From Candidatus Peregrinibacteria bacterium (GTDB lineage: Bacteria; Patescibacteriota; Gracilibacteria; UBA1369; LOWO2-01-FULL-3): a stretch of 46,109 nt of DNA. Every line of letters starts with the position of its first letter. Positions within the stretch are counted from its first letter, which is position 1. Made by a program: the position numbers and the translations under genes. This document shows positions 1 to 46,109 of this stretch, in pieces. The notes beneath the pieces were generated by a model that ran no database searches, was not told where the DNA came from, and was given only the letters and a program-made list of their open reading frames with translations. The stretch lies in contig WJKE01000055.1 of NCBI GenBank assembly GCA_014729275.1, forward strand, positions 1 to 46,109. Reading direction: 5' to 3'.

Positions 1-4
1 AATT

Positions 5-79
<75 letters not shown>

Positions 80-118
80 TTATTTGTAGCCCAAAAATAT
101 AGTATAAAGGAGCTAATG

Positions 119-517
119 TCAATTATCAAAAAACAAACTCCACCACTGGGCCGGATTACTCATTCCAGAATAAGTTTTCGCATCAGGTAATTCCTCTTTA
201 TTAACTTCGATTTCAGTATTAACTACCTCTGGTGAAAGGATAATGATTTCCTCTCCGGGATTAACATAGTTCCAGTTTTGCTTAATAACTTTATCGATAT
301 ATTCTTCAGATGTGAAATACAAATAATCTTCAGTCTTTTTTCGATTCTCTTCTTCAATTTGAGCATTTTCCGCCCTAAAAGTTTCAATATATGAGTCGAT
401 TCGATAATTATTGTAAATAATTTTTGTTAGTGAGTATAACAAATACGCAACCAGCAAAAACTCGAGAATTATAATTATTTTTGTTAAATTTGATGTATTA
501 TTGAACCGCGTCGTCAT
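119..517 (-). CDS. Septum formation initiator (FtsB/DivIC-like) small membrane protein
   Basis: 132 aa. N-terminal TM helix (IIIILEFLLVAYLLYSL), a coiled-coil stretch (RAENAQIEEENRKK), then SEEYIDKVIKQNWNYVNPGEEIIIL. The last segment resembles the conserved C-terminal signature of FtsB/DivIC proteins. Confidence 0.55.
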   Translation of the reverse strand: MTTRFNNTSNLTKIIIILEFLLVAYLLYSLTKIIYNNYRIDSYIETFRAENAQIEEENRKKTEDYLYFTSEEYIDKVIKQNWNYVNPGEEIIILSPEVVNTEIEVNKEELPDAKTYSGMSNPAQWWSLFFDN

Positions 518-553
518 ATACTAAAATTATCACAATTTAATAAATTTAAAAAT

Positions 554-1894
554 ATGAGAGTTCATTTTATTGGAATTGGAGGAATTGGACTTAGCGCAAT
601 TGCCCAGATAATGCGAAGTAGGGGACACAAAGTAAGCGGAAGCGACAACTGCCCAAGCGAATTAACCGAAGAATTAAAAAAACAGGGGATAGAAGTTTAC
701 GATAAGCACAGCGAAGAGAATATTAAAGATGATATTGAGCTAATTGTATATTCACCTGCAGTTCCAGACGATAATGTTGAGTTAAAAAAAGGACGAGAAA
801 CAGGGATAAAAACTATTTCTTATTCAGATGCCCTGGGACAATTAAGTGAAGAAATGTACACGGTTGCAATAGCAGGAACACACGGTAAATCTACGACAAC
901 AGCAATGACAGCGTTGATACTGGACGAAGGAGGTCTTGATCCAACCTTGGTTATTGGAACTAAAATGCCCGAGTATGAAAATAATAACTATAGGGTAGGG
1001 GATAGCAACTATCTTGTTCTTGAAGCGTGTGAATATAAACGAACTTTTTTGACTCTAAATCCGGATATTTTAATAATAACTAATATTGAAGCTGATCATC
1101 TGGATTATTATAAGGATTTAGATGACTACTGTAATGCATTTAAAGAATTAATAGCCAAAATGCCTGAAGATGGTACGGTGATAATAAATTCTAGCGATAA
1201 GAATGCAGAAAATATTGTAAAAGAGGCTAATTGCCAGGTGGTAAGGTGGGGTGACAAAACCAAGGATAATTATAAGTTCATTAATTCGTCATTAATCTTT
1301 AATGAAGCAAAAGAGCTTAGTGAATACAGCCTTAAAATAAAACCTGGAGTCCCTGGTAAATTCAACAAAGAAAACGCAGTTTTTGCAGCAATTGCAGGAG
1401 TAATTTTAGAAGTTGATGATGAAAAAATAGAAAAAGCAGTCTCGAAATTTAAAGGAACCTGGAGGAGGCTTGAAGTTAAGGAAACTCAATTTAAAGATAA
1501 AATTTTTATAGATGACTACGGCCACCACCCAACCGAAATAGCGTTGACCTTAAAGGCAATAAAGGATGAATATCCAAACAAGAAGATGCTGCTTATATAC
1601 CAACCACATCAGTATTCAAGAACTCACCACCTTCTAAAGGAATTTGGAGAATCTTTTAAAAATGCGGATGAAGTAATTATTCCAGACATATATGAAGTAA
1701 GAGATAGTCAGGAGGATAAAGACAGCGTTTCAACGGATGACCTGGTGAAAGAAATTCAAAAAAACGGAGTTTTAGCTAGTAATGGGAATGGCCTAGAAAA
1801 TACAGCTGACATTATAAAAACACGTTTATCAGAATTTGATTTGATTGTAACTATGGGAGCGGGTAATATCGATCGATTTTACTATTATCTCTAG
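554..1894 (+). CDS. murC: UDP-N-acetylmuramate--L-alanine ligase
   Basis: 446 aa. N-terminus HFIGIGGIGLSAIAQIMRSRGHKVSGSD is the MurC Rossmann signature. Mur ligase P-loop AIAGTHGKSTTTAM is present, and the C-terminal Mur ligase domain ends GAGNI. Confidence 0.93.
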   Translation: MRVHFIGIGGIGLSAIAQIMRSRGHKVSGSDNCPSELTEELKKQGIEVYDKHSEENIKDDIELIVYSPAVPDDNVELKKGRETGIKTISYSDALGQLSEEMYTVAIAGTHGKSTTTAMTALILDEGGLDPTLVIGTKMPEYENNNYRVGDSNYLVLEACEYKRTFLTLNPDILIITNIEADHLDYYKDLDDYCNAFKELIAKMPEDGTVIINSSDKNAENIVKEANCQVVRWGDKTKDNYKFINSSLIFNEAKELSEYSLKIKPGVPGKFNKENAVFAAIAGVILEVDDEKIEKAVSKFKGTWRRLEVKETQFKDKIFIDDYGHHPTEIALTLKAIKDEYPNKKMLLIYQPHQYSRTHHLLKEFGESFKNADEVIIPDIYEVRDSQEDKDSVSTDDLVKEIQKNGVLASNGNGLENTADIIKTRLSEFDLIVTMGAGNIDRFYYYL

Positions 1895-3282
1895 TTTTTC
1901 TTTTTCCAAATAGTTCCGGAAGGAGTGTCTTCTAAAACTATGCCCTTTTCTAAAAGTTCATCTCTAATTCGGTCAGAAGTTTCAAAATCCCTGTTTTCTC
2001 TGGCTTGGTTACGCTCTTTTATAAGTTCTTCTATGTCTGCATCTAAATCAGATGTAGTAATGAAAATAATCCCTAAAACCCTATCAATACTTTGTAAAAA
2101 TTCCAAAATTGCTTCCCTTGATTTAGTAGTTAGAGGATTATCCGCAAGATAAATATTTACTTTTTTAATAAAATCAAAAAGAGAGCCTAAAGCACCGGAA
2201 GTATCAAAGTCGTCATCCATGGCATCTTCGAATGAAGCTTTTGAGTTGGTAATAAACTTAAGAATGTTTTCGTTACTCTCACCATCAGTAGTACTGTAAG
2301 AGTTTAAAATACTGACAAATCCATGAATTCTGTCTAAAGCTGATCTGGATTGAGTTAAAAGAACCTGTGAAAAGTCTATGGGATTTCTATAATGAGTCTG
2401 CAAAAGCATAAAACGCACAACCGTAGGAGAATAGTTTTCAAAAATTGCTTTTAAAGTTGAAAAATTATTTAAACTTTTGCTCATTTTTTCTCCATCTACA
2501 TTAATAAATCCATTGTGTATCCAGTACTTTGCAAATGAATTTTCACCTAATGCACCTTCACTCTGTGCAATTTCGCATTCGTGATGCGGAAAAGTTAAAT
2601 CAAGGCCTCCTCCGTGTATGTCGAAGGGCGAGCCCAAGTGCTCATAAGCCATTGCGCTGCACTCAATATGCCAACCGGGACGCCCCTCACCCCACGGACT
2701 CTCATAATAGGGCTCGCCCTCTTTCCTAAACTTCCAAACAGCAAAATCATAAGGATTACGCTTCAATTCATTAACTTCAACACGAGCTCCCATTCTTAAA
2801 TCCTCCAAATTCTGGCCCGAAAGCTTGCCGTACCCGGGAAAAGCATTAATATCAAAATAAATACCATCGGGAAGCGTATATACCATATTCTTTTCTTCCA
2901 ACTCTTCAATTAATTTAATAATCTGATCAATATGTTCGGTAGCTTTTGGCTGAACCGAAGGTGGTTTTACTCCTAATTTTTCATAGTCAAATTTATACTC
3001 CGGAATTATGCGCTCAGCTAACTCAGAGACGCTAATTCCCTCCTCATTAGCTCGGTTTATCATCTTATCATCAATATCAGTGTAGTTAGAAACAAAATGG
3101 ACATCATACCCCTTATATTCGAAATATTTTCGTATTACATCAAAACAAACAGCACTGCGTCCATGTCCCAAATGCGCTACATCATAAACAGTAGGGCCGC
3201 AAACATAAAACTTAACCTTATTTTCTTCTATAGGTTTAAACTCTTCCTTCTTTTTCCCCAGACTATTATAAATTCTTAACAT
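1891..3282 (-). CDS. cysS: Cysteine--tRNA ligase
   Basis: 463 aa. Class I HIGH motif (HLGHGRS), KMSKS motif present, typical CysRS N-terminus (YNSLGKKKEEFKP...VCGPTVYD). Confidence 0.95.
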   Translation of the reverse strand: MLRIYNSLGKKKEEFKPIEENKVKFYVCGPTVYDVAHLGHGRSAVCFDVIRKYFEYKGYDVHFVSNYTDIDDKMINRANEEGISVSELAERIIPEYKFDYEKLGVKPPSVQPKATEHIDQIIKLIEELEEKNMVYTLPDGIYFDINAFPGYGKLSGQNLEDLRMGARVEVNELKRNPYDFAVWKFRKEGEPYYESPWGEGRPGWHIECSAMAYEHLGSPFDIHGGGLDLTFPHHECEIAQSEGALGENSFAKYWIHNGFINVDGEKMSKSLNNFSTLKAIFENYSPTVVRFMLLQTHYRNPIDFSQVLLTQSRSALDRIHGFVSILNSYSTTDGESNENILKFITNSKASFEDAMDDDFDTSGALGSLFDFIKKVNIYLADNPLTTKSREAILEFLQSIDRVLGIIFITTSDLDADIEELIKERNQARENRDFETSDRIRDELLEKGIVLEDTPSGTIWKKKN

Positions 3283-3283
3283 T

Positions 3284-3580
3284 CTAAGCTAAATTATAAA
3301 TTAATAAGAGAATAAACTTTGCAAGAACCTGAATCCCAATAATAGCAATAATTGGCGAAAGATCTATCATACCAATTCTATGAGGAAACTTACGAATAAA
3401 ATCAATAATCGGCTGAGTAGCATCATTAATTCCCCTAGAAATTGGGCCAAGTGTGCTTGGAGGTTTTCCCATATTCACCCAGGAAACAATAACCCTTGCA
3501 ATAATTGCATAAACAAGGACCTCACTAAGAATTACTACAAAATTGGCAGCAAAATTTAATACATTAACAATATTCATCAA
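3284..3580 (-). CDS. YggT family membrane protein
   Basis: 98 aa, two hydrophobic helices, with ARVIVSWV and IDLSPIIAIIG motifs typical of the YGGT repeat family. Confidence 0.7.
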   Translation of the reverse strand: MMNIVNVLNFAANFVVILSEVLVYAIIARVIVSWVNMGKPPSTLGPISRGINDATQPIIDFIRKFPHRIGMIDLSPIIAIIGIQVLAKFILLLIYNLA

Positions 3581-3596
3581 TTACAGATATTAACAG

Positions 3597-5735
3597 TTAG
3601 CGTACCAATTTTGAAACAGAATTTTTAACTTTTTCCTTCATCAAAACAAATCTGGAATAATTTGAATAAATATATCCCGCGATAACAGAAAAGATTAATA
3701 ACAAGGTTACTCCTGGACCGGATTCACTTTTATCTTCATCCATTTCCATAAGTTCTTCACTACCGGCAATACCGGCTTCAACCTCCGGAGGAGTAGTCTC
3801 AACTACCGGAGGAGCAGGAATACCTTTTACAACATTACTAAGCTCCTTGCCCTGAAAACCAAGCTCATCTACTGCAATAACAGCAAAATAGTATTCATCA
3901 CCATTTACAAGATTAGGAATATACCAGGTTGTATCATTAGTGAAAGTGTCCACAACATTATTTAAACTCTCCGGGTCCAGACCGAAATAAATTCTATAGT
4001 TGGAAATAGGGTTTTCATGAATAACGGGTTCAGCCCAGTTTAAAATTATTTTTTCATCATCAGGAGTAGCAGTTAGGTTTGCTACCGCCCCAATTTCAGG
4101 TTCAACAACTTGTTTTTCAATCACATTAATCGTTGCCTCAGATGAAAAACGAGATTCATTCCCCAACTCATCCAATAAAATAAAATCAAAACTATATTCA
4201 CCCGGTTCGGAAGGGGCTGAAAAAGTAGCCTTATAAAAACCATCAGAGTCGCGAGTTAAGTCATAAATACTATCATTAAATATCATTGCAGCCTGAGAAA
4301 GATCATCGGGGATAGTTAAAGTAATTGTTATTTCTTCACCAGATTCAATATCTCCTTCCGGCTCAAAACTAATCTCGGTAATTTCCGGAGCCGATGTATC
4401 AATGATAAAATTTACAATATCACTTTCATCAATAATTGTTCCTTCGCTATCTTCTATTGTTAAATACAAGGCATGTTCACCATCTACCAAAGCTGGCGAG
4501 GTATAAAGAAATTCACCATCGCCATCCACAACAACCGTATCCAGCTTAACTTCATTGTCGTAAATATTTAATTCTGAAGAAGCAGGAGCAAGGCCACTAA
4601 TTACAACAATATTATTACTGTAAGTACCAGAAACCGGATTTTCAATTTCAATTTCAGATTCCCTACTTGAACCTTCCGGAAACAAATCCTCCACTGTAAA
4701 GGTATATTCACCAAATATGGAGGGGTCATCCAGATCACGAGCCTCAATTTGATACTCGCCAGGTTGTAGGAAGGACAAAGTTAAGCTAAAAGTATGAGAA
4801 CCCAAATCTGATTCATTAAACTCATAATCCTCAGGCAGAGTAACATAAGATTCATTATCGGAAAGGACGGAAAATCTAACGGTTCCAAGATAATCATTAA
4901 CAACCGCTTCGTCATCATCCACAGCAGTTAAAGTAAAATTAATAATTTCACCTGTCCCAATCTCCTCAGGTATATCCTCAAATTTTAAACCGCTTGCTAT
5001 GCCCGAAGGCGCTCCGGAAGCGGCATATTCAAAATCCAAGTTCGAGCCGTCATAAAAACCTATTTTAGCCCTATCAGAAATAATTGTATCCGCACTAACA
5101 TCATAAGCAGTATAAGTAACAGGACCCTTAACATCTGATCTAACCCGAAAAACTATTAAGCCTTCTGCATTTGTGATATTTGAAGAATAATATTCAATAT
5201 CGCTCTCATTATCACTCGAAAGAAGCTTAACCATATGTCCTTTAATAGGATTGGCATAGTCATCGACCAATTTTACTGATATCAAAGCAGTATCCTTGCC
5301 AACATGAACCATTTGATTTGCAGGATATAACTTAGAAACCGAAGTAGAAACGCTCGAAGGAAATACTTCAAAACTTGAAAAACCTGAAAAATCGTCCATG
5401 GAATTTAACTTGGCTCTTACATAATAATCTCCTGCTTTTCTTGTATGATAGTCGGAAATTTGACCATAAGCCACGCCATTGGCATTAGACATACCATCAA
5501 ACTTAATAATTTTACCATCAGGTTTTTTCAGCTCAAAATCAATTGCTGAATTGGGAGTGGTTTTAGATGTCTGAATTCTGGTTGAAACACCCGCAACAGT
5601 ATCAAGTGCATATACTTCAAGAGGTGAAGCAGCAAAAGTGGTTTGACAAAAACCTAAAATTAATATCACAACAATACAAAGCGATAATATACTTTTTGTT
5701 TTATTTTTCAGATGTTTCATAGTTTTAGTTATCAT
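3597..5735 (-). CDS. Large secreted/cell-surface protein with Ig-like (Big_1-type) and FN3-like repeats and a C-terminal membrane anchor
   Basis: 712 aa. Signal peptide (...ILGFCQTTFA). Invasin-like Ig repeat (ALISVKLVDDYANPIKGHMVKL...VTYTAYD) and further beta-rich repeats. FN3-like module (NLTATPDDEKIILNWAEP...EYYFAVIAVDELG). Acidic linker, then SGPG + hydrophobic helix (VTLLLIFSVIAGYIY) + basic tail. Confidence 0.6.
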   Translation of the reverse strand: MITKTMKHLKNKTKSILSLCIVVILILGFCQTTFAASPLEVYALDTVAGVSTRIQTSKTTPNSAIDFELKKPDGKIIKFDGMSNANGVAYGQISDYHTRKAGDYYVRAKLNSMDDFSGFSSFEVFPSSVSTSVSKLYPANQMVHVGKDTALISVKLVDDYANPIKGHMVKLLSSDNESDIEYYSSNITNAEGLIVFRVRSDVKGPVTYTAYDVSADTIISDRAKIGFYDGSNLDFEYAASGAPSGIASGLKFEDIPEEIGTGEIINFTLTAVDDDEAVVNDYLGTVRFSVLSDNESYVTLPEDYEFNESDLGSHTFSLTLSFLQPGEYQIEARDLDDPSIFGEYTFTVEDLFPEGSSRESEIEIENPVSGTYSNNIVVISGLAPASSELNIYDNEVKLDTVVVDGDGEFLYTSPALVDGEHALYLTIEDSEGTIIDESDIVNFIIDTSAPEITEISFEPEGDIESGEEITITLTIPDDLSQAAMIFNDSIYDLTRDSDGFYKATFSAPSEPGEYSFDFILLDELGNESRFSSEATINVIEKQVVEPEIGAVANLTATPDDEKIILNWAEPVIHENPISNYRIYFGLDPESLNNVVDTFTNDTTWYIPNLVNGDEYYFAVIAVDELGFQGKELSNVVKGIPAPPVVETTPPEVEAGIAGSEELMEMDEDKSESGPGVTLLLIFSVIAGYIYSNYSRFVLMKEKVKNSVSKLVR

Positions 5736-5783
5736 TAAATTATACTATAAAACAGCCCGATTATCAAGGTAGATACAAAATAA

Positions 5784-5811
5784 TTGACCAAGCAAGTCAA
5801 TCTATTATAAT
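5784..5811 (+). promoter_or_regulatory. Sigma70-like promoter upstream of the PKD-7TM / ATP-grasp cassette
   Basis: TTGACC (5784-5789), 16-nt spacer, TATAAT (5806-5811), 41 nt upstream of the ATG at 5853. Confidence 0.5.
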
Positions 5812-5852
5812 TACTTTTTTACTGCTATATTTCATTAAAATAATGCGGAATT

Positions 5853-7433
5853 ATGAAAAATATATTTAAAAAAATATTTACTGTATTTTATTTACTGCTG
5901 GTTATAATGCCTGGTTTAGCTTTTGCACAAGAACTAAGGGAAGAGGCACAAAGCAATGAAGGCGAGCAAAACCCCGTATATTTGCAAGCAGTAATTAGTA
6001 TCGACGAAGCTGTGGAAGTTCAAAAAAGCTCAATTTTCGATGCATCAGATTCATTTATCCCAAACGCAGAACAGGAAATTAATTTTTATTGGGATTTTGG
6101 AGATGGAAACAAAAACGAAGGCACTGAAGCAATGGAGGTTCTACACGCTTATAAGGAGCCCGGCAGGTACACAGTAAGCCTTACAGTAGACGACGGAATT
6201 AACACTTCAACAGAAACACTAGAAATTTTTGCATACAGAAAGCTTATATTCCTAATGAGTGACCAAACCGAAGCCCAGGAAAGAATCAACGTTATTAAAG
6301 ATTACGCTGAGGAACAAGGGGTATTTATAAAAATAATCGATAGTTTTGGTTCTAGTACAGAGTTTATTTCCGAGGAGATTCTTACAAAAAAGTTAAACGA
6401 GGAATCAAATATATTTCAAAAATCAGGACAAATAGTCATCTGGACAAAAGAAAACGCAGGACTAAATTCACTTTCAAGGTATTTACAGGCAAATCAGGCG
6501 GAAAAAAACAACTTATCTCAGCAAACAATTACCGTACTGGAAAACAACGTTAATGCAATAATTTCAAGAATACAGAACCAATTTCAGCTAATAAAACCAA
6601 AATCAGTAATAGTTGCAAAAGAAGCCGCTATCTACCCATTAATAGAAAGTCAAAACGACAAAGAATTTATATACAGCCTTGAAACCGGGGGATATGAGTA
6701 TGAAATAATCACAGAAGAAACAGGAAAATTACGCCCCTGGAATTTCATGTCTTATTTAGTGAACTTTCTTATAAATACGGGAATTCCCGATAACACCATA
6801 GCCTTATTACTTTTATTACCTGTTATTGCGACGGTCATCGCATTCATGAAACAATTCGTTGGACTAACAACCTTTGGAATCTACACACCATCAATCATGA
6901 CGTTATCCTTCCTTGTAATCGGTCTGCCGGCAGGACTCTTGACGCTTTTCGCAGCAATTATCGCAGGAGCAATCGCCAGGCCAATATTGAAAAAAATCCG
7001 AATGCTCTACATTCCAAAAATGGCATTAGTAATAACATTTGTATCATTGGTTCTTTTCCTTATTTTAATTTTCTCCGTTTACCTGCAACTTTTCGACTCA
7101 GCATTCTTATCAATCGCTATTTTCCCAATGCTGATTCTAAGCACACTTGTCGAAAAATTGATTAGCGTTAAGAGTGAAAAAGGTCTATCCTCAGCAATCG
7201 TGCTCATGGGAGAAACAGTATTGGTTGCAATAATTGCTTACTTTTTAGCGGGAGGAGAAATAAATTTTGGATTCACAACTATCCAATTAAGTCTAATAAA
7301 ACGCATAATCATAACCTATCCTGAGATAATTCTATTACTGTTCATTGCAAATATTATCCTTGGTAAATGGAGTGGATTAAGATTATTGGAAAGATTAAGA
7401 TTCAGAGAAATTCTAAGACATATAGAAGAATAA
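5853..7433 (+). CDS. Secreted PKD-domain protein fused to a C-terminal 7TM module of the type usually fused to inactive transglutaminases
   Basis: 526 aa. Signal peptide MKNIFKKIFTVFYLLLVIMPGLAFA. PKD signature (YWDFGDGN...HAYKEPGRYTVSLTVDDG). Unassigned middle region of ~170 aa. The C-terminal multi-pass block (LLLLPVIATVIAFMKQFVGLTTFGIYTPS...) ends GKWSGLRLLERLRFREI, which I recognise as the 7TM_transglut-type ending. Confidence 0.6.
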   Translation: MKNIFKKIFTVFYLLLVIMPGLAFAQELREEAQSNEGEQNPVYLQAVISIDEAVEVQKSSIFDASDSFIPNAEQEINFYWDFGDGNKNEGTEAMEVLHAYKEPGRYTVSLTVDDGINTSTETLEIFAYRKLIFLMSDQTEAQERINVIKDYAEEQGVFIKIIDSFGSSTEFISEEILTKKLNEESNIFQKSGQIVIWTKENAGLNSLSRYLQANQAEKNNLSQQTITVLENNVNAIISRIQNQFQLIKPKSVIVAKEAAIYPLIESQNDKEFIYSLETGGYEYEIITEETGKLRPWNFMSYLVNFLINTGIPDNTIALLLLLPVIATVIAFMKQFVGLTTFGIYTPSIMTLSFLVIGLPAGLLTLFAAIIAGAIARPILKKIRMLYIPKMALVITFVSLVLFLILIFSVYLQLFDSAFLSIAIFPMLILSTLVEKLISVKSEKGLSSAIVLMGETVLVAIIAYFLAGGEINFGFTTIQLSLIKRIIITYPEIILLLFIANIILGKWSGLRLLERLRFREILRHIEE

Positions 7434-7434
7434 A

Positions 7435-9828
7435 ATGTTAAAAAAAATATTCGGACATCACGGTATTTTAGGCATTAATGCAAGAAATTTGCTTTATTTA
7501 AGGCCATACAATCCCAAAAAAGCTATAAAACTTGCAGACGATAAAATTAAAACCAAACAATTCCTGGCAGCAAGAGAAATTCCTGTACCAAAATTATTTA
7601 ATATAATCAAAAATCCCGAAGAACTGGAAAAATTTAATTTCGAATCTTTACCAAATTCCTTTGTACTCAAACCAAATAACGGATACGGAGGAGAGGGAAT
7701 AATTCCAATAGTCGATAAAAAGGACGGATACTTTATTACTTCAAGCGGCAAGAAGTTGAATAAATATGACCTAAAAGAGCACATTAACGATATTTTGGAT
7801 GGACGTTTTTCAATATCAAATGTTGGAGATATAGCGTTTTTTGAACAGTTAGTTGTTGCTGATGAAAGAATTGGAAAATTTTCCTATAAAGGGCTTCCAG
7901 ATATCAGAGTTGTGGTTCACAATTTAATTCCGGTAATGGCCATGCTTAGGCTTCCCACAAAGGAGTCTGATGGAAAAGCAAATCTGCACCTCGGAGCGGT
8001 AGGTGTAGGAATAGACATTTCAAATGGTAAAGCCACACATATAACCTACAAAAACAGGATAATAGATGAATTGCCCGACAATAAAGGAAAAATTAAAGGC
8101 GAAAAAATTCCCTATTGGGATGAAATTTTAACCATTGCATCTAAAGCGCAATTAATTACAAACCTGGGATATCTTGCAGCTGATATTTGTATAGATAAAA
8201 ATACAGGGCCTGTAGTGCTGGAGTTAAATGCAAGAGCTGGGCTGGGCGTACAAATTGCAAATCTCGCCCCATTAAGAAAAAGATTGGAAAGGATTGAGGG
8301 AGTAAAAGTTACAAAGCCCGTAAAAGGTGTAAGAATTGCCAAAGATATGTTTGGCAACGTTGTTGAAAAAGAAATAAAAGAAATATCCGGAAAAGAAGTT
8401 ATAACCGCAGATGAAAAAGTAGAACTGATAAATAAAAAAGGAACAATCCAGGTTAAAACAAAAATAGACACCGGAAGAGAAAGATCCGTAATAGACGAAG
8501 AGTTTGCAAGTAAAAACAATCTTTTAGAAGATGAAAATTACGACGATGAGCAAGCCACAGTTAAAATAAAATTTAATATAAAAGGAAGACGTAAACAAAC
8601 AATTGCAGATTTGGAAAAATTTTCGAATAAAGATTACAAGATAATACTGGGCCGCAGGGATTTAAAAGATTTCCTCATCGATACCTCGATACAGGAAAAA
8701 AATGATATCAAAATTAAGAAAAAGAAAAAAAATTCAGTAAAAACCGGAACACCCACAAACTTCTACAAAATTGATAATATGCTCAGCAATGTAGATAATA
8801 AAATCAAGCTCCTTTACCATTTAAGGCCACTAAATCTTGAGTCCGAGAAAAAGAAATTTTTCAAAAACAAAAATTACAATCCTAATTTGGAATATCCGGC
8901 ATTAAAATTTAACCCCATGGATTTAATCGATGCACTAAATAAAATTAAGCCGGATGACTCACCATTAGGGATAATTTACAATGAAAAGAAAAAAGAAATA
9001 TTAAACAAGATAAAACTTCTTGAAAGCATTAATGAGGAAGACTTTACTAAATATTCAATAAAACTTTTTGGTGAGCCAAGCGAAAAAGATGTAAGTAACT
9101 GTATAGACTTCATAAAAACCATTGATTTTAAGAATATTAAAAAACATAAAAAATTATATAACTCAAATGATGCTCTAAAGGCATTTAACAAGGTTTTTGA
9201 TAAGTATGATCTACCCAATTGGAAGGTCAAAATTAAAGAAAATATGGTTGCAAATTGTGTCGCCGGTAAAAACAATAGGCTATTTGTTAGAGAAGGAGCA
9301 GAATTTGATAGAGATAGAATTGAAGCATTAATAGTTCACGAAATAGAAACGCACATTCTAACTGCCGAGAATGGAAAAATGCAACCATATGAAATCTTTA
9401 AGCGAGGTACAGCAAATTACTTAAAAACACAGGAAGGACTGGCAATGTATAACGTAGAAAAACAAAGACATGAACCATTTTTTAAAAACTATAAAGCCTT
9501 AGGACATGTAGTGGCAATAAGCACCAGTTTAAAAGGATCATTTTCTGATGCATATAAAGCATTAAGAGAATTGGGAATTCCAAAAGAGCAGGCATTTAGA
9601 TCGGCATTAAAGTCTAAAAGGGGATACTACGACACCTCGCAGCCGGGTGCATTTACCAAAGATTTTATTTATTACAAAGGCTACATGGAAATTAAAAAAT
9701 ATTTTGATGAAGGAGGGGATATAAAAATGCTTTACATAGGAAAAATCAGCATAGATGACATAGAGATCATAAAAAAAATCCGGGAATTAAAAGAACCTTT
9801 CATTCTTCCTGAGTGGATTAAAAAATAA
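7435..9828 (+). CDS. Tri-domain protein: RimK/alpha-L-glutamate-ligase-like ATP-grasp + retropepsin-like (RimB/'ATP-dependent Zn protease' family) peptidase + DUF1704/MATCAP-like QEGLA-motif metallopeptidase
   Basis: 797 aa, starting 1 nt after the upstream stop. The N-terminus GILGINARNLLYLRPYNPKKAIKLADDKIKTKQFL matches the ATP-grasp 'alpha-L-glutamate ligase-like' family start. The middle has KTKIDTGRERSVID (DTG at nt 8467-8475) and ILGRRDLKDFLID. The C-terminal part has HEIETH (nt 9337-9354) and QEGLA (nt 9430-9444). Confidence 0.65.
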   Translation: MLKKIFGHHGILGINARNLLYLRPYNPKKAIKLADDKIKTKQFLAAREIPVPKLFNIIKNPEELEKFNFESLPNSFVLKPNNGYGGEGIIPIVDKKDGYFITSSGKKLNKYDLKEHINDILDGRFSISNVGDIAFFEQLVVADERIGKFSYKGLPDIRVVVHNLIPVMAMLRLPTKESDGKANLHLGAVGVGIDISNGKATHITYKNRIIDELPDNKGKIKGEKIPYWDEILTIASKAQLITNLGYLAADICIDKNTGPVVLELNARAGLGVQIANLAPLRKRLERIEGVKVTKPVKGVRIAKDMFGNVVEKEIKEISGKEVITADEKVELINKKGTIQVKTKIDTGRERSVIDEEFASKNNLLEDENYDDEQATVKIKFNIKGRRKQTIADLEKFSNKDYKIILGRRDLKDFLIDTSIQEKNDIKIKKKKKNSVKTGTPTNFYKIDNMLSNVDNKIKLLYHLRPLNLESEKKKFFKNKNYNPNLEYPALKFNPMDLIDALNKIKPDDSPLGIIYNEKKKEILNKIKLLESINEEDFTKYSIKLFGEPSEKDVSNCIDFIKTIDFKNIKKHKKLYNSNDALKAFNKVFDKYDLPNWKVKIKENMVANCVAGKNNRLFVREGAEFDRDRIEALIVHEIETHILTAENGKMQPYEIFKRGTANYLKTQEGLAMYNVEKQRHEPFFKNYKALGHVVAISTSLKGSFSDAYKALRELGIPKEQAFRSALKSKRGYYDTSQPGAFTKDFIYYKGYMEIKKYFDEGGDIKMLYIGKISIDDIEIIKKIRELKEPFILPEWIKK

Positions 9829-10828
9829 ACATAGAATCCCCAAAACTAAAAAATCTATAGTTATTTGTTTTTGCTATTTCATATAACTCCATAATTTTGG
9901 AGATGGGATCTTTTACGCCCTTATGTTCTAAAAAAGAAGCAACAAGCATGATAAGTGTACTTTTAGGAAGATGAAAGTTAGTGATTAAAGAATCAACAGC
10001 CTTCCACTTATACGAACCCGGATAAATAAAAATATCAGTAGTTGACTTTTCCCCCCTAAACCTGTTAAATTTTTTATAATTCGACTCAAGCACCCTTACA
10101 GAAGTTGTGCCAACAGCTACAATTTTCTTGCCATCCTGCATAAAAGAATTCAGATTACCTGCAGTAGATTCCGAAATTTCGTATTCCTCCTCATGCATAG
10201 AGTGTTCACTAATATCTGAAGTTTTAACAGGTAAAAAAGTACCTCTCCCAACATGCAATGTAACTAATTCAGAATTAACTCCTTTATTATGTAAAGACTT
10301 AAGTAAGTCCTTTGTGAAATGTAGACCGGCTGTAGGCGCAGCTACAGATCCTTCCTCATTTGCATACACAGTTTGATAGCGGGAAAGATCAACATTCTCA
10401 TTTTTAATATATGGAGGTAGGGGAATTTTGGCCAAAGTTCTAGCTTCTACGCCAGAAAATTTAATTACACGCGTTCCATCTTCAAGAACATCTTCAACAT
10501 GGCATTCAACATCATTAACAGAAAAGGTTTTACCTTTTTTAAAAAATCGACCTGGCCTAACCATACAAACGTAAGTAAATTCATCAATTCTCTTTAATAA
10601 AAAGATTTCCTTATTTTCAAACAAAATTCTGGCTGGAACAACCTTAGACTGATTCATTACAAGAACGTGTTCAGGCCCTAAAAAACTTACAATATCTGAA
10701 AATGACTTGTGAGAAACCAGATTATTGAGAGTATCGTAAATAAGCAGTTTAGATTCATCCCGTCTTTGTGAAGGACACTGAGCTATAAATTTTTCATCAA
10801 GCTCAAAATCGAAATCACTTAGTTTCAT
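9818..10828 (-). CDS. queA: S-adenosylmethionine:tRNA ribosyltransferase-isomerase
   Basis: 336 aa. Canonical QueA start (MKLSDFDFELDEKFIAQCPSQRRDESKLL), plus VAAPTAGLHFT and VGTTSVRVLES motifs. Confidence 0.92.
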   Translation of the reverse strand: MKLSDFDFELDEKFIAQCPSQRRDESKLLIYDTLNNLVSHKSFSDIVSFLGPEHVLVMNQSKVVPARILFENKEIFLLKRIDEFTYVCMVRPGRFFKKGKTFSVNDVECHVEDVLEDGTRVIKFSGVEARTLAKIPLPPYIKNENVDLSRYQTVYANEEGSVAAPTAGLHFTKDLLKSLHNKGVNSELVTLHVGRGTFLPVKTSDISEHSMHEEEYEISESTAGNLNSFMQDGKKIVAVGTTSVRVLESNYKKFNRFRGEKSTTDIFIYPGSYKWKAVDSLITNFHLPKSTLIMLVASFLEHKGVKDPISKIMELYEIAKTNNYRFFSFGDSMFIF

Positions 10829-10831
10829 AAA

Positions 10832-11965
10832 TTACCATTTAGTCTCTATCTTTTGAGTTTCAGAACCTTTATACTCCTTATCCTTTTCCAATACAATCAA
10901 AGTCATATCATCATCCTGTTTATGATCCTGCATAAAAGTTGAAACATCCTTCGCTACATGGTAATTAAGACCTTCAGCGGAATATTGTGAAGCATGTTCC
11001 TTAATAGCTTCCTCTAGACGTTTTAAACCAAATAGCTCACCATTATTATTCCTGGCCTCTGTAATTCCATCTGTGTAAAGAATTACAAAATCGCCATCAT
11101 TCAATTCAATTTCCTTTTCAGTAATAAGCTTAGAGTTATCCGGAACCATACCAAGTGCGATACCACCTGATAAAATTTCACTACATTCACCCGTTAAATT
11201 ACGATAAACAAGTATATGTTCATGTCCAGCCCCTACATAAGTGAGACTTTGCTCTTTATGATCCCAACAAAGCATAACCATGGTCATGAACATTGCTTTT
11301 TTAACATGGGTTTTAATATGCTTATTAACATTTATAAGAACATCATAAGGATTATCATACATTTCGGCAAAAACCGATACCAATGAATTAACCATAGTCA
11401 TTATTAAACCGGCTGCCACTCCATGACCTGTAACATCTCCGACATAAATATAAGTTTTATCATCAGACGTAATAATATTAAAACTATCTCCACCAACTTC
11501 GGAAGCAGGACGATTTTTTGCAACAATTTGCATACCTGGTAGGGTGGGGGATACTAATGGCAAAATATCTCTTTGTAGATCATGAGCAATGGTTAATTCC
11601 TCAAGCATTCGCTCTCTATCCTTAATATCTGCACTTGCCTTTCCGAGACCGGCAATAACCTGATTAAAAAAATGTGCTAAAGTACCAATTTCATCTATTC
11701 TTGTTGTAAAAATTTTAGAATAACGACGTCCCGCTAAAAGTGCATCAACCTGTTTAAGAATAATCCGAATGGGACTCACAATATCAATCCAATAAAAAAA
11801 TATGAATAATAAAGATAATCCCCCCAAAGAAGCAACAAAATAAACTAAAGGAATGGCTTCAATATTGAAATATCTTAATCCGAAAAAAAGCGCCCCAATT
11901 ACCAAAGACAATATAATAAGGTTAAATATAAGTTTGGAAATTAAGTTTTTACGGATAAAAACCAT
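10832..11965 (-). CDS. Membrane-anchored HAMP-domain PP2C/SpoIIE-family serine phosphatase (RsbU/RsbP-like)
   Basis: 377 aa. Two N-terminal TM helices and a HAMP-like linker (IRIILKQVDALLAGRRYSKIFTTRIDEIGTLAHFFNQV). PP2C/SpoIIE motifs GGDSFNI, GDVTGHGVAAGLIM, LYTDGITEA and DDMTLIVL. Confidence 0.82.
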   Translation of the reverse strand: MVFIRKNLISKLIFNLIILSLVIGALFFGLRYFNIEAIPLVYFVASLGGLSLLFIFFYWIDIVSPIRIILKQVDALLAGRRYSKIFTTRIDEIGTLAHFFNQVIAGLGKASADIKDRERMLEELTIAHDLQRDILPLVSPTLPGMQIVAKNRPASEVGGDSFNIITSDDKTYIYVGDVTGHGVAAGLIMTMVNSLVSVFAEMYDNPYDVLINVNKHIKTHVKKAMFMTMVMLCWDHKEQSLTYVGAGHEHILVYRNLTGECSEILSGGIALGMVPDNSKLITEKEIELNDGDFVILYTDGITEARNNNGELFGLKRLEEAIKEHASQYSAEGLNYHVAKDVSTFMQDHKQDDDMTLIVLEKDKEYKGSETQKIETKW

Positions 11966-11966
11966 A

Positions 11967-12320
11967 TTAACTGTTTAGGAAATCATTAAGATCAGAATAT
12001 ATTTTTATAACTTCCTTAATTCCAATTGCAGAAAAAATGTCCTGAATATTGGGCTTCAGACCAACAATAACAAGTTCGCGCCCTCTTTGAGTTAGATGAG
12101 TGTGAATCTCAATTAAATATCCAATGGCTTCACTATTAATAAAGTTCAATCCGGAGAAATCAAATACAAGCGATTTGCCGGAAAAAGCCTGGATTACGCC
12201 ATCAAGTTTTTCCCTAATATCATTATGACCGGCTTTGTCGAAATCACCACTAAAGGATATTAGTTGATAATTTTTTTCAGAATCTAATTCTGAAATTTTT
12301 AAATCTAAATTTGATTCCAT
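11967..12320 (-). CDS. STAS-domain anti-sigma-factor antagonist (SpoIIAA/RsbV-like)
   Basis: 117 aa. VFDFSGLNFINSEAIGYLI carries the conserved phosphorylatable Ser context. The C-terminal part (VGLKPNIQDIFSAIGI) is typical of STAS. Confidence 0.8.
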   Translation of the reverse strand: MESNLDLKISELDSEKNYQLISFSGDFDKAGHNDIREKLDGVIQAFSGKSLVFDFSGLNFINSEAIGYLIEIHTHLTQRGRELVIVGLKPNIQDIFSAIGIKEVIKIYSDLNDFLNS

Positions 12321-12330
12321 AGTATATTGA

Positions 12331-14697
12331 TTAATGAATAATATATTTATTTATGTTTTCAATTTCATCATACTCCTCAGCCAAACAATAAAGCCATTTA
12401 AGAGTTTTCAAATTTGCTTGATCGAGTGTACTGAGTTTATTACCCTCATTTTTAATAAAAGTATCCACTCTATCAGAAACAATTTGCTTAACAATTTTAT
12501 CAATATTTTTAAAAACGCGCACGTCAACATTTCTAAGTCGCTCTTTTATATCTTTGGATATATCTTTTGAGCTTGAAAATATTAAATCAACAAGAACAGG
12601 TAAAGAATCATAATAACCCATTTTTGCAAGGGCCAAAGATGCCTGGATTTTTTCCTCCAAATTTTGTGAATACAAATAAGATAGACAAAGCTTACGTTTA
12701 TTTTTTAAATTCAGCTCGCCAATAGCATATAAAGCTAAAGAAACCTTTCTTGCATCTTTCGTAGCTAAAAACTCATTAATTTTCTTGATCGCTAATTTTA
12801 AATAAGATTTTACCCGACCAATTGAAATTGCCGTATTAATTTCCAATAGGTCATCTCCTGATTTTAAATAAGGCAAAATTAGCTTAGAAAGTGTTTCATC
12901 CCTATAATTTCCCAATGTATAAATAATTTCCGGCTTTAAATCTTCAGCCTTATCGTCCAGTAGATGAACCAGATAGTCAACAGTGCTTGTATAGCTCAAC
13001 ATACTTAAAGCATTAATAATTTTAACGCGTATTCTATGATTTTCCTCGTGCGTATACATTTCTTTAAGTTGCTCTATAATTTGTATTCTAAGATAAAGAT
13101 GCTTTTGAAGATAACGGGAAATATTTTTAAACTCTATTATGGCATTTACCGCAGCCTCACGTAATGCGGATTTTTCACTTTTTAAAAGCTCCAAAACCGT
13201 AGGTAAAGACTTGTAATAATTCAGCTCTAAAAGAGCCTTAATAATTTTAATTCTAATTGAAACTGACTCCTCTTCATTAGCCAAAACCTTCATTAAAACC
13301 TTAGCCGAAGTTCTGTGCCCTTTTTGAGCAAGTATATCAATAGCGTTAAATCGAATTTTTTTACACTTCTCATTAAATAAATCATTTATAGCCGCTTTCG
13401 AATAATTTCTTTGTTGAAGATAAGTAATTGCTCCAAGAGCGCAAATAACACAAATCATTGATAGATTTAGCGCAAAAACCAAAGACTCACCGAAAAAAAT
13501 CGCCTGAAGCGAGAAAAGAATCGCAGTACCTAAAATTGCTCCAACAGGTCTAACAATTCCCTCAAGTAATTCTCTGGTATGCTCTCGCAAATTCTCTTTA
13601 ACCGCATAATAGGCAGAGTGGTAGGCATTATTTTGAAGCACAGATGTAATTGTGTAATTATTCTTTGCCAAAACAGCAGAGCTAAATCCAAAATTTACTG
13701 TTAAGCCAAAAATACTCAACAAAGTTACAAGCGGATGAACCAGCATTGAACCAATAACACCCAAAGAATTAATTAATCTGCCTCCAACAAAAAATTGGAC
13801 AACAAGCGCGGTGGAACTGAATATTATAAATAAGGCACCCAGATCATGCACAAATGAATGTTCAAATCCACTACCCGCATCTAAAACAACATCGGAAACA
13901 TTATTATAAACAGCCTTTGTATATTGAAATTCCAAAAGATTAAAAAGTATCCATTGGAAAAGTACAATTAAAAATAATCCCTTTAAAAAATCCCTATGCC
14001 TATCCCTGGCAAATTCAATTTTTAGCTTATCGATAAGATTAATTGCACTCCTTTTTACCTCACGTTTTACAAGAACCGATATTTTCGAAAAATAATTCTC
14101 ATAAAAAAGAAGAGCGGGAATCTGGAGTAAAATTAATCCTATCCAAATATATGTAAACTTATAAACCTCCAGGCTGGATGAAAAAAGAACAACCAAAAGA
14201 CCTGCTAAAATTCCTCCCATTGTCAGAGAGGATTCAATAAGCGGAAAAGTCCTTTCACTCTGTAATGGAGTAAACATTTTTTCAGTGAAACTATCAATAA
14301 GAAGCTTTAATTGAGTTAAAAAAACAGCCTCCGCAACAATTAATAACAAGAAAAAGGCATTTTTATTAAAATCATAAATATACACCGAAAGAAGCAAAGG
14401 AATACATGCCAAAATTACAGTGTAAATCATTAACTTCTTTGTCTGAATCCTGTCTAAAATGGATGAATAAAGAATAGTACCTAAAATAGTAAAAAATCCA
14501 TTAAGTATAAAAAGAAAAGGCAATTTCGAAATACCATATTTACTAACAAATAAGGCAACAATCACCGTCCAACCCGTAACAAATGCAGCTCTGTAAAGAA
14601 ATTTTATCGACCAGGATGCCAATATTTTTGGCCATTCACCCGGATGAACATTAAATATTCTATTTACAACCGATAATAAGGAAAAATTATATAACAT
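12331..14697 (-). CDS. Multi-pass transporter (MFS / ATP:ADP-translocase-like fold) fused to C-terminal HEAT repeats
   Basis: 788 aa. About 12 hydrophobic helices over the first ~430 aa. The N-terminus (VHPGEWPKILASWSIKFLY) resembles TLC/MFS-HEAT fusion proteins. The C-terminal ~350 aa consist of repeated helical HEAT-like units (SIRIKIIKALLEL..., ALREAAVNAIIEF..., RIRVKIINALSML...). Confidence 0.6.
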   Translation of the reverse strand: MLYNFSLLSVVNRIFNVHPGEWPKILASWSIKFLYRAAFVTGWTVIVALFVSKYGISKLPFLFILNGFFTILGTILYSSILDRIQTKKLMIYTVILACIPLLLSVYIYDFNKNAFFLLLIVAEAVFLTQLKLLIDSFTEKMFTPLQSERTFPLIESSLTMGGILAGLLVVLFSSSLEVYKFTYIWIGLILLQIPALLFYENYFSKISVLVKREVKRSAINLIDKLKIEFARDRHRDFLKGLFLIVLFQWILFNLLEFQYTKAVYNNVSDVVLDAGSGFEHSFVHDLGALFIIFSSTALVVQFFVGGRLINSLGVIGSMLVHPLVTLLSIFGLTVNFGFSSAVLAKNNYTITSVLQNNAYHSAYYAVKENLREHTRELLEGIVRPVGAILGTAILFSLQAIFFGESLVFALNLSMICVICALGAITYLQQRNYSKAAINDLFNEKCKKIRFNAIDILAQKGHRTSAKVLMKVLANEEESVSIRIKIIKALLELNYYKSLPTVLELLKSEKSALREAAVNAIIEFKNISRYLQKHLYLRIQIIEQLKEMYTHEENHRIRVKIINALSMLSYTSTVDYLVHLLDDKAEDLKPEIIYTLGNYRDETLSKLILPYLKSGDDLLEINTAISIGRVKSYLKLAIKKINEFLATKDARKVSLALYAIGELNLKNKRKLCLSYLYSQNLEEKIQASLALAKMGYYDSLPVLVDLIFSSSKDISKDIKERLRNVDVRVFKNIDKIVKQIVSDRVDTFIKNEGNKLSTLDQANLKTLKWLYCLAEEYDEIENINKYIIH

Positions 14698-14757
14698 TTA
14701 AAATTTAAGGATTTTAGGTTCAATAATTCAAATTATTATAACATAAATCGTAGGCTA

Positions 14758-14791
14758 AAACAAGCACATAGGGCTAATTAAATGCTTGTTT
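14758..14791. promoter_or_regulatory. 9-bp inverted repeat in the divergent promoter region between the transporter-HEAT operon and murJ
   Basis: AAACAAGCA (14758-14766), 16 nt, TGCTTGTTT (14783-14791). It lies between two divergently transcribed starts, so an operator is more likely than a terminator. Confidence 0.3.
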
Positions 14792-14808
14792 TTGTGTAAA
14801 ATCAAGTT

Positions 14809-16371
14809 ATGCGAAAATTCTTTAAACCAATTGGTATAGGAGGAGCCTCAGCCCTAATTTCAGTAACTTCTTTACTGAGTTACATAATAGGTCTGTTTAG
14901 GGACAGAATTATTGCTGTTAATTTTGGTACAAGTGACGCAACCGACACATTTTACGCATCATTTTTAATTCCGGACATGCTCTTTAACTTATTTATAGCA
15001 GGAGCTCTTTCAGCCGCATTTTTACCGGTTTTTACACATTACCTGGGGAAAGACAAAAAGGAGGCACAAATTATTGCAAGTACAATGCTTACAGGTGCAT
15101 CAATTTTAATAATATTTTTGGCTGTAATTTCCTTCATATTCATGGAGAGTATTATTCCCATAGCATTTCCGGACGCAAGTCCCACAATGCAGAACAATAT
15201 TATTAATGTTACAAGATTAATTTTACCCTCAGCCATATTATTCGCCATAAGCAACACCTTGGGCAATATTTTAATGTCCTATAGGCACTTTTTGGCTTAT
15301 TCACTTTCCCCCATACTCTACAATTTTGGGATAATACTAGGGGTAAGTATTTTTGCTGATAAAATAGGTATATATTCTGCGGCAATTGGCGTATTAATCG
15401 GAGCAACAATGCATTGTGCAATGAGAATTTTTGACATCTTCAACACTGATTATAGATACGAGCCCAAATTGGAATTAAGACACCCGGGCTTTAAAAAAAT
15501 ATTAAAACTAATGATCCCCAAATCAATAAGCTTAATTGCCTGGCAGTTAAATTTATATATTTACGCGGTAATTGGAATAAGAATAATAGAGGGAGGATTG
15601 GCTGCATTCAATTTTGCCAGAAATATTCAGAGTGTTGCTGTAAGTTTATTTGGGATAGCTTTTGCTACAGCGGTATTTCCTCATTTAACGAGCACAATTT
15701 CAGAAAATAATAAAACCGCGTACACTGAACATATAAGAAAAACAGCACAAAGAATTTTATTTTTTACAGTTCCGGCTATGGTAGGAGTAGCGTTATTAGC
15801 CGATCCAATAGTTGCACTAATATTAAAAGGAGGAGTGTTTAACGAAAAATCAGTAGAAATGACAAGTGTAATTTTGCTATATTTTGCAATTTCAATTCCA
15901 TTCGAGAGCCTTGTCCACATATTGGCAAGAGCCTTTTATGCAATGCAAAATACATTAAAACCAATGTTGATAAACATAACAGCCATGACAATAATAGCCC
16001 TAATAACAATATTTATTGCACCTAAATTCGGATACAAATGGTTTTCAATAGGCTTTTCAATCGGGCTGATGGTTCAGGTTTTACTATTAACCACTTTCCT
16101 CTCAAGATATATGGAAAACTTTAAATTAAAAGAATTTTCAAAAAGCCTGGGAAAAACTGCATTAGCAAGTGTTGTAATGGCGATTACAATTTATTTTAGT
16201 TTTAGACTTGGAAATATTATTACAGACAATATTCTAACAGTTATGCAAATAGCAATAGGCGGAGCGATATACTTAATTACCGCAGCATTATTAAAGTCTA
16301 AAGAAATTACAAGTATAAAGTATGTTTTAGATAGAATATTCAAAAAATCAACATATGAAAAAACAGATTAA
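14809..16371 (+). CDS. murJ: Lipid II flippase MurJ/MviN
   Basis: 520 aa, ~14 TM helices. The N-terminal signature (LSYIIGLFRDRIIAVNFGTSDATDTFYASFLIPDMLFNLFIAGALSAAFLPVF) is canonical MurJ. Confidence 0.9.
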   Translation: MRKFFKPIGIGGASALISVTSLLSYIIGLFRDRIIAVNFGTSDATDTFYASFLIPDMLFNLFIAGALSAAFLPVFTHYLGKDKKEAQIIASTMLTGASILIIFLAVISFIFMESIIPIAFPDASPTMQNNIINVTRLILPSAILFAISNTLGNILMSYRHFLAYSLSPILYNFGIILGVSIFADKIGIYSAAIGVLIGATMHCAMRIFDIFNTDYRYEPKLELRHPGFKKILKLMIPKSISLIAWQLNLYIYAVIGIRIIEGGLAAFNFARNIQSVAVSLFGIAFATAVFPHLTSTISENNKTAYTEHIRKTAQRILFFTVPAMVGVALLADPIVALILKGGVFNEKSVEMTSVILLYFAISIPFESLVHILARAFYAMQNTLKPMLINITAMTIIALITIFIAPKFGYKWFSIGFSIGLMVQVLLLTTFLSRYMENFKLKEFSKSLGKTALASVVMAITIYFSFRLGNIITDNILTVMQIAIGGAIYLITAALLKSKEITSIKYVLDRIFKKSTYEKTD

Positions 16372-17095
16372 ATATATAGTTTTAGGAATTTTAATCACTC
16401 TTTTCACAGTATTAGTTATATTTGCTGCAATAAAAATTAGGTATAAAATAAAAATAAAAGCCATTAAAAACAAAAACACCCAAATAGTGGAAGAAATAAA
16501 AAAAGAAAATCTGGAAAGAACTAAGTTTGATACCGTGAAAAAATTAGCACCCTCGGTTTACATTGATTCTCAGTTTATATGTCAGGCACCGTTAGAAACA
16601 GAACAAAACTGGACGCTTCACGAAGAGAGTTGCGAGGAAGCAGCATTATTACAGGTGTATTTACAAGAAAGAGATGCCTCCATGAGTAAAACAGAAGCAA
16701 ATCAGGTGGTTCTGGATATGATTAATTGGCAAGAAAACAATTTTGGTGGGCACTACGACATATACGCAGACAAAATTAAAGAATTTACAATGGGATATTA
16801 CAAGCTTGATAGCCAACAAATAAAAATAATATACGACGCGGATATTGAGGATATTAAAAAAATATTAAATGATGGGCATACAATAATGGTTCCTGTAACG
16901 GCAAAATACTTAAAAAATCCTTATTATCCGCATGAGGGGTACCATATGCTTCAGGTAATAGGCTATAACGAGGAAAAGATAATTACTAATGAAAACGGCA
17001 CAAAAAATGGAGCGGATTATGCATATTCATATACAGATTTTACAAAAGCAATGGAAGACTCGGGGGCTGATATTATTTATCTGGATATAGATTAA
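16355..17095 (+). CDS. Membrane-anchored C39-like (papain-fold) peptidase domain protein
   Basis: 246 aa with an N-terminal signal anchor. QFICQAPLE...EESCEEAALLQ resembles the Peptidase_C39_2 catalytic Cys region. A downstream His lies in GYHMLQVIGYN. The start overlaps the murJ end by 17 nt. Confidence 0.45.
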   Translation: MKKQIKYIVLGILITLFTVLVIFAAIKIRYKIKIKAIKNKNTQIVEEIKKENLERTKFDTVKKLAPSVYIDSQFICQAPLETEQNWTLHEESCEEAALLQVYLQERDASMSKTEANQVVLDMINWQENNFGGHYDIYADKIKEFTMGYYKLDSQQIKIIYDADIEDIKKILNDGHTIMVPVTAKYLKNPYYPHEGYHMLQVIGYNEEKIITNENGTKNGADYAYSYTDFTKAMEDSGADIIYLDID

Positions 17096-18194
17096 AATAA
17101 CCATCCAAACAAAAATCCCTACTAAAAGCTTTTAAGGTATATTCCTTCAATTTTTTAACAGTACTTAAATCAGAAACCCCGGTACCTTGAGCAATAGAAA
17201 CGGACTCATTATTTCCCATAAGAAAGGGAGCGTAATAAATTAGAAGCCTATCGACAAATAAGGAATTTTGTAGAAAAGAATCATAAAAAAAACCATGTAC
17301 CCTTGCACCACCTTCAACAAAAATACTTTGTATCTTTAAATCATAAAGAGCTTTAAATAATGCCTCTGCAGAAAATAATTCTGACTTACTAACATATACT
17401 TCATGACCTAAGTTGCTTAACTTTAATACTCTTTTTCCAGAGGCTTTATTTCCAACAAAAAATACCAATCTTTTACTTTTTAGAAGCTTTAGATCATCCG
17501 AAAAATTTAAATCATCACAAAGAACAATTTGCTTTTGTTGAGAATTTATGTTCTTGAATTTAAGACTGGGATTATCTTCTATAAAAGTTGTTTTTCCAAT
17601 AAGTACCGCATCATGTAAATTCCTGATTTTACTTGAATTAAGGCGGGCATCCTCTTGTGTTATCCATTTGGATTTTTTATCAGCGGTAGCTAATTTACCA
17701 TCCAAAGTAATACCGGCTTTAAGTGTAACATAAGGGAGTTTATGTAAATGCCATTTTATAAAAGGCTGTAAACTAAGATTAATCTTCTTGAAGATATCAG
17801 TATTTTTTTCTAAAAATTTTACATTAAGCCCATTTTGCATTAAAACTTTTGCCCCTCGTGAATTAACATTATTCGCATCCTTATGAGCAATATAAATATT
17901 ATTAATACCACTGTTTAATATCAAATCGGTACATGGCTCTGTTTTTCCTTGTGTACAGCAAGGTTCTAGTGTTACATACATATCCAAATCAGATAGTGAA
18001 ATACCGGGAAATTTTTTTTTAAATTCCTGAATAACATTTACTTCTGCGTGTGCTTTTCCATAAGCTTTATGATGTGAGGCACAAATAGCTTTTCCGTCTT
18101 TAACCAAAACAGCACCTACAGGGGGATTGGGAGCCACCATAGGAATTCCCTTAAGGGAGTGCATAAATGCAATTTCAAAAAACTTATTTTTCAT
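17073..18194 (-). CDS. ribD: Bifunctional riboflavin biosynthesis protein RibD (pyrimidine deaminase / uracil reductase)
   Basis: 373 aa. Deaminase zinc motifs HAEVNVI and TLEPCC are present. The C-terminal RibD_C reductase region includes [14 protein letters not shown]. Confidence 0.9.
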
Positions 18195-19393
18195 AGATTA
18201 GTAAGAATATGCCCCAATTTCTCTTTTTTAGCCTTAAGATATTTATGATTCCTGTTACCAGCCTTGGACTCAATTGGAATTCGTTCGGTAATTTCTATTC
18301 CATACCCCTCAAGTCCAATAATTTTTTTAGGATTATTGGTCATTAATCTAATTTTAGTAAGACCGAGAGACGAAAGTATTTGAGCACCTATACCGTAGTT
18401 TCTAAGATCAGGTTTAAACCCCAGTTTTTCGTTAGCTTCAACAGTATCAAGCCCCTTAGACTGCAAGTCATAAGCTTTAATTTTGTTTGTTAAGCCGATT
18501 CCACGACCTTCCTGCCTCATATACAAAAGTACACCGGCTTCACTTTTAGAAATTTTATCCATAGCCAAATGCAATTGATCCTTACAATCGCAAAGTTTAG
18601 AACCAAAAACTTCAGAAGTTAAACATTCGCTATGTACACGAACAATAGGGGAGCTAGTTATAAGATTTCCCTTAATAAGAGCAATATGTTCTTTTGAATC
18701 AGTGCTGGACTTAAAAACCTTCAAATTAAAATCACCGTATTCTGTAGGTATTATAGATTCTGCCACACATTTTACAAAAGACTCACTTTGCCATCTAAAT
18801 TTAATTAAATCAGCAATAGTCACAATCTTAAAATTATTATTCTTAGCAAATTTCAATAATTCATCCCTTCTCATCATTTCGCCATCCTCACGGCAAATTT
18901 CACATAATACAGCTGCCTCTCTTAAACCTGCCAATCTCACCAAATCAATCGAAGCCTCAGTATGTCCTGCCCTAACTAAAACCCCACCGGGCTTTGCAAT
19001 AAGAGGAAAGATGTGTCCCGGCATAGCAAAATCACTTGATGTTGAATCCGGATCAGATAAAGCATTTAAAGTTTTAGCTCGATCAGAAGCGGATATTCCT
19101 GTCGTGGTATTATGAATATAATCTACAGAAACCGTAAAATTACATTTAAAGGATTCACGGTTTTTAGATACCATTAAAGGAATATCTAAATTATCCGCAA
19201 TTTCACGAGATATTGGAGCACAAATAAGACCACGAGCATTTGACGCCATAAAATTCACCATTTTAGGCGTAGCTTTCTCGGCGGCAAAAATTAAATCTCC
19301 CTCATTCTCCCTATCTTCATCATCAACAACTACTATCATTTCCCCCCTTTTTAAGGCTATGATAGCATCATTTATTAAATTAAAATCAAACAT
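18191..19393 (-). CDS. ribBA: Bifunctional 3,4-dihydroxy-2-butanone-4-phosphate synthase / GTP cyclohydrolase II
   Basis: 400 aa. DHBP synthase motif [17 protein letters not shown] zinc motif [32 protein letters not shown] also present. Confidence 0.93.
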
Positions 19394-19405
19394 GTAAGAG
19401 TATAA

Positions 19406-20179
19406 TTATACTTCAAATCTAACAAAACCTTCTAATTCCGCTGAATTTTCTTTTAAAAGATCCTCAATAGATTTATTAGGATCTTTTACAAATTGTTGTT
19501 TCAAAAGAGCATTTTCTTCCCTGAATTTTTTTTCCTTTCCTTTCAAAATATTATCTAAAATTTCAGCAGGTTTACCCTCTTTTTCCAATTGTTCCTTCCA
19601 AATAACCTTTTCTTTATTAACAAGATCCTCAGAAACTTCTTCAGGTGATATTACGGAAGGATTTGTAGCGGCAACATGCATAGCAATATCCTTGGCCAGA
19701 TCTTCAGAACCACCTTTTAGCACAACCACAGCACCAATTTTCTTATTAGAGTGCACATATGTACCAATCACTTCACCTTCAAGCAATTCCATATCTCCAA
19801 TCAAAATATTTTCCCCCATTTTCAAAACAGCATCTTTAACATCCTGTATTTCTTTATCGTCCGGTAAAATCTCACCAGCAAGTATCTTATCAGCTATAAC
19901 CTCTGTCAAAGTACAAAAATCATCGCCCTTGGAAACAAAATCGGTTTCACAAAGTAATTTTACGATTGATGCTTTTTTTCCATCTGTCTTAATAACAATA
20001 GTACCATTCGAAGTAACTCTGTCTGCTCTAGCTGCAGCTTTTGCTTCTCCTTTTTTTCTCAATTCTTCTACAGCTTTATCAAAATCACCATCAGTTTCCT
20101 CCAAAGCGTTTTTGCACGCTGTCATTGAAACACCTGTTGCATCTCTCAGTTTTTTAATCTGTTCAATTGAAACACTCAT
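19406..20179 (-). CDS. tsf: Translation elongation factor Ts
   Basis: 257 aa. N-terminal UBA-like IKKLRDATGVSMTACKNALEETDGDFDKAVEELRKKG, then ETDFV and HVAATNP motifs. Confidence 0.93.
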   Translation of the reverse strand: MSVSIEQIKKLRDATGVSMTACKNALEETDGDFDKAVEELRKKGEAKAAARADRVTSNGTIVIKTDGKKASIVKLLCETDFVSKGDDFCTLTEVIADKILAGEILPDDKEIQDVKDAVLKMGENILIGDMELLEGEVIGTYVHSNKKIGAVVVLKGGSEDLAKDIAMHVAATNPSVISPEEVSEDLVNKEKVIWKEQLEKEGKPAEILDNILKGKEKKFREENALLKQQFVKDPNKSIEDLLKENSAELEGFVRFEV

Positions 20180-20208
20180 ATTCTATTAATTAAAAAATAA
20201 AATTAAAA

Positions 20209-20622
20209 TTATTGTTTTTCTTCCTTACCTTCAGCAACTTTACCGGTCAATACTTCATATAAATAGAATTCAGGTATTTTGTCTGCCAAAGTTGCCAGTA
20301 GCGGTATTTTAAAGTCTTTTCCCGAATAAGTAAAATATAAAGAAAAAGCATAAAGGGCTAAAACAATACCATGAAGCATCAAACTAAGCATTACTGAAAT
20401 TAAGGAAATCAATATTGCAACTGCAAACAATAAAAATATCATAAGCCCCTGCCTTACATGAAATCTACAATAACGACTATTTATTTGTCTTACTGCCGTA
20501 AGAAGGCAGGTTACCAAATTGATAAAAGGAAGGTAGCACAATAAAGCCCATCTTCTCTCCTGCGAGTACGAATTATTGGAAGCATTTTTATTTTGAGTTT
20601 GACCATGTTGTGGAGCCTCCAT
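20209..20622 (-). CDS. Small membrane protein, DUF4870-like
   Basis: 137 aa, 3-4 hydrophobic helices. ERRWALLCYLPFINLV...RFHVRQGLMIFL resembles the DUF4870 signature. The start overlaps the rpsB stop (TAATG). Confidence 0.45.
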   Translation of the reverse strand: MEAPQHGQTQNKNASNNSYSQERRWALLCYLPFINLVTCLLTAVRQINSRYCRFHVRQGLMIFLLFAVAILISLISVMLSLMLHGIVLALYAFSLYFTYSGKDFKIPLLATLADKIPEFYLYEVLTGKVAEGKEEKQ

Positions 20623-21311
20623 TATTTACTGGCTTTATTTGGTTTTTTTACAGCTTCTGCAATTTTATCAAGCATAAAGTCAAGGGCTTTTAAGGCATCA
20701 TCATTAGCCGGAATAGGATAATCAATAAGATCAGGATCTGCATTTGAATCTGTAAAAGCAACAACCGGAATCTTTGACTTATTAGCCTCTTTTACAACAA
20801 TATCATCCCGAACAGGATCTAAAACAAATACAACGTCGGGCGCCTTAGTCATTTTCTGAACACCTCCCAGCGCAATTTGCAGTTTAGCTATATTTTTTTT
20901 AAGCTGAGAAGCCTCTTTTTTAGTATATTTATCCAATTCCCCGGAAGCTGCTTGCTCCTTAAGATCAGAAAGATACTTAATTCTTGTTTTTACGGTTGAA
21001 TAATTGGTTATTAGGCCCGGGATCCACTTTGATGCTACATAAGGCATATTACAAGATTGTGCAACATTTTTAATTAAATTCATTGACTGTGGCTTGGTAC
21101 TGACAAACAAAATTGTTTTACCTTCACCTGATGTTTTAGATAAAAATTGAAGGGCTATATCGAGTAAATCAATAGTCTTTTCAAGATTTATTATATGGTA
21201 GCCATCTAATTCTCCATATAAATATTTTTTCATTTTAGGATTCCATTTTTGGGTTCTATGACCAATATGAACAAAATTTTGAAATAAATCATTAGCTAAT
21301 TGAGTTGCCAT
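20622..21311 (-). CDS. rpsB: 30S ribosomal protein S2
   Basis: 229 aa. VHIGHRTQKWNPKMKKYLYGELDGYHIINLEKT is the canonical uS2 N-terminus. Confidence 0.95.
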   Translation of the reverse strand: MATQLANDLFQNFVHIGHRTQKWNPKMKKYLYGELDGYHIINLEKTIDLLDIALQFLSKTSGEGKTILFVSTKPQSMNLIKNVAQSCNMPYVASKWIPGLITNYSTVKTRIKYLSDLKEQAASGELDKYTKKEASQLKKNIAKLQIALGGVQKMTKAPDVVFVLDPVRDDIVVKEANKSKIPVVAFTDSNADPDLIDYPIPANDDALKALDFMLDKIAEAVKKPNKASK

Positions 21312-21389
21312 TTTGTAAAATTTTAAGTATTGAAATATTAATTTTTCAGCGTTAATCTAATGAAAACCAAAGATAAAAGCAAGTAAAAT

Positions 21390-21629
21390 ATGGATAAAAT
21401 TGCAAAAATCAGGGCCAAAATAGATAAAATTGACGAAATAATAATAAAACTTTTGGAAAAAAGGGGAGATTTAAGCCAAAAAATAGGCAAAAACAAAAAG
21501 AAGAAATCGATTAGTATAGAAGATATTTCAAGGGAAGAAGAAATACTAAATAAAATTTCAGACCCATCCATAAAAAAAATATATAAAAAGGTGCTTGAAG
21601 AGTCTAAGAAAAAGCAAAAGACGCTTTGA
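21390..21629 (+). CDS. Minimal AroQ-type (type II) chorismate mutase
   Basis: 79 aa. IRAKIDKIDEIIIKLLEKRGDLSQKIGKNKK...ISREEEILNKI...IYKKVLEESKKKQ follows the CM_2 pattern (R..ID.iD..l..LL..R......i...K / RE..vl / S...Q). Preferred over the opposite-strand 114-aa low-complexity ORF. Confidence 0.6.
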   Translation: MDKIAKIRAKIDKIDEIIIKLLEKRGDLSQKIGKNKKKKSISIEDISREEEILNKISDPSIKKIYKKVLEESKKKQKTL

Positions 21630-21654
21630 CTCGCAAGTGTTTTTTTGTTATAAT
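21626..21654 (+). promoter_or_regulatory. Near-consensus sigma70-like promoter with extended -10, upstream of the RsbW-like kinase
   Basis: TTGACT (21626-21631), 17-nt spacer ending TGT, TATAAT (21649-21654). It overlaps the chorismate mutase stop codon. The ATG at 21683 is 28 nt downstream of the -10. Confidence 0.6.
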
Positions 21655-21682
21655 ATAGTAGTAAAATACAACACAAAAACAA

Positions 21683-22219
21683 ATGGAAAGTAATCCGAAT
21701 CCAAAAAGTACAAAAATTACAATAACTTTACCAACAAATGCGTATTTTATGTCAGGTATTCGCGATTTTACTCTAAATATGATCAAAAATACTACAAATT
21801 TCCCGGAAAAATGGGCTTTCCGTTTTCAATCAGTAGTGGATGAACTATGTAATAATGCAATTGAGTTTGGATCAGCCCCAGGGTCGGATATAAGAATTAC
21901 TTTTCATCATGAAAAAGATGATTTTCTGGAGATAACCGTTGAAGATACCGGAACCGGAAAAAATCGGATTAAGGCGAAAGATATGATTAAACTTTATGAA
22001 GAAAGGAAAAAACCAGATTATACATTTTCCGGTATTAGAGGCAGGGGACTGATAAAAATTGTAAGTGAATGGACCGATGAGTTAAAATTTGAAGACAGGG
22101 CGGAAGGTGGATTGAAGATCAGTGCCAAAAAATTCCTAAAAGAAGCCAGACAAAATGAAGAAAGTATTAGTTTTCAGGGACGGGAAGCGGTTAGTCAGGT
22201 TCAAAATCCAAATACATAA
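21683..22219 (+). CDS. Anti-sigma regulatory factor-type serine kinase (RsbW/SpoIIAB-like, HATPase_c fold)
   Basis: 178 aa. N-box ELCNNAIEFG, G1 box VEDTGTG, G2 box GRGLIKIV. Confidence 0.75.
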   Translation: MESNPNPKSTKITITLPTNAYFMSGIRDFTLNMIKNTTNFPEKWAFRFQSVVDELCNNAIEFGSAPGSDIRITFHHEKDDFLEITVEDTGTGKNRIKAKDMIKLYEERKKPDYTFSGIRGRGLIKIVSEWTDELKFEDRAEGGLKISAKKFLKEARQNEESISFQGREAVSQVQNPNT

Positions 22220-22245
22220 ATAAATTAACAATTAAATAAAATAAT

Positions 22246-23331
22246 ATGACAGAAGCAAATATCGTAATTGAGGACGCAGCAAGTGCAGTCCAGGGAAAGA
22301 CCCTAAAAGTTGTAAAAATTAGCGGTCAACTTGACGAAAGCAATGTTGATGAACAAATACAAATGGTTTACAAAATGCTGGAAGAAAATCCAAAGGGAAT
22401 AGACGTTGTATTTGACCTGACTAATTTAGAATATCTAAACAGTAAATCAATCGGATATTTAACTGATATCTACGGCAAAATAACAGAAAATGGAGGCAAA
22501 ACAGCCATTGCAAATGCTAAACCAAATATTGCGGATATATTGCAAGTTGTTGGGCTAACACAGCTAATTCCACTTCATGATAGCGTACAGGCTGCCGTAT
22601 CAGCATTAGGTAGTGATACAGCAGCGACTACTCAAGCTGAACAAGCCCAAGAGGCAGCAGCTACGGAGCAAACTCCTGCTACTCCCCAAGCACCCGCGCA
22701 ACCGGTACAGCCTAAAGCACCCCCGGCAGAAGCCAAGGAAAAGGCTCCTGTTCAAACTGATGCTCCGAAAGCCGCACCAGCTGTAGAAAGTCCACAAGCT
22801 GAAGCTCAGCCGGAATCTCAAACAAAAGTGGCTCCGAAAACAGTACCTGCTGAACAAGAATCTGCAAAGCAAGCACCGGCTACACCGGAAGCGCAAGGTA
22901 CACAGGTAGCACCTACTAATGCGAAAACTCCTGCTGAAACGGCGCAAACAACGGCGACACCTGCGGGAACACCTGAAGCAGTACAGGCTGAACCACCAGA
23001 GAGACCTGCCTCACCTACAGATACAACACAACAAGCGACTCCTCAAACAGAAGCAGCACCAACACAGCCGGAAACACCCGCTTCAACCACAGAAGCACCG
23101 CCACAACCTGAAGCACCGTCACAACCTGAAGCACAGACGCCCCCTCAAACAGAAGCAGCACCAACAAAACAAGTTACTGCAGAACCTGCACCCGCGGATC
23201 AAACAGAGGCAAAACCGGAAGAAACACAAGCAAAACCGAAAACACAGACACCAGCTAATCAATCAACATCAGATAGTGTCTCGCAAGTCGATAATCCAAC
23301 TGAAGGAGGAAACTACAAATTCGAAAATTAA
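22246..23331 (+). CDS. STAS-domain anti-sigma-factor antagonist with a long Pro/Ala/Gln/Thr/Glu-rich disordered C-terminal tail
   Basis: 361 aa. The first ~120 aa are STAS (VFDLTNLEYLNSKSIGYLTDIYG, with the conserved Ser; ANAKPNIADILQVVGL). The remaining ~240 aa are low-complexity PAQTE-rich sequence. Confidence 0.8.
   Translation: MTEANIVIEDAASAVQGKTLKVVKISGQLDESNVDEQIQMVYKMLEENPKGIDVVFDLTNLEYLNSKSIGYLTDIYGKITENGGKTAIANAKPNIADILQVVGLTQLIPLHDSVQAAVSALGSDTAATTQAEQAQEAAATEQTPATPQAPAQPVQPKAPPAEAKEKAPVQTDAPKAAPAVESPQAEAQPESQTKVAPKTVPAEQESAKQAPATPEAQGTQVAPTNAKTPAETAQTTATPAGTPEAVQAEPPERPASPTDTTQQATPQTEAAPTQPETPASTTEAPPQPEAPSQPEAQTPPQTEAAPTKQVTAEPAPADQTEAKPEETQAKPKTQTPANQSTSDSVSQVDNPTEGGNYKFEN
22609..23290 (+). 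repeat. G+C-enriched low-complexity coding region with internal imperfect repeats (PAQTE-rich tail)
   Basis: Exact 24-nt repeat CCTCAAACAGAAGCAGCACCAACA at 23041-23064 and 23143-23166. Adjacent 18-nt units sharing ACAACCTGAAGCAC at 23101-23136 (PQPEAP/SQPEAQ). Composition is visibly richer in C/G/A than the flanking DNA. Spurious ORFs appear in other frames. Confidence 0.85.
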
Positions 23332-23354
23332 TTTAAATAAATGAGCTCAAACAA

Positions 23355-24647
23355 ATGTTTGAAAACAAATTTATCTTATTAGGAATATCAACATTTTTTG
23401 CAGCTATTCCCGTATTTGTTTGGCTCTACTTCATTTTCAGAAAAACAGAAGCGAGTAAAAAAACATTACTTTTAGTTTTTGGATTAGGATGTTTAACTGC
23501 TCCGGCACTATTAGGTCTACAATACGTTTGGGATATATTTCCACGATTTAATCTAAGCTTGTTTGTTCAGGAAACTTTTACAACGCAAACCGGAGTCTTT
23601 ATTGCAATGTTTATGCTTTTTGGAGCAATGGAAGAAATAATAAAGCATTATGTAATTAGTATAATCGATAATAAAACTTTGCTGATAAATACAGTAAATA
23701 ACACTATTAGATATAGTCTTGCAGCAGCATTAGGGTTCGCGTTCACGGAAAATATTTACTATTTATATGAATTTTGGCCGAGTATTTCGAAAAGTGAATT
23801 GGTTGGAATGTATTTATTCAGATCTGTATTCACAGCATGTGCACATATGATTTTTTCAGGAATTTTTGGTTATTATTATGCAATGGGTAAATTTGCTATA
23901 GATATTCGGGAGCAGCAAAAGGTAAGGGGAAAAATTAAAGGCGAAACATTTAATAAAGCCATATCAAAAATATTTAATTTACCAAGGTCAAAAGCGTATC
24001 AACAAAGAATGGTACTTAAAGGGTTAACTTTGGCGGTAGTCATTCATGCAGCATATAATTTCATCCTTCAAATGAATGTAACATTTCCGGTCATAATATT
24101 TGTAATAGTTGGGGCTTTATTCATGTGGTACCTGATGAAAAGAAGAACCGGTAATTTAATTATATCAACCGATATAAGTCAAAAACGAACTTCTACCCTG
24201 GCAAAAAATGATGAAGATGTGATTATTGAATTGTTGGGATTATGGTTTAATTCAAAAAGATATGTAGATGTTCTACATGTATGTGAAAGGTTATTACAAA
24301 GGGATCCGGATAATAAAGTGGTAAAACTTTTTAAGGCGAAAGCAATGGATCGTATGGAGGACAAAGATAACTATAAAAAAATACTTGGATCAGTAATAAG
24401 AACAAAAGAAGATATGGGAGACAAAGAAAAAAATATATTAAGTAAACATTTAGCTGAAAAAGAGATGCAAAAAAAAGTAAAAGCAATGATAAAAGCTCAG
24501 CTTGAAAAAGAAGGTAAAAAATATATTGATTATGAAAAAATGAAAGCTGAGGAGAAAGAAAAATACGAGCAAGAAAAAGCAACTAAAGCCGTTAAAAAAG
24601 ATTATATAAAAAACTATACTGGTAAAGGAACATTTAAAATAGATTAG
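23355..24647 (+). CDS. PrsW-family intramembrane glutamic/metallo-protease with a C-terminal soluble TPR-like + Lys/Glu-rich extension
   Basis: 430 aa. Multi-pass N-terminal ~260 aa with PrsW motifs (GAMEEIIKHY, GFAFTENIYY, CAHMIFSGIFGYYY, VIHAAYNF). The C-terminal ~170 aa are a helical repeat (CERLLQRDPDNKVVKLFKAKAM) followed by KE-rich coiled coil. Confidence 0.7.
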   Translation: MFENKFILLGISTFFAAIPVFVWLYFIFRKTEASKKTLLLVFGLGCLTAPALLGLQYVWDIFPRFNLSLFVQETFTTQTGVFIAMFMLFGAMEEIIKHYVISIIDNKTLLINTVNNTIRYSLAAALGFAFTENIYYLYEFWPSISKSELVGMYLFRSVFTACAHMIFSGIFGYYYAMGKFAIDIREQQKVRGKIKGETFNKAISKIFNLPRSKAYQQRMVLKGLTLAVVIHAAYNFILQMNVTFPVIIFVIVGALFMWYLMKRRTGNLIISTDISQKRTSTLAKNDEDVIIELLGLWFNSKRYVDVLHVCERLLQRDPDNKVVKLFKAKAMDRMEDKDNYKKILGSVIRTKEDMGDKEKNILSKHLAEKEMQKKVKAMIKAQLEKEGKKYIDYEKMKAEEKEKYEQEKATKAVKKDYIKNYTGKGTFKID

Positions 24648-24651
24648 TTAC

Positions 24652-24679
24652 TTGAAGTATCTAAAAAAAAAGATATTAT
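24652..24679 (+). promoter_or_regulatory. Possible promoter for the glycosyltransferase gene
   Basis: TTGAAG (24652-24657), 16-nt spacer, TATTAT (24674-24679). Confidence 0.3.
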
Positions 24680-24705
24680 AAGGTAAGCCTAATTAGAAAT
24701 TTCCC

Positions 24706-25824
24706 ATGAGTTTTAAAGAAGCCAAAATTGCCCTGGTCTTCGACTGGATGACAATTAGAGGTGGGGCTGAAAAGGTTAATACTGTACTCTATGAAACCTT
24801 TCCAAACGCAACAATATTCTCATCGATTTTTAACAGAAATGTATTTCCTGAATTTAAAGATACGATAATAAACACTTCTTTTTTACAAAATTTACCATTT
24901 GCAAAAAAGAAACATCAATTATTCGTTAATTTAATGCCTTATGCATACGAATTATTTGATTTGAGTAAATATGACATAATTATTTCAAGTTCGCATTCCT
25001 GCGCAAAAGGAGTTATTACAAAACCTGAATCAATGCATATTTGCTATTGTCATTCTCCAATGAGATACGCATGGGACAATTGGCATTCCTATATCAGGGA
25101 TTATAAAATCAACCCGTTAATTAAAAGGATAGGAAAAAGAAAAATGCATAAATTAAGAATGTGGGACAGAGTGTCCTCTGACAGAGTAGATTATTTTATC
25201 GCAAATTCAAATACTACAAGGAAAAGGATCGAAAAGTATTATAAGCGGCCGGCAGATGTTGTATATCCGCTTATAAACAGTAAAAAATTCTATATTAATG
25301 ATAAAAGCAAAGGCTATTACTTTGCAGCCGGCCGCCTCACCTCCTACAAAAAATTCGACTTACTTGTAAACACCTTTAATAGAATTGGTTTACCATTAAA
25401 AATTGCCGGAACCGGCATAGAAGAAAAGAGGCTCAAAAAAATCGCTAAACCAAACATAGAATTCCTCGGATACGTATCTGATAAAAAAATAAAAAAACTT
25501 TATAGTGAATGTGAAGCGTTTTTATTCCCACAGCTTGAAGATTTTGGAATCACAGCATTAGAAGCTATGGCCTCAGGTAGGCCTGTAATTGCCTATAAAC
25601 AAGGAGGGGCATTAGATACGATCAAAGAAAATACAACAGGTATATTCTTCGAAAAACAAGACCCGGTCCATTTAAAAGTGGCCATAGAAAAATACCAAAA
25701 AATGGCAAAAAAATTTGACCCGCAAAAAATAAAATCCCACGCTGAAAAATTTGATAAAACAATCTTTAAAGAAAATATAAAATCACTCGTAAAAGAAAAA
25801 TGGGAGGAGTGGAATAAATCCTAA
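24706..25824 (+). CDS. Glycosyltransferase, family 4 (GT-B fold)
   Basis: 372 aa. C-terminal EDFGITALEAMASGRPVIAYKQGGALDTI (E-x7-E type motif), and GRLTSYKKFDLL. Confidence 0.8.
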   Translation: MSFKEAKIALVFDWMTIRGGAEKVNTVLYETFPNATIFSSIFNRNVFPEFKDTIINTSFLQNLPFAKKKHQLFVNLMPYAYELFDLSKYDIIISSSHSCAKGVITKPESMHICYCHSPMRYAWDNWHSYIRDYKINPLIKRIGKRKMHKLRMWDRVSSDRVDYFIANSNTTRKRIEKYYKRPADVVYPLINSKKFYINDKSKGYYFAAGRLTSYKKFDLLVNTFNRIGLPLKIAGTGIEEKRLKKIAKPNIEFLGYVSDKKIKKLYSECEAFLFPQLEDFGITALEAMASGRPVIAYKQGGALDTIKENTTGIFFEKQDPVHLKVAIEKYQKMAKKFDPQKIKSHAEKFDKTIFKENIKSLVKEKWEEWNKS

Positions 25825-26357
25825 CCACTTGCAAGGGCAATAACAATATTCACAATTACATAAGCAAGCATAATCAGCACAAAACCACCAATACTATACA
25901 TAAGAGCTTTTTTTCCGGCTTCTTTATCCTCAGAAACTCCTGCAAACAAGTATCTAAAGCCGCCAATAATTATACCGAGAACAGCGGCTATTCCGGCAAT
26001 ACCAATCAAAAATTCCAGGAAATACCTAATATAATAAGGAGCCATCCATAATGAAATATCCCCATTTTTAATTCCGCAAGCCAGTACATCATTCAAAGTT
26101 ACTTCACCTAATTCAGAATAAAGACTATTAAAATTATTAACTGAATTCAAATTCTCTCGACTATTAAAAACAACATCAATAGTCTCGTCTACATTTCTCT
26201 CAATAAAACGCATAATCGCCCTACAATCAATAACTTTTAAGTTTGTAGGGGGTATTGCAGTTGCTTTTGGAGCGGACTGAGCTAAGCTAATAGTGCTAAA
26301 TCCAATAAAAATAAGTACTACAAGCGTTAAATTCGTTAAAACTTTTTTTAAATTCAT
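25821..26357 (-). CDS. Small secreted membrane protein resembling the TrbC/VirB2-type 'T4SS pilin' family common in Patescibacteria
   Basis: 178 aa with a signal peptide (…IGFSTISLAQSAP). The C-terminal two-helix hairpin FLIGIAGIAAVLGIIIGGFRYLFAGVSEDKEAGKKALMYSIGGFVLIMLAYVIVNIV matches my recollection of that family pattern. Confidence 0.5.
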   Translation of the reverse strand: MNLKKVLTNLTLVVLIFIGFSTISLAQSAPKATAIPPTNLKVIDCRAIMRFIERNVDETIDVVFNSRENLNSVNNFNSLYSELGEVTLNDVLACGIKNGDISLWMAPYYIRYFLEFLIGIAGIAAVLGIIIGGFRYLFAGVSEDKEAGKKALMYSIGGFVLIMLAYVIVNIVIALASG

Positions 26358-26392
26358 AATATAGTTTTATCAAATAATTATATCACAAAAAC

Positions 26393-26421
26393 TTGCGATT
26401 TTAAAGGTAGATATATATAAT
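26393..26421 (+). promoter_or_regulatory. Sigma70-like promoter upstream of der
   Basis: TTGCGA (26393-26398), 17-nt spacer, TATAAT (26416-26421), 29 nt upstream of the ATG at 26451. Confidence 0.5.
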
Positions 26422-26450
26422 TAAATGACTATTACATTTTAAATAAACCA

Positions 26451-27800
26451 ATGGACGCCTCGGCGACGATCGCCATTATAGGTAAACCAAATGTAGGAAA
26501 ATCTACACTATTCAATCGTTTGATTGGTAGAAGGCACGCGATAACAACAGATATTGCCGGAACTACACGGGATAAAGTTTCTCAAAATTTTGAATTAGGT
26601 AATTATTCACTGCTACTTGTAGATACGGGAGGACTTGAATATGGCAAGAAGAAGAATATCGAAGCTGATGTGCAATCCCAGGCTATTGCAGCATTAAACG
26701 ATTCAGATATTATAATATTTATGCTTGACTTAGCGAATGAGTTAAATGTAGATGATTTTGCTGCAGTTGATGTTTTAAGAAAATCGAAAAAACCGGTAAT
26801 TCTTGTTGGAAACAAATGTGATAATTATAAATCCGAAGAAAACATCTACAACATATTTGAGCTTGGCCTTGGGGAGGCCATTAAAATCTCTGCAATCCAT
26901 AAAGAAGGCATAGACAAATTGAAGGCTAATATTCTTGAAAAACTTAAAGAATTAAAAGTAAAACCTAAAAAGAAAAAAACATCAAAATTACTAAATATCA
27001 GTATATTGGGTAGACCAAATGCAGGTAAATCATCGTTAGTAAACTCAATTTCAGGGCAAAAAAAATCAATTGTATCTCAAATACCTGGAACCACCAGAGA
27101 CACAACAGATACAGAAATTGAATTCGAAGGTAGAAAAATTCGATTAATTGATACAGCAGGACTGAAAAAAAGAGGAAAAATTGGCAAAGGAATTGAAAAA
27201 TTTAGTGCTTTAAGATGTATTAACGCAATAAATAAATCAGATATAGTAATTTTGCTCATTGATGCAGAAATTGGAGTTACCGCACAGGACACACATATAG
27301 CCCAATACGCACTCGAAGAACAAAAAGGTGTAATACTGGCAGTAAACAAAAAAGACTTATTAAGCGAAGAGGAAGAAAATATAATGATCTCAAAAATAAA
27401 ACGAAAATTTGCATTTATGCCATGGGTACCCTTAATTTTCATCTCTGCTTTAAACAAATCAAACATAAATGAATTACTAAATCTTGCGCTTGAAATAGAA
27501 AAGGAATCAAGTAAAAGAATAAGTACAGCTGAGCTTAATAACTTTCTTCAAAAAATCACATACAAACATCAACCTGTGAGTTCAAAAGGTAAAAAACCAA
27601 AATTTATGTACGGCTCTCAGGTAGATGTTTCACCACCACAATTTGTATTATTTTTCAAACACCCCTCAAACCTCCATTTTTCTTATCCACGATACATTGA
27701 AAACGAAATCAGAAAGAAGTATGGCTTTAATGGGGTAAGTTTGGATATTAAAATTAAGAATAGTGGTTCAAAAACAACGAAATTACTTAAGAAGAGGTAA
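26451..27800 (+). CDS. der: Ribosome-biogenesis GTPase Der (EngA)
   Basis: 449 aa. Two tandem GTPase domains with P-loops GKPNVGKST and GRPNAGKSS, DTGG/DTAG and NKCD/NKKD motifs, and a C-terminal KH-like domain. Confidence 0.93.
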   Translation: MDASATIAIIGKPNVGKSTLFNRLIGRRHAITTDIAGTTRDKVSQNFELGNYSLLLVDTGGLEYGKKKNIEADVQSQAIAALNDSDIIIFMLDLANELNVDDFAAVDVLRKSKKPVILVGNKCDNYKSEENIYNIFELGLGEAIKISAIHKEGIDKLKANILEKLKELKVKPKKKKTSKLLNISILGRPNAGKSSLVNSISGQKKSIVSQIPGTTRDTTDTEIEFEGRKIRLIDTAGLKKRGKIGKGIEKFSALRCINAINKSDIVILLIDAEIGVTAQDTHIAQYALEEQKGVILAVNKKDLLSEEEENIMISKIKRKFAFMPWVPLIFISALNKSNINELLNLALEIEKESSKRISTAELNNFLQKITYKHQPVSSKGKKPKFMYGSQVDVSPPQFVLFFKHPSNLHFSYPRYIENEIRKKYGFNGVSLDIKIKNSGSKTTKLLKKR

Positions 27801-28499
27801 AAATTTTTCTTTTACGACTTCCTGTTTCCCGTAATTTTTTTCCCAAAGATTATTGTAATGCTTCCTTCTGTCCACGTTATGGAATTTTAACAAAGTTGGC
27901 TTAATAATTATGCCTGATTTGTCATTTAATTTTTCACCTTTTGTTTTGGCTCTTTTTAATTGCCAATCAGAAAGAGAGCGTTCTAATTTGTTACCAAATC
28001 TTCCCTTGAACAAAAAAGTAAAAAAAGAATTGAAAATCCACAAAAAAAGATTTCTGCTTAAGACATATCCTTCTTTTGAATGAAAATTGCTCTTAATCGC
28101 CCATGAATTAGCGTTAATAAAATCAGCATAACAATTATTATTAATAACAGGGGTCAATTCTTCTATCCAAAGCTTCAAATAATAATCATCCTTAAGAGCA
28201 ATCTGCCTTAAACTTAAATTAGAGTCATCCATGAAAAAACTTAAACAAAACCTGCCGGAAACCTTGTTAGAGTGACGTCTAACACCCAAAAGATGTAAGA
28301 TTGATGTAACAAAAGTTCTTACAAAAAATAATCTTCCGGAAGCAGCCACAACAAATAAATCAATATCACTATTTTTATCAACTTTGCCAAAAGATAAGTT
28401 ATTGCATACGGCTATCATCCTTAAAAAAGGAACTACTTGCAAAAATTTTAGGTAAAACCTAACTCTCTTCCAAAGTTTTTCTTCTATTTTAGTCTGCAT
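27783..28499 (-). CDS. Hypothetical protein with a Pol-beta-superfamily nucleotidyltransferase-like N-terminal motif
   Basis: 238 aa. FGKVDKNSDIDLFVV (G-x(n)-S-D-x-D) plus a downstream acidic FFMDD fit the minimal NTase fold pattern. The rest is unassigned. Confidence 0.35.
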   Translation of the reverse strand: MQTKIEEKLWKRVRFYLKFLQVVPFLRMIAVCNNLSFGKVDKNSDIDLFVVAASGRLFFVRTFVTSILHLLGVRRHSNKVSGRFCLSFFMDDSNLSLRQIALKDDYYLKLWIEELTPVINNNCYADFINANSWAIKSNFHSKEGYVLSRNLFLWIFNSFFTFLFKGRFGNKLERSLSDWQLKRAKTKGEKLNDKSGIIIKPTLLKFHNVDRRKHYNNLWEKNYGKQEVVKEKFLPLLK

Positions 28500-28536
28500 A
28501 GCTTTAGTATACTATTTAAGGAATCAATAAATCAAA

Positions 28537-30645
28537 ATGACAGAAAAAAATAAAATTAAAAAAATTTTAGAAAATTTACCTTCTGCGCCTGGTGTTTACA
28601 GTATGATCAATAAAGAAGGAATAGTAATTTATGTTGGAAAAGCAAAGGATATAAACAAAAGAGTTAGACAATATTTTCAAAAGACTCCTAAAAGTATAAA
28701 AACAAGTAAAATGATAGAAAATATTGATGATATTGCATACACAGTAGTAGACAGCGAATTAGAAGCAATTCTTCTTGAAACAAATCTGATAAAACAACTT
28801 CAACCAAAATATAATATTTTAATGAAGGATGGTAAAAATTATGTTTATATTAAGATATTCAATGAAGATTTTCCCAGAATCAAACTGGTAAGAAAAGTTG
28901 AAAAGGATGGTGCAAAATACATAGGGCCTAAGACCTCTGCCCATAATGTGAAAGCATTATTATCACTATTAAAAAAAATATTTCCTTACAGACATTGCGA
29001 TCTTCAAATTGAAAGCCGGAAAAGTGGGGTAAAGGTCAAAAACAAAGTTATTAAGTATCCTTGTCTGGACCATTTCATAAAAAAATGTTCAGCTCCATGT
29101 ATAAATAAAATTACTAAACAAGAATACGCAAAAATCATAAAAAATATTGAAGACTTTCTAGCGGGTAAAGCGGATAATTTATTAAAGGATTTGGAAGAAG
29201 AAATGAAAAAACTGGCGCAACAAAAAAAATTCGAAAAAGCAGCAAAATTAAGAGATAAATTAATAAAAATAAAAGAAATACTTGAAAAACAAAAAATTTC
29301 AGACCCGGGCAGAAAAGATACGGATGTTATCAATTACTGTATCAGTAGAGATAGGGCATATTTTAACCTCTTTCAAATAAGAGACGGAAAACTAATTAAT
29401 CAGGACAATTTTATCCTAAAAGGAGCCGAAATGGGAGAAGAAGAGGGGATTGAGGCATTAAAAGCTTTTGTAATGCAATATTACGAAATAGCAACCGACA
29501 TCCCCAAAGAAATATTGCTTCCACACAAAATAGATGATCAGAAAGAGCTTGCTAAGTGGATTAATGCAAAAGTCATTATCCCAAAAAGAGGTGATAAAAA
29601 TAAATTGCTAGAGTTAAGCTTATCAAACGCAAGAATTTATGCTGACAGAAACAAACCAAGCTGGCAGGAAGAAAGTGATGATACCAAAAAAGCACTTGAA
29701 GAATTAAAGGAAATTTTAAAATTAAAAGAATCTCCAAAAAGGATTGAGTGTTTTGATATATCGCATCTATCCGGAACAGAAACTGTTGGTTCAATGATAG
29801 TTTTTGAAAAAGGAGTACCAAATAAAGGAATGTATAGAAAATTTAGGCTAAGGTCCGTGCAAGGAAAACCTGATGATTATAAGTCTATGAATGAAGTGCT
29901 ATATAGAAGATTTTCTAAAATCGCTCAAGAAATAAAATATCAGAATTACATATTCAAAAAAGCTTTAAAAAAATATCAAAACACTATTAAACCTGATAAA
30001 AAAGAGCAATATAAAGATTATTACATCCTTGAGAAAAAAAATGGTAAAAAATCATCCTTGGCAGGATATATAAGAGTGATAAGCATTAATAAAAAAGTTA
30101 CAGAATTAAAAAATCTTTATATAGAAAAAAAGGAAAGAGGAAAAAAATTAGGACATTTACTTATTAAAAAGGCAATTGATAAAGCTAAATCTAAAAGGGT
30201 GTACATATTGTGCAAACCGGAGCTTAAAGATTACTATTATCAAATAGGCTTTGAAGACATTAAAAAACTTCCTGAAGAATTAAAAACAAGTGAAAACGAG
30301 TGCAAAGGAAAAATCTGTAACATGCCTCATCCAATGGTTTACGACAAAAATAAATACAAAAAAGATGAATCCTTCAGTAAAATACCTGATTTAGTTGTTG
30401 TGGATGGGGGAAAGGGACAACTCAAAGAACTTTCTAAAGTATTCAAAAAATTAGACCTTTCAATTCCACATATTGCATTGGCAAAACGCCTTGAAGAAAT
30501 ATACCTGCCAAATTCTGCCAACTCGATAATTTTGGAAAAAAATAATAACGCATTAAGATTACTCCAAAGAGCCAGAGATGAAGCACATAGATTTGCTATT
30601 AGCTACAATAGAAAACTAAGGTCTAAAAAAATTAAGCAATTGTAA
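28537..30645 (+). CDS. uvrC: Excinuclease ABC subunit C with an internal GNAT-like insertion and no C-terminal (HhH)2 domain
   Basis: 702 aa. GIY-YIG (PGVYSMINKEGIVIYVGKAKDINKRVRQYF), UVR motif (KKFEKAAKLRDKL), and RNase H-like endonuclease domain (IECFDISHLSG...PDLVVVDGGKGQL...ARDEAHRFAI). The protein stops right after the endonuclease domain. Confidence 0.9.
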   Translation: MTEKNKIKKILENLPSAPGVYSMINKEGIVIYVGKAKDINKRVRQYFQKTPKSIKTSKMIENIDDIAYTVVDSELEAILLETNLIKQLQPKYNILMKDGKNYVYIKIFNEDFPRIKLVRKVEKDGAKYIGPKTSAHNVKALLSLLKKIFPYRHCDLQIESRKSGVKVKNKVIKYPCLDHFIKKCSAPCINKITKQEYAKIIKNIEDFLAGKADNLLKDLEEEMKKLAQQKKFEKAAKLRDKLIKIKEILEKQKISDPGRKDTDVINYCISRDRAYFNLFQIRDGKLINQDNFILKGAEMGEEEGIEALKAFVMQYYEIATDIPKEILLPHKIDDQKELAKWINAKVIIPKRGDKNKLLELSLSNARIYADRNKPSWQEESDDTKKALEELKEILKLKESPKRIECFDISHLSGTETVGSMIVFEKGVPNKGMYRKFRLRSVQGKPDDYKSMNEVLYRRFSKIAQEIKYQNYIFKKALKKYQNTIKPDKKEQYKDYYILEKKNGKKSSLAGYIRVISINKKVTELKNLYIEKKERGKKLGHLLIKKAIDKAKSKRVYILCKPELKDYYYQIGFEDIKKLPEELKTSENECKGKICNMPHPMVYDKNKYKKDESFSKIPDLVVVDGGKGQLKELSKVFKKLDLSIPHIALAKRLEEIYLPNSANSIILEKNNNALRLLQRARDEAHRFAISYNRKLRSKKIKQL
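29923..30384 (+). other. ~150-aa insertion inside UvrC resembling a GNAT acetyltransferase core
   Basis: It lies between YRRFSKI and PDLVVVDGGKGQL, where canonical UvrC has only a short linker. The segment LKNLYIEKKERGKKLGHLLIKKAIDKAKSKRVYILCKPELKDYYYQIGFE follows GNAT motif A/B (V.p..rg.G.G..Ll......a......l.......a..fY.k.GF). Confidence 0.5.
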
Positions 30646-31840
30646 TCTTCTCCCTAGAGTCAAAAAGCATATCTAAGTGTTTATGTATATCAATATTTCC
30701 TTCAATATCATTAAGAACGTTGTCAGAACAAGCTATTTCAGGTTTGGGTGGCGCAAATATTGAACAAGTGTCTTTACAGGGAAGTTTTGAGATCTGATAT
30801 GTACCGATTTTTCTGGAAATTCTACAAATTTCTTCTTTATCATAAGAAATTAATGGCTGGTAAAGAGGAATCTTGGTAACAGAATGGATTGCAAATAGAT
30901 TTTTTGCAGTTTGAGAGGCTACTTGTGCAAGGTTATCACCGGTTATAAGGCCCTTAGCCTTTAAATTAAAAGCCAACCTTTCTGCCCCCCTAAGCATCAT
31001 TCTTCGATACAAAAGAACTCTGTAGCGAGAATCTATTGCTTTATTGGAGGCAATACTTTTCATATAATCTGCAAATGGAATCAGATAAAGAGTCGTATTA
31101 TTTTGATATTCGGAAAGAATTCTGCAAATAGATTTTACATTTTCAATTTCTTGAATATCAGTATAAGGATATGAATGAAAATGAATATAAATAACTCTTG
31201 CCCCACGCCTCATCATTCTAAAAGCTGACACAGGGGAATCGATACCACTTGAAAGAAGACAAAGAAGTTTATCAGAACTTTGAGTCGGCATTCCACCGAG
31301 ACCATTTAACTTTTCATAAGAAAAATAGGATTTATTATTAAAAATTTCAATATTGATGCAAAGATCCTCGTCGCGCAGCTTTACCGGTAAATTGAGGCCG
31401 GCTTTAATCAAATTTGTTCCCATTTCCCGCTCAATTTCTGTAGAATTCATTGAAAATTTCTGGGATCTTTTAACGCATACTCTAAAATTTTGATATGAAT
31501 CAACAGGTTTTGGTAAATTGGTCATTATGTTTTGTGCCAACTGCTTTAAATTAATAGATCCTTCAAATACAAATTGATAATTCCTGATTCCAAAAATATT
31601 ATTCAAAATGTTCTGCAGCGGTTCTTGAGGTATATCATCAATCTCCACTAAAAAACGTTCAAGTGAAAAGATAATTTTTACATTCTTTTGTAATCCTTTA
31701 GAAAGCTTATTTCGCAGAGTGCGTCTTAATTTTTCAATAAAATATCTTTTATTGGATTTTTTAAGACCAATCTCACTATAATGTATTAGTATAAAACGTT
31801 TCATGGACAAGAAAATATAATTATCCAACAAAAAAATCAA
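30632..31840 (-). CDS. thiI: tRNA 4-thiouridine synthase ThiI (THUMP + PP-loop ATPase)
   Basis: 402 aa as the longest ORF. ILIHYSEIGLKKSNKRYF start region and PP-loop LLSSGIDSPVSAF. The true start is probably the internal ATG at 31804 (MKRFILIHY...). No rhodanese domain. Confidence 0.88.
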   Translation of the reverse strand: MIFLLDNYIFLSMKRFILIHYSEIGLKKSNKRYFIEKLRRTLRNKLSKGLQKNVKIIFSLERFLVEIDDIPQEPLQNILNNIFGIRNYQFVFEGSINLKQLAQNIMTNLPKPVDSYQNFRVCVKRSQKFSMNSTEIEREMGTNLIKAGLNLPVKLRDEDLCINIEIFNNKSYFSYEKLNGLGGMPTQSSDKLLCLLSSGIDSPVSAFRMMRRGARVIYIHFHSYPYTDIQEIENVKSICRILSEYQNNTTLYLIPFADYMKSIASNKAIDSRYRVLLYRRMMLRGAERLAFNLKAKGLITGDNLAQVASQTAKNLFAIHSVTKIPLYQPLISYDKEEICRISRKIGTYQISKLPCKDTCSIFAPPKPEIACSDNVLNDIEGNIDIHKHLDMLFDSREKITIA

Positions 31841-31898
31841 CTTTCAATATAAAAAAACAATAAATTGAGTATAATTTAAGGGCTTAAACTAAAGTTAT

Positions 31899-32678
31899 AT
31901 GAAATTTCCAAAACTAATGGGAATCCTAAACCTTACTCCCGATTCATTTTCAGATGGCGGAAAATTTAACAACATGGAGAGGGCAATTGCCAGAGCAATA
32001 GAGATAGAAAATTCAGGAGCGGAAATATTAGACATTGGAGGAGAAAGCACGGGCCCAAACTCGAAAGATGTAAGCGAGCAGGTAGAATTAAGAAGGGTAA
32101 TCCCAACACTAAAGGAAATACAAAAAAGGATAAATATTGAAATATCAGTAGATACATCCAAATCTAAAGTTGCGCAGGCAGCTCTTAAAAACGGAGCAAC
32201 AATTATAAATGACATAACCGGATTAAGAGGAGACGAATATATGGCAGAAACAATAGCAGAGCATGAAAGCAAAGTGGTTATTATGTACGCAAAAGATGGT
32301 ACACCAAGAACTACAATAATGGCAAAAAAATATAAAGATGTCATAAAAACTATAAGCGATTTTTTTGAAAAAAGAATCGCTTATGCTGTATCAAAAGGCA
32401 TAAAACGCAAAAATATAATACTGGACCCGGGATTTGGTCATTTTATAAGCTCAATACCAAGTTACAGCTATCAAATTATTGCAGAGCTTCCAAACCTAAA
32501 AAAATTCGGTCTACCAATACTACTTGGAATTTCCAGGAAATCCGCATTGGGTGGTGCACTGGAAGATAGAGATAAAAGGGGCTTACCACTAAATGCAGTT
32601 GCATATCTTCAGGGAGCAGATATACTTCGAGTGCATAAGGTAAAGGAAACAAAAGAATTCCTTAGTAATTTATTTTAA
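31899..32678 (+). CDS. folP: Dihydropteroate synthase
   Basis: 259 aa. MGILNLTPDSFSDGG, ILDIGGESTGP, INDITG and DPGFGF-type (DPGFGHF) motifs. Confidence 0.93.
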   Translation: MKFPKLMGILNLTPDSFSDGGKFNNMERAIARAIEIENSGAEILDIGGESTGPNSKDVSEQVELRRVIPTLKEIQKRINIEISVDTSKSKVAQAALKNGATIINDITGLRGDEYMAETIAEHESKVVIMYAKDGTPRTTIMAKKYKDVIKTISDFFEKRIAYAVSKGIKRKNIILDPGFGHFISSIPSYSYQIIAELPNLKKFGLPILLGISRKSALGGALEDRDKRGLPLNAVAYLQGADILRVHKVKETKEFLSNLF

Positions 32679-33026
32679 ATGCCATTTCTCACAGCAACCA
32701 GAAAATTTGAATTTGCATCATCACATTTCTTAGAAAATTATAAGGGGAAATGTGAACATATGCATGGACACAACTACAAATTACATATAACAGTAAAAGG
32801 AGAAATTGCTAATGATGGACTTGTAATGGACTTTGCTGATATTAAAAAAATAGTTAAGAATAAAGTTATAGAAAAACTCGACCATAAACATTTGAACGAT
32901 ATTCTTAAAAACCCAACCGCAGAGCATATTTCAATATGGATATGGGACGCATTAAAAGATCACATGCCACTTCATAAAATAAAACTATATGAAACCGATA
33001 ACTGCTATGTAGAGTATGAAGGGTAA
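32679..33026 (+). CDS. 6-pyruvoyl-tetrahydropterin synthase family protein (QueD / PTPS-III type)
   Basis: 115 aa. FEFASSHFL...GKCEHMHGHNYKL...MDFADIK...LDHKHLND is the PTPS/QueD fold signature. The catalytic Cys is immediately followed by Glu (CE). Confidence 0.8.
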   Translation: MPFLTATRKFEFASSHFLENYKGKCEHMHGHNYKLHITVKGEIANDGLVMDFADIKKIVKNKVIEKLDHKHLNDILKNPTAEHISIWIWDALKDHMPLHKIKLYETDNCYVEYEG

Positions 33027-33510
33027 TGAAGTATACCTATCCTTAGGGTCTAATTTAAAAGAAAGGCAGAAGAACCTAAAAACAGCGCTAAATTTAATTA
33101 AAAATTTTGTAGAAATACTTAAAATCTCGAGTATCTACGAATCAGAGCCGGTCGATTATTTGAAACAAAAAGCGTTTTTAAATCTTGTATTAAAAGGCAA
33201 AACAAAATTATCTCCTCAAAATCTTCTTAAAAAAACACAAAAGGTAGAATTTGAAATGGGTAGAGAGAAAATCATTGATAAGGGCCCCAGAAATATTGAT
33301 ATTGATATTCTCTTTTACAATGACGAAGTAGTTAATAAAACCAACTTAATTATTCCACATCCTTCTATACAAAAAAGAAATTTTGTGCTAATTCCTTTAA
33401 TGCAAATAGAGCCTAACATGCTTCATCCCGTGTTAAACAAAAAAATCAATGAGCTGACCAACAATCAAAAGTTTACTAACAGAATTAAAAAATGGACAAA
33501 GAAAAAATAA
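33016..33510 (+). CDS. folK: 2-amino-4-hydroxy-6-hydroxymethyldihydropteridine pyrophosphokinase
   Basis: 164 aa. VYLSLGSNL...SSIYESEPV...PRNIDIDILFY...IPHP are HPPK motifs. Confidence 0.9.
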   Translation: MKGNEVYLSLGSNLKERQKNLKTALNLIKNFVEILKISSIYESEPVDYLKQKAFLNLVLKGKTKLSPQNLLKKTQKVEFEMGREKIIDKGPRNIDIDILFYNDEVVNKTNLIIPHPSIQKRNFVLIPLMQIEPNMLHPVLNKKINELTNNQKFTNRIKKWTKKK

Positions 33511-34043
33511 TTGATTCAGCAAGAGCGATTTTAAAAGCAATTGGAGAAGATCCACAAAGGGAAGGTTTAGTAAAAACACCAAAAAGAATTGCAGCATCTT
33601 ATGAAAAAATTTTTGGAGGGTATTACATAGATCCATCAAGCCTTGTAACTCAATTTGACGGTGAAAACTACGACGAAATGATAATCTGTAAAAACATTGA
33701 TTTTTACTCAACCTGCGAACATCACATGATCCCATTTTTTGGAAAAATATCAATTGGCTATATTCCATCAAAAAAGATCGTAGGGATTTCAAAGCTACCA
33801 CGAATGGTAGAAATTTTTGCAAGAAGATTGCAAAACCAGGAAAGGCTAACAATGCAAATATCAGAAAAACTAAATGAATTACTGGAGCCAAAAGGAGTTG
33901 GCGTAGTAGTAGAAGCGTCACACCTTTGTATGATGGCAAGAGGAGTAGAAAAACAAAACTCAACTATGATTACATCAAGCTGTAAGGGATTATTTAAAAC
34001 TGACCAAAGAACTCGTGCCGAATTTTTAAAGCTAATTAAATGA
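33492..34043 (+). CDS. folE: GTP cyclohydrolase I
   Basis: 183 aa. REGLVKTPKRIA, FYSTCEHHMIPFFG, QNQERLT and HLCMMARGV motifs. Confidence 0.93.
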   Translation: MDKEKIIDSARAILKAIGEDPQREGLVKTPKRIAASYEKIFGGYYIDPSSLVTQFDGENYDEMIICKNIDFYSTCEHHMIPFFGKISIGYIPSKKIVGISKLPRMVEIFARRLQNQERLTMQISEKLNELLEPKGVGVVVEASHLCMMARGVEKQNSTMITSSCKGLFKTDQRTRAEFLKLIK

Positions 34044-34606
34044 TTCTAATTTTGGATAATTATGATTCGTTTACATATAATCTTTATCAACAAATCGAAA
34101 AGTCTGGAGCTAAGACCTGCGTTATAAAGTCTGATAAAGTTAGTGTTAAATGCATCGAAAAATTAAAACCAAAAAGTATTGTAATTTCCCCGGGCCCGGG
34201 AAGGCCAGAAAATAGTGGAAAAGCAATGCAGATAATTCAACATTTTTATAAAAAAATACCAATATTAGGTGTTTGCCTTGGACATCAATGCATTGGGCAA
34301 ATTTTTGGTGCGAAAGTTGTACAAGCACAAAAAATATTTCATGGTAAAACTTCAAATATTGAACATAATGACAATGGTATATTTAAAAATGTAAAGAATC
34401 CCTTTGTTGCTGCCCGATATCATTCGCTTGTAATAGATAAAGTGCCAAACAATTTTATAAAAACCGCATGGTCAAACGACGGAGAAATTATGGCTATAAA
34501 ACACAATATTTACCCCTTGACCGGAATTCAATTTCACCCGGAATCCTTTATGACAATTGAGGGGGATAAATTAATTAAAAATTTCATTAATGAAAGTAAG
34601 GATTGA
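34040..34606 (+). CDS. pabA: Aminodeoxychorismate/anthranilate synthase component II (glutamine amidotransferase)
   Basis: 188 aa. ILILDNYDSFTYNLYQ, GVCLGHQ and GIQFHPES motifs. PabA rather than TrpG is assigned from the folate-operon context only. Confidence 0.85.
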   Translation: MILILDNYDSFTYNLYQQIEKSGAKTCVIKSDKVSVKCIEKLKPKSIVISPGPGRPENSGKAMQIIQHFYKKIPILGVCLGHQCIGQIFGAKVVQAQKIFHGKTSNIEHNDNGIFKNVKNPFVAARYHSLVIDKVPNNFIKTAWSNDGEIMAIKHNIYPLTGIQFHPESFMTIEGDKLIKNFINESKD

Positions 34607-35828
34607 AAAAATTGACCCAATAGATTTTTTTCTAAAATTATCAAAAGAGCGTAATGTTTGTTTTTTACACTCATGTACTAAAGATGGATGGAAATCAATT
34701 ATTGCCTTTAATCCGGATAAAAAATTAACGGGTGATAAAGTTTCACCCAAAAAACTTCAGGAATTTATAGACCAAAATCAAAAAAATTTAATTATTGGCT
34801 ACATTAGTTACGAATATGGCGTAAAGCTACACAAAATTAGAATAAAAACCAAAAATGATTTAAAAACTCCGAAAATCAATTTTAATTCTTTTGAAAATTA
34901 CATAGAGTTTTTTAATAACAAAACAGTCATAAATTATAAAAAAAAAGGATACTTAAAATTATTTGAAGAAATTTTAAATAGAAGGGGTGAAAAATTCACA
35001 AGTTTAGCATCTAAAAACTTTAAAGCCGAACTAAGTCAAGCAGATTATGTAAATGCTTATAAAAAAATTAAGAAGCACATAAAACAAGGAGATATATATC
35101 AAATAAACTTAACACATAGGCTAAAAGCCAAATCAAACATCCCTGCAAAATCATTATTTAAAAAAATTATAAACTATAACCCTGTTGGATTTCTCGCCTA
35201 TATAGAAGGCAAAGGATTCGAGATATTAAGCGCTTCACCCGAAAGATTTGTTAAAATTAAAAAAAATAATATTTTTACAACTCCTATAAAAGGCACCAGA
35301 CCTAGATTTCAAGATATAAAAAAAGATAAAGCTTCATTAAAAAAACTAATTAATAGCGAAAAGGAAGCCAGCGAATTAAATATGATAACAGACCTTTTAA
35401 GGAATGATATTGGAAAAATTTCTAAAATTGGATCTATAAAATTACAAGGAACAAGATTAATTCAAAAATGCCCAAAAGTATGGCATACCTATTCAAAAAT
35501 TAATAGTAAACTAAACAAGGACATTCATCCAATTGAGGCATTGCTCGATTTATTACCCGGCGGGTCTATAAGCGGCTGCCCAAAAAAAAGAGCGTTGGAG
35601 GTGATTAACGAAGTTGAACAAAGCCAAAGGGGAGTTTATACGGGAATAGTTGGGTATATAAAAGGGTATGAAGACATGGATTTCAATATTGCCATTAGAA
35701 CTATACTAAAAAGAGGAAAAGATTTATATTTATCAGTAGGAGGTGGAATAGTTTACGATTCAAAAGACAAAGCCGAACTAAAAGAAACTTATGAAAAAGC
35801 AGCTTCTTTCATGAAAATACTATGTTAA
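34590..35828 (+). CDS. pabB: Aminodeoxychorismate synthase component I (chorismate-binding enzyme)
   Basis: 412 aa. GDIYQINLT, SPERF, PIKGTRPR, LLPGGSISGCPK and RGVYTGIVGY motifs. Assigned PabB from context (pabA upstream, class IV aminotransferase downstream). Confidence 0.82.
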   Translation: MKVRIEKIDPIDFFLKLSKERNVCFLHSCTKDGWKSIIAFNPDKKLTGDKVSPKKLQEFIDQNQKNLIIGYISYEYGVKLHKIRIKTKNDLKTPKINFNSFENYIEFFNNKTVINYKKKGYLKLFEEILNRRGEKFTSLASKNFKAELSQADYVNAYKKIKKHIKQGDIYQINLTHRLKAKSNIPAKSLFKKIINYNPVGFLAYIEGKGFEILSASPERFVKIKKNNIFTTPIKGTRPRFQDIKKDKASLKKLINSEKEASELNMITDLLRNDIGKISKIGSIKLQGTRLIQKCPKVWHTYSKINSKLNKDIHPIEALLDLLPGGSISGCPKKRALEVINEVEQSQRGVYTGIVGYIKGYEDMDFNIAIRTILKRGKDLYLSVGGGIVYDSKDKAELKETYEKAASFMKILC

Positions 35829-36601
35829 TTTTAAAAAACAATAGAATTATAAGGAAAAATAATGCCACTATTTCAATATTTTCCGAAGCGTTTATGTACG
35901 GCTTCGGTGTCTTTGAAACCTTGAGAACATATAATTCTAAAACGTTTGAACTCGAAGCGCACATTAATCGCTTATTTAATTCAGCCAAAGAAATTAAATT
36001 AAAAATTCCATATTCAAAGAAGAGAATAGAAACGATGGTAAAAAAGTTGGTTAAGCTTTTAAAATTCGAGAATCAATTAATTAAAATTATCAGTACAAAA
36101 GAAGACTTATTTATAATTTCAAGTAAGCTAAAGTATAAAGAGTCCTTAATTAAGGACGGAGTTGCAGTAAAAACCATAGAGCTTCAAAGAAAATTGCCAA
36201 GTATTAAATCAATATCATATTTAAGTTCTTACATTGCAAATAATGAAGCAAAAAATAAAAATTACTACGAAGCACTTTTAATAGATAGCCATAAAAATAT
36301 CTCTGAAGGTGCATATTCTAATATATTTTGGTTTGAAAGAGATAAGCTGTGCACCAATTCAAAAAATATTTTGCATGGGATAACAAGAGAAATAGTAATA
36401 AAAATTAGTCCCTTCAAAGTAAAATACAAAGGAATTAAATTAAGTTCATTACTCAACAAAAAAGAGATTTTTTTAACACAAACATCTAAAGGAATCATAC
36501 CTGTCGTAAAAATTGACAAAACAATTATAAACAAAGGAGTACCCGGACATAAAACAAAAGAATTAATAAAACGCTTTAGCGACTACGCTTTAGGTACTTA
36601 A
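35822..36601 (+). CDS. pabC: Aminodeoxychorismate lyase / class IV aminotransferase-fold protein
   Basis: 259 aa. GFGVFETLR, EGAYSNIFW and GITRE motifs of fold-type IV PLP enzymes. The PabC call is contextual. Confidence 0.7.
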   Translation: MLILKNNRIIRKNNATISIFSEAFMYGFGVFETLRTYNSKTFELEAHINRLFNSAKEIKLKIPYSKKRIETMVKKLVKLLKFENQLIKIISTKEDLFIISSKLKYKESLIKDGVAVKTIELQRKLPSIKSISYLSSYIANNEAKNKNYYEALLIDSHKNISEGAYSNIFWFERDKLCTNSKNILHGITREIVIKISPFKVKYKGIKLSSLLNKKEIFLTQTSKGIIPVVKIDKTIINKGVPGHKTKELIKRFSDYALGT

Positions 36602-37190
36602 TTAAATAAAAAATAATCACAAAAAGTACAATACCTATAAGGCCCAAAGTAATTTCTGAATAATACTTTTGAAGAACCTCTTCATTTGTTCCAAAAAAAT
36701 AACCTAATAGTGCCAGAATAATAATCCAAATTCCGGATCCCAAGGATGTATAAATAATAAAAGCCAAAAAATTCATCTTTATAAAACCTGCGGGAATAGA
36801 AATCAATTGCCTTATAGCAGGGATTAATCTTCCAAAAAAAGTCGATATATTGCCGAATTTTTTTAAATAATTTTCAGCATTAATAATCTTGTCCTCATCT
36901 ATTAAAAGATATTTAGCAAATCTCGTTTTAGCCAATTTATAAACCAAACGCCTGCCCAAGGTGAAACCAATAAAATAATTAATTGTCGCGCCCAGCAAAG
37001 TACCTGCAAGGCCTAAAAATATAATCAAATAGATATTCATCTCGCCGCGAGCTGCCAAAACTGCTGCAGGAGGAATAACAATTTCAGAAGGAAAAGGAAT
37101 AAATGAGCTTTCAATAGTCATTAGAGCAAAAATACCAAAATACCCCCAACTCTCAGTTAAAATTATAAAAAAATCAATAATATGTGCCAT
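36576..37190 (-). CDS. DedA family membrane protein
   Basis: 204 aa. GYFGIFALMTIESSFIPFPSEIVIPPAA and FGRLIPAIRQLISIPAG are DedA/SNARE-associated signatures. Confidence 0.85.
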   Translation of the reverse strand: MAHIIDFFIILTESWGYFGIFALMTIESSFIPFPSEIVIPPAAVLAARGEMNIYLIIFLGLAGTLLGATINYFIGFTLGRRLVYKLAKTRFAKYLLIDEDKIINAENYLKKFGNISTFFGRLIPAIRQLISIPAGFIKMNFLAFIIYTSLGSGIWIIILALLGYFFGTNEEVLQKYYSEITLGLIGIVLFVIIFYLIKYLKRSR

Positions 37191-37218
37191 TGATCAAAAG
37201 TTTAAAAAATGTTATAAT
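37190..37218 (+). promoter_or_regulatory. Sigma70-like promoter with extended -10 for the exosortase-family gene
   Basis: TTGATC (37190-37195), 17-nt spacer ending TGT, TATAAT (37213-37218). It lies inside the longest-ORF version (37184 start), which argues that the real start is the ATG at 37238. Confidence 0.45.
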
Positions 37219-37237
37219 TAAAAGAATATTAACAGTT

Positions 37238-38167
37238 ATGAATAGTAAAAAACTACTAAAAAACAAAGGATTTGTACAATTTATTATAAGGCTTGGTATC
37301 TTTATTATGCTTTATGTTCTTGCAGCCTATTTTTACCCGGACATAAAGGCATATTTCTTCCAAAAATGGACACTATTTTGGAATGGTTACCAGGCATTGG
37401 TAATATTTTATTTAATTTTGATATTTCTTTATACAAAAAGAGAAAAACTATTAAAGTTAAAACCATACAAAAACAGTATACTGCAAGGAATTATTTTTTC
37501 AGCCCTTGCATTATTTTTATTGGCAGTAAGATTTGAACCAATGGCAAAATTTTTAGGTATTGAGAATATCTTTATAGTTTATTTTATAAATTTTGGATTA
37601 GCAGCATTTTTTTTATTTCTGGCAATATTCAATTTAAACTTTGCATTTAAAAAATTCTTTTGGGAATTAACAACAATTATATCGGTGATAATAGTTAGTT
37701 ATACCTTAATTACAATTGGGCCATATTATAGTGAATTAATGGTTCGACCGATTCAGTGGGGATTAGAGCTCGGTTTGCCGTATTTATTATCGGACATACA
37801 AATTATCCCAATATCAGATGGATTTATACTGGATTTTAACGAATTCAGGCTCAATGTTTTACCAGCTTGTTCAGGGATATATTCATTTACTGCATTTACA
37901 TTGCTTTACATTTCAGCAGTGATATTCAGAAAGGAACAAGGAAAAGTAAATTTTTTAAAAGCTTTTTGCTATTGGCTAATTGGCGTATCAATTCTCTATA
38001 TATTAAACATTTTCAGAATATTTCTGATAACATATCTATCAAAACAAGTGTCGCAGGAGTTTGCGATTGAGTATTTTCACGAATACGCCAGCTCAATATT
38101 TTTATTGACCTTGTTTATTATTTATCTTTACTACGTAATTCCAAAAATAGTAGAGTTCAAAAGTTAA
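37238..38167 (+). CDS. Exosortase/archaeosortase family transpeptidase-like membrane protein
   Basis: Longest ORF is 37184-38167 (327 aa). I prefer the start at 37238 (MNSKKLL...). Multi-pass protein with the family Cys/Arg/His triad contexts: LPACSGIYSF, LNIFRIFLITYL, EYFHEYASS. Confidence 0.62.
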   Translation: MNSKKLLKNKGFVQFIIRLGIFIMLYVLAAYFYPDIKAYFFQKWTLFWNGYQALVIFYLILIFLYTKREKLLKLKPYKNSILQGIIFSALALFLLAVRFEPMAKFLGIENIFIVYFINFGLAAFFLFLAIFNLNFAFKKFFWELTTIISVIIVSYTLITIGPYYSELMVRPIQWGLELGLPYLLSDIQIIPISDGFILDFNEFRLNVLPACSGIYSFTAFTLLYISAVIFRKEQGKVNFLKAFCYWLIGVSILYILNIFRIFLITYLSKQVSQEFAIEYFHEYASSIFLLTLFIIYLYYVIPKIVEFKS

Positions 38168-38192
38168 TAGATTCCAATATGATGAATACCGC

Positions 38193-38248
38193 GTGTCCAT
38201 TTTTTTGGTATGGATCAACTGTGTCCACTTTTTGGGGTACAGATCAAT
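38193..38248. repeat. Imperfect tandem direct repeat (2 x ~28 bp) abutting the 3' end of tRNA-Leu
   Basis: GTGTCCATTTTTTTGGTATGGATCAACT (38193-38220) is followed directly by GTGTCCACTTTTTGGGGTACAGATCAAT (38221-38248). They share GTGTCCA, a T-run, GGTA and GATCAA. Position 38248 is the last base of the tRNA's CCA. Confidence 0.7.
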
Positions 38249-38334
38249 GGTGCCCAGGGAGGGACTTGAACCCTCACTTTCCAAGGAAAACTGGATTTTG
38301 AATCCAGCGCGTCTACCGGTTCCGCCACCTGGGC
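38248..38334 (-). tRNA. tRNA-Leu (anticodon CAA)
   Basis: Reverse complement is GCCCAGGTGGCGGAACCGGTAGACGCGCTGGATTCAAAATCCAGTTTTCCTTGGAAAGTGAGGGTTCAAGTCCCTCCCTGGGCACCA. This is an 87-nt class II tRNA. Acceptor GCCCAGG/CCTGGGC; anticodon arm CTGGA-TTCAAAA-TCCAG; long variable arm (TTCC-TT-GGAA); T arm GAGGG-TTCAAGT-CCCTC; CCA encoded. Confidence 0.93.
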
Positions 38335-38371
38335 AAATTCAGTAAACTAAAAGTAGCAAAAATTACTAATA

Positions 38372-38400
38372 TTGAAAAGATTTGATTCGCTCTATATAGT
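38372..38400 (+). promoter_or_regulatory. Possible promoter for obg; its position implies a leaderless or near-leaderless mRNA
   Basis: TTGAAA (38372-38377), 17-nt spacer, TATAGT (38395-38400). The obg ATG begins at 38407, only 6 nt after the -10. Confidence 0.35.
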
Positions 38401-38406
38401 AATACC

Positions 38407-39699
38407 ATGTTTTGTGATGAATTAAACATAAAGGTGAAAGCGGGCAATGGCGGAAACGGATGCATGAGCTTTCGTAGAGAAAAATTTATTCCCAAAGGTG
38501 GCCCCGACGGGGGAGATGGAGGTAATGGAGGAAATATTATTCTTATTGCCGACAAAAATTTAAATAATCTGGGGCCTTTAGCTCAAAAAAAAGTTTATAA
38601 AGCTGAAAACGGGGTAAGTGGAATGGGAAAAAAAATGCATGGTAGAAACGGTAAGGATCTCAAAATTTTTGTCCCTGTTGGAACAATAGTTTTCAATAAA
38701 AACAAAACCAAAGTACTGGCAGATCTGGATACAGAAAAAAAATCAAAAACAATTGTTAAAGGCGGAAAAGGGGGACTCGGAAATGCAAGATTTGCAACTG
38801 CAGTCCATAGAACACCAAGATTTGCAGAAACAGGAGAACCTGGAGAAGAAATGCAGATCGTTCTGGAATTAAAACTTGTAGCAGATATTGGATTAATTGG
38901 ACTACCTTCAACGGGAAAATCTACGTTAATCTCGGTAATCAGCAATGCAAAACCCAAAATTGCGGCATATCATTTTACTACACTGTCTCCAAACCTGGGA
39001 ATCGTAGATATGAGAAAATTTGGAGCTTCATCCAACGATAATTTTATAGTTGCAGATATACCCGGTCTTATAAAAGGAGCAAGCAAAGGAAAAGGCCTGG
39101 GGCATAAATTTTTAAAACATATTAGTAGAACAAGAGTACTAATTCATCTTATTGATATTACATCCAATAATATCCAAAAAGATTACGAAGTAATAAATAA
39201 AGAATTAAAAAATTTTGATAAAGATCTGGCCAAAAAAAAACAACTCATAGCTCTAAATAAAATAGACATACTTGACGAAGACGAAATAAAGGTAAAACTA
39301 AAAAGCATAAATTTTAAATCTTTTCATTTGATAAGTGCGCTTAGCAAAAAAGGACTAAAACCATTAATATTTGATTGTATAAAAGCACTAAAATCCGAAA
39401 AAAACGTAAAAAAAGAAAGTAAAACAAAAAAAGCTCTACCCGTATTAAAACCCCATCTAAAAAATAAACCGATTTCTTTGAAAGTGGTAAGCAAGAAAGA
39501 CGGTAGTAAAACATTCGAAATAGACGGCGAAAAAATAAATAGGCTTGTAATAATGACTGATATTAAAAATAAGGAAGGGCTGTATAGAATATATAAATAT
39601 CTCGAAAAATCAGGATTGCAAAAAGAGCTTAAACAAAAAAAAGCCTCCCCCGGTGATAATCTCAAAATTAATGGTAAATTAATCCCATATCAGGAATAA
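38407..39699 (+). CDS. obg: GTPase Obg/CgtA
   Basis: 430 aa. Obg fold start (FCDELNIKVKAGNGGNGCMSFRREKFIPKGGPDGGDGGNGG), G domain (GLPSTGKSTL, DIPGLI, NKID), and a C-terminal OCT-like domain. Confidence 0.94.
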   Translation: MFCDELNIKVKAGNGGNGCMSFRREKFIPKGGPDGGDGGNGGNIILIADKNLNNLGPLAQKKVYKAENGVSGMGKKMHGRNGKDLKIFVPVGTIVFNKNKTKVLADLDTEKKSKTIVKGGKGGLGNARFATAVHRTPRFAETGEPGEEMQIVLELKLVADIGLIGLPSTGKSTLISVISNAKPKIAAYHFTTLSPNLGIVDMRKFGASSNDNFIVADIPGLIKGASKGKGLGHKFLKHISRTRVLIHLIDITSNNIQKDYEVINKELKNFDKDLAKKKQLIALNKIDILDEDEIKVKLKSINFKSFHLISALSKKGLKPLIFDCIKALKSEKNVKKESKTKKALPVLKPHLKNKPISLKVVSKKDGSKTFEIDGEKINRLVIMTDIKNKEGLYRIYKYLEKSGLQKELKQKKASPGDNLKINGKLIPYQE

Positions 39700-39700
39700 C

Positions 39701-40264
39701 ATGAAATTAATTATTGGACTTGGAAATATAGGTAAAGAATACGAAAAAACACGACATAATTGTGGTTTTATGCTTATCAACAAACTTCATAAAAAATTTG
39801 AAGATATGCATATTCCAATAGAAGAGAGGAAAGAAAACGATTTTAAAGCAATTATCGCTCAATTTAAGTATAATAATGAAACTATCATTACCGCAAAACC
39901 AACTACATTAATGAATCTATCGGGTGAAAGTGCCTATAAACTCGTTAAATTTTATAAAATTAAGGAAAATAATCTATTTATTGCTTATGATGATGTAGAT
40001 CTCCCCCTGGGAAAAATTCGAGTAAGGCAAAATGGATCAGCAGGCACACACAATGGAATGAAATCAGTCATTGAAAAATTAGGAAATGCGTCATTCAATA
40101 GAATTCGTATAGGAATTGAGTCGAGAGGTGATACTGCTCCCAAATTACAAGATCTTAGTAGCTTTGTTCTGTCCAACTTTAGCAAGAAGGAACTTAAAAC
40201 ATTAAATAACAGTCTTGAGGAAGCAGCTGAAAAAATACTTGACCTATTGGGCAATTTTACTTAA
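39701..40264 (+). CDS. pth: Peptidyl-tRNA hydrolase
   Basis: 187 aa. MKLIIGLGNIGKEYEKTRHNCGF, YDDVDLPLGKIRVR and GSAGTHNGMKS motifs. Confidence 0.93.
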   Translation: MKLIIGLGNIGKEYEKTRHNCGFMLINKLHKKFEDMHIPIEERKENDFKAIIAQFKYNNETIITAKPTTLMNLSGESAYKLVKFYKIKENNLFIAYDDVDLPLGKIRVRQNGSAGTHNGMKSVIEKLGNASFNRIRIGIESRGDTAPKLQDLSSFVLSNFSKKELKTLNNSLEEAAEKILDLLGNFT

Positions 40265-40294
40265 ATTTATATAGCAAATTTTAAAAAGATAAAT

Positions 40295-40603
40295 ATGTAC
40301 GCAATAATTGAAACAGGCGGTAAGCAATATAAAGCTGAAGAGGGTAAAATCATTGAAGTTGAAAAACTTAATGATAAAGAAGGAAAAGAAGTCACTTTTG
40401 ATAAAGTTCTATTAATTTCCGATAAAGGAAAAACATCAGTTGGTACTCCATACCTTGAAGGAAAAACCGTTAATGGAACAATTAAGGAGCATAAGAAAAC
40501 AGAAAAAGTTACTGTCTTTAAAATGAAACCTAAAAAGCGTTACAAAAGAACTCAAGGGCACAAACAAAATTACTCTGTGGTGGAAATTACGAGCATCAAG
40601 TAA
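40295..40603 (+). CDS. rplU: 50S ribosomal protein L21
   Basis: 102 aa. MYAIIETGGKQYK start and ...KKRYKRTQGHKQ motif. Confidence 0.93.
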   Translation: MYAIIETGGKQYKAEEGKIIEVEKLNDKEGKEVTFDKVLLISDKGKTSVGTPYLEGKTVNGTIKEHKKTEKVTVFKMKPKKRYKRTQGHKQNYSVVEITSIK

Positions 40604-41542
40604 TTATAACATTAAATCAAGTACCAGTTTTAAATCAGTTGGTAAATTTGAATTAAATTCTACCATTTTTCTTGTATCCGGATCTCTGAACTTAATACAG
40701 TTTGCATGAAGAAACTGCCTTTGTAATGAATAATTTTTACTAAAAAGAAAATTAATTTTCCTATTTCCATAAACCTTATCACCAACTACAGGATGACCTA
40801 TAGCAGAAAAATGAACCCTTATTTGATGTGTTCTTCCCGTATGCAAAGTTATATTTAACAAGGAAAAAATGGATTCATTATGTTTATATAAATGATTTAG
40901 TCTATATTCCGTAATAGAATTTTTTGCTTTCGATGAAATACCAACCGCCATACGTTTACGGTTTTTTGGATCTCTAATAATAGGTGAGTCAATAATACCT
41001 TCCTTATAGTCAAGCTCGCCGACACAAAGGGCAGTATAATATTTCGATATGTTTCTATTCTTGAACAGATTAACAAAATATTCATAAGCTGTTTTATTTT
41101 TTGTAATAATCATAAGGCCGGACGTGTCCTTATCCAACCTATGTACTATTCCCGGTCTGGTGGGGTAGGGGAAGGTTTCTGGGCTATCTATACGGTCTAA
41201 GATAGCATTTACAATCGTTCCTCCTGTATGGGCAGCATCACCGGTAGGATGAACTACTTTTCCGGCTGGTTTATCAATTATTAAATAAGAATCAGATTCA
41301 AATAAAATATCAAAATCTAAGTGCTCAGGTATTAAATCCACCTCCTGACTCGGTACAATAAACTCAATTTTATCCCCCTTTTTAAGTAAATAATTTGCAT
41401 TTACATTTTCACCATTAACAAAAATTTTTGAATTCTTTATTAAATGTTGAATAAAATTTCTGGAATACGCGCTAAAAGTGCCGGATAAAAACCTATCCAA
41501 ACGAATTTTTGCAGATTCTTTATACTTTAGTATTTTTCTCAT
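40604..41542 (-). CDS. rluD: RluA-family 23S rRNA pseudouridine synthase with N-terminal S4 domain (RluD-type)
   Basis: 312 aa. S4-like N-terminus (RLDRFLS...VNGE). Catalytic HRLDKDTSGLMI, GRTHQIRVH, and the C-terminal part. Confidence 0.85.
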   Translation of the reverse strand: MRKILKYKESAKIRLDRFLSGTFSAYSRNFIQHLIKNSKIFVNGENVNANYLLKKGDKIEFIVPSQEVDLIPEHLDFDILFESDSYLIIDKPAGKVVHPTGDAAHTGGTIVNAILDRIDSPETFPYPTRPGIVHRLDKDTSGLMIITKNKTAYEYFVNLFKNRNISKYYTALCVGELDYKEGIIDSPIIRDPKNRKRMAVGISSKAKNSITEYRLNHLYKHNESIFSLLNITLHTGRTHQIRVHFSAIGHPVVGDKVYGNRKINFLFSKNYSLQRQFLHANCIKFRDPDTRKMVEFNSNLPTDLKLVLDLML

Positions 41543-42293
41543 TTAAATTCCAAATTGGTTGAAAAATTTTCTTCTGAATTAAATGTAGCTCTTTGCTATC
41601 TATTGAAACAGCATATTCCTTTCTCTTTACAAAATTAAACATTATTAACTTGTTCTTGTAAATATTAACTGAACTTGCAAAAACGCTACCAAATTCCTCA
41701 TTTTTTAAAAAAAGAACATTTGCTTTTGAAAAACCACAAGAATAAAACTCAGCAAAAAAAGCCCCGGATTTTTTTGTATCCGGGGCAATTATCTTTATAT
41801 CCTTTTGTAAATCTATTGCAATAGAAATAAATTCATTAAGCAATTCGGGAAATTGGGATTCCAAAGGCAAAAACATATGGACGTAGGGCGAAGCCTGTAA
41901 TTCATCAAGTAAAATATACCTAATAGCCTCAATCCCTTCCCTATACTCTACATGCGGTTTTGTATAGCTAATATTTGAATTGACTTTGCGAATTTTTGGA
42001 ATTAATTTTTTCAGTTGTGTTTTATGAAAATCGAAAGATTTAGCTTTTTTTTCCAAATAAGTAACAATACAATTTGGATCATTTGAGCTGTAATAAGTAA
42101 TATTATTTTTTTTTACCATTGCAACAAAGCCCTTGGATAATAGCGATTTTAATACAGAGTAAGCAGTAGTTCGATTTAATGAACATTCACTTGCAATAAT
42201 ACTTACAGCCTGAGAACCAATTCCCAATAAATGCAAATACACCTTCACCTCGGTTTTACTAAGACCAATTCTTATAAGGTTTTCCTCGAGCAT
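41520..42293 (-). CDS. TrmB-family transcriptional regulator
   Basis: 257 aa. N-terminal winged-helix IGLSKTEVKVYLHLLGIGSQAVSIIASECSLNRTTAYSVLKSLLSKGFV typical of the TrmB HTH, plus a C-terminal TrmB-like effector region. Confidence 0.6.
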   Translation of the reverse strand: MLEENLIRIGLSKTEVKVYLHLLGIGSQAVSIIASECSLNRTTAYSVLKSLLSKGFVAMVKKNNITYYSSNDPNCIVTYLEKKAKSFDFHKTQLKKLIPKIRKVNSNISYTKPHVEYREGIEAIRYILLDELQASPYVHMFLPLESQFPELLNEFISIAIDLQKDIKIIAPDTKKSGAFFAEFYSCGFSKANVLFLKNEEFGSVFASSVNIYKNKLIMFNFVKRKEYAVSIDSKELHLIQKKIFQPIWNLNEKNTKV

Positions 42294-42419
42294 ACAAAAG
42301 TTTAAAGGAGTCTAAAATAAAATTTTTGAATACAAAATGTCAACAATCTGGAACAATTTGTAATGAATTTGTCATTTTTGCTGGGATTTGATAATTTTAA
42401 GAAAATTTAAATATTACTT

Positions 42420-43607
42420 ATGGATAGCGAAATTCAAAAATTATTGGATAGAGGAACAGTAGATGTAATTGTTAGAGAAGAACTTGAGTCAAAACTAAAA
42501 TCAGGAAAAAAACTAAAAATAAAATTGGGAATCGACCCCACAGGTGCTGATTTACACCTGGGGCATATGGTTGTAATTAAAAAATTAAGAGAATTCCAAC
42601 AAGCAGGACACAATATACAGTTTTTATTCGGGAATTTTACAGGTCAAATAGGGGACCCGACTGACAAACTAGACTCTAGACCAATAAAAACACAAAATGA
42701 GCTGGAAAAAAATGCAGCAAAATATCTGGAACAAGTTGGAATTATTTTAGATACAAAAAATGTAGATGTGTTTTGGAATGCAGAATGGCTGAGTGCTTTA
42801 ACTTTTGCTGATGTGATAAAGCTGGCACAATGCTTTACTGTTCATCAAATGCTTGAAAGAGATATGTATGAAGAAAGAATTAAGAAAGAATTACCAATTT
42901 ACATTCACGAATTCCTATACCCCTTAATGCAGGGATACGATTCTGTAGCATTAAAGTCTGATCTAGAGCTTGGTGGAACAGATCAAACATTCAATTTACT
43001 GGCTGGTAGAACAATTCAAAAAAGCTATGGAATTGAAGCTCAAAATGTATTAACCGTTCCTATTCTTGTAGGTACGGACGGGAAAGAAAAAATGGGAAAA
43101 AGTCTTAATAATTACATTGGCGTAACTGAAAGTGCAAAAGAAATGTTCGGCAAAACAATGTCAATTCCGGACGATGTTATTATTGACTATTTTATCCTAA
43201 CAACCGATTTAGAATTAAAAAAAATTGATGAATATAAAAAAGCTTTAAAATCGGGCGAAAATCCCAGAAATGTAAAAATAGCACTGGCTAAAGAAATAAT
43301 TACACTTTACCACTCAAAAGAAGCTGCATCACAGGCGGAAAAAGAATTTGAAAAAATTTTTGTAAACAAAGGCCTACCGGATCAAATAGAATTAGCCAAT
43401 TTAAGCAAAAATAAATGGGGAGTATTGGATCTATTTACGGAAACAAATTTATGCAGCTCAAAAGGGGAGGTAAGAAGATTAATACAGAATGGCGGAATAA
43501 AAGTTGATGGAGAAAAAATTTCAAACATAGACGAAGAAATAGATATAAAAGAAGAAACACTACTACAGGTAGGTAAAAGAAAATTTTTGAAAGTTATTTC
43601 AAAGTAA
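42420..43607 (+). CDS. tyrS: Tyrosine--tRNA ligase
   Basis: 395 aa. HIGH-type motif (DLHLGHMV), KMSKS-type motif (KMGKS), GTDQ, and a C-terminal S4-like domain (SKGEVRRLIQNGGIKVDGEKI). Confidence 0.92.
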   Translation: MDSEIQKLLDRGTVDVIVREELESKLKSGKKLKIKLGIDPTGADLHLGHMVVIKKLREFQQAGHNIQFLFGNFTGQIGDPTDKLDSRPIKTQNELEKNAAKYLEQVGIILDTKNVDVFWNAEWLSALTFADVIKLAQCFTVHQMLERDMYEERIKKELPIYIHEFLYPLMQGYDSVALKSDLELGGTDQTFNLLAGRTIQKSYGIEAQNVLTVPILVGTDGKEKMGKSLNNYIGVTESAKEMFGKTMSIPDDVIIDYFILTTDLELKKIDEYKKALKSGENPRNVKIALAKEIITLYHSKEAASQAEKEFEKIFVNKGLPDQIELANLSKNKWGVLDLFTETNLCSSKGEVRRLIQNGGIKVDGEKISNIDEEIDIKEETLLQVGKRKFLKVISK

Positions 43608-45650
43608 ATGTTTAATGCAAACCTGCGAGACGAAATAAGGACTACTTCAAGACATTTGGCTAAGCTAAATGAACTGGGTGTGTATGATATTAAAGATTTT
43701 TTGTGTTACTTTCCCCGCACCTACAATGATAGCAGGAATTACACAAAAATTGCTGAAATTAGAACAGACAAAATAAACGTTGTTAAAGGAAAACTTAGCA
43801 ATTTATTTAATATGCGAACCAAATATGGGAAAAAAATTACTCGGGGAATTTTTACAGATAGTACAGGATCAATAGAAGTAGTTTGGTTTAATCAGCCACA
43901 TTTAACAAGAATGCTTCCGCGTAATGCAGAGATTGTATTAATGGGAAAAGCTAAATTTTCTTTTGGGAAGATATCACTGCAATCTCCTGCATATGAATTA
44001 TTAAATCTCTCTGAACAAATACACTCCGGAAGGATTGTTCCCATCTACCATGAAACCGAGGGAATTAATTCAAAATGGATAAGAGAAAAGCTGAAAATAG
44101 TTATAGATAAATGGGCGGATGAACTACAGGAATACCTACCGGAACAGATCATTAAAGAAAACAATCTAATACCATATAAAACCGCAATTAAAGAAGTCCA
44201 TTTCCCTTCAAGTCCGGAAAGATTAAAAAAAGCAAAGTATCGATTGGCTTTTGATGAATTATTTTTTTTACAGTTAAAAGTACTTCAAAAAAAATGGCAT
44301 TGGCAAAATATCCCAAAAGAAAACGCTAAAATAATTGAAACAAACTCAGAAATATTAAAAAAATGTATAAATAGCCTTCCATTCAAGTTAACCGGCGCGC
44401 AAAAAAAAGTAATTAAAGAAGCATTGATAGACTTAAAAAAGCCCTACCCAATGAGCAGATTAATACAAGGGGATGTAGGTTCAGGTAAAACAATAGTTGC
44501 TGCATTGATTGCACTAAATATTGTTTCTCAGGGATATCAGGCCGCCATAATGGCACCAACCGAAATTCTGGCCACGCAACATTATCGATCTTTTGTTAAA
44601 ACGCTTGGAAACTACGGATTGAACATACAATTTATTGCAGGATCAACAAAGCAAGGTTTAAAAGACGAAATAATCAAACAAATGAAGACAGGAACTGTTG
44701 ATATTGTAATAGGAACACACGCCTTAATTCAGGACAAAATCGGCTTTAAAAATCTTGGCCTGGCGATTATTGATGAACAGCACAGGTTTGGAGTAAAACA
44801 AAGAGATATTTTAAAAAGCTATGGCAGCCCCCATTTGCTCACAATGACAGCTACACCAATCCCCAGAACCTTGGCAATTACATTATATGGCGATCAGGAA
44901 TTATCAATAATAGACGAACTTCCAAAGGGCAGACAAAGCATAATCACCAAATTAGTAAGAGAAAAAGATAGAATTACAGCATATAGATGGGTAGAAGATC
45001 AAATAAAGAAGGGAAGACAAGCCTTTGTAGTATGTCCTTTGATTGAAGAATCCGAAAACCTGGACCTAAAATCTGTATTAAGCGAATACGCATATTTACA
45101 GGAACACATTTTTCCCAAACTCAAATTAGGATTATTACATGGAAAACTAAAGCAAGAAGAAAAAGACGAAATAATGGAATCCTTCAAAAAAAATGAAATA
45201 AATATATTAGTGTCAACTTCGGTAATAGAAGTAGGAATTGACGTTCCTAATGCAACAATAATGTTAATTGAAGGTGCTGAACGATTCGGTTTATCGCAAT
45301 TACATCAGTTTAGAGGGCGTGTTGGTAGGGGAGTGCACCAATCATATTGTTTTCTGTTTGCCAAAAATCTTTCAGAAGAAGGTGCTAAAAGATTAAAATC
45401 TATGGAAAAATACTCAAGCGGTTTTAAATTATCCGAAATAGATCTGGAACTTCGCGGACCCGGTGAAATTTACGGTCTAAAACAGTCCGGAATACCTGAT
45501 TTAAAAATGGCAAGCTTAAGTGATTCCAAAACCATAGAAATTTCAAGAATTGCAGCAAAAAAAATTATTAAAAAAGATGTAAAACTTGACAACTACCCCA
45601 AATTAAAAAAAATATTAAAAAACAATACAGAGACATATATAAACGATTAA
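43608..45650 (+). CDS. recG: ATP-dependent DNA helicase RecG
   Basis: 680 aa. Wedge/OB N-terminal region. Helicase motifs LIQGDVGSGKT (Walker A), DEQHRFG (motif II), TATPIPRT, and LHQFRGRVGRG (motif VI/TRG region). Confidence 0.93.
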   Translation: MFNANLRDEIRTTSRHLAKLNELGVYDIKDFLCYFPRTYNDSRNYTKIAEIRTDKINVVKGKLSNLFNMRTKYGKKITRGIFTDSTGSIEVVWFNQPHLTRMLPRNAEIVLMGKAKFSFGKISLQSPAYELLNLSEQIHSGRIVPIYHETEGINSKWIREKLKIVIDKWADELQEYLPEQIIKENNLIPYKTAIKEVHFPSSPERLKKAKYRLAFDELFFLQLKVLQKKWHWQNIPKENAKIIETNSEILKKCINSLPFKLTGAQKKVIKEALIDLKKPYPMSRLIQGDVGSGKTIVAALIALNIVSQGYQAAIMAPTEILATQHYRSFVKTLGNYGLNIQFIAGSTKQGLKDEIIKQMKTGTVDIVIGTHALIQDKIGFKNLGLAIIDEQHRFGVKQRDILKSYGSPHLLTMTATPIPRTLAITLYGDQELSIIDELPKGRQSIITKLVREKDRITAYRWVEDQIKKGRQAFVVCPLIEESENLDLKSVLSEYAYLQEHIFPKLKLGLLHGKLKQEEKDEIMESFKKNEINILVSTSVIEVGIDVPNATIMLIEGAERFGLSQLHQFRGRVGRGVHQSYCFLFAKNLSEEGAKRLKSMEKYSSGFKLSEIDLELRGPGEIYGLKQSGIPDLKMASLSDSKTIEISRIAAKKIIKKDVKLDNYPKLKKILKNNTETYIND

Positions 45651-45667
45651 TATACAATGTTTTTTTT
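45633..45667 (+). terminator. Weak candidate intrinsic terminator after recG
   Basis: An imperfect AT-rich hairpin (ACATATAT ... ATATAcaATGT) spans the recG stop codon and is followed by T8 (45660-45667). The stem is short, AT-only and bulged. Confidence 0.25.
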
Positions 45668-46017
45668 AAAAGTATACAGGAATAAATTTTAAAAAGGATA
45701 TATAAGTCCACCCAAATAATAAAGGGGGCTCAAAACGGCTAAAATGAGTATAGGGCTAGAGATAGGGCATAAACCGTAATCAAGCTTCTAATTTTGTAGT
45801 CGAAATTAATTTCTACTGTTTGACAGACATATTTATGAAACAATTTTAATTATTACAAAAACTAAAACATTATTAAAAAATATATATTTAGTAAAAAAAC
45901 ATTAAATTTTGACACCACTCTTGAAAAGCTATTTTTATTAGCACAAGATACATTGTGCAAACTTAAATTTCTTGTATAAACAACACCCTATCATAACATG
46001 GACTACAAATTAACTAT

Positions 46018-46109
46018 TCAGCTAAGTTCTTTTAGCATGTATGTACCCTTTAACTCATATCCCTTCTTCTTATAATATTCCCTAGTTCCTATTCCGGCAA
46101 TAATCGCCA
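46018..46109 (-). CDS. 3' end of a gene running off the window; C-terminus resembles a GNAT acetyltransferase
   Basis: The reverse strand translates to ...AIIAGIGTREYYKKKGYELKGTYMLKELS* with the stop at 46018-46020. The ..YYKKKGYE.. segment resembles the GNAT C-terminal fY.k.GF motif. Only 29 codons are visible. Confidence 0.3.
   Translation of the reverse strand, partial: AIIAGIGTREYYKKKGYELKGTYMLKELS

What the first reader, a model, noticed from the sequence alone, without database searches (positions are those of the whole stretch)
5853..9828. Compact two-gene cassette: secreted PKD + 7TM membrane protein coupled to an ATP-grasp / retropepsin-like / MATCAP(DUF1704)-like tri-domain enzyme
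Seen in sequence:
- ORF 5853-7433 has a signal peptide, a PKD repeat (YWDFGDGN...GRYTVSLTVDDG), an unassigned ~170-aa region, and a C-terminal multi-pass block ending GKWSGLRLLERLRFREI.
- ORF 7435-9828 starts 1 nt after the upstream stop. It strings together three modules: a RimK/alpha-L-glutamate-ligase-like ATP-grasp (GILGINARNLLYLRPYNPKKAIKLADDKIKTKQFL...); a retropepsin-like module with an intact D-T-G (nt 8467-8475) and ILGRRDLKDFLID; and a DUF1704/MATCAP-type metallopeptidase with HEIETH (nt 9337-9354) and QEGLA (nt 9430-9444).
- A good promoter sits at 5784-5811.

Established knowledge (from memory of comparative genomics of amidoligases): this 7TM module, RimK-like ATP-grasps and the retropepsin-like 'ATP-dependent Zn protease' family form a conserved operon. 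As far as I know it is biochemically uncharacterised. In that operon the 7TM is fused to an inactive transglutaminase.

Inference: here the system is compacted to two genes. The transglutaminase-like ectodomain is replaced by PKD plus an unknown domain, and a second peptidase is added. The combination of a peptide-bond-forming ligase, two peptidases and a membrane/extracytoplasmic partner suggests synthesis and trimming of a peptide tag or poly-amino-acid product at the envelope. No product or substrate is known.
Basis: partly seen in the sequence, partly recalled or inferred. Interest (0 to 1): 0.8.

Follow-up and report, generated by a model that had tools for sequence, protein, structure and literature searches.

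The report
Membrane-coupled glutamate ligase-peptidase gene pair
Two adjacent genes, conserved across a group of uncultured bacteria, encode a membrane protein and a three-part enzyme that probably adds and removes glutamate tails, and the membrane protein's own invariant -Glu-Glu end may be the target.

Summary
ORF1 (5853-7433) has a signal peptide, a PKD domain, an α/β ectodomain and an RloB-type 7TM block. ORF2 (7435-9828) has an RloC-type ATP-grasp ligase, a retropepsin-like domain and a MATCAP-type HExxxH carboxypeptidase.

The retropepsin-like domain fails Pfam thresholds directly. It is homologous to RimB/RloA proteins by profile-profile comparison (99.8%) and by fold.

The parent operon is no longer uncharacterised. 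It is rloABC of Pseudomonas (mBio 2025), related to RimK/RimB.

The pair is adjacent in 78 of 78 Peregrinibacteria loci with upstream DNA, while flanking genes change.

Three new points:
- The D-T-G motif is intact in the window but in only 54 of 120 orthologues. In sampled systems without MATCAP it is intact in 28 of 29. In this clade the domain looks like a decaying protease.
- ORF1's ectodomain is not transglutaminase-like.
- ORF1's cytoplasmic tail ends in -EE, -EEE or -EEEE in every tri-domain locus. This holds even where the genes are far apart, so overlap with a ribosome-binding site does not explain it. The ending mimics the S6 and tubulin tails.

My best reading is a membrane-tethered cycle that writes and erases Glu tails. 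This is a new variant of a known kind.

The parts
5784..5811 (+). Promoter-like site TTGACC-16 nt-TATAAT upstream of ORF1. A mirror-image site for the divergent gene lies at 5767-5739 on the minus strand.
   Evidence: 11 of 12 positions match. The count of such sites in the region is not above shuffles, so this is plausible but not demonstrated.
5853..7433 (+). ORF1, 526 aa: an RloB-like membrane partner with a signal peptide, PKD domain, α/β ectodomain, 7TM block and cytoplasmic tail.
   Evidence: Orthologues lie immediately upstream of the ORF2 orthologue in 78 of 78 loci with upstream DNA.
5853..5927 (+). Sec-type signal peptide, aa 1-25 (MKNIFKKIFTVFYLLLVIMPGLAFA|QE).
   Evidence: Hydropathy and sequence reading. 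No dedicated predictor was available.
5988..6227 (+). PKD domain, aa 46-125.
   Evidence: PKD_4 8.2e-14 and PKD 5.3e-11, both above gathering scores.
6237..6752 (+). Extracytoplasmic α/β three-layer domain of unassigned family, aa ~129-300. It carries an invariant GSSTEFISEE / WTxENxG motif.
   Evidence: The AF2 model has pLDDT 87 and alternating β-α elements. The best PDB matches are only E 2e-3 with TM at most 0.47, to lobes of periplasmic-binding-protein, flavodoxin-like and similar α/β folds. It is not papain- or transglutaminase-like. Invariant residues are listed.
6792..7361 (+). 7TM block of the 7TM_transglut / RloB type, aa 314-503.
   Evidence: Pfam PF14402 scores 96.4 bits. The block is 32% identical to Legionella RloB over aa 315-517.
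7362..7430 (+). Conserved cytoplasmic C-terminal tail GKWSGLRLLERLRFREILRHIEE. It ends in an invariant Glu-Glu (codons 7425-7430) and is a candidate acceptor or docking element for ORF2.
   Evidence: All 82 tri-domain-clade loci end in EE, EEE or EEEE. So do the distant tri-domain members L090, L093, L094 and L098, and the split system L096. The ending is retained when the intergenic gap is 42-1693 nt, and its codons vary synonymously between GAA and GAG. It is absent from 32 non-redundant two-domain systems and from proteobacterial RloB.
7435..9828 (+). ORF2, 797 aa: a cytoplasmic tri-domain enzyme with no signal peptide or TM span.
   Evidence: More than 120 clusters are 59-68% identical. 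Relatives occur in 374 species genomes, and the best 80 are all Peregrinibacteria-type.
7450..8358 (+). RloC-type (TIGR02291) ATP-grasp amino-acid ligase domain, aa 6-308. It lacks the N-terminal domain of RimK.
   Evidence: TIGR02291 scores 290.8 bits over positions 7-315 of 317. It is 41% identical to Legionella RloC. K37, K79, G86, G88, R158, N183, H185, D250, E263 and N265 align with E. coli RimK, and the positions checked are invariant in 120 orthologues.
8386..8685 (+). RimB/RloA-type retropepsin-like domain, aa 318-417. D345-T346-G347 lies at 8467-8475 and the GxRDL motif at aa 406-410.
   Evidence: Fold. Homology. The catalytic motif is intact here but in only 54 of 120 orthologues, while the domain as a whole is as conserved as the MATCAP core.
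8686..8772 (+). Lys-rich, poorly conserved linker, aa 418-446.
   Evidence: Mean major-residue frequency is 0.35, against 0.72-0.84 in the domains.
8773..9825 (+). MATCAP/TMCP-type (PF08014, TIGR02421 'QEGLA') gluzincin carboxypeptidase domain, aa 447-797. HEIETH lies at 9337-9354 and QEGLA at 9430-9444.
   Evidence: Pfam scores 194.7 bits. The PDB match is to human MATCAP1 7z5g, with HEIETH aligned to HEIGTH and TQEGLA to TEEGLA. H635, E636 and E667 are invariant, and H640 is present in 119 of 120.

Best explanation
This is the Peregrinibacteria (candidate phyla radiation) version of the Rlo/Rim family of glutamate-ligase systems, reduced to two translationally coupled genes.

**Shown**
- ORF1 is an RloB-type 7TM protein. 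Its outside part is a PKD domain plus an α/β domain, not an inactive transglutaminase. Its conserved cytoplasmic tail ends in -Glu-Glu.
- ORF2 is a cytoplasmic fusion of three parts:
  - an RloC-type ATP-grasp ligase with all catalytic residues;
  - a RimB/RloA-type retropepsin-like domain whose D-T-G motif is decaying across the clade;
  - a MATCAP/TMCP-type HExxxH metallocarboxypeptidase with all catalytic residues.

**Inferred mechanism**
- The pair forms a membrane-tethered 'write/erase' machine for α-linked glutamate tails at the cytoplasmic face.
- The ligase extends an acidic C-terminus with ATP. [quoted passage not shown]
- The MATCAP domain removes residues one at a time from that C-terminus, as TMCP1/2 do on Glu-rich tubulin tails.
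- The retropepsin-like domain mainly binds the poly-Glu chain, dimerises the enzyme and/or activates the ligase, as RimB does for RimK. It may cleave only in the species that keep D-T-G, which include this one.
- The ectodomain would couple tail length to conditions in the cell envelope.

**My estimates**
- Family assignment: about 0.9.
- Glutamate chemistry: about 0.6.
- ORF1 tail as the acceptor: about 0.3.
For: **Domains and catalytic residues:**

**Retropepsin-like fold and homology:**

**The pair is a unit**
- The genes are adjacent on the same strand in 78 of 78 loci with upstream DNA, across 47-67% (ORF2) and 34-68% (ORF1) identity.
- queA, spoIIE, STAS and the Big/fn3 gene drop out in divergent loci.
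- The same pairing occurs in other architectures.

**Glutamate chemistry**
- The ligase is 41% identical to RloC of a canonical rloABC operon in Legionella.
- RloA cleaves poly-Glu, and rloB/rloC deletions suppress the loss of RloA (PMC12239564).
- RimB cleaves poly-Glu and stimulates poly-Glu synthesis by RimK (PMC11957791).
- TMCP/MATCAP enzymes remove C-terminal residues one at a time from tubulin tails and deglutamylate them (PMC10499314).

**The tail as acceptor**
- -EE, -EEE or -EEEE ends every tri-domain-clade ORF1. The number of Glu residues varies and the preceding sequence differs (…RHIEE, …NRNTEE, …PTDSEE, …LQDLEE).
- The ending persists where the genes are 42-1693 nt apart, and its codons change synonymously.
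- It is absent from 32 non-redundant two-domain systems and from proteobacterial RloB.
- It is the only one of 37 ORFs of at least 150 aa in the window that ends in EE.

**Division of labour between the peptidases**
- D[TS]G is intact in 28 of 29 sampled systems without MATCAP. It is intact in 54 of 120 tri-domain orthologues.
Against: - No product, substrate or activity has been measured for any member of this clade.
- Four systems with a MATCAP gene lack the -EE end: L088 (MATCAP fused, plus a second separate copy) and L169, L172 and L135 (MATCAP encoded separately). L097 has a single terminal Glu. The -EE end is therefore a trait of the fused, DTG-relaxed clade, not of every MATCAP-containing system. 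The association is also confounded by shared ancestry.
- Proteobacterial RloB has no acidic C-terminus although RloC is homologous. In the parent system the acceptor must therefore be something else, or free glutamate.
- RloC-type ligases lack the N-terminal domain of RimK, so acceptor recognition cannot be transferred from RimK.
- TIGR02291 and TIGR02421 scores fall below NCBI's equivalog cut-offs.
- The topology rests on hydropathy only.
- The amino acid that is added could be something other than Glu.
Confidence: 0.45

Rival explanations
1. Free-polymer export model. The ligase makes free poly-α-glutamate (or another short peptide) from amino acids. The 7TM protein exports it or anchors its synthesis at the membrane, and the polymer acts in the cell envelope, for example as a polyanion or osmotic buffer. 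The cytoplasmic peptidase domains only limit chain length or recycle product. ORF1's tail, including -EE, is merely a docking site or primer mimic.
For: RimK makes free poly-α-Glu, and RimB stimulates this (PMC11957791). In Pseudomonas the RloA protease is periplasmic, and its loss is toxic only when RloB and RloC are present. That fits an exported product which accumulates (PMC12239564). The G-x-R-L-x-E-x-x-R-F tail motif is shared with RloB proteins that lack -EE, so the tail has a general role in docking.
Against: In this cassette both peptidase modules are cytoplasmic, so nothing would trim an exported product. No transport function is known for the 7TM_transglut family. The model does not explain why the extreme C-terminus is held as Glu-Glu, with a variable number of Glu residues, only in this clade.
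Confidence: 0.28
2. Another acceptor. The enzyme modifies a different protein, or a cell-wall precursor or stem peptide, and the 7TM protein is a sensor or regulator that switches the enzyme in response to the state of the envelope.
For: Cell-wall genes recur next to these systems in unrelated contexts. Examples are a Mur ligase (window 554-1894; L090, L091, L098), MurJ (window 14809-16371), a class A PBP (L095) and MreB (L096). rlo mutants have defects in cell shape and β-lactam sensitivity (PMC12239564). L088 carries three extra ATP-grasp ligases and a second MATCAP, which suggests a hetero-peptide product.
Against: The neighbouring cell-wall genes differ from locus to locus and are housekeeping genes of small genomes. 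No specific candidate acceptor co-varies with the pair. MATCAP-type enzymes are known only as carboxypeptidases acting on protein tails.
Confidence: 0.15
3. A RimK-like modifier of ribosomal protein S6. ORF2 glutamylates S6 as RimK does, and trims it as RimB does. The membrane protein is only a neighbour or an anchor.
For: The rimK_fam model matches (5e-17). A RimB-RimK fusion (RimBK) exists and is active on glutamylated S6.
Against: The ligase matches TIGR02291/RloC (290.8 bits) far better than rimK_fam (62 bits). It lacks RimK's N-terminal domain. The domain order is the reverse of RimBK. The ligase is invariably coupled to a 7TM gene.
Confidence: 0.05
4. The terminal Glu-Glu codons (GAAGAA) of ORF1 are conserved as the ribosome-binding site of the translationally coupled ORF2, not for any role in the protein.
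For: In the window and many loci the stop codon lies 1-12 nt before the ORF2 start, so the purine-rich GAAGAA sits where a Shine-Dalgarno sequence would.
Against: All 22 tri-domain-clade loci with gaps of 42-1693 nt between the genes still end in EE or EEE. The codons vary between GAA and GAG (142:33) while the amino acid stays constant. Two-domain systems with equally tight coupling end in KK and similar residues.
Confidence: 0.03

Closest known systems
RloABC operon of Pseudomonas aeruginosa and other Gammaproteobacteria (Lormand et al., mBio 2025, PMC12239564)
   Same: A 7TM_transglut-family membrane protein is encoded directly upstream of a TIGR02291-type ATP-grasp ligase, together with a PF05618 retropepsin-like module. 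The 7TM block is 32% identical and the ligase 41% identical to the Legionella rloB and rloC products.
   Different: - The ectodomain is PKD plus an α/β domain, not an inactive transglutaminase.
- The retropepsin-like module is fused to the cytoplasmic ligase rather than secreted, and it is losing its D-T-G motif.
- A MATCAP-type carboxypeptidase is added.
- The 7TM protein ends in -EE, whereas RloB does not.
- It occurs in CPR bacteria, whereas 96% of RloB hits were reported from Proteobacteria.
RimK / RimB and the RimBK hybrid (Little et al., JBC 2025, PMC11957791)
   Same: An α-L-glutamate ligase of the ATP-grasp fold is paired, or fused, with a cytoplasmic retropepsin-like protein that binds and cleaves poly-Glu and stimulates the ligase. 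The acceptor is a protein C-terminus that ends in acidic residues.
   Different: - The ligase belongs to the RloC family, not RimK, and lacks RimK's N-terminal domain.
- The fusion order is ligase then retropepsin, the opposite of RimBK.
- There is an obligatory membrane partner and an extra metallocarboxypeptidase.
- The ribosomal protein is unlikely to be the target.
Eukaryotic tubulin-tail cycle: TTL/TTLL ATP-grasp ligases versus MATCAP/TMCP1-2 carboxypeptidases (PMC10499314; PDB 7z5g)
   Same: An ATP-grasp amino-acid ligase and a MATCAP-family HExxxH + (E/Q)EG gluzincin carboxypeptidase act, or would act, on a Glu-rich C-terminal tail ending in -EE(X). The catalytic motifs align residue for residue with human MATCAP1.
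   Different: - Ligase and peptidase sit in one polypeptide.
- The ligase is RimK/RloC-like, not TTL-like.
- The putative substrate is a 7TM membrane protein, not tubulin.
- The similarity in mechanism is an inference, not a demonstrated activity.
[quoted passage not shown]
   Same: The same peptidase family, with the same HExxxH and QEGLA motifs (198 bits).
   Different: Those proteins are stand-alone, and the score here is below the equivalog cut-off of 338.65. The proteobacterial proteins have no defined biochemistry. One was reported as 27-fold induced at low salinity in Photobacterium (PMC10308900).

Membership tests
7TM_transglut (PF14402) / RloB (NF052267) | C-terminal seven-helix membrane block with the G-x-R-L-x-E-x-x-R-F tail | tested here: met
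   PF14402 scores 96.4 bits against a cut-off of 25. It is 32% identical to Legionella RloB over aa 315-517.
7TM_transglut (PF14402) / RloB (NF052267) | N-terminal periplasmic inactive transglutaminase domain | tested here: not met
   NF052267 matches only model positions 311-507 and scores 64.7 bits against a cut-off of 900. There is no BLAST similarity in the ectodomain. The modelled ectodomain is an α/β sandwich preceded by a PKD domain.
RloC / TIGR02291 alpha-L-glutamate ligase-like ATP-grasp | Full-length match to the family model | tested here: inconclusive
   It scores 290.8 bits over positions 7-315 of 317, just below the curated cut-off of 314.2. It is 41% identical to Legionella RloC.
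RloC / TIGR02291 alpha-L-glutamate ligase-like ATP-grasp | ATP-grasp nucleotide- and Mg-binding residues (Lys, Gly-rich loop, D…E-x-N) | tested here: met
   K37, K79, G86, G88, R158, N183, H185, D250, E263 and N265 align with E. coli RimK. The positions checked are invariant in 120 orthologues.
RloC / TIGR02291 alpha-L-glutamate ligase-like ATP-grasp | Encoded directly downstream of a 7TM_transglut gene | tested here: met
   78 of 78 loci. The same holds in Legionella, Aeromonas and the metagenomic two-domain systems.
RloC / TIGR02291 alpha-L-glutamate ligase-like ATP-grasp | Ligates L-glutamate | not testable with these tools
   This needs an enzyme assay. As far as I could find, it has not been shown for RloC itself either.
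RimB/RloA retropepsin-like peptidases (PF05618, clan AA) | Match to the family model above threshold | tested here: not met
   There is no PF05618 hit for the window protein, and Asp_protease_2 scores E 0.08. 13 of 25 orthologues hit Asp_protease_2 or gag-asp_proteas weakly.
RimB/RloA retropepsin-like peptidases (PF05618, clan AA) | Retropepsin fold and homology to family members | tested here: met
   Foldseek hits Ddi1 RVP, RloA (9g58, 9g59) and Lpg0085 (2pma). hhalign against standalone members gives 99.8%, E 7e-29. Relatives found with the profile pass the PF05618 threshold.
RimB/RloA retropepsin-like peptidases (PF05618, clan AA) | Conserved catalytic D-T/S-G(-A) | tested here: inconclusive
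   It is present in the window as D345-T346-G347-R. Among 120 orthologues, Asp is present in 104, Gly in 62 and the full motif in 54. In standalone members the Asp and Gly are invariant and Ala is present in at least 90%. The motif is intact in 28 of 29 two-domain systems without MATCAP.
RimB/RloA retropepsin-like peptidases (PF05618, clan AA) | Signal peptide (the feature that defines RloA as opposed to RimB) | tested here: not met
   The domain is internal to a cytoplasmic protein with no hydrophobic span. It therefore resembles RimB in location.
MATCAP / TMCP (PF08014; TIGR02421 QEGLA) | Match to the family model | tested here: met
   PF08014 scores 194.7 bits against a cut-off of 27. The TIGR02421 score of 198.4 bits is below its equivalog cut-off of 338.65. 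The PDB match to MATCAP1 7z5g is E 1.4e-14 for the single sequence and 1.2e-18 for the profile.
MATCAP / TMCP (PF08014; TIGR02421 QEGLA) | HExxxH zinc site plus a downstream (E/Q)EG glutamate | tested here: met
   HEIETH aligns with HEIGTH and TQEGLA with TEEGLA of human MATCAP1. H635, E636 and E667 are invariant, and H640 is present in 119 of 120. The motif is defined in PMC10499314.
MATCAP / TMCP (PF08014; TIGR02421 QEGLA) | Carboxypeptidase activity on acidic C-terminal tails | not testable with these tools
   This needs an enzyme assay.

The most novel reading that the evidence does not exclude
The 7TM partner's own cytoplasmic C-terminus, with its invariant -Glu-Glu, is the substrate. The fused ATP-grasp domain extends it with amino acids and the fused MATCAP domain trims it back. 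This would be a bacterial, membrane-anchored counterpart of the tubulin-tail tyrosination/glutamylation cycle. It would be only the second case of C-terminal protein extension in bacteria, after ribosomal protein S6. It would also give the first biochemical role for prokaryotic MATCAP/DUF1704 proteins and a lead on what Rlo-type ligases act on.
Probability: 0.3. Interest if true: 0.85.

Novelty: new variant of a known kind. Interest (0 to 1): 0.62.

Why it matters
[quoted passage not shown] What its ligase makes or modifies is unknown. This CPR variant puts the ligase, a poly-Glu-binding module and a tail-trimming carboxypeptidase in one protein, next to a membrane partner with a conserved -EE end. 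That gives a concrete substrate hypothesis that mass spectrometry can test.
- **Link to MATCAP.** Bacterial MATCAP/DUF1704 proteins have no known biochemistry. Here one sits with the same kind of ligase/peptidase pairing that edits tubulin tails in eukaryotes. This bears on where that machinery came from.
- **Domain evolution.** The decay of the retropepsin catalytic motif only where MATCAP is fused is a clean example of a protease domain being kept for a non-catalytic role.
- **Limits.** The domain architecture is already visible in public annotations, the system belongs to a known kind, and every mechanistic step remains untested.

Tried and rejected
- **Direct library searches for the middle domain.** Direct Pfam and NCBIfam detection of PF05618 found nothing above threshold. 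A profile of 25 orthologues found nothing in PDB sequences. Fold and profile-profile methods were needed.
- **Family of ORF1's ectodomain (aa 122-312).** Pfam gave only a sub-threshold S6PP match. Foldseek against the PDB gave no significant match. The domain stays unassigned, but a transglutaminase-like fold is rejected.
- **Do all RloB-type proteins end in -EE?** Rejected. Legionella and Aeromonas RloB do not.
- **Does the -EE end track every MATCAP-containing system?** Rejected. L088, L135, L169 and L172 are exceptions and L097 has a single Glu.
- **The -EE codons as a ribosome-binding site.** Rejected.
- **The upstream Big/fn3 surface protein as an obligatory third component.** Rejected. 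It is lost in the divergent loci L064-L083 while the pair stays.
- **RNA elements.** An Rfam scan of the window found only two tRNAs, so there is no riboswitch or leader near the cassette.
- **Literature.** The 2009 comparative-genomics paper on amidoligases (PMC3268129) is not held. A literature search found no description of the tri-domain fusion or of any RloC activity.
- **Failed scan.** A first metagenome scan with a 10-sequence 7TM alignment failed because no stretch was conserved enough. It was repeated with four sequences.

Full report
**1. The observation**

- The two ORFs are present exactly as described: 5853-7433 (526 aa) and 7435-9828 (797 aa). They are on the same strand and one base lies between stop and start.
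- All three quoted motif positions are exact: DTG at 8467-8475, HEIETH at 9337-9354 and QEGLA at 9430-9444.
- For ORF1, Pfam finds PKD (aa 46-125) and 7TM_transglut (aa 314-520, 96 bits). For ORF2 it finds ATPgrasp_ST (aa 17-288, 2.4e-68) and MATCAP (aa 474-786, 3e-57).
- NCBIfam finds the RloB model, but only its 7TM part, for ORF1. For ORF2 it finds TIGR02291 (1e-86) and TIGR02421 'QEGLA' (2e-58).
- The promoter-like site at 5784-5811 matches 11 of 12 positions. Such sites are no more frequent in this AT-rich region than in shuffles.
- ORF1 has a Sec-type signal peptide and seven hydrophobic spans. The positive-inside pattern places its C-tail in the cytoplasm. ORF2 has no hydrophobic span.

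**2. The retropepsin-like module**

This was the least certain claim, and library searches failed to recover it.

- An AF2 model of aa ~309-425, built on 25 orthologues, is confident (pLDDT 84.7). Its best PDB matches are retroviral-protease-like domains: Ddi1, the new RloA structures 9g58 and 9g59, and Lpg0085 (2pma), at TM 0.55-0.64.
- A profile of the domain was searched against 1.84 billion representative proteins and found 253 relatives. Several pass the PF05618 threshold. They fall into five architectures:
  - tri-domain proteins of ~800 aa;
  - ATP-grasp + retropepsin proteins of ~430-470 aa;
  - stand-alone proteins of 110-190 aa;
  - a retropepsin + 7TM_transglut fusion;
  - a class I LysRS + retropepsin fusion.
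- Profile-profile comparison with the stand-alone proteins gives 99.8% probability, E 7e-29.

The catalytic motif, however, is not conserved.

- Among 120 orthologues at 59-68% identity, Asp is kept in 104, Gly in 62 and the full D-T-G in only 54.
- The domain as a whole is as conserved as the MATCAP core (0.72 against 0.72).
- Every ATP-grasp and MATCAP catalytic residue checked is invariant, apart from H640, which is present in 119 of 120.
- In stand-alone relatives the Asp and Gly are invariant and the following Ala is present in at least 90%.
- In 29 non-redundant two-domain systems without MATCAP, D[TS]G is intact in 28.

The domain thus looks like a protease that is losing catalysis while being kept for another role. 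This happens specifically where a second peptidase is fused.

**3. What the system is**

It is rloABC of P. aeruginosa.
- RloA proteases are secreted retropepsins that cleave runs of at least 8 Glu. Deleting rloB (inactive transglutaminase + 7TM) or rloC (ATP-grasp) suppresses the rloA1-3 triple mutant (PMC12239564).
[quoted passage not shown] RimB both trims poly-Glu and stimulates poly-Glu synthesis by RimK, and a RimB-RimK hybrid exists (PMC11957791).
- ORF2's ligase is 41% identical to RloC of a canonical rloABC operon on a Legionella plasmid. ORF1's 7TM block is 32% identical to that operon's RloB.
- Aligned with E. coli RimK, the ligase keeps the Lys, Gly-loop and D…E-x-N residues but lacks RimK's N-terminal domain.
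- The C-terminal domain aligns with human MATCAP1 (7z5g) through the catalytic HExxxH and (E/Q)EGLA motifs. MATCAP/TMCP enzymes remove residues one at a time from Glu-rich tubulin tails, and they also deglutamylate (PMC10499314).
- ORF1's region between PKD and 7TM models confidently as an α/β three-layer sandwich with no significant structural relative. It is not a transglutaminase fold.

**4. Distribution and linkage**

- ORF2-like tri-domain proteins are abundant in Peregrinibacteria/Peribacteria. There are more than 120 clusters at 59-68% identity. Relatives occur in 374 species genomes, and the top 80 are all of this lineage, down to 47% identity.
- An ORF1 orthologue lies directly upstream on the same strand in all 78 loci that contain upstream DNA.
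- The flanking genes are lost in the divergent loci. These are the Big/fn3 surface protein, queA, spoIIE and STAS. The pair is therefore linked beyond lineage synteny.
- Related systems keep the 7TM-then-ligase order with other make-ups:
  - split MATCAP genes (L096, L097, L169, L172);
  - no MATCAP at all, which is most of the 80 metagenomic loci;
  - a retropepsin-7TM fusion (L092);
  - an expanded cluster with three more ATP-grasp ligases and a second MATCAP (L088).

**5. A new clue: the C-terminus of ORF1**

- In all 82 tri-domain-clade loci the 7TM protein ends at its extreme C-terminus in -EE, -EEE or -EEEE.
- The same is true of the distant tri-domain members L090, L093, L094 and L098 and the split system L096, whose preceding tail sequences are unrelated (…VEHAEE, …RHDIEE, …NRNTEE, …PTDSEE, …LQDLEE).
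- I considered that GAAGAA might simply be the ribosome-binding site of the coupled ORF2. That explanation fails for two reasons:
  - 22 loci with gaps of 42-1693 nt between the genes keep the ending;
  - the codons vary between GAA and GAG while the residue stays constant.
- The ending is absent from Legionella and Aeromonas RloB.
- It is also absent from 32 non-redundant two-domain systems, which mostly end in Lys-rich tails.
- It is the only one of 37 ORFs of at least 150 aa in the window that ends in EE.
- The association with MATCAP is not perfect. L088 (fused MATCAP plus a second copy) and L135, L169 and L172 (MATCAP encoded separately) all keep an intact D-T-G and lack the ending. L097 has a single Glu.
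- The -EE end is therefore a trait of the fused, DTG-relaxed clade, and shared ancestry confounds the statistics.
- Even so, an invariant acidic C-terminus with a variable number of Glu residues sits on the cytoplasmic tail of the ligase's obligatory partner. From established knowledge, this is what the acceptor of RimK looks like (S6 ends in Glu-Glu). It is also what a TTL/MATCAP substrate looks like (α-tubulin …GEE(Y)).

**6. Mechanism**

- *Shown:* the domain composition, intact ligase and metallopeptidase sites, the cytoplasmic location of ORF2, the conserved linkage, the decay of D-T-G and the conserved -EE tail.
- *Inferred:* the pair is a membrane-tethered write/erase system for α-linked Glu tails.
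  - The ligase extends an acidic C-terminus, most attractively ORF1's own.
  - The MATCAP domain trims it residue by residue.
  - The retropepsin-like domain binds poly-Glu, dimerises and/or activates the ligase, as RimB does. It may still cleave in species such as this one that keep D-T-G.
  - The PKD + α/β ectodomain would couple the cycle to conditions outside the cell.
- *Main rival:* the ligase makes free poly-α-Glu that is exported with the help of the 7TM protein. That model fits the Pseudomonas genetics. It leaves the cytoplasmic peptidases and the -EE end unexplained.
- *Less likely:* another acceptor, such as a cell-wall precursor or another protein, or S6.

**7. Novelty and verdict**

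- The feature is real and strongly conserved. It belongs to a known kind of system (Rlo/Rim).
- Public annotation already shows the ATP-grasp + DUF1704 fusion (for example the JGI name 'alpha-L-glutamate ligase-like protein/uncharacterized protein (TIGR02421 family)').
- I found no paper describing the following:
  - the tri-domain enzyme;
  - its pseudo-protease middle domain;
  - the replaced ectodomain;
  - the -EE tail.
- I classify it as a new variant of a known kind, with interest of about 0.6.
- The most novel reading that the evidence allows is that ORF1's tail is the substrate. I put its probability at about 0.3. It would be highly interesting and is directly testable by mass spectrometry.

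Noticed in passing
window 3597-5735 (-): A 712-aa surface protein is transcribed divergently from ORF1. It has a signal peptide, Big_1/Big_13/Invasin_D3/fn3 domains and a C-terminal TM anchor, and it has its own promoter-like site (5767-5739). It is syntenic in 53 of the related loci but lost in the most divergent ones, so it is probably not part of the system.
   Followed up: partly
window 9818-9828: ORF2 and the convergent queA gene (9818-10828, minus strand) overlap by 11 nt at their 3' ends. No terminator-like hairpin was found between them.
   Followed up: no
window 10832-14697 (-): A SpoIIE/PP2C phosphatase with an N-terminal membrane/HAMP-like region, a STAS-domain protein and a 788-aa HEAT-repeat protein form a conserved block downstream. 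It looks like a partner-switching module in a CPR genome. Its function is unknown.
   Followed up: no
window 554-1894 (+), 14809-16371 (+); loci L090, L091, L095, L096, L098: Cell-wall or cell-shape genes recur next to 7TM/ligase systems in otherwise different contexts. Examples are a Mur ligase, MurJ, a class A PBP and MreB. This echoes the cell-shape and β-lactam phenotypes of rlo mutants.
   Followed up: partly
L088 1870-10678: An expanded cluster: PKD-7TM, a tri-domain enzyme with canonical DTGA, then three further ATP-grasp ligases (GARS_A-like, RimK/GSH-S-like, Ddl-like) and a second 575-aa MATCAP protein. The 7TM protein here ends in …KKHRA, not EE. This suggests a hetero-peptide product.
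   Followed up: partly
L092 953-4402: Another architecture: a secreted RimB-like protein, a RimB-like + 7TM_transglut fusion (368 aa, the retropepsin domain replacing the transglutaminase ectodomain), an ATP-grasp ligase, and a 307-aa secreted Asp_protease_2 protein.
   Followed up: no
protein P0146: A 539-aa protein fuses a class I lysyl-tRNA synthetase (PF01921) to a C-terminal RimB-like retropepsin domain (PF05618, 27.2 bits). This combination was unexpected.
   Followed up: no
alignment A9: RloC-type ligases (window, Legionella, Aeromonas, L095) start at about residue 95 of E. coli RimK. They therefore lack RimK's whole N-terminal domain, and they carry two insertions of about 20-30 residues. 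Acceptor recognition must differ from RimK.
   Followed up: partly
L005, L008: Two MAGs labelled Nitrospirota carry contigs with the Peregrinibacteria gene order and 66-67% identical proteins. These contigs are probably mis-binned.
   Followed up: no
L086 / NZ_AP026896.1: The PLSDB record 'Aeromonas caviae plasmid pKAM479_3' is 4.94 Mb and carries an rloABC-like locus. It is evidently a chromosome filed as a plasmid.
   Followed up: no
window 5-79 (-), 38248-38334 (-): tRNA-Met(CAT) and tRNA-Leu(CAA) genes are present. No other Rfam family occurs in the window.
   Followed up: yes

What the first reader, a model, noticed from the sequence alone, without database searches (positions are those of the whole stretch)
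7435..9828. Ligase and carboxypeptidase fused in one polypeptide: a possible bacterial 'writer-eraser' analogous to the TTL / MATCAP pair
Seen in sequence: a single 797-aa ORF carries an N-terminal ATP-grasp ligase and a C-terminal DUF1704-type HExxH + QEGLA peptidase. A DTG aspartyl-peptidase-like module lies between them.

Established knowledge (recollection): tubulin tyrosine ligase and the TTLL glutamylases are ATP-grasp enzymes. The eukaryotic tubulin detyrosinase MATCAP defines the family formerly called DUF1704. Bacterial members are annotated only as 'flavohemoglobin expression-modulating QEGLA motif protein'.

Inference: fusing the two opposing chemistries suggests a reversible C-terminal amino-acid addition/removal cycle, or a processing step that matures the ligase product. 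That would be an evolutionary precedent for the eukaryotic cycle. I cannot tell from sequence alone whether both peptidase sites are catalytically competent.
Basis: partly seen in the sequence, partly recalled or inferred. Interest (0 to 1): 0.7.

Follow-up and report, generated by a model that had tools for sequence, protein, structure and literature searches.

The report
Peptide ligase fused to MATCAP-type peptidase
A conserved Peregrinibacteria protein joins a RimK-like amino-acid ligase, a decayed retropepsin-like domain and a MATCAP-type carboxypeptidase; it is encoded right after a membrane protein whose cytoplasmic tail almost always ends in Glu-Glu, which suggests an add-and-trim cycle on that tail.

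Summary
ORF 7435..9828 encodes a 797-aa protein with three domains:
- an RloC/RimK-like ATP-grasp (aa 17-288);
- a retropepsin-like barrel of the RimB/RloA family (aa ~320-417);
- a MATCAP/DUF1704 metallocarboxypeptidase (aa ~443-797).

The fusion is not an artefact. More than 120 protein clusters and about 70 genome loci from Peregrinibacteria and related Patescibacteria carry the same single ORF.

The ligase and MATCAP catalytic residues are essentially invariant. The "DTG" of the middle domain is degenerate across the fused clade. It is nearly invariant (81/83) in relatives that lack MATCAP. The middle domain is therefore probably a dead protease.

The ligase is not TTL-like. The locus is a variant of the Rlo system (RloB 7TM protein plus RloC ligase plus RloA retropepsin). 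Its closest functional precedent is RimK/RimB.

New here: the translationally coupled upstream PKD-7TM protein ends in -EE, -EEE or -EEEE in 64 of 65 MATCAP-fused loci, against 1 of 74 MATCAP-less loci. This is not corrected for phylogeny.

My best reading is that the ligase extends this cytoplasmic tail with glutamates and the MATCAP domain trims them. That mechanism is inferred, not shown.

Verdict: a new variant of a known kind, moderately to highly interesting.

The parts
5784..5811 (+). Best sigma-70-like promoter match (TTGACC-16-TATAAT) upstream of the two-gene unit
   Evidence: It matches 11 of 12 consensus positions. Promoter-like sites are not enriched over shuffles in this region, so this is only a candidate.
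5853..7433 (+). Membrane partner, 526 aa: signal peptide, PKD domain, an unassigned ectodomain, and a C-terminal 7TM_transglut (RloB-type) domain
   Evidence: Pfam PKD_4 aa 46-122 and 7TM_transglut aa 314-520. NCBIfam RloB matches only the 7TM part. The same gene sits directly upstream of the fusion in nearly all related loci.
7374..7430 (+). Conserved Arg-rich C-terminal tail GLRLLERLRFREILRHIEE-COOH of the 7TM protein; candidate substrate or docking site
   Evidence: The tail ends in EE, EEE or EEEE in 64/65 MATCAP-fused loci and in 1/74 MATCAP-less loci. The stop TAA at 7431-7433 lies one base before the ATG of the fusion.
7435..9828 (+). Three-domain enzyme ORF (797 aa plus stop)
7483..8298 (+). 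RloC/RimK-like ATP-grasp ligase domain (aa 17-288)
   Evidence: PF14397 E 2.4e-68. TIGR02291 scores 290.8 bits. Foldseek best ATP-grasp hits are RimK 5zct, ArgX and LysX. K79, D156, R158, N183, D250, E263 and N265 are conserved in 155-156 of 156 relatives.
8392..8685 (+). Retropepsin-like (RimB/RloA, PF05618-related) beta-barrel, aa ~320-417; probably catalytically inactive
   Evidence: Fold matches to Ddi1 RVP, RloA and RloA2. Relatives hit PF05618 above cut-off. E 7e-27 against a profile built from DTG-intact relatives.
8467..8475 (+). D345-T346-G347 motif (DTGR)
   Evidence: Variable among close orthologues: DTG 21, DTS 10, DTT 4, NTx 3 and others, of 42. Only 8 DTG plus 6 DSG among the MATCAP-fused ORFs aligned, against 81/83 DTG in MATCAP-less relatives.
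8686..8748 (+). Lys-rich, low-confidence linker (aa 418-438)
   Evidence: pLDDT below 50. Length and sequence vary in the ortholog alignment.
8761..9825 (+). MATCAP/DUF1704-type metallocarboxypeptidase domain (aa ~443-797)
   Evidence: PF08014 E 3e-57. PDB 7z5g: phmmer E 2e-13, profile E 4.7e-19. Foldseek TMt 0.70.
9337..9354 (+). HEIETH (HExxxH) metal-binding and catalytic motif, aa 635-640
   Evidence: Aligns with HEIGTH of MATCAP. 7z6s carries the catalytic E-to-Q mutant at this position. H, E and H are invariant in 85/85 relatives.
9430..9444 (+). QEGLA motif, aa 666-670; E667 is the candidate third metal ligand
   Evidence: Aligns with EEGLA of MATCAP. The motif is [QE]EG[LM]A, with the second E invariant in 85/85. 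The EEG motif is the third-ligand site in TMCP1 (PMC10499314).

Best explanation
This is a two-gene, membrane-associated module of Peregrinibacteria derived from the Rlo system.

Gene 1 encodes a signal-peptide/PKD/7TM protein. Its conserved, Arg-rich cytoplasmic tail ends in -EE(E)(E).

Gene 2 is translationally coupled to gene 1 and encodes a cytoplasmic three-domain enzyme. I propose these roles:
- The RloC/RimK-like ATP-grasp domain adds L-glutamate, ATP-dependently, to an acidic C-terminus. The most likely target is the -EE tail of the 7TM partner.
- The MATCAP-type metallocarboxypeptidase domain removes these residues one at a time.
- The middle retropepsin-like domain has lost its catalytic role. 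It probably serves as a scaffold, dimerisation module or acidic-tail-binding module.

Shown:
- the architecture, its conservation and its gene linkage;
- the integrity of two catalytic centres and the decay of the third;
- the covariation of the -EE tail with the MATCAP fusion.

Inferred:
- Glu as the amino acid added;
- the 7TM tail as the substrate;
- the physiological output, by analogy to Rlo: envelope or osmotic homeostasis.

My sub-probabilities:
- opposed ligase and carboxypeptidase acting on one acidic C-terminal peptide: about 0.6;
- that peptide being the 7TM tail: about 0.4.
For: 1. Domains and folds are established.

2. Both active sites are under purifying selection. MATCAP H-E-x-x-x-H and the E of (Q/E)EGLA are invariant in 85/85. 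ATP-grasp K79, D156, R158, N183, D250, E263 and N265 are conserved in 155-156 of 156.

3. The fusion and its position directly after the 7TM gene are conserved in about 70 genome loci. The stop and start codons are one base apart.

4. 7TM tails end in EE, EEE or EEEE in 64/65 MATCAP-fused loci, against 1/74 MATCAP-less loci. Mean net charge of the last six residues is -1.6 against +1.6.

5. The retropepsin DTG is intact in 81/83 MATCAP-less enzymes and decayed in the fused clade. This fits MATCAP having taken over the peptidase role.

6. A Halobacterium plasmid encodes the 7TM domain fused N-terminally to the ATP-grasp in one ORF. The 7TM C-terminus is therefore cytoplasmic and next to the ligase.

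7. RimK adds Glu to the C-terminus of RpsF and RimB removes them. RloA cleaves RimB substrates in vitro and has a positively charged channel. rloB and rloC deletions suppress loss of rloA (PMC12239564).

8. MATCAP/TMCP enzymes shorten alpha-linked poly-Glu chains at C-termini (PMC10499314).

9. MATCAP-family genes are also linked to ATP-grasp ligases in Proteobacteria: the FGase-MATCAP-GshB-like operon, and the adjacent QEGLA and 'GshB' genes co-induced at low salinity (PMC10308900).
Against: - There are no biochemical data for any member of the fused family.
- The tail/MATCAP covariation is dominated by one clade. It may therefore reflect a single evolutionary event, and the Fisher p of 1e-37 is not phylogenetically corrected.
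- Classical RloB tails (Legionella ..KARS, Aeromonas ..GKDK) and the MATCAP-less CPR tails are basic. The ancestral RloC ligase therefore cannot be modifying the 7TM C-terminus, and the tail-substrate idea requires a change of target.
- Exceptions exist. L071 has MATCAP as a separate adjacent gene and a tail ending ..KTRK. L164 has no MATCAP and a tail ending ..EDEEE. L077 ends ..IVE.
- The code-25 relative L091 has the fusion but no adjacent 7TM gene.
- Amino-acid specificity of the ligase is not established by sequence.
- The inter-domain arrangement in the AF2 model is uncertain (pTM 0.51).
Confidence: 0.5

Rival explanations
1. Metabolite or polymer pathway rather than protein-tail editing. 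The ATP-grasp would synthesise a free oligo- or poly-glutamate-like peptide, or amidate a cell-envelope precursor. The 7TM protein would export or sense that product. The MATCAP domain would mature it or turn it over. The -EE tail of the 7TM protein would be only a docking site, a primer mimic or an autoinhibitory pseudo-substrate for the MATCAP domain.
For: - RimK also makes free poly-alpha-glutamate (PMC12239564).
- In Rlo systems the protease is periplasmic while the ligase is cytoplasmic, which implies an exported product.
- 7TM tails are basic in all MATCAP-less systems, so the ancestral ligase target is not the tail.
- Relatives replace MATCAP with other C-terminal domains: YdjC (annotated in Pfam only as 'YdjC-like protein') or a second ATP-grasp. 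This reads more like small-molecule or polymer chemistry.
- Pfam names the ligase family 'sugar-transfer associated'.
Against: This reading does not by itself explain why the very last residues of the 7TM protein are fixed as EE over more than 60 divergent orthologues and only where MATCAP is fused. MATCAP-family enzymes characterised so far act on protein C-termini.
Confidence: 0.3
2. A soluble protein is the target, as with RimK. The enzyme would glutamylate and deglutamylate ribosomal protein S6 or another cytoplasmic protein with an acidic C-terminus. The 7TM protein would merely regulate or localise it.
For: RimK is the best structural match of the ligase domain. The RimK/RimB pair sets the precedent of a ligase and a peptidase acting on RpsF.
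Against: - The ligase belongs to the RloC-like branch (TIGR02291, 290.8 bits), not the RimK family (TIGR00768, 62 bits against a cut-off of 143).
- The ligase is invariably linked to the 7TM gene and never to ribosomal genes.
Confidence: 0.1
3. Direct ancestor of the eukaryotic TTL/MATCAP tubulin cycle. On this view the fused bacterial writer-eraser is the evolutionary source of the tubulin tyrosination/detyrosination pair.
For: The C-terminal domain is truly homologous to MATCAP and shares its catalytic motifs and the KRG..DT segment. The published evolutionary survey of TMCPs covered only eukaryotes, so a bacterial origin is unexplored.
Against: - The ligase is not TTL-like: no TTL Pfam hit, and RimK, LysX and ArgX are the nearest structures.
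- Identity to MATCAP is only about 20%.
- Proteobacterial standalone QEGLA proteins score far higher against the Pfam MATCAP model (310-432 bits against 195). They are thus at least as good candidates for the source.
- The fusion is confined to one CPR lineage among the loci retrieved.
Confidence: 0.07
4. Artefact: two or three separate genes were joined by misassembly or a frameshift.
For: A few loci do show split ORFs: L049 and L054 look like frameshifts or sequencing errors, and L071 has a true separate MATCAP gene.
Against: The same uninterrupted ORF of about 795-805 aa is found in at least 120 protein clusters from independent projects. It is also found in about 70 genome loci, including complete chromosomes.
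Confidence: 0.01

Closest known systems
RloABC operon of Pseudomonas aeruginosa, also found in Legionella, Aeromonas and Vibrio (PMC12239564)
   Same: - A 7TM_transglut membrane protein is encoded immediately upstream of an RloC-type ATP-grasp: 43.5% identity to Legionella RloC and 290.8 bits to TIGR02291.
- A RimB/RloA-family retropepsin domain belongs to the same system.
   Different: - The retropepsin here is fused to the cytoplasmic ligase instead of being a secreted protein, and its DTG motif is decayed.
- The 7TM protein carries a PKD-containing ectodomain instead of the inactive transglutaminase.
- A MATCAP domain is added.
- The 7TM tail ends in -EE, whereas RloB tails are basic.
RimK / RimB / RpsF (ribosomal protein S6 glutamylation)
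   Same: - An ATP-grasp alpha-L-glutamate ligase is opposed by a dedicated peptidase acting on a protein C-terminus. By my recollection that C-terminus ends in Glu-Glu.
- RimK is the closest solved structure to the ligase domain.
- The retropepsin domain is homologous to RimB.
   Different: - This ligase is not a RimK-family member: TIGR00768 scores 62 bits against a cut-off of 143.
- The active peptidase here is a metallocarboxypeptidase, not the aspartic protease.
- All activities sit on one chain.
- The candidate substrate is a membrane protein tail, not S6.
Eukaryotic tubulin tail cycle: TTL/TTLL ligases against MATCAP/TMCP1-2 (and CCPs)
   Same: - The C-terminal domain is homologous to MATCAP and shares HExxxH, (E/Q)EGLA and KRG..DT.
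- MATCAP/TMCPs trim Tyr, Glu and poly-Glu from acidic C-terminal tails.
- ATP-grasp ligases are the opposing writers.
   Different: - The ligase belongs to a different ATP-grasp family, with no TTL domain.
- Writer and eraser are fused here.
- There is no tubulin.
- Identity to MATCAP is only about 20%.
[quoted passage not shown]
   Same: - The same peptidase family is again genomically linked to an ATP-grasp ligase: Mesorhizobium FGase / QEGLA / GshB-like operon, and Photobacterium RS17020/RS17025.
   Different: - A different ATP-grasp family (GshB-like) is involved, with an FGase-like amidohydrolase partner (fused in Vibrio). No 7TM protein and no retropepsin domain are present.
- The window protein is below the TIGR02421 cut-off: 198 against 339 bits.

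Membership tests
MATCAP / DUF1704 (Pfam PF08014) | Sequence match above the Pfam gathering score | tested here: met
   194.7 bits against a cut-off of 27, aa 474-786.
MATCAP / DUF1704 (Pfam PF08014) | HExxxH metal/catalytic motif plus the Glu of the (E/Q)EG motif as third ligand | tested here: met
   HEIETH aligns with HEIGTH, and QEGLA with EEGLA, of 7z5g. These residues are invariant in 85/85 relatives. Motif roles are taken from PMC10499314.
MATCAP / DUF1704 (Pfam PF08014) | MATCAP fold | tested here: met
   Foldseek against 7z5g: E 5e-12, TM (target-normalised) 0.70, on a model region with pLDDT about 90.
MATCAP / DUF1704 (Pfam PF08014) | Metallocarboxypeptidase activity on C-terminal residues | not testable with these tools
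   Requires an enzyme assay.
QEGLA protein equivalog (NCBIfam TIGR02421) | Score above the curated cut-off | tested here: not met
   198.4 bits against a cut-off of 338.65. It is a related branch, not the same equivalog.
RloC / alpha-L-glutamate ligase-like protein (NCBIfam TIGR02291) | Score above the curated cut-off | tested here: not met
   290.8 bits against a cut-off of 314.2, covering model positions 7-315 of 317. This is a near miss. Identity to Legionella RloC is 43.5%.
RloC / alpha-L-glutamate ligase-like protein (NCBIfam TIGR02291) | Encoded directly downstream of a 7TM_transglut (RloB-type) gene | tested here: met
   Window. Legionella and Aeromonas rloABC. About 140 CPR loci.
ATP-grasp superfamily | Conserved nucleotide- and Mg-binding residues: Lys before the Gly-rich loop, DxR, and the D...ExN triad (residue roles from established knowledge of ATP-grasp enzymes) | tested here: met
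   K79, G-rich loop 83-88, E137, D156, R158, N183, D250, E263 and N265 are present and conserved in 146-156 of 156 relatives. The fold matches RimK, LysX and ArgX.
RimK family (NCBIfam TIGR00768) | Score above the curated cut-off | tested here: not met
   62.1 bits against a cut-off of 143.4, a partial match over aa 20-113.
TTL / TTLL family | Match to the TTL domain | tested here: not met
   No TTL family appears among the Pfam hits at E <= 0.01. The nearest structures are RimK, ArgX, LysX, Ddl and PsnB.
RimB/RloA retropepsin-like peptidases (Pfam PF05618) | Sequence match above the gathering score | tested here: inconclusive
   The window domain itself gives only Asp_protease_2 at E 0.11. 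Relatives P0173, P0186, P0189, P0182 and P0178 score 29-38 bits against a cut-off of 27. The window domain hits a profile of those relatives at E 7e-27. The fold matches RloA and RloA2.
RimB/RloA retropepsin-like peptidases (Pfam PF05618) | Invariant catalytic D-T/S-G-A signature under selection | tested here: not met
   The window has DTGR. Among fused orthologues only 8 DTG plus 6 DSG were counted, the rest being NPL, NPV, DPT, DTS and others. MATCAP-less relatives show DTG in 81/83.
RloB (NCBIfam NF052267, inactive transglutaminase fused to 7TM) | Inactive transglutaminase ectodomain plus 7TM domain | tested here: not met
   Only the 7TM part matches: 64.7 bits against a cut-off of 900, aa 313-522. 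The ectodomain is PKD plus an unassigned region.

The most novel reading that the evidence does not exclude
This would be a bacterial 'C-terminal tail code': one polypeptide acts as writer (RloC-like glutamate ligase), eraser (MATCAP-type deglutamylase) and possibly reader (the dead retropepsin domain) on the cytoplasmic -EE tail of its 7TM membrane partner. It would be the first reversible polyglutamylation of a bacterial membrane protein. It would also indicate that the ancestral job of the MATCAP family was to oppose RimK-like ligases, long before tubulin.
Probability: 0.3. Interest if true: 0.85.

Novelty: new variant of a known kind. Interest (0 to 1): 0.66.

Why it matters
Three open points become directly testable.

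1. **Rlo substrate.** The substrate and product of the RloB/RloC system are unknown, although the system matters for osmotic tolerance, antibiotic resistance and biofilms in Pseudomonas (PMC12239564). The Peregrinibacteria variant offers a concrete candidate: an acidic 7TM C-terminal tail. It also offers an enzyme that can be assayed on a short peptide.

2. **Bacterial MATCAP function.** Bacterial MATCAP/DUF1704 proteins still carry an uninformative name. Their repeated linkage to ATP-grasp ligases, by fusion here and in operons in Proteobacteria, argues that they are the peptidase halves of ligase/peptidase pairs.

3. **Peptidase replacement.** The system gives a natural case of one peptidase replacing another. 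The retropepsin domain decays where MATCAP is fused.

If tail glutamylation is confirmed, it would extend tubulin-like C-terminal tail editing to bacterial membrane proteins.

Tried and rejected
- **Artefact hypothesis.** Rejected.
- **TTL-type ligase.** Rejected: no TTL hit in Pfam.
- **Active second peptidase.** Judged unlikely from the motif census.
- **Sequence search of the middle domain against PDB.** Neither the single sequence nor the profile gave anything useful. Only structure prediction plus Foldseek, and Pfam hits in relatives, resolved it.
- **Iyer et al. 2009 (PMC3268129).** This paper probably first described ATP-grasp/7TM/peptidase neighbourhoods. It is not held, so I could not check what it predicted.
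- **Literature searches.** These term combinations found no paper containing them all: 'DUF1704 + ATP-grasp', 'MATCAP + ATP-grasp', 'Peregrinibacteria + ATP-grasp'.
- **The listing of cluster members.** It gave no names or taxa for distant architectures.
- **Proteobacterial 7TM tails as a test of a universal acidic tail.** The test was negative: the tails are basic. A general 'RloB tail is the RloC substrate' model is therefore rejected. The tail hypothesis is restricted to the MATCAP-fused clade.
- **Second retropepsin, MATCAP, ligase or 7TM gene elsewhere in the window.** None found.
- **L164, the one MATCAP-less locus with an acidic tail.** No carboxypeptidase gene is nearby.
- **tRNA and Rfam scans of the window.** Nothing relevant.


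Full report
**1. Observation**

The window contains an ATG-initiated ORF at 7435..9828 (+) of 797 aa, exactly as reported.

- Pfam places ATPgrasp_ST (PF14397) at aa 17-288 (E 2.4e-68) and MATCAP (PF08014, formerly DUF1704) at aa 474-786 (E 3e-57).
- NCBIfam gives 'alpha-L-glutamate ligase-like protein' TIGR02291 (290.8 bits, cut-off 314.2) and 'QEGLA motif protein' TIGR02421 (198.4 bits, cut-off 338.65).
- The metal motif is HEIETH, which is HExxxH as in MATCAP, not HExxH.

An AF2 model built on 42 orthologues (mean pLDDT 80) shows three folded units: aa ~25-278, ~320-417 and ~443-797. They are joined by low-confidence linkers.

**2. Is the fusion real?**

Yes, on three lines of evidence.

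- A search of 5.8 billion proteins returned at least 120 clusters at 59-67% identity. All are ~790-810 aa with the same two Pfam domains. They come from NCBI, JGI, ENA and Logan assemblies and are labelled Candidatus Peregrinibacteria or Gracilibacteria.
- A full HMMER scan of 1.84 billion cluster representatives found 3,792 relatives. End-to-end fusions persist down to ~30% identity.
- A scan of GTDB species genomes gave 582 relatives. The best 80 are essentially all Peregrinibacteria, Peribacteria, Gracilibacteria or Patescibacteria MAGs, including complete chromosomes. The two labelled Nitrospirota and Woesebacteria are short contigs and probably mis-binned.

Stop-to-stop ORF analysis shows a single ORF with ligase, middle and MATCAP domains in nearly every locus with enough sequence. 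Three loci are split (L049, L054, L071).

**3. The three domains**

*MATCAP domain*
- phmmer E 2e-13 and profile E 4.7e-19 against human MATCAP (7z5g, 7z6s).
- HEIETH aligns with HEIGTH. The 7z6s entry carries the catalytic E-to-Q mutant at this position. QEGLA aligns with EEGLA, and KSKRGYYDTS with RAKRGQTDTS.
- Foldseek TM 0.70.
- H, E, H and the Glu of (Q/E)EG(L/M)A are invariant in 85/85 relatives.

*Ligase domain*
- The best structural neighbours are RimK (5zct, 5zk6, 4iwx, 7qys), ArgX and LysX.
- The canonical ATP-grasp residues are conserved in 146-156 of 156 relatives: K79, the Gly-rich loop, E137, D156/R158, N183, D250, E263/N265. Their functional roles come from established knowledge of the superfamily.
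- There is no TTL hit.

*Middle domain*
- Sequence searches alone were weak.
- Its own AF2 model (pLDDT 84) matches the retroviral-protease-like domains of Ddi1 and the recently solved RloA (9g58), RloA2 (9g59) and Lpg0085 (2pma), at E ~1e-4 and TM 0.56-0.62.
- The equivalent domain of relatives P0173, P0186, P0189, P0182 and P0178 exceeds the PF05618 (RimB/RloA family) threshold.
- The window domain hits a profile of DTG-intact relatives at E 7e-27.

**4. Is the middle domain an active protease?**

Probably not.

- Among 42 close orthologues the motif reads DTG 21, DTS 10, DTT 4, DTN 2, NTx 3, DTA 1, DIQ 1.
- Among the fused ORFs aligned from genome loci, only 8 are DTG and 6 are DSG. The rest are NPL, NPV, DPT, DPH and others.
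- Relatives that have the ATP-grasp and retropepsin domains but no MATCAP domain keep DTG in 81 of 83 cases, typically as DTGA..SS.
- The second retropepsin signature (I/L)(I/L)GxRDL is retained in both groups, so the fold is kept.

The window copy (DTGR) has the triplet but sits in a clade where that triplet is not under selection.

**5. Genomic context**

- The upstream ORF 5853..7433 (+) encodes a 526-aa protein with a signal peptide, a PKD domain, an unassigned region and a 7TM_transglut domain. Only this last part matches RloB.
- Its TAA stop (7431-7433) is one base from the ATG of the fusion.
- The gene pair is syntenic in relatives.

The pairing of a 7TM_transglut protein with this ATP-grasp family defines the rloABC operon (RloA secreted retropepsin, RloB inactive transglutaminase plus 7TM, RloC cytoplasmic ATP-grasp). 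In P. aeruginosa, loss of the RloA proteases causes hypo-osmotic sensitivity, antibiotic sensitivity, and biofilm and shape defects. Deleting rloB or rloC fully suppresses the hypo-osmotic growth defect and partly suppresses the other defects (PMC12239564).

I recovered canonical rloABC in Legionella adelaidensis and Aeromonas caviae. The Legionella RloC is 43.5% identical to the window's ligase domain.

A Halobacterium plasmid encodes the 7TM domain fused N-terminally to the ligase in one 584-aa ORF. This puts the 7TM C-terminus in the cytoplasm, next to the ligase.

**6. The main new observation: the tail of the 7TM protein**

The window's 7TM protein ends ...GLRLLERLRFREILRHIEE-COOH. I compared loci in two groups.

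| Group | Loci with a complete 7TM gene | Tail ends in EE | Mean net charge, last six residues |
|---|---|---|---|
| MATCAP fused | 65 | 64 (EE 38, EEE 24, EEEE 2; the other ends ..IVE) | -1.6 |
| MATCAP-less | 74 | 1 | +1.6 |

The MATCAP-less group comprises 80 metagenome loci retrieved with ATP-grasp+retropepsin-only queries, plus Legionella, Aeromonas and others. In this group the commonest last residue is Lys (31 of 74).

The naive Fisher p is 1e-37. The fused loci form one clade, however, so the count of independent events is small. I treat this as strong conservation within a divergent clade plus a suggestive correlation.

Informative outliers:
- L093 (P0173: DTG intact, divergent MATCAP) has an acidic tail ..ENVDAD.
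- L071 has MATCAP as a separate adjacent gene, DTGA intact, and a basic tail ..KTRK.
- L164 has no MATCAP, DTGA intact, an acidic tail ..EDEEE, and no carboxypeptidase gene nearby.

**7. Mechanistic reading**

Three properties change together in this lineage:
- a MATCAP domain is fused;
- the catalytic motif of the retropepsin decays;
- the partner's cytoplasmic C-terminus becomes -EE(E)(E).

Relevant precedents:
- RimK adds Glu to the C-terminus of RpsF and RimB removes them. By my recollection RpsF ends in -EE.
- RloA cleaves RimB substrates in vitro and has a positively charged substrate channel.
- MATCAP/TMCP enzymes shorten alpha-linked poly-Glu at protein C-termini (PMC10499314).

The most economical model is that the ligase domain extends the 7TM tail with Glu and the MATCAP domain trims it. 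The dead retropepsin barrel would be retained as a scaffold, dimerisation element or acidic-peptide-binding element. I put ~0.6 on opposed ligase and carboxypeptidase chemistry acting on one acidic C-terminal peptide. I put ~0.4 on that peptide being the 7TM tail.

The main rival (~0.3) is that the ligase makes a free or exported oligo-Glu-like product, as is plausible for classical Rlo, and that the -EE tail only docks or regulates the MATCAP domain. Two facts support the rival:
- MATCAP-less systems have basic tails, so the ancestral ligase target cannot be the tail.
- Relatives swap MATCAP for a YdjC-like domain or a second ATP-grasp.

**8. MATCAP-family linkage to ligases elsewhere**

- In Mesorhizobium a QEGLA/MATCAP protein lies between an FGase-like amidohydrolase and a GshB-like ATP-grasp.
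- In a Vibrio the FGase and MATCAP domains are fused.
- A Pseudoalteromonas copy is standalone.
- In Photobacterium damselae the QEGLA gene (RS17025) and the adjacent 'GshB' gene (RS17020) are induced 27- and 38-fold at low salinity, alongside RimK at 52-fold (PMC10308900).

A ligase/MATCAP pairing is therefore recurrent in bacteria. It has a circumstantial link to hypo-osmotic conditions, which echoes the Rlo phenotype.

**9.

The architecture and the idea of opposing chemistries on one chain are supported. The TTL analogy is not. The ligase is RloC/RimK-like, and the bacterial RimK/RimB pair already provides an experimentally shown writer-eraser precedent. The 'second peptidase' is most likely inactive. 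The evolutionary-precedent claim for the tubulin cycle is untested. Proteobacterial standalone QEGLA proteins match the Pfam MATCAP model much better (310-432 bits) than this domain does (195 bits).

**10. Novelty and caveats**

Automated pipelines already label these proteins. JGI uses 'alpha-L-glutamate ligase-like protein/uncharacterized protein (TIGR02421 family)'. NCBI uses 'tyrosine/phenylalanine carboxypeptidase domain-containing protein'. The co-occurrence of the domains is therefore visible in databases.

I found no paper that discusses this fusion.

I classify the locus as a new variant of a known kind (Rlo / RimK-RimB type ligase-peptidase systems).

All functional statements are inferences from homology, conservation and context. 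The covariation test is not phylogenetically corrected. ORFs were called stop-to-stop. Only the best 80 loci per scan were examined.

Noticed in passing
L088 4164-5918 (Halobacterium sp. DL1 plasmid CP007061.1): An archaeal plasmid encodes a single 584-aa ORF in which the 7TM_transglut-type domain is fused N-terminally to the RloC-like ATP-grasp. The stretch carries no annotated gene in the record. It acts as a Rosetta-stone fusion for the 7TM-ligase interaction, and it occurs in Archaea.
   Followed up: partly
P0178, P0186, P0189, P0173; loci L092, L093: The ATP-grasp plus RimB-like core carries alternative C-terminal domains in other uncultured lineages: YdjC-like (P0178), a second ATP-grasp (P0186, whose locus holds two further RimK/GshB-like ligase genes and a DUF3541 gene), an unassigned ~400-aa region (P0189), and a divergent MATCAP with intact DTG (P0173).
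   Followed up: partly
L094-L173 (metagenome loci): A large family of minimal two-gene modules: a bare 7TM protein of ~216-250 aa with no ectodomain, followed by an ATP-grasp+retropepsin protein of ~430-480 aa with intact DTGA. In effect this is a cytoplasmic, fused RloC-RloA with RloB reduced to its membrane part. I found no description of it in the searched literature.
   Followed up: partly
L091 4965-7415: A ~30%-identical ligase-MATCAP fusion (P0244) is readable as one 817-aa ORF only with genetic code 25 (UGA = Gly). It therefore comes from a recoded lineage. No middle-domain match and no adjacent 7TM gene were detected there.
   Followed up: partly
L083 5113-7104 (Vibrio sp. HDW18) and L085 4214-7911 (Mesorhizobium sp. 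AR07): Proteobacterial QEGLA/MATCAP proteins are linked to an N-formylglutamate-amidohydrolase-like domain (fused in Vibrio, a separate gene in Mesorhizobium) and to a GshB-like ATP-grasp annotated 'glutathione synthetase'. That annotation is probably wrong in this context.
   Followed up: partly
window 3597-5735 (-): A 712-aa secreted or anchored protein with Big_1, Big_13 and fn3 repeats and a C-terminal TM segment is transcribed divergently from the 7TM gene. It keeps this position in relatives (L001, L002). This may be plain synteny or a functional link to the PKD-bearing 7TM protein.
   Followed up: no
window 9818-14697 (-): Downstream, on the opposite strand, lie QueA, a membrane SpoIIE-type PP2C phosphatase, a STAS anti-sigma-antagonist-like protein and a 788-aa MFS/HEAT-repeat membrane protein. 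All are syntenic in relatives. The queA ORF overlaps the end of the fusion ORF by 11 bases (9818-9828), convergently.
   Followed up: no
L164 874-2145: L164 is the only MATCAP-less locus with an acidic 7TM tail (..EDEEE). It has a glutamate dehydrogenase gene two genes upstream of the 7TM gene. This may be coincidence.
   Followed up: no
window 22001-24000: A local rise in GC to 0.40 against ~0.32 for the rest of the window. No rRNA or other Rfam family is present there. The coding content was not examined.
   Followed up: no
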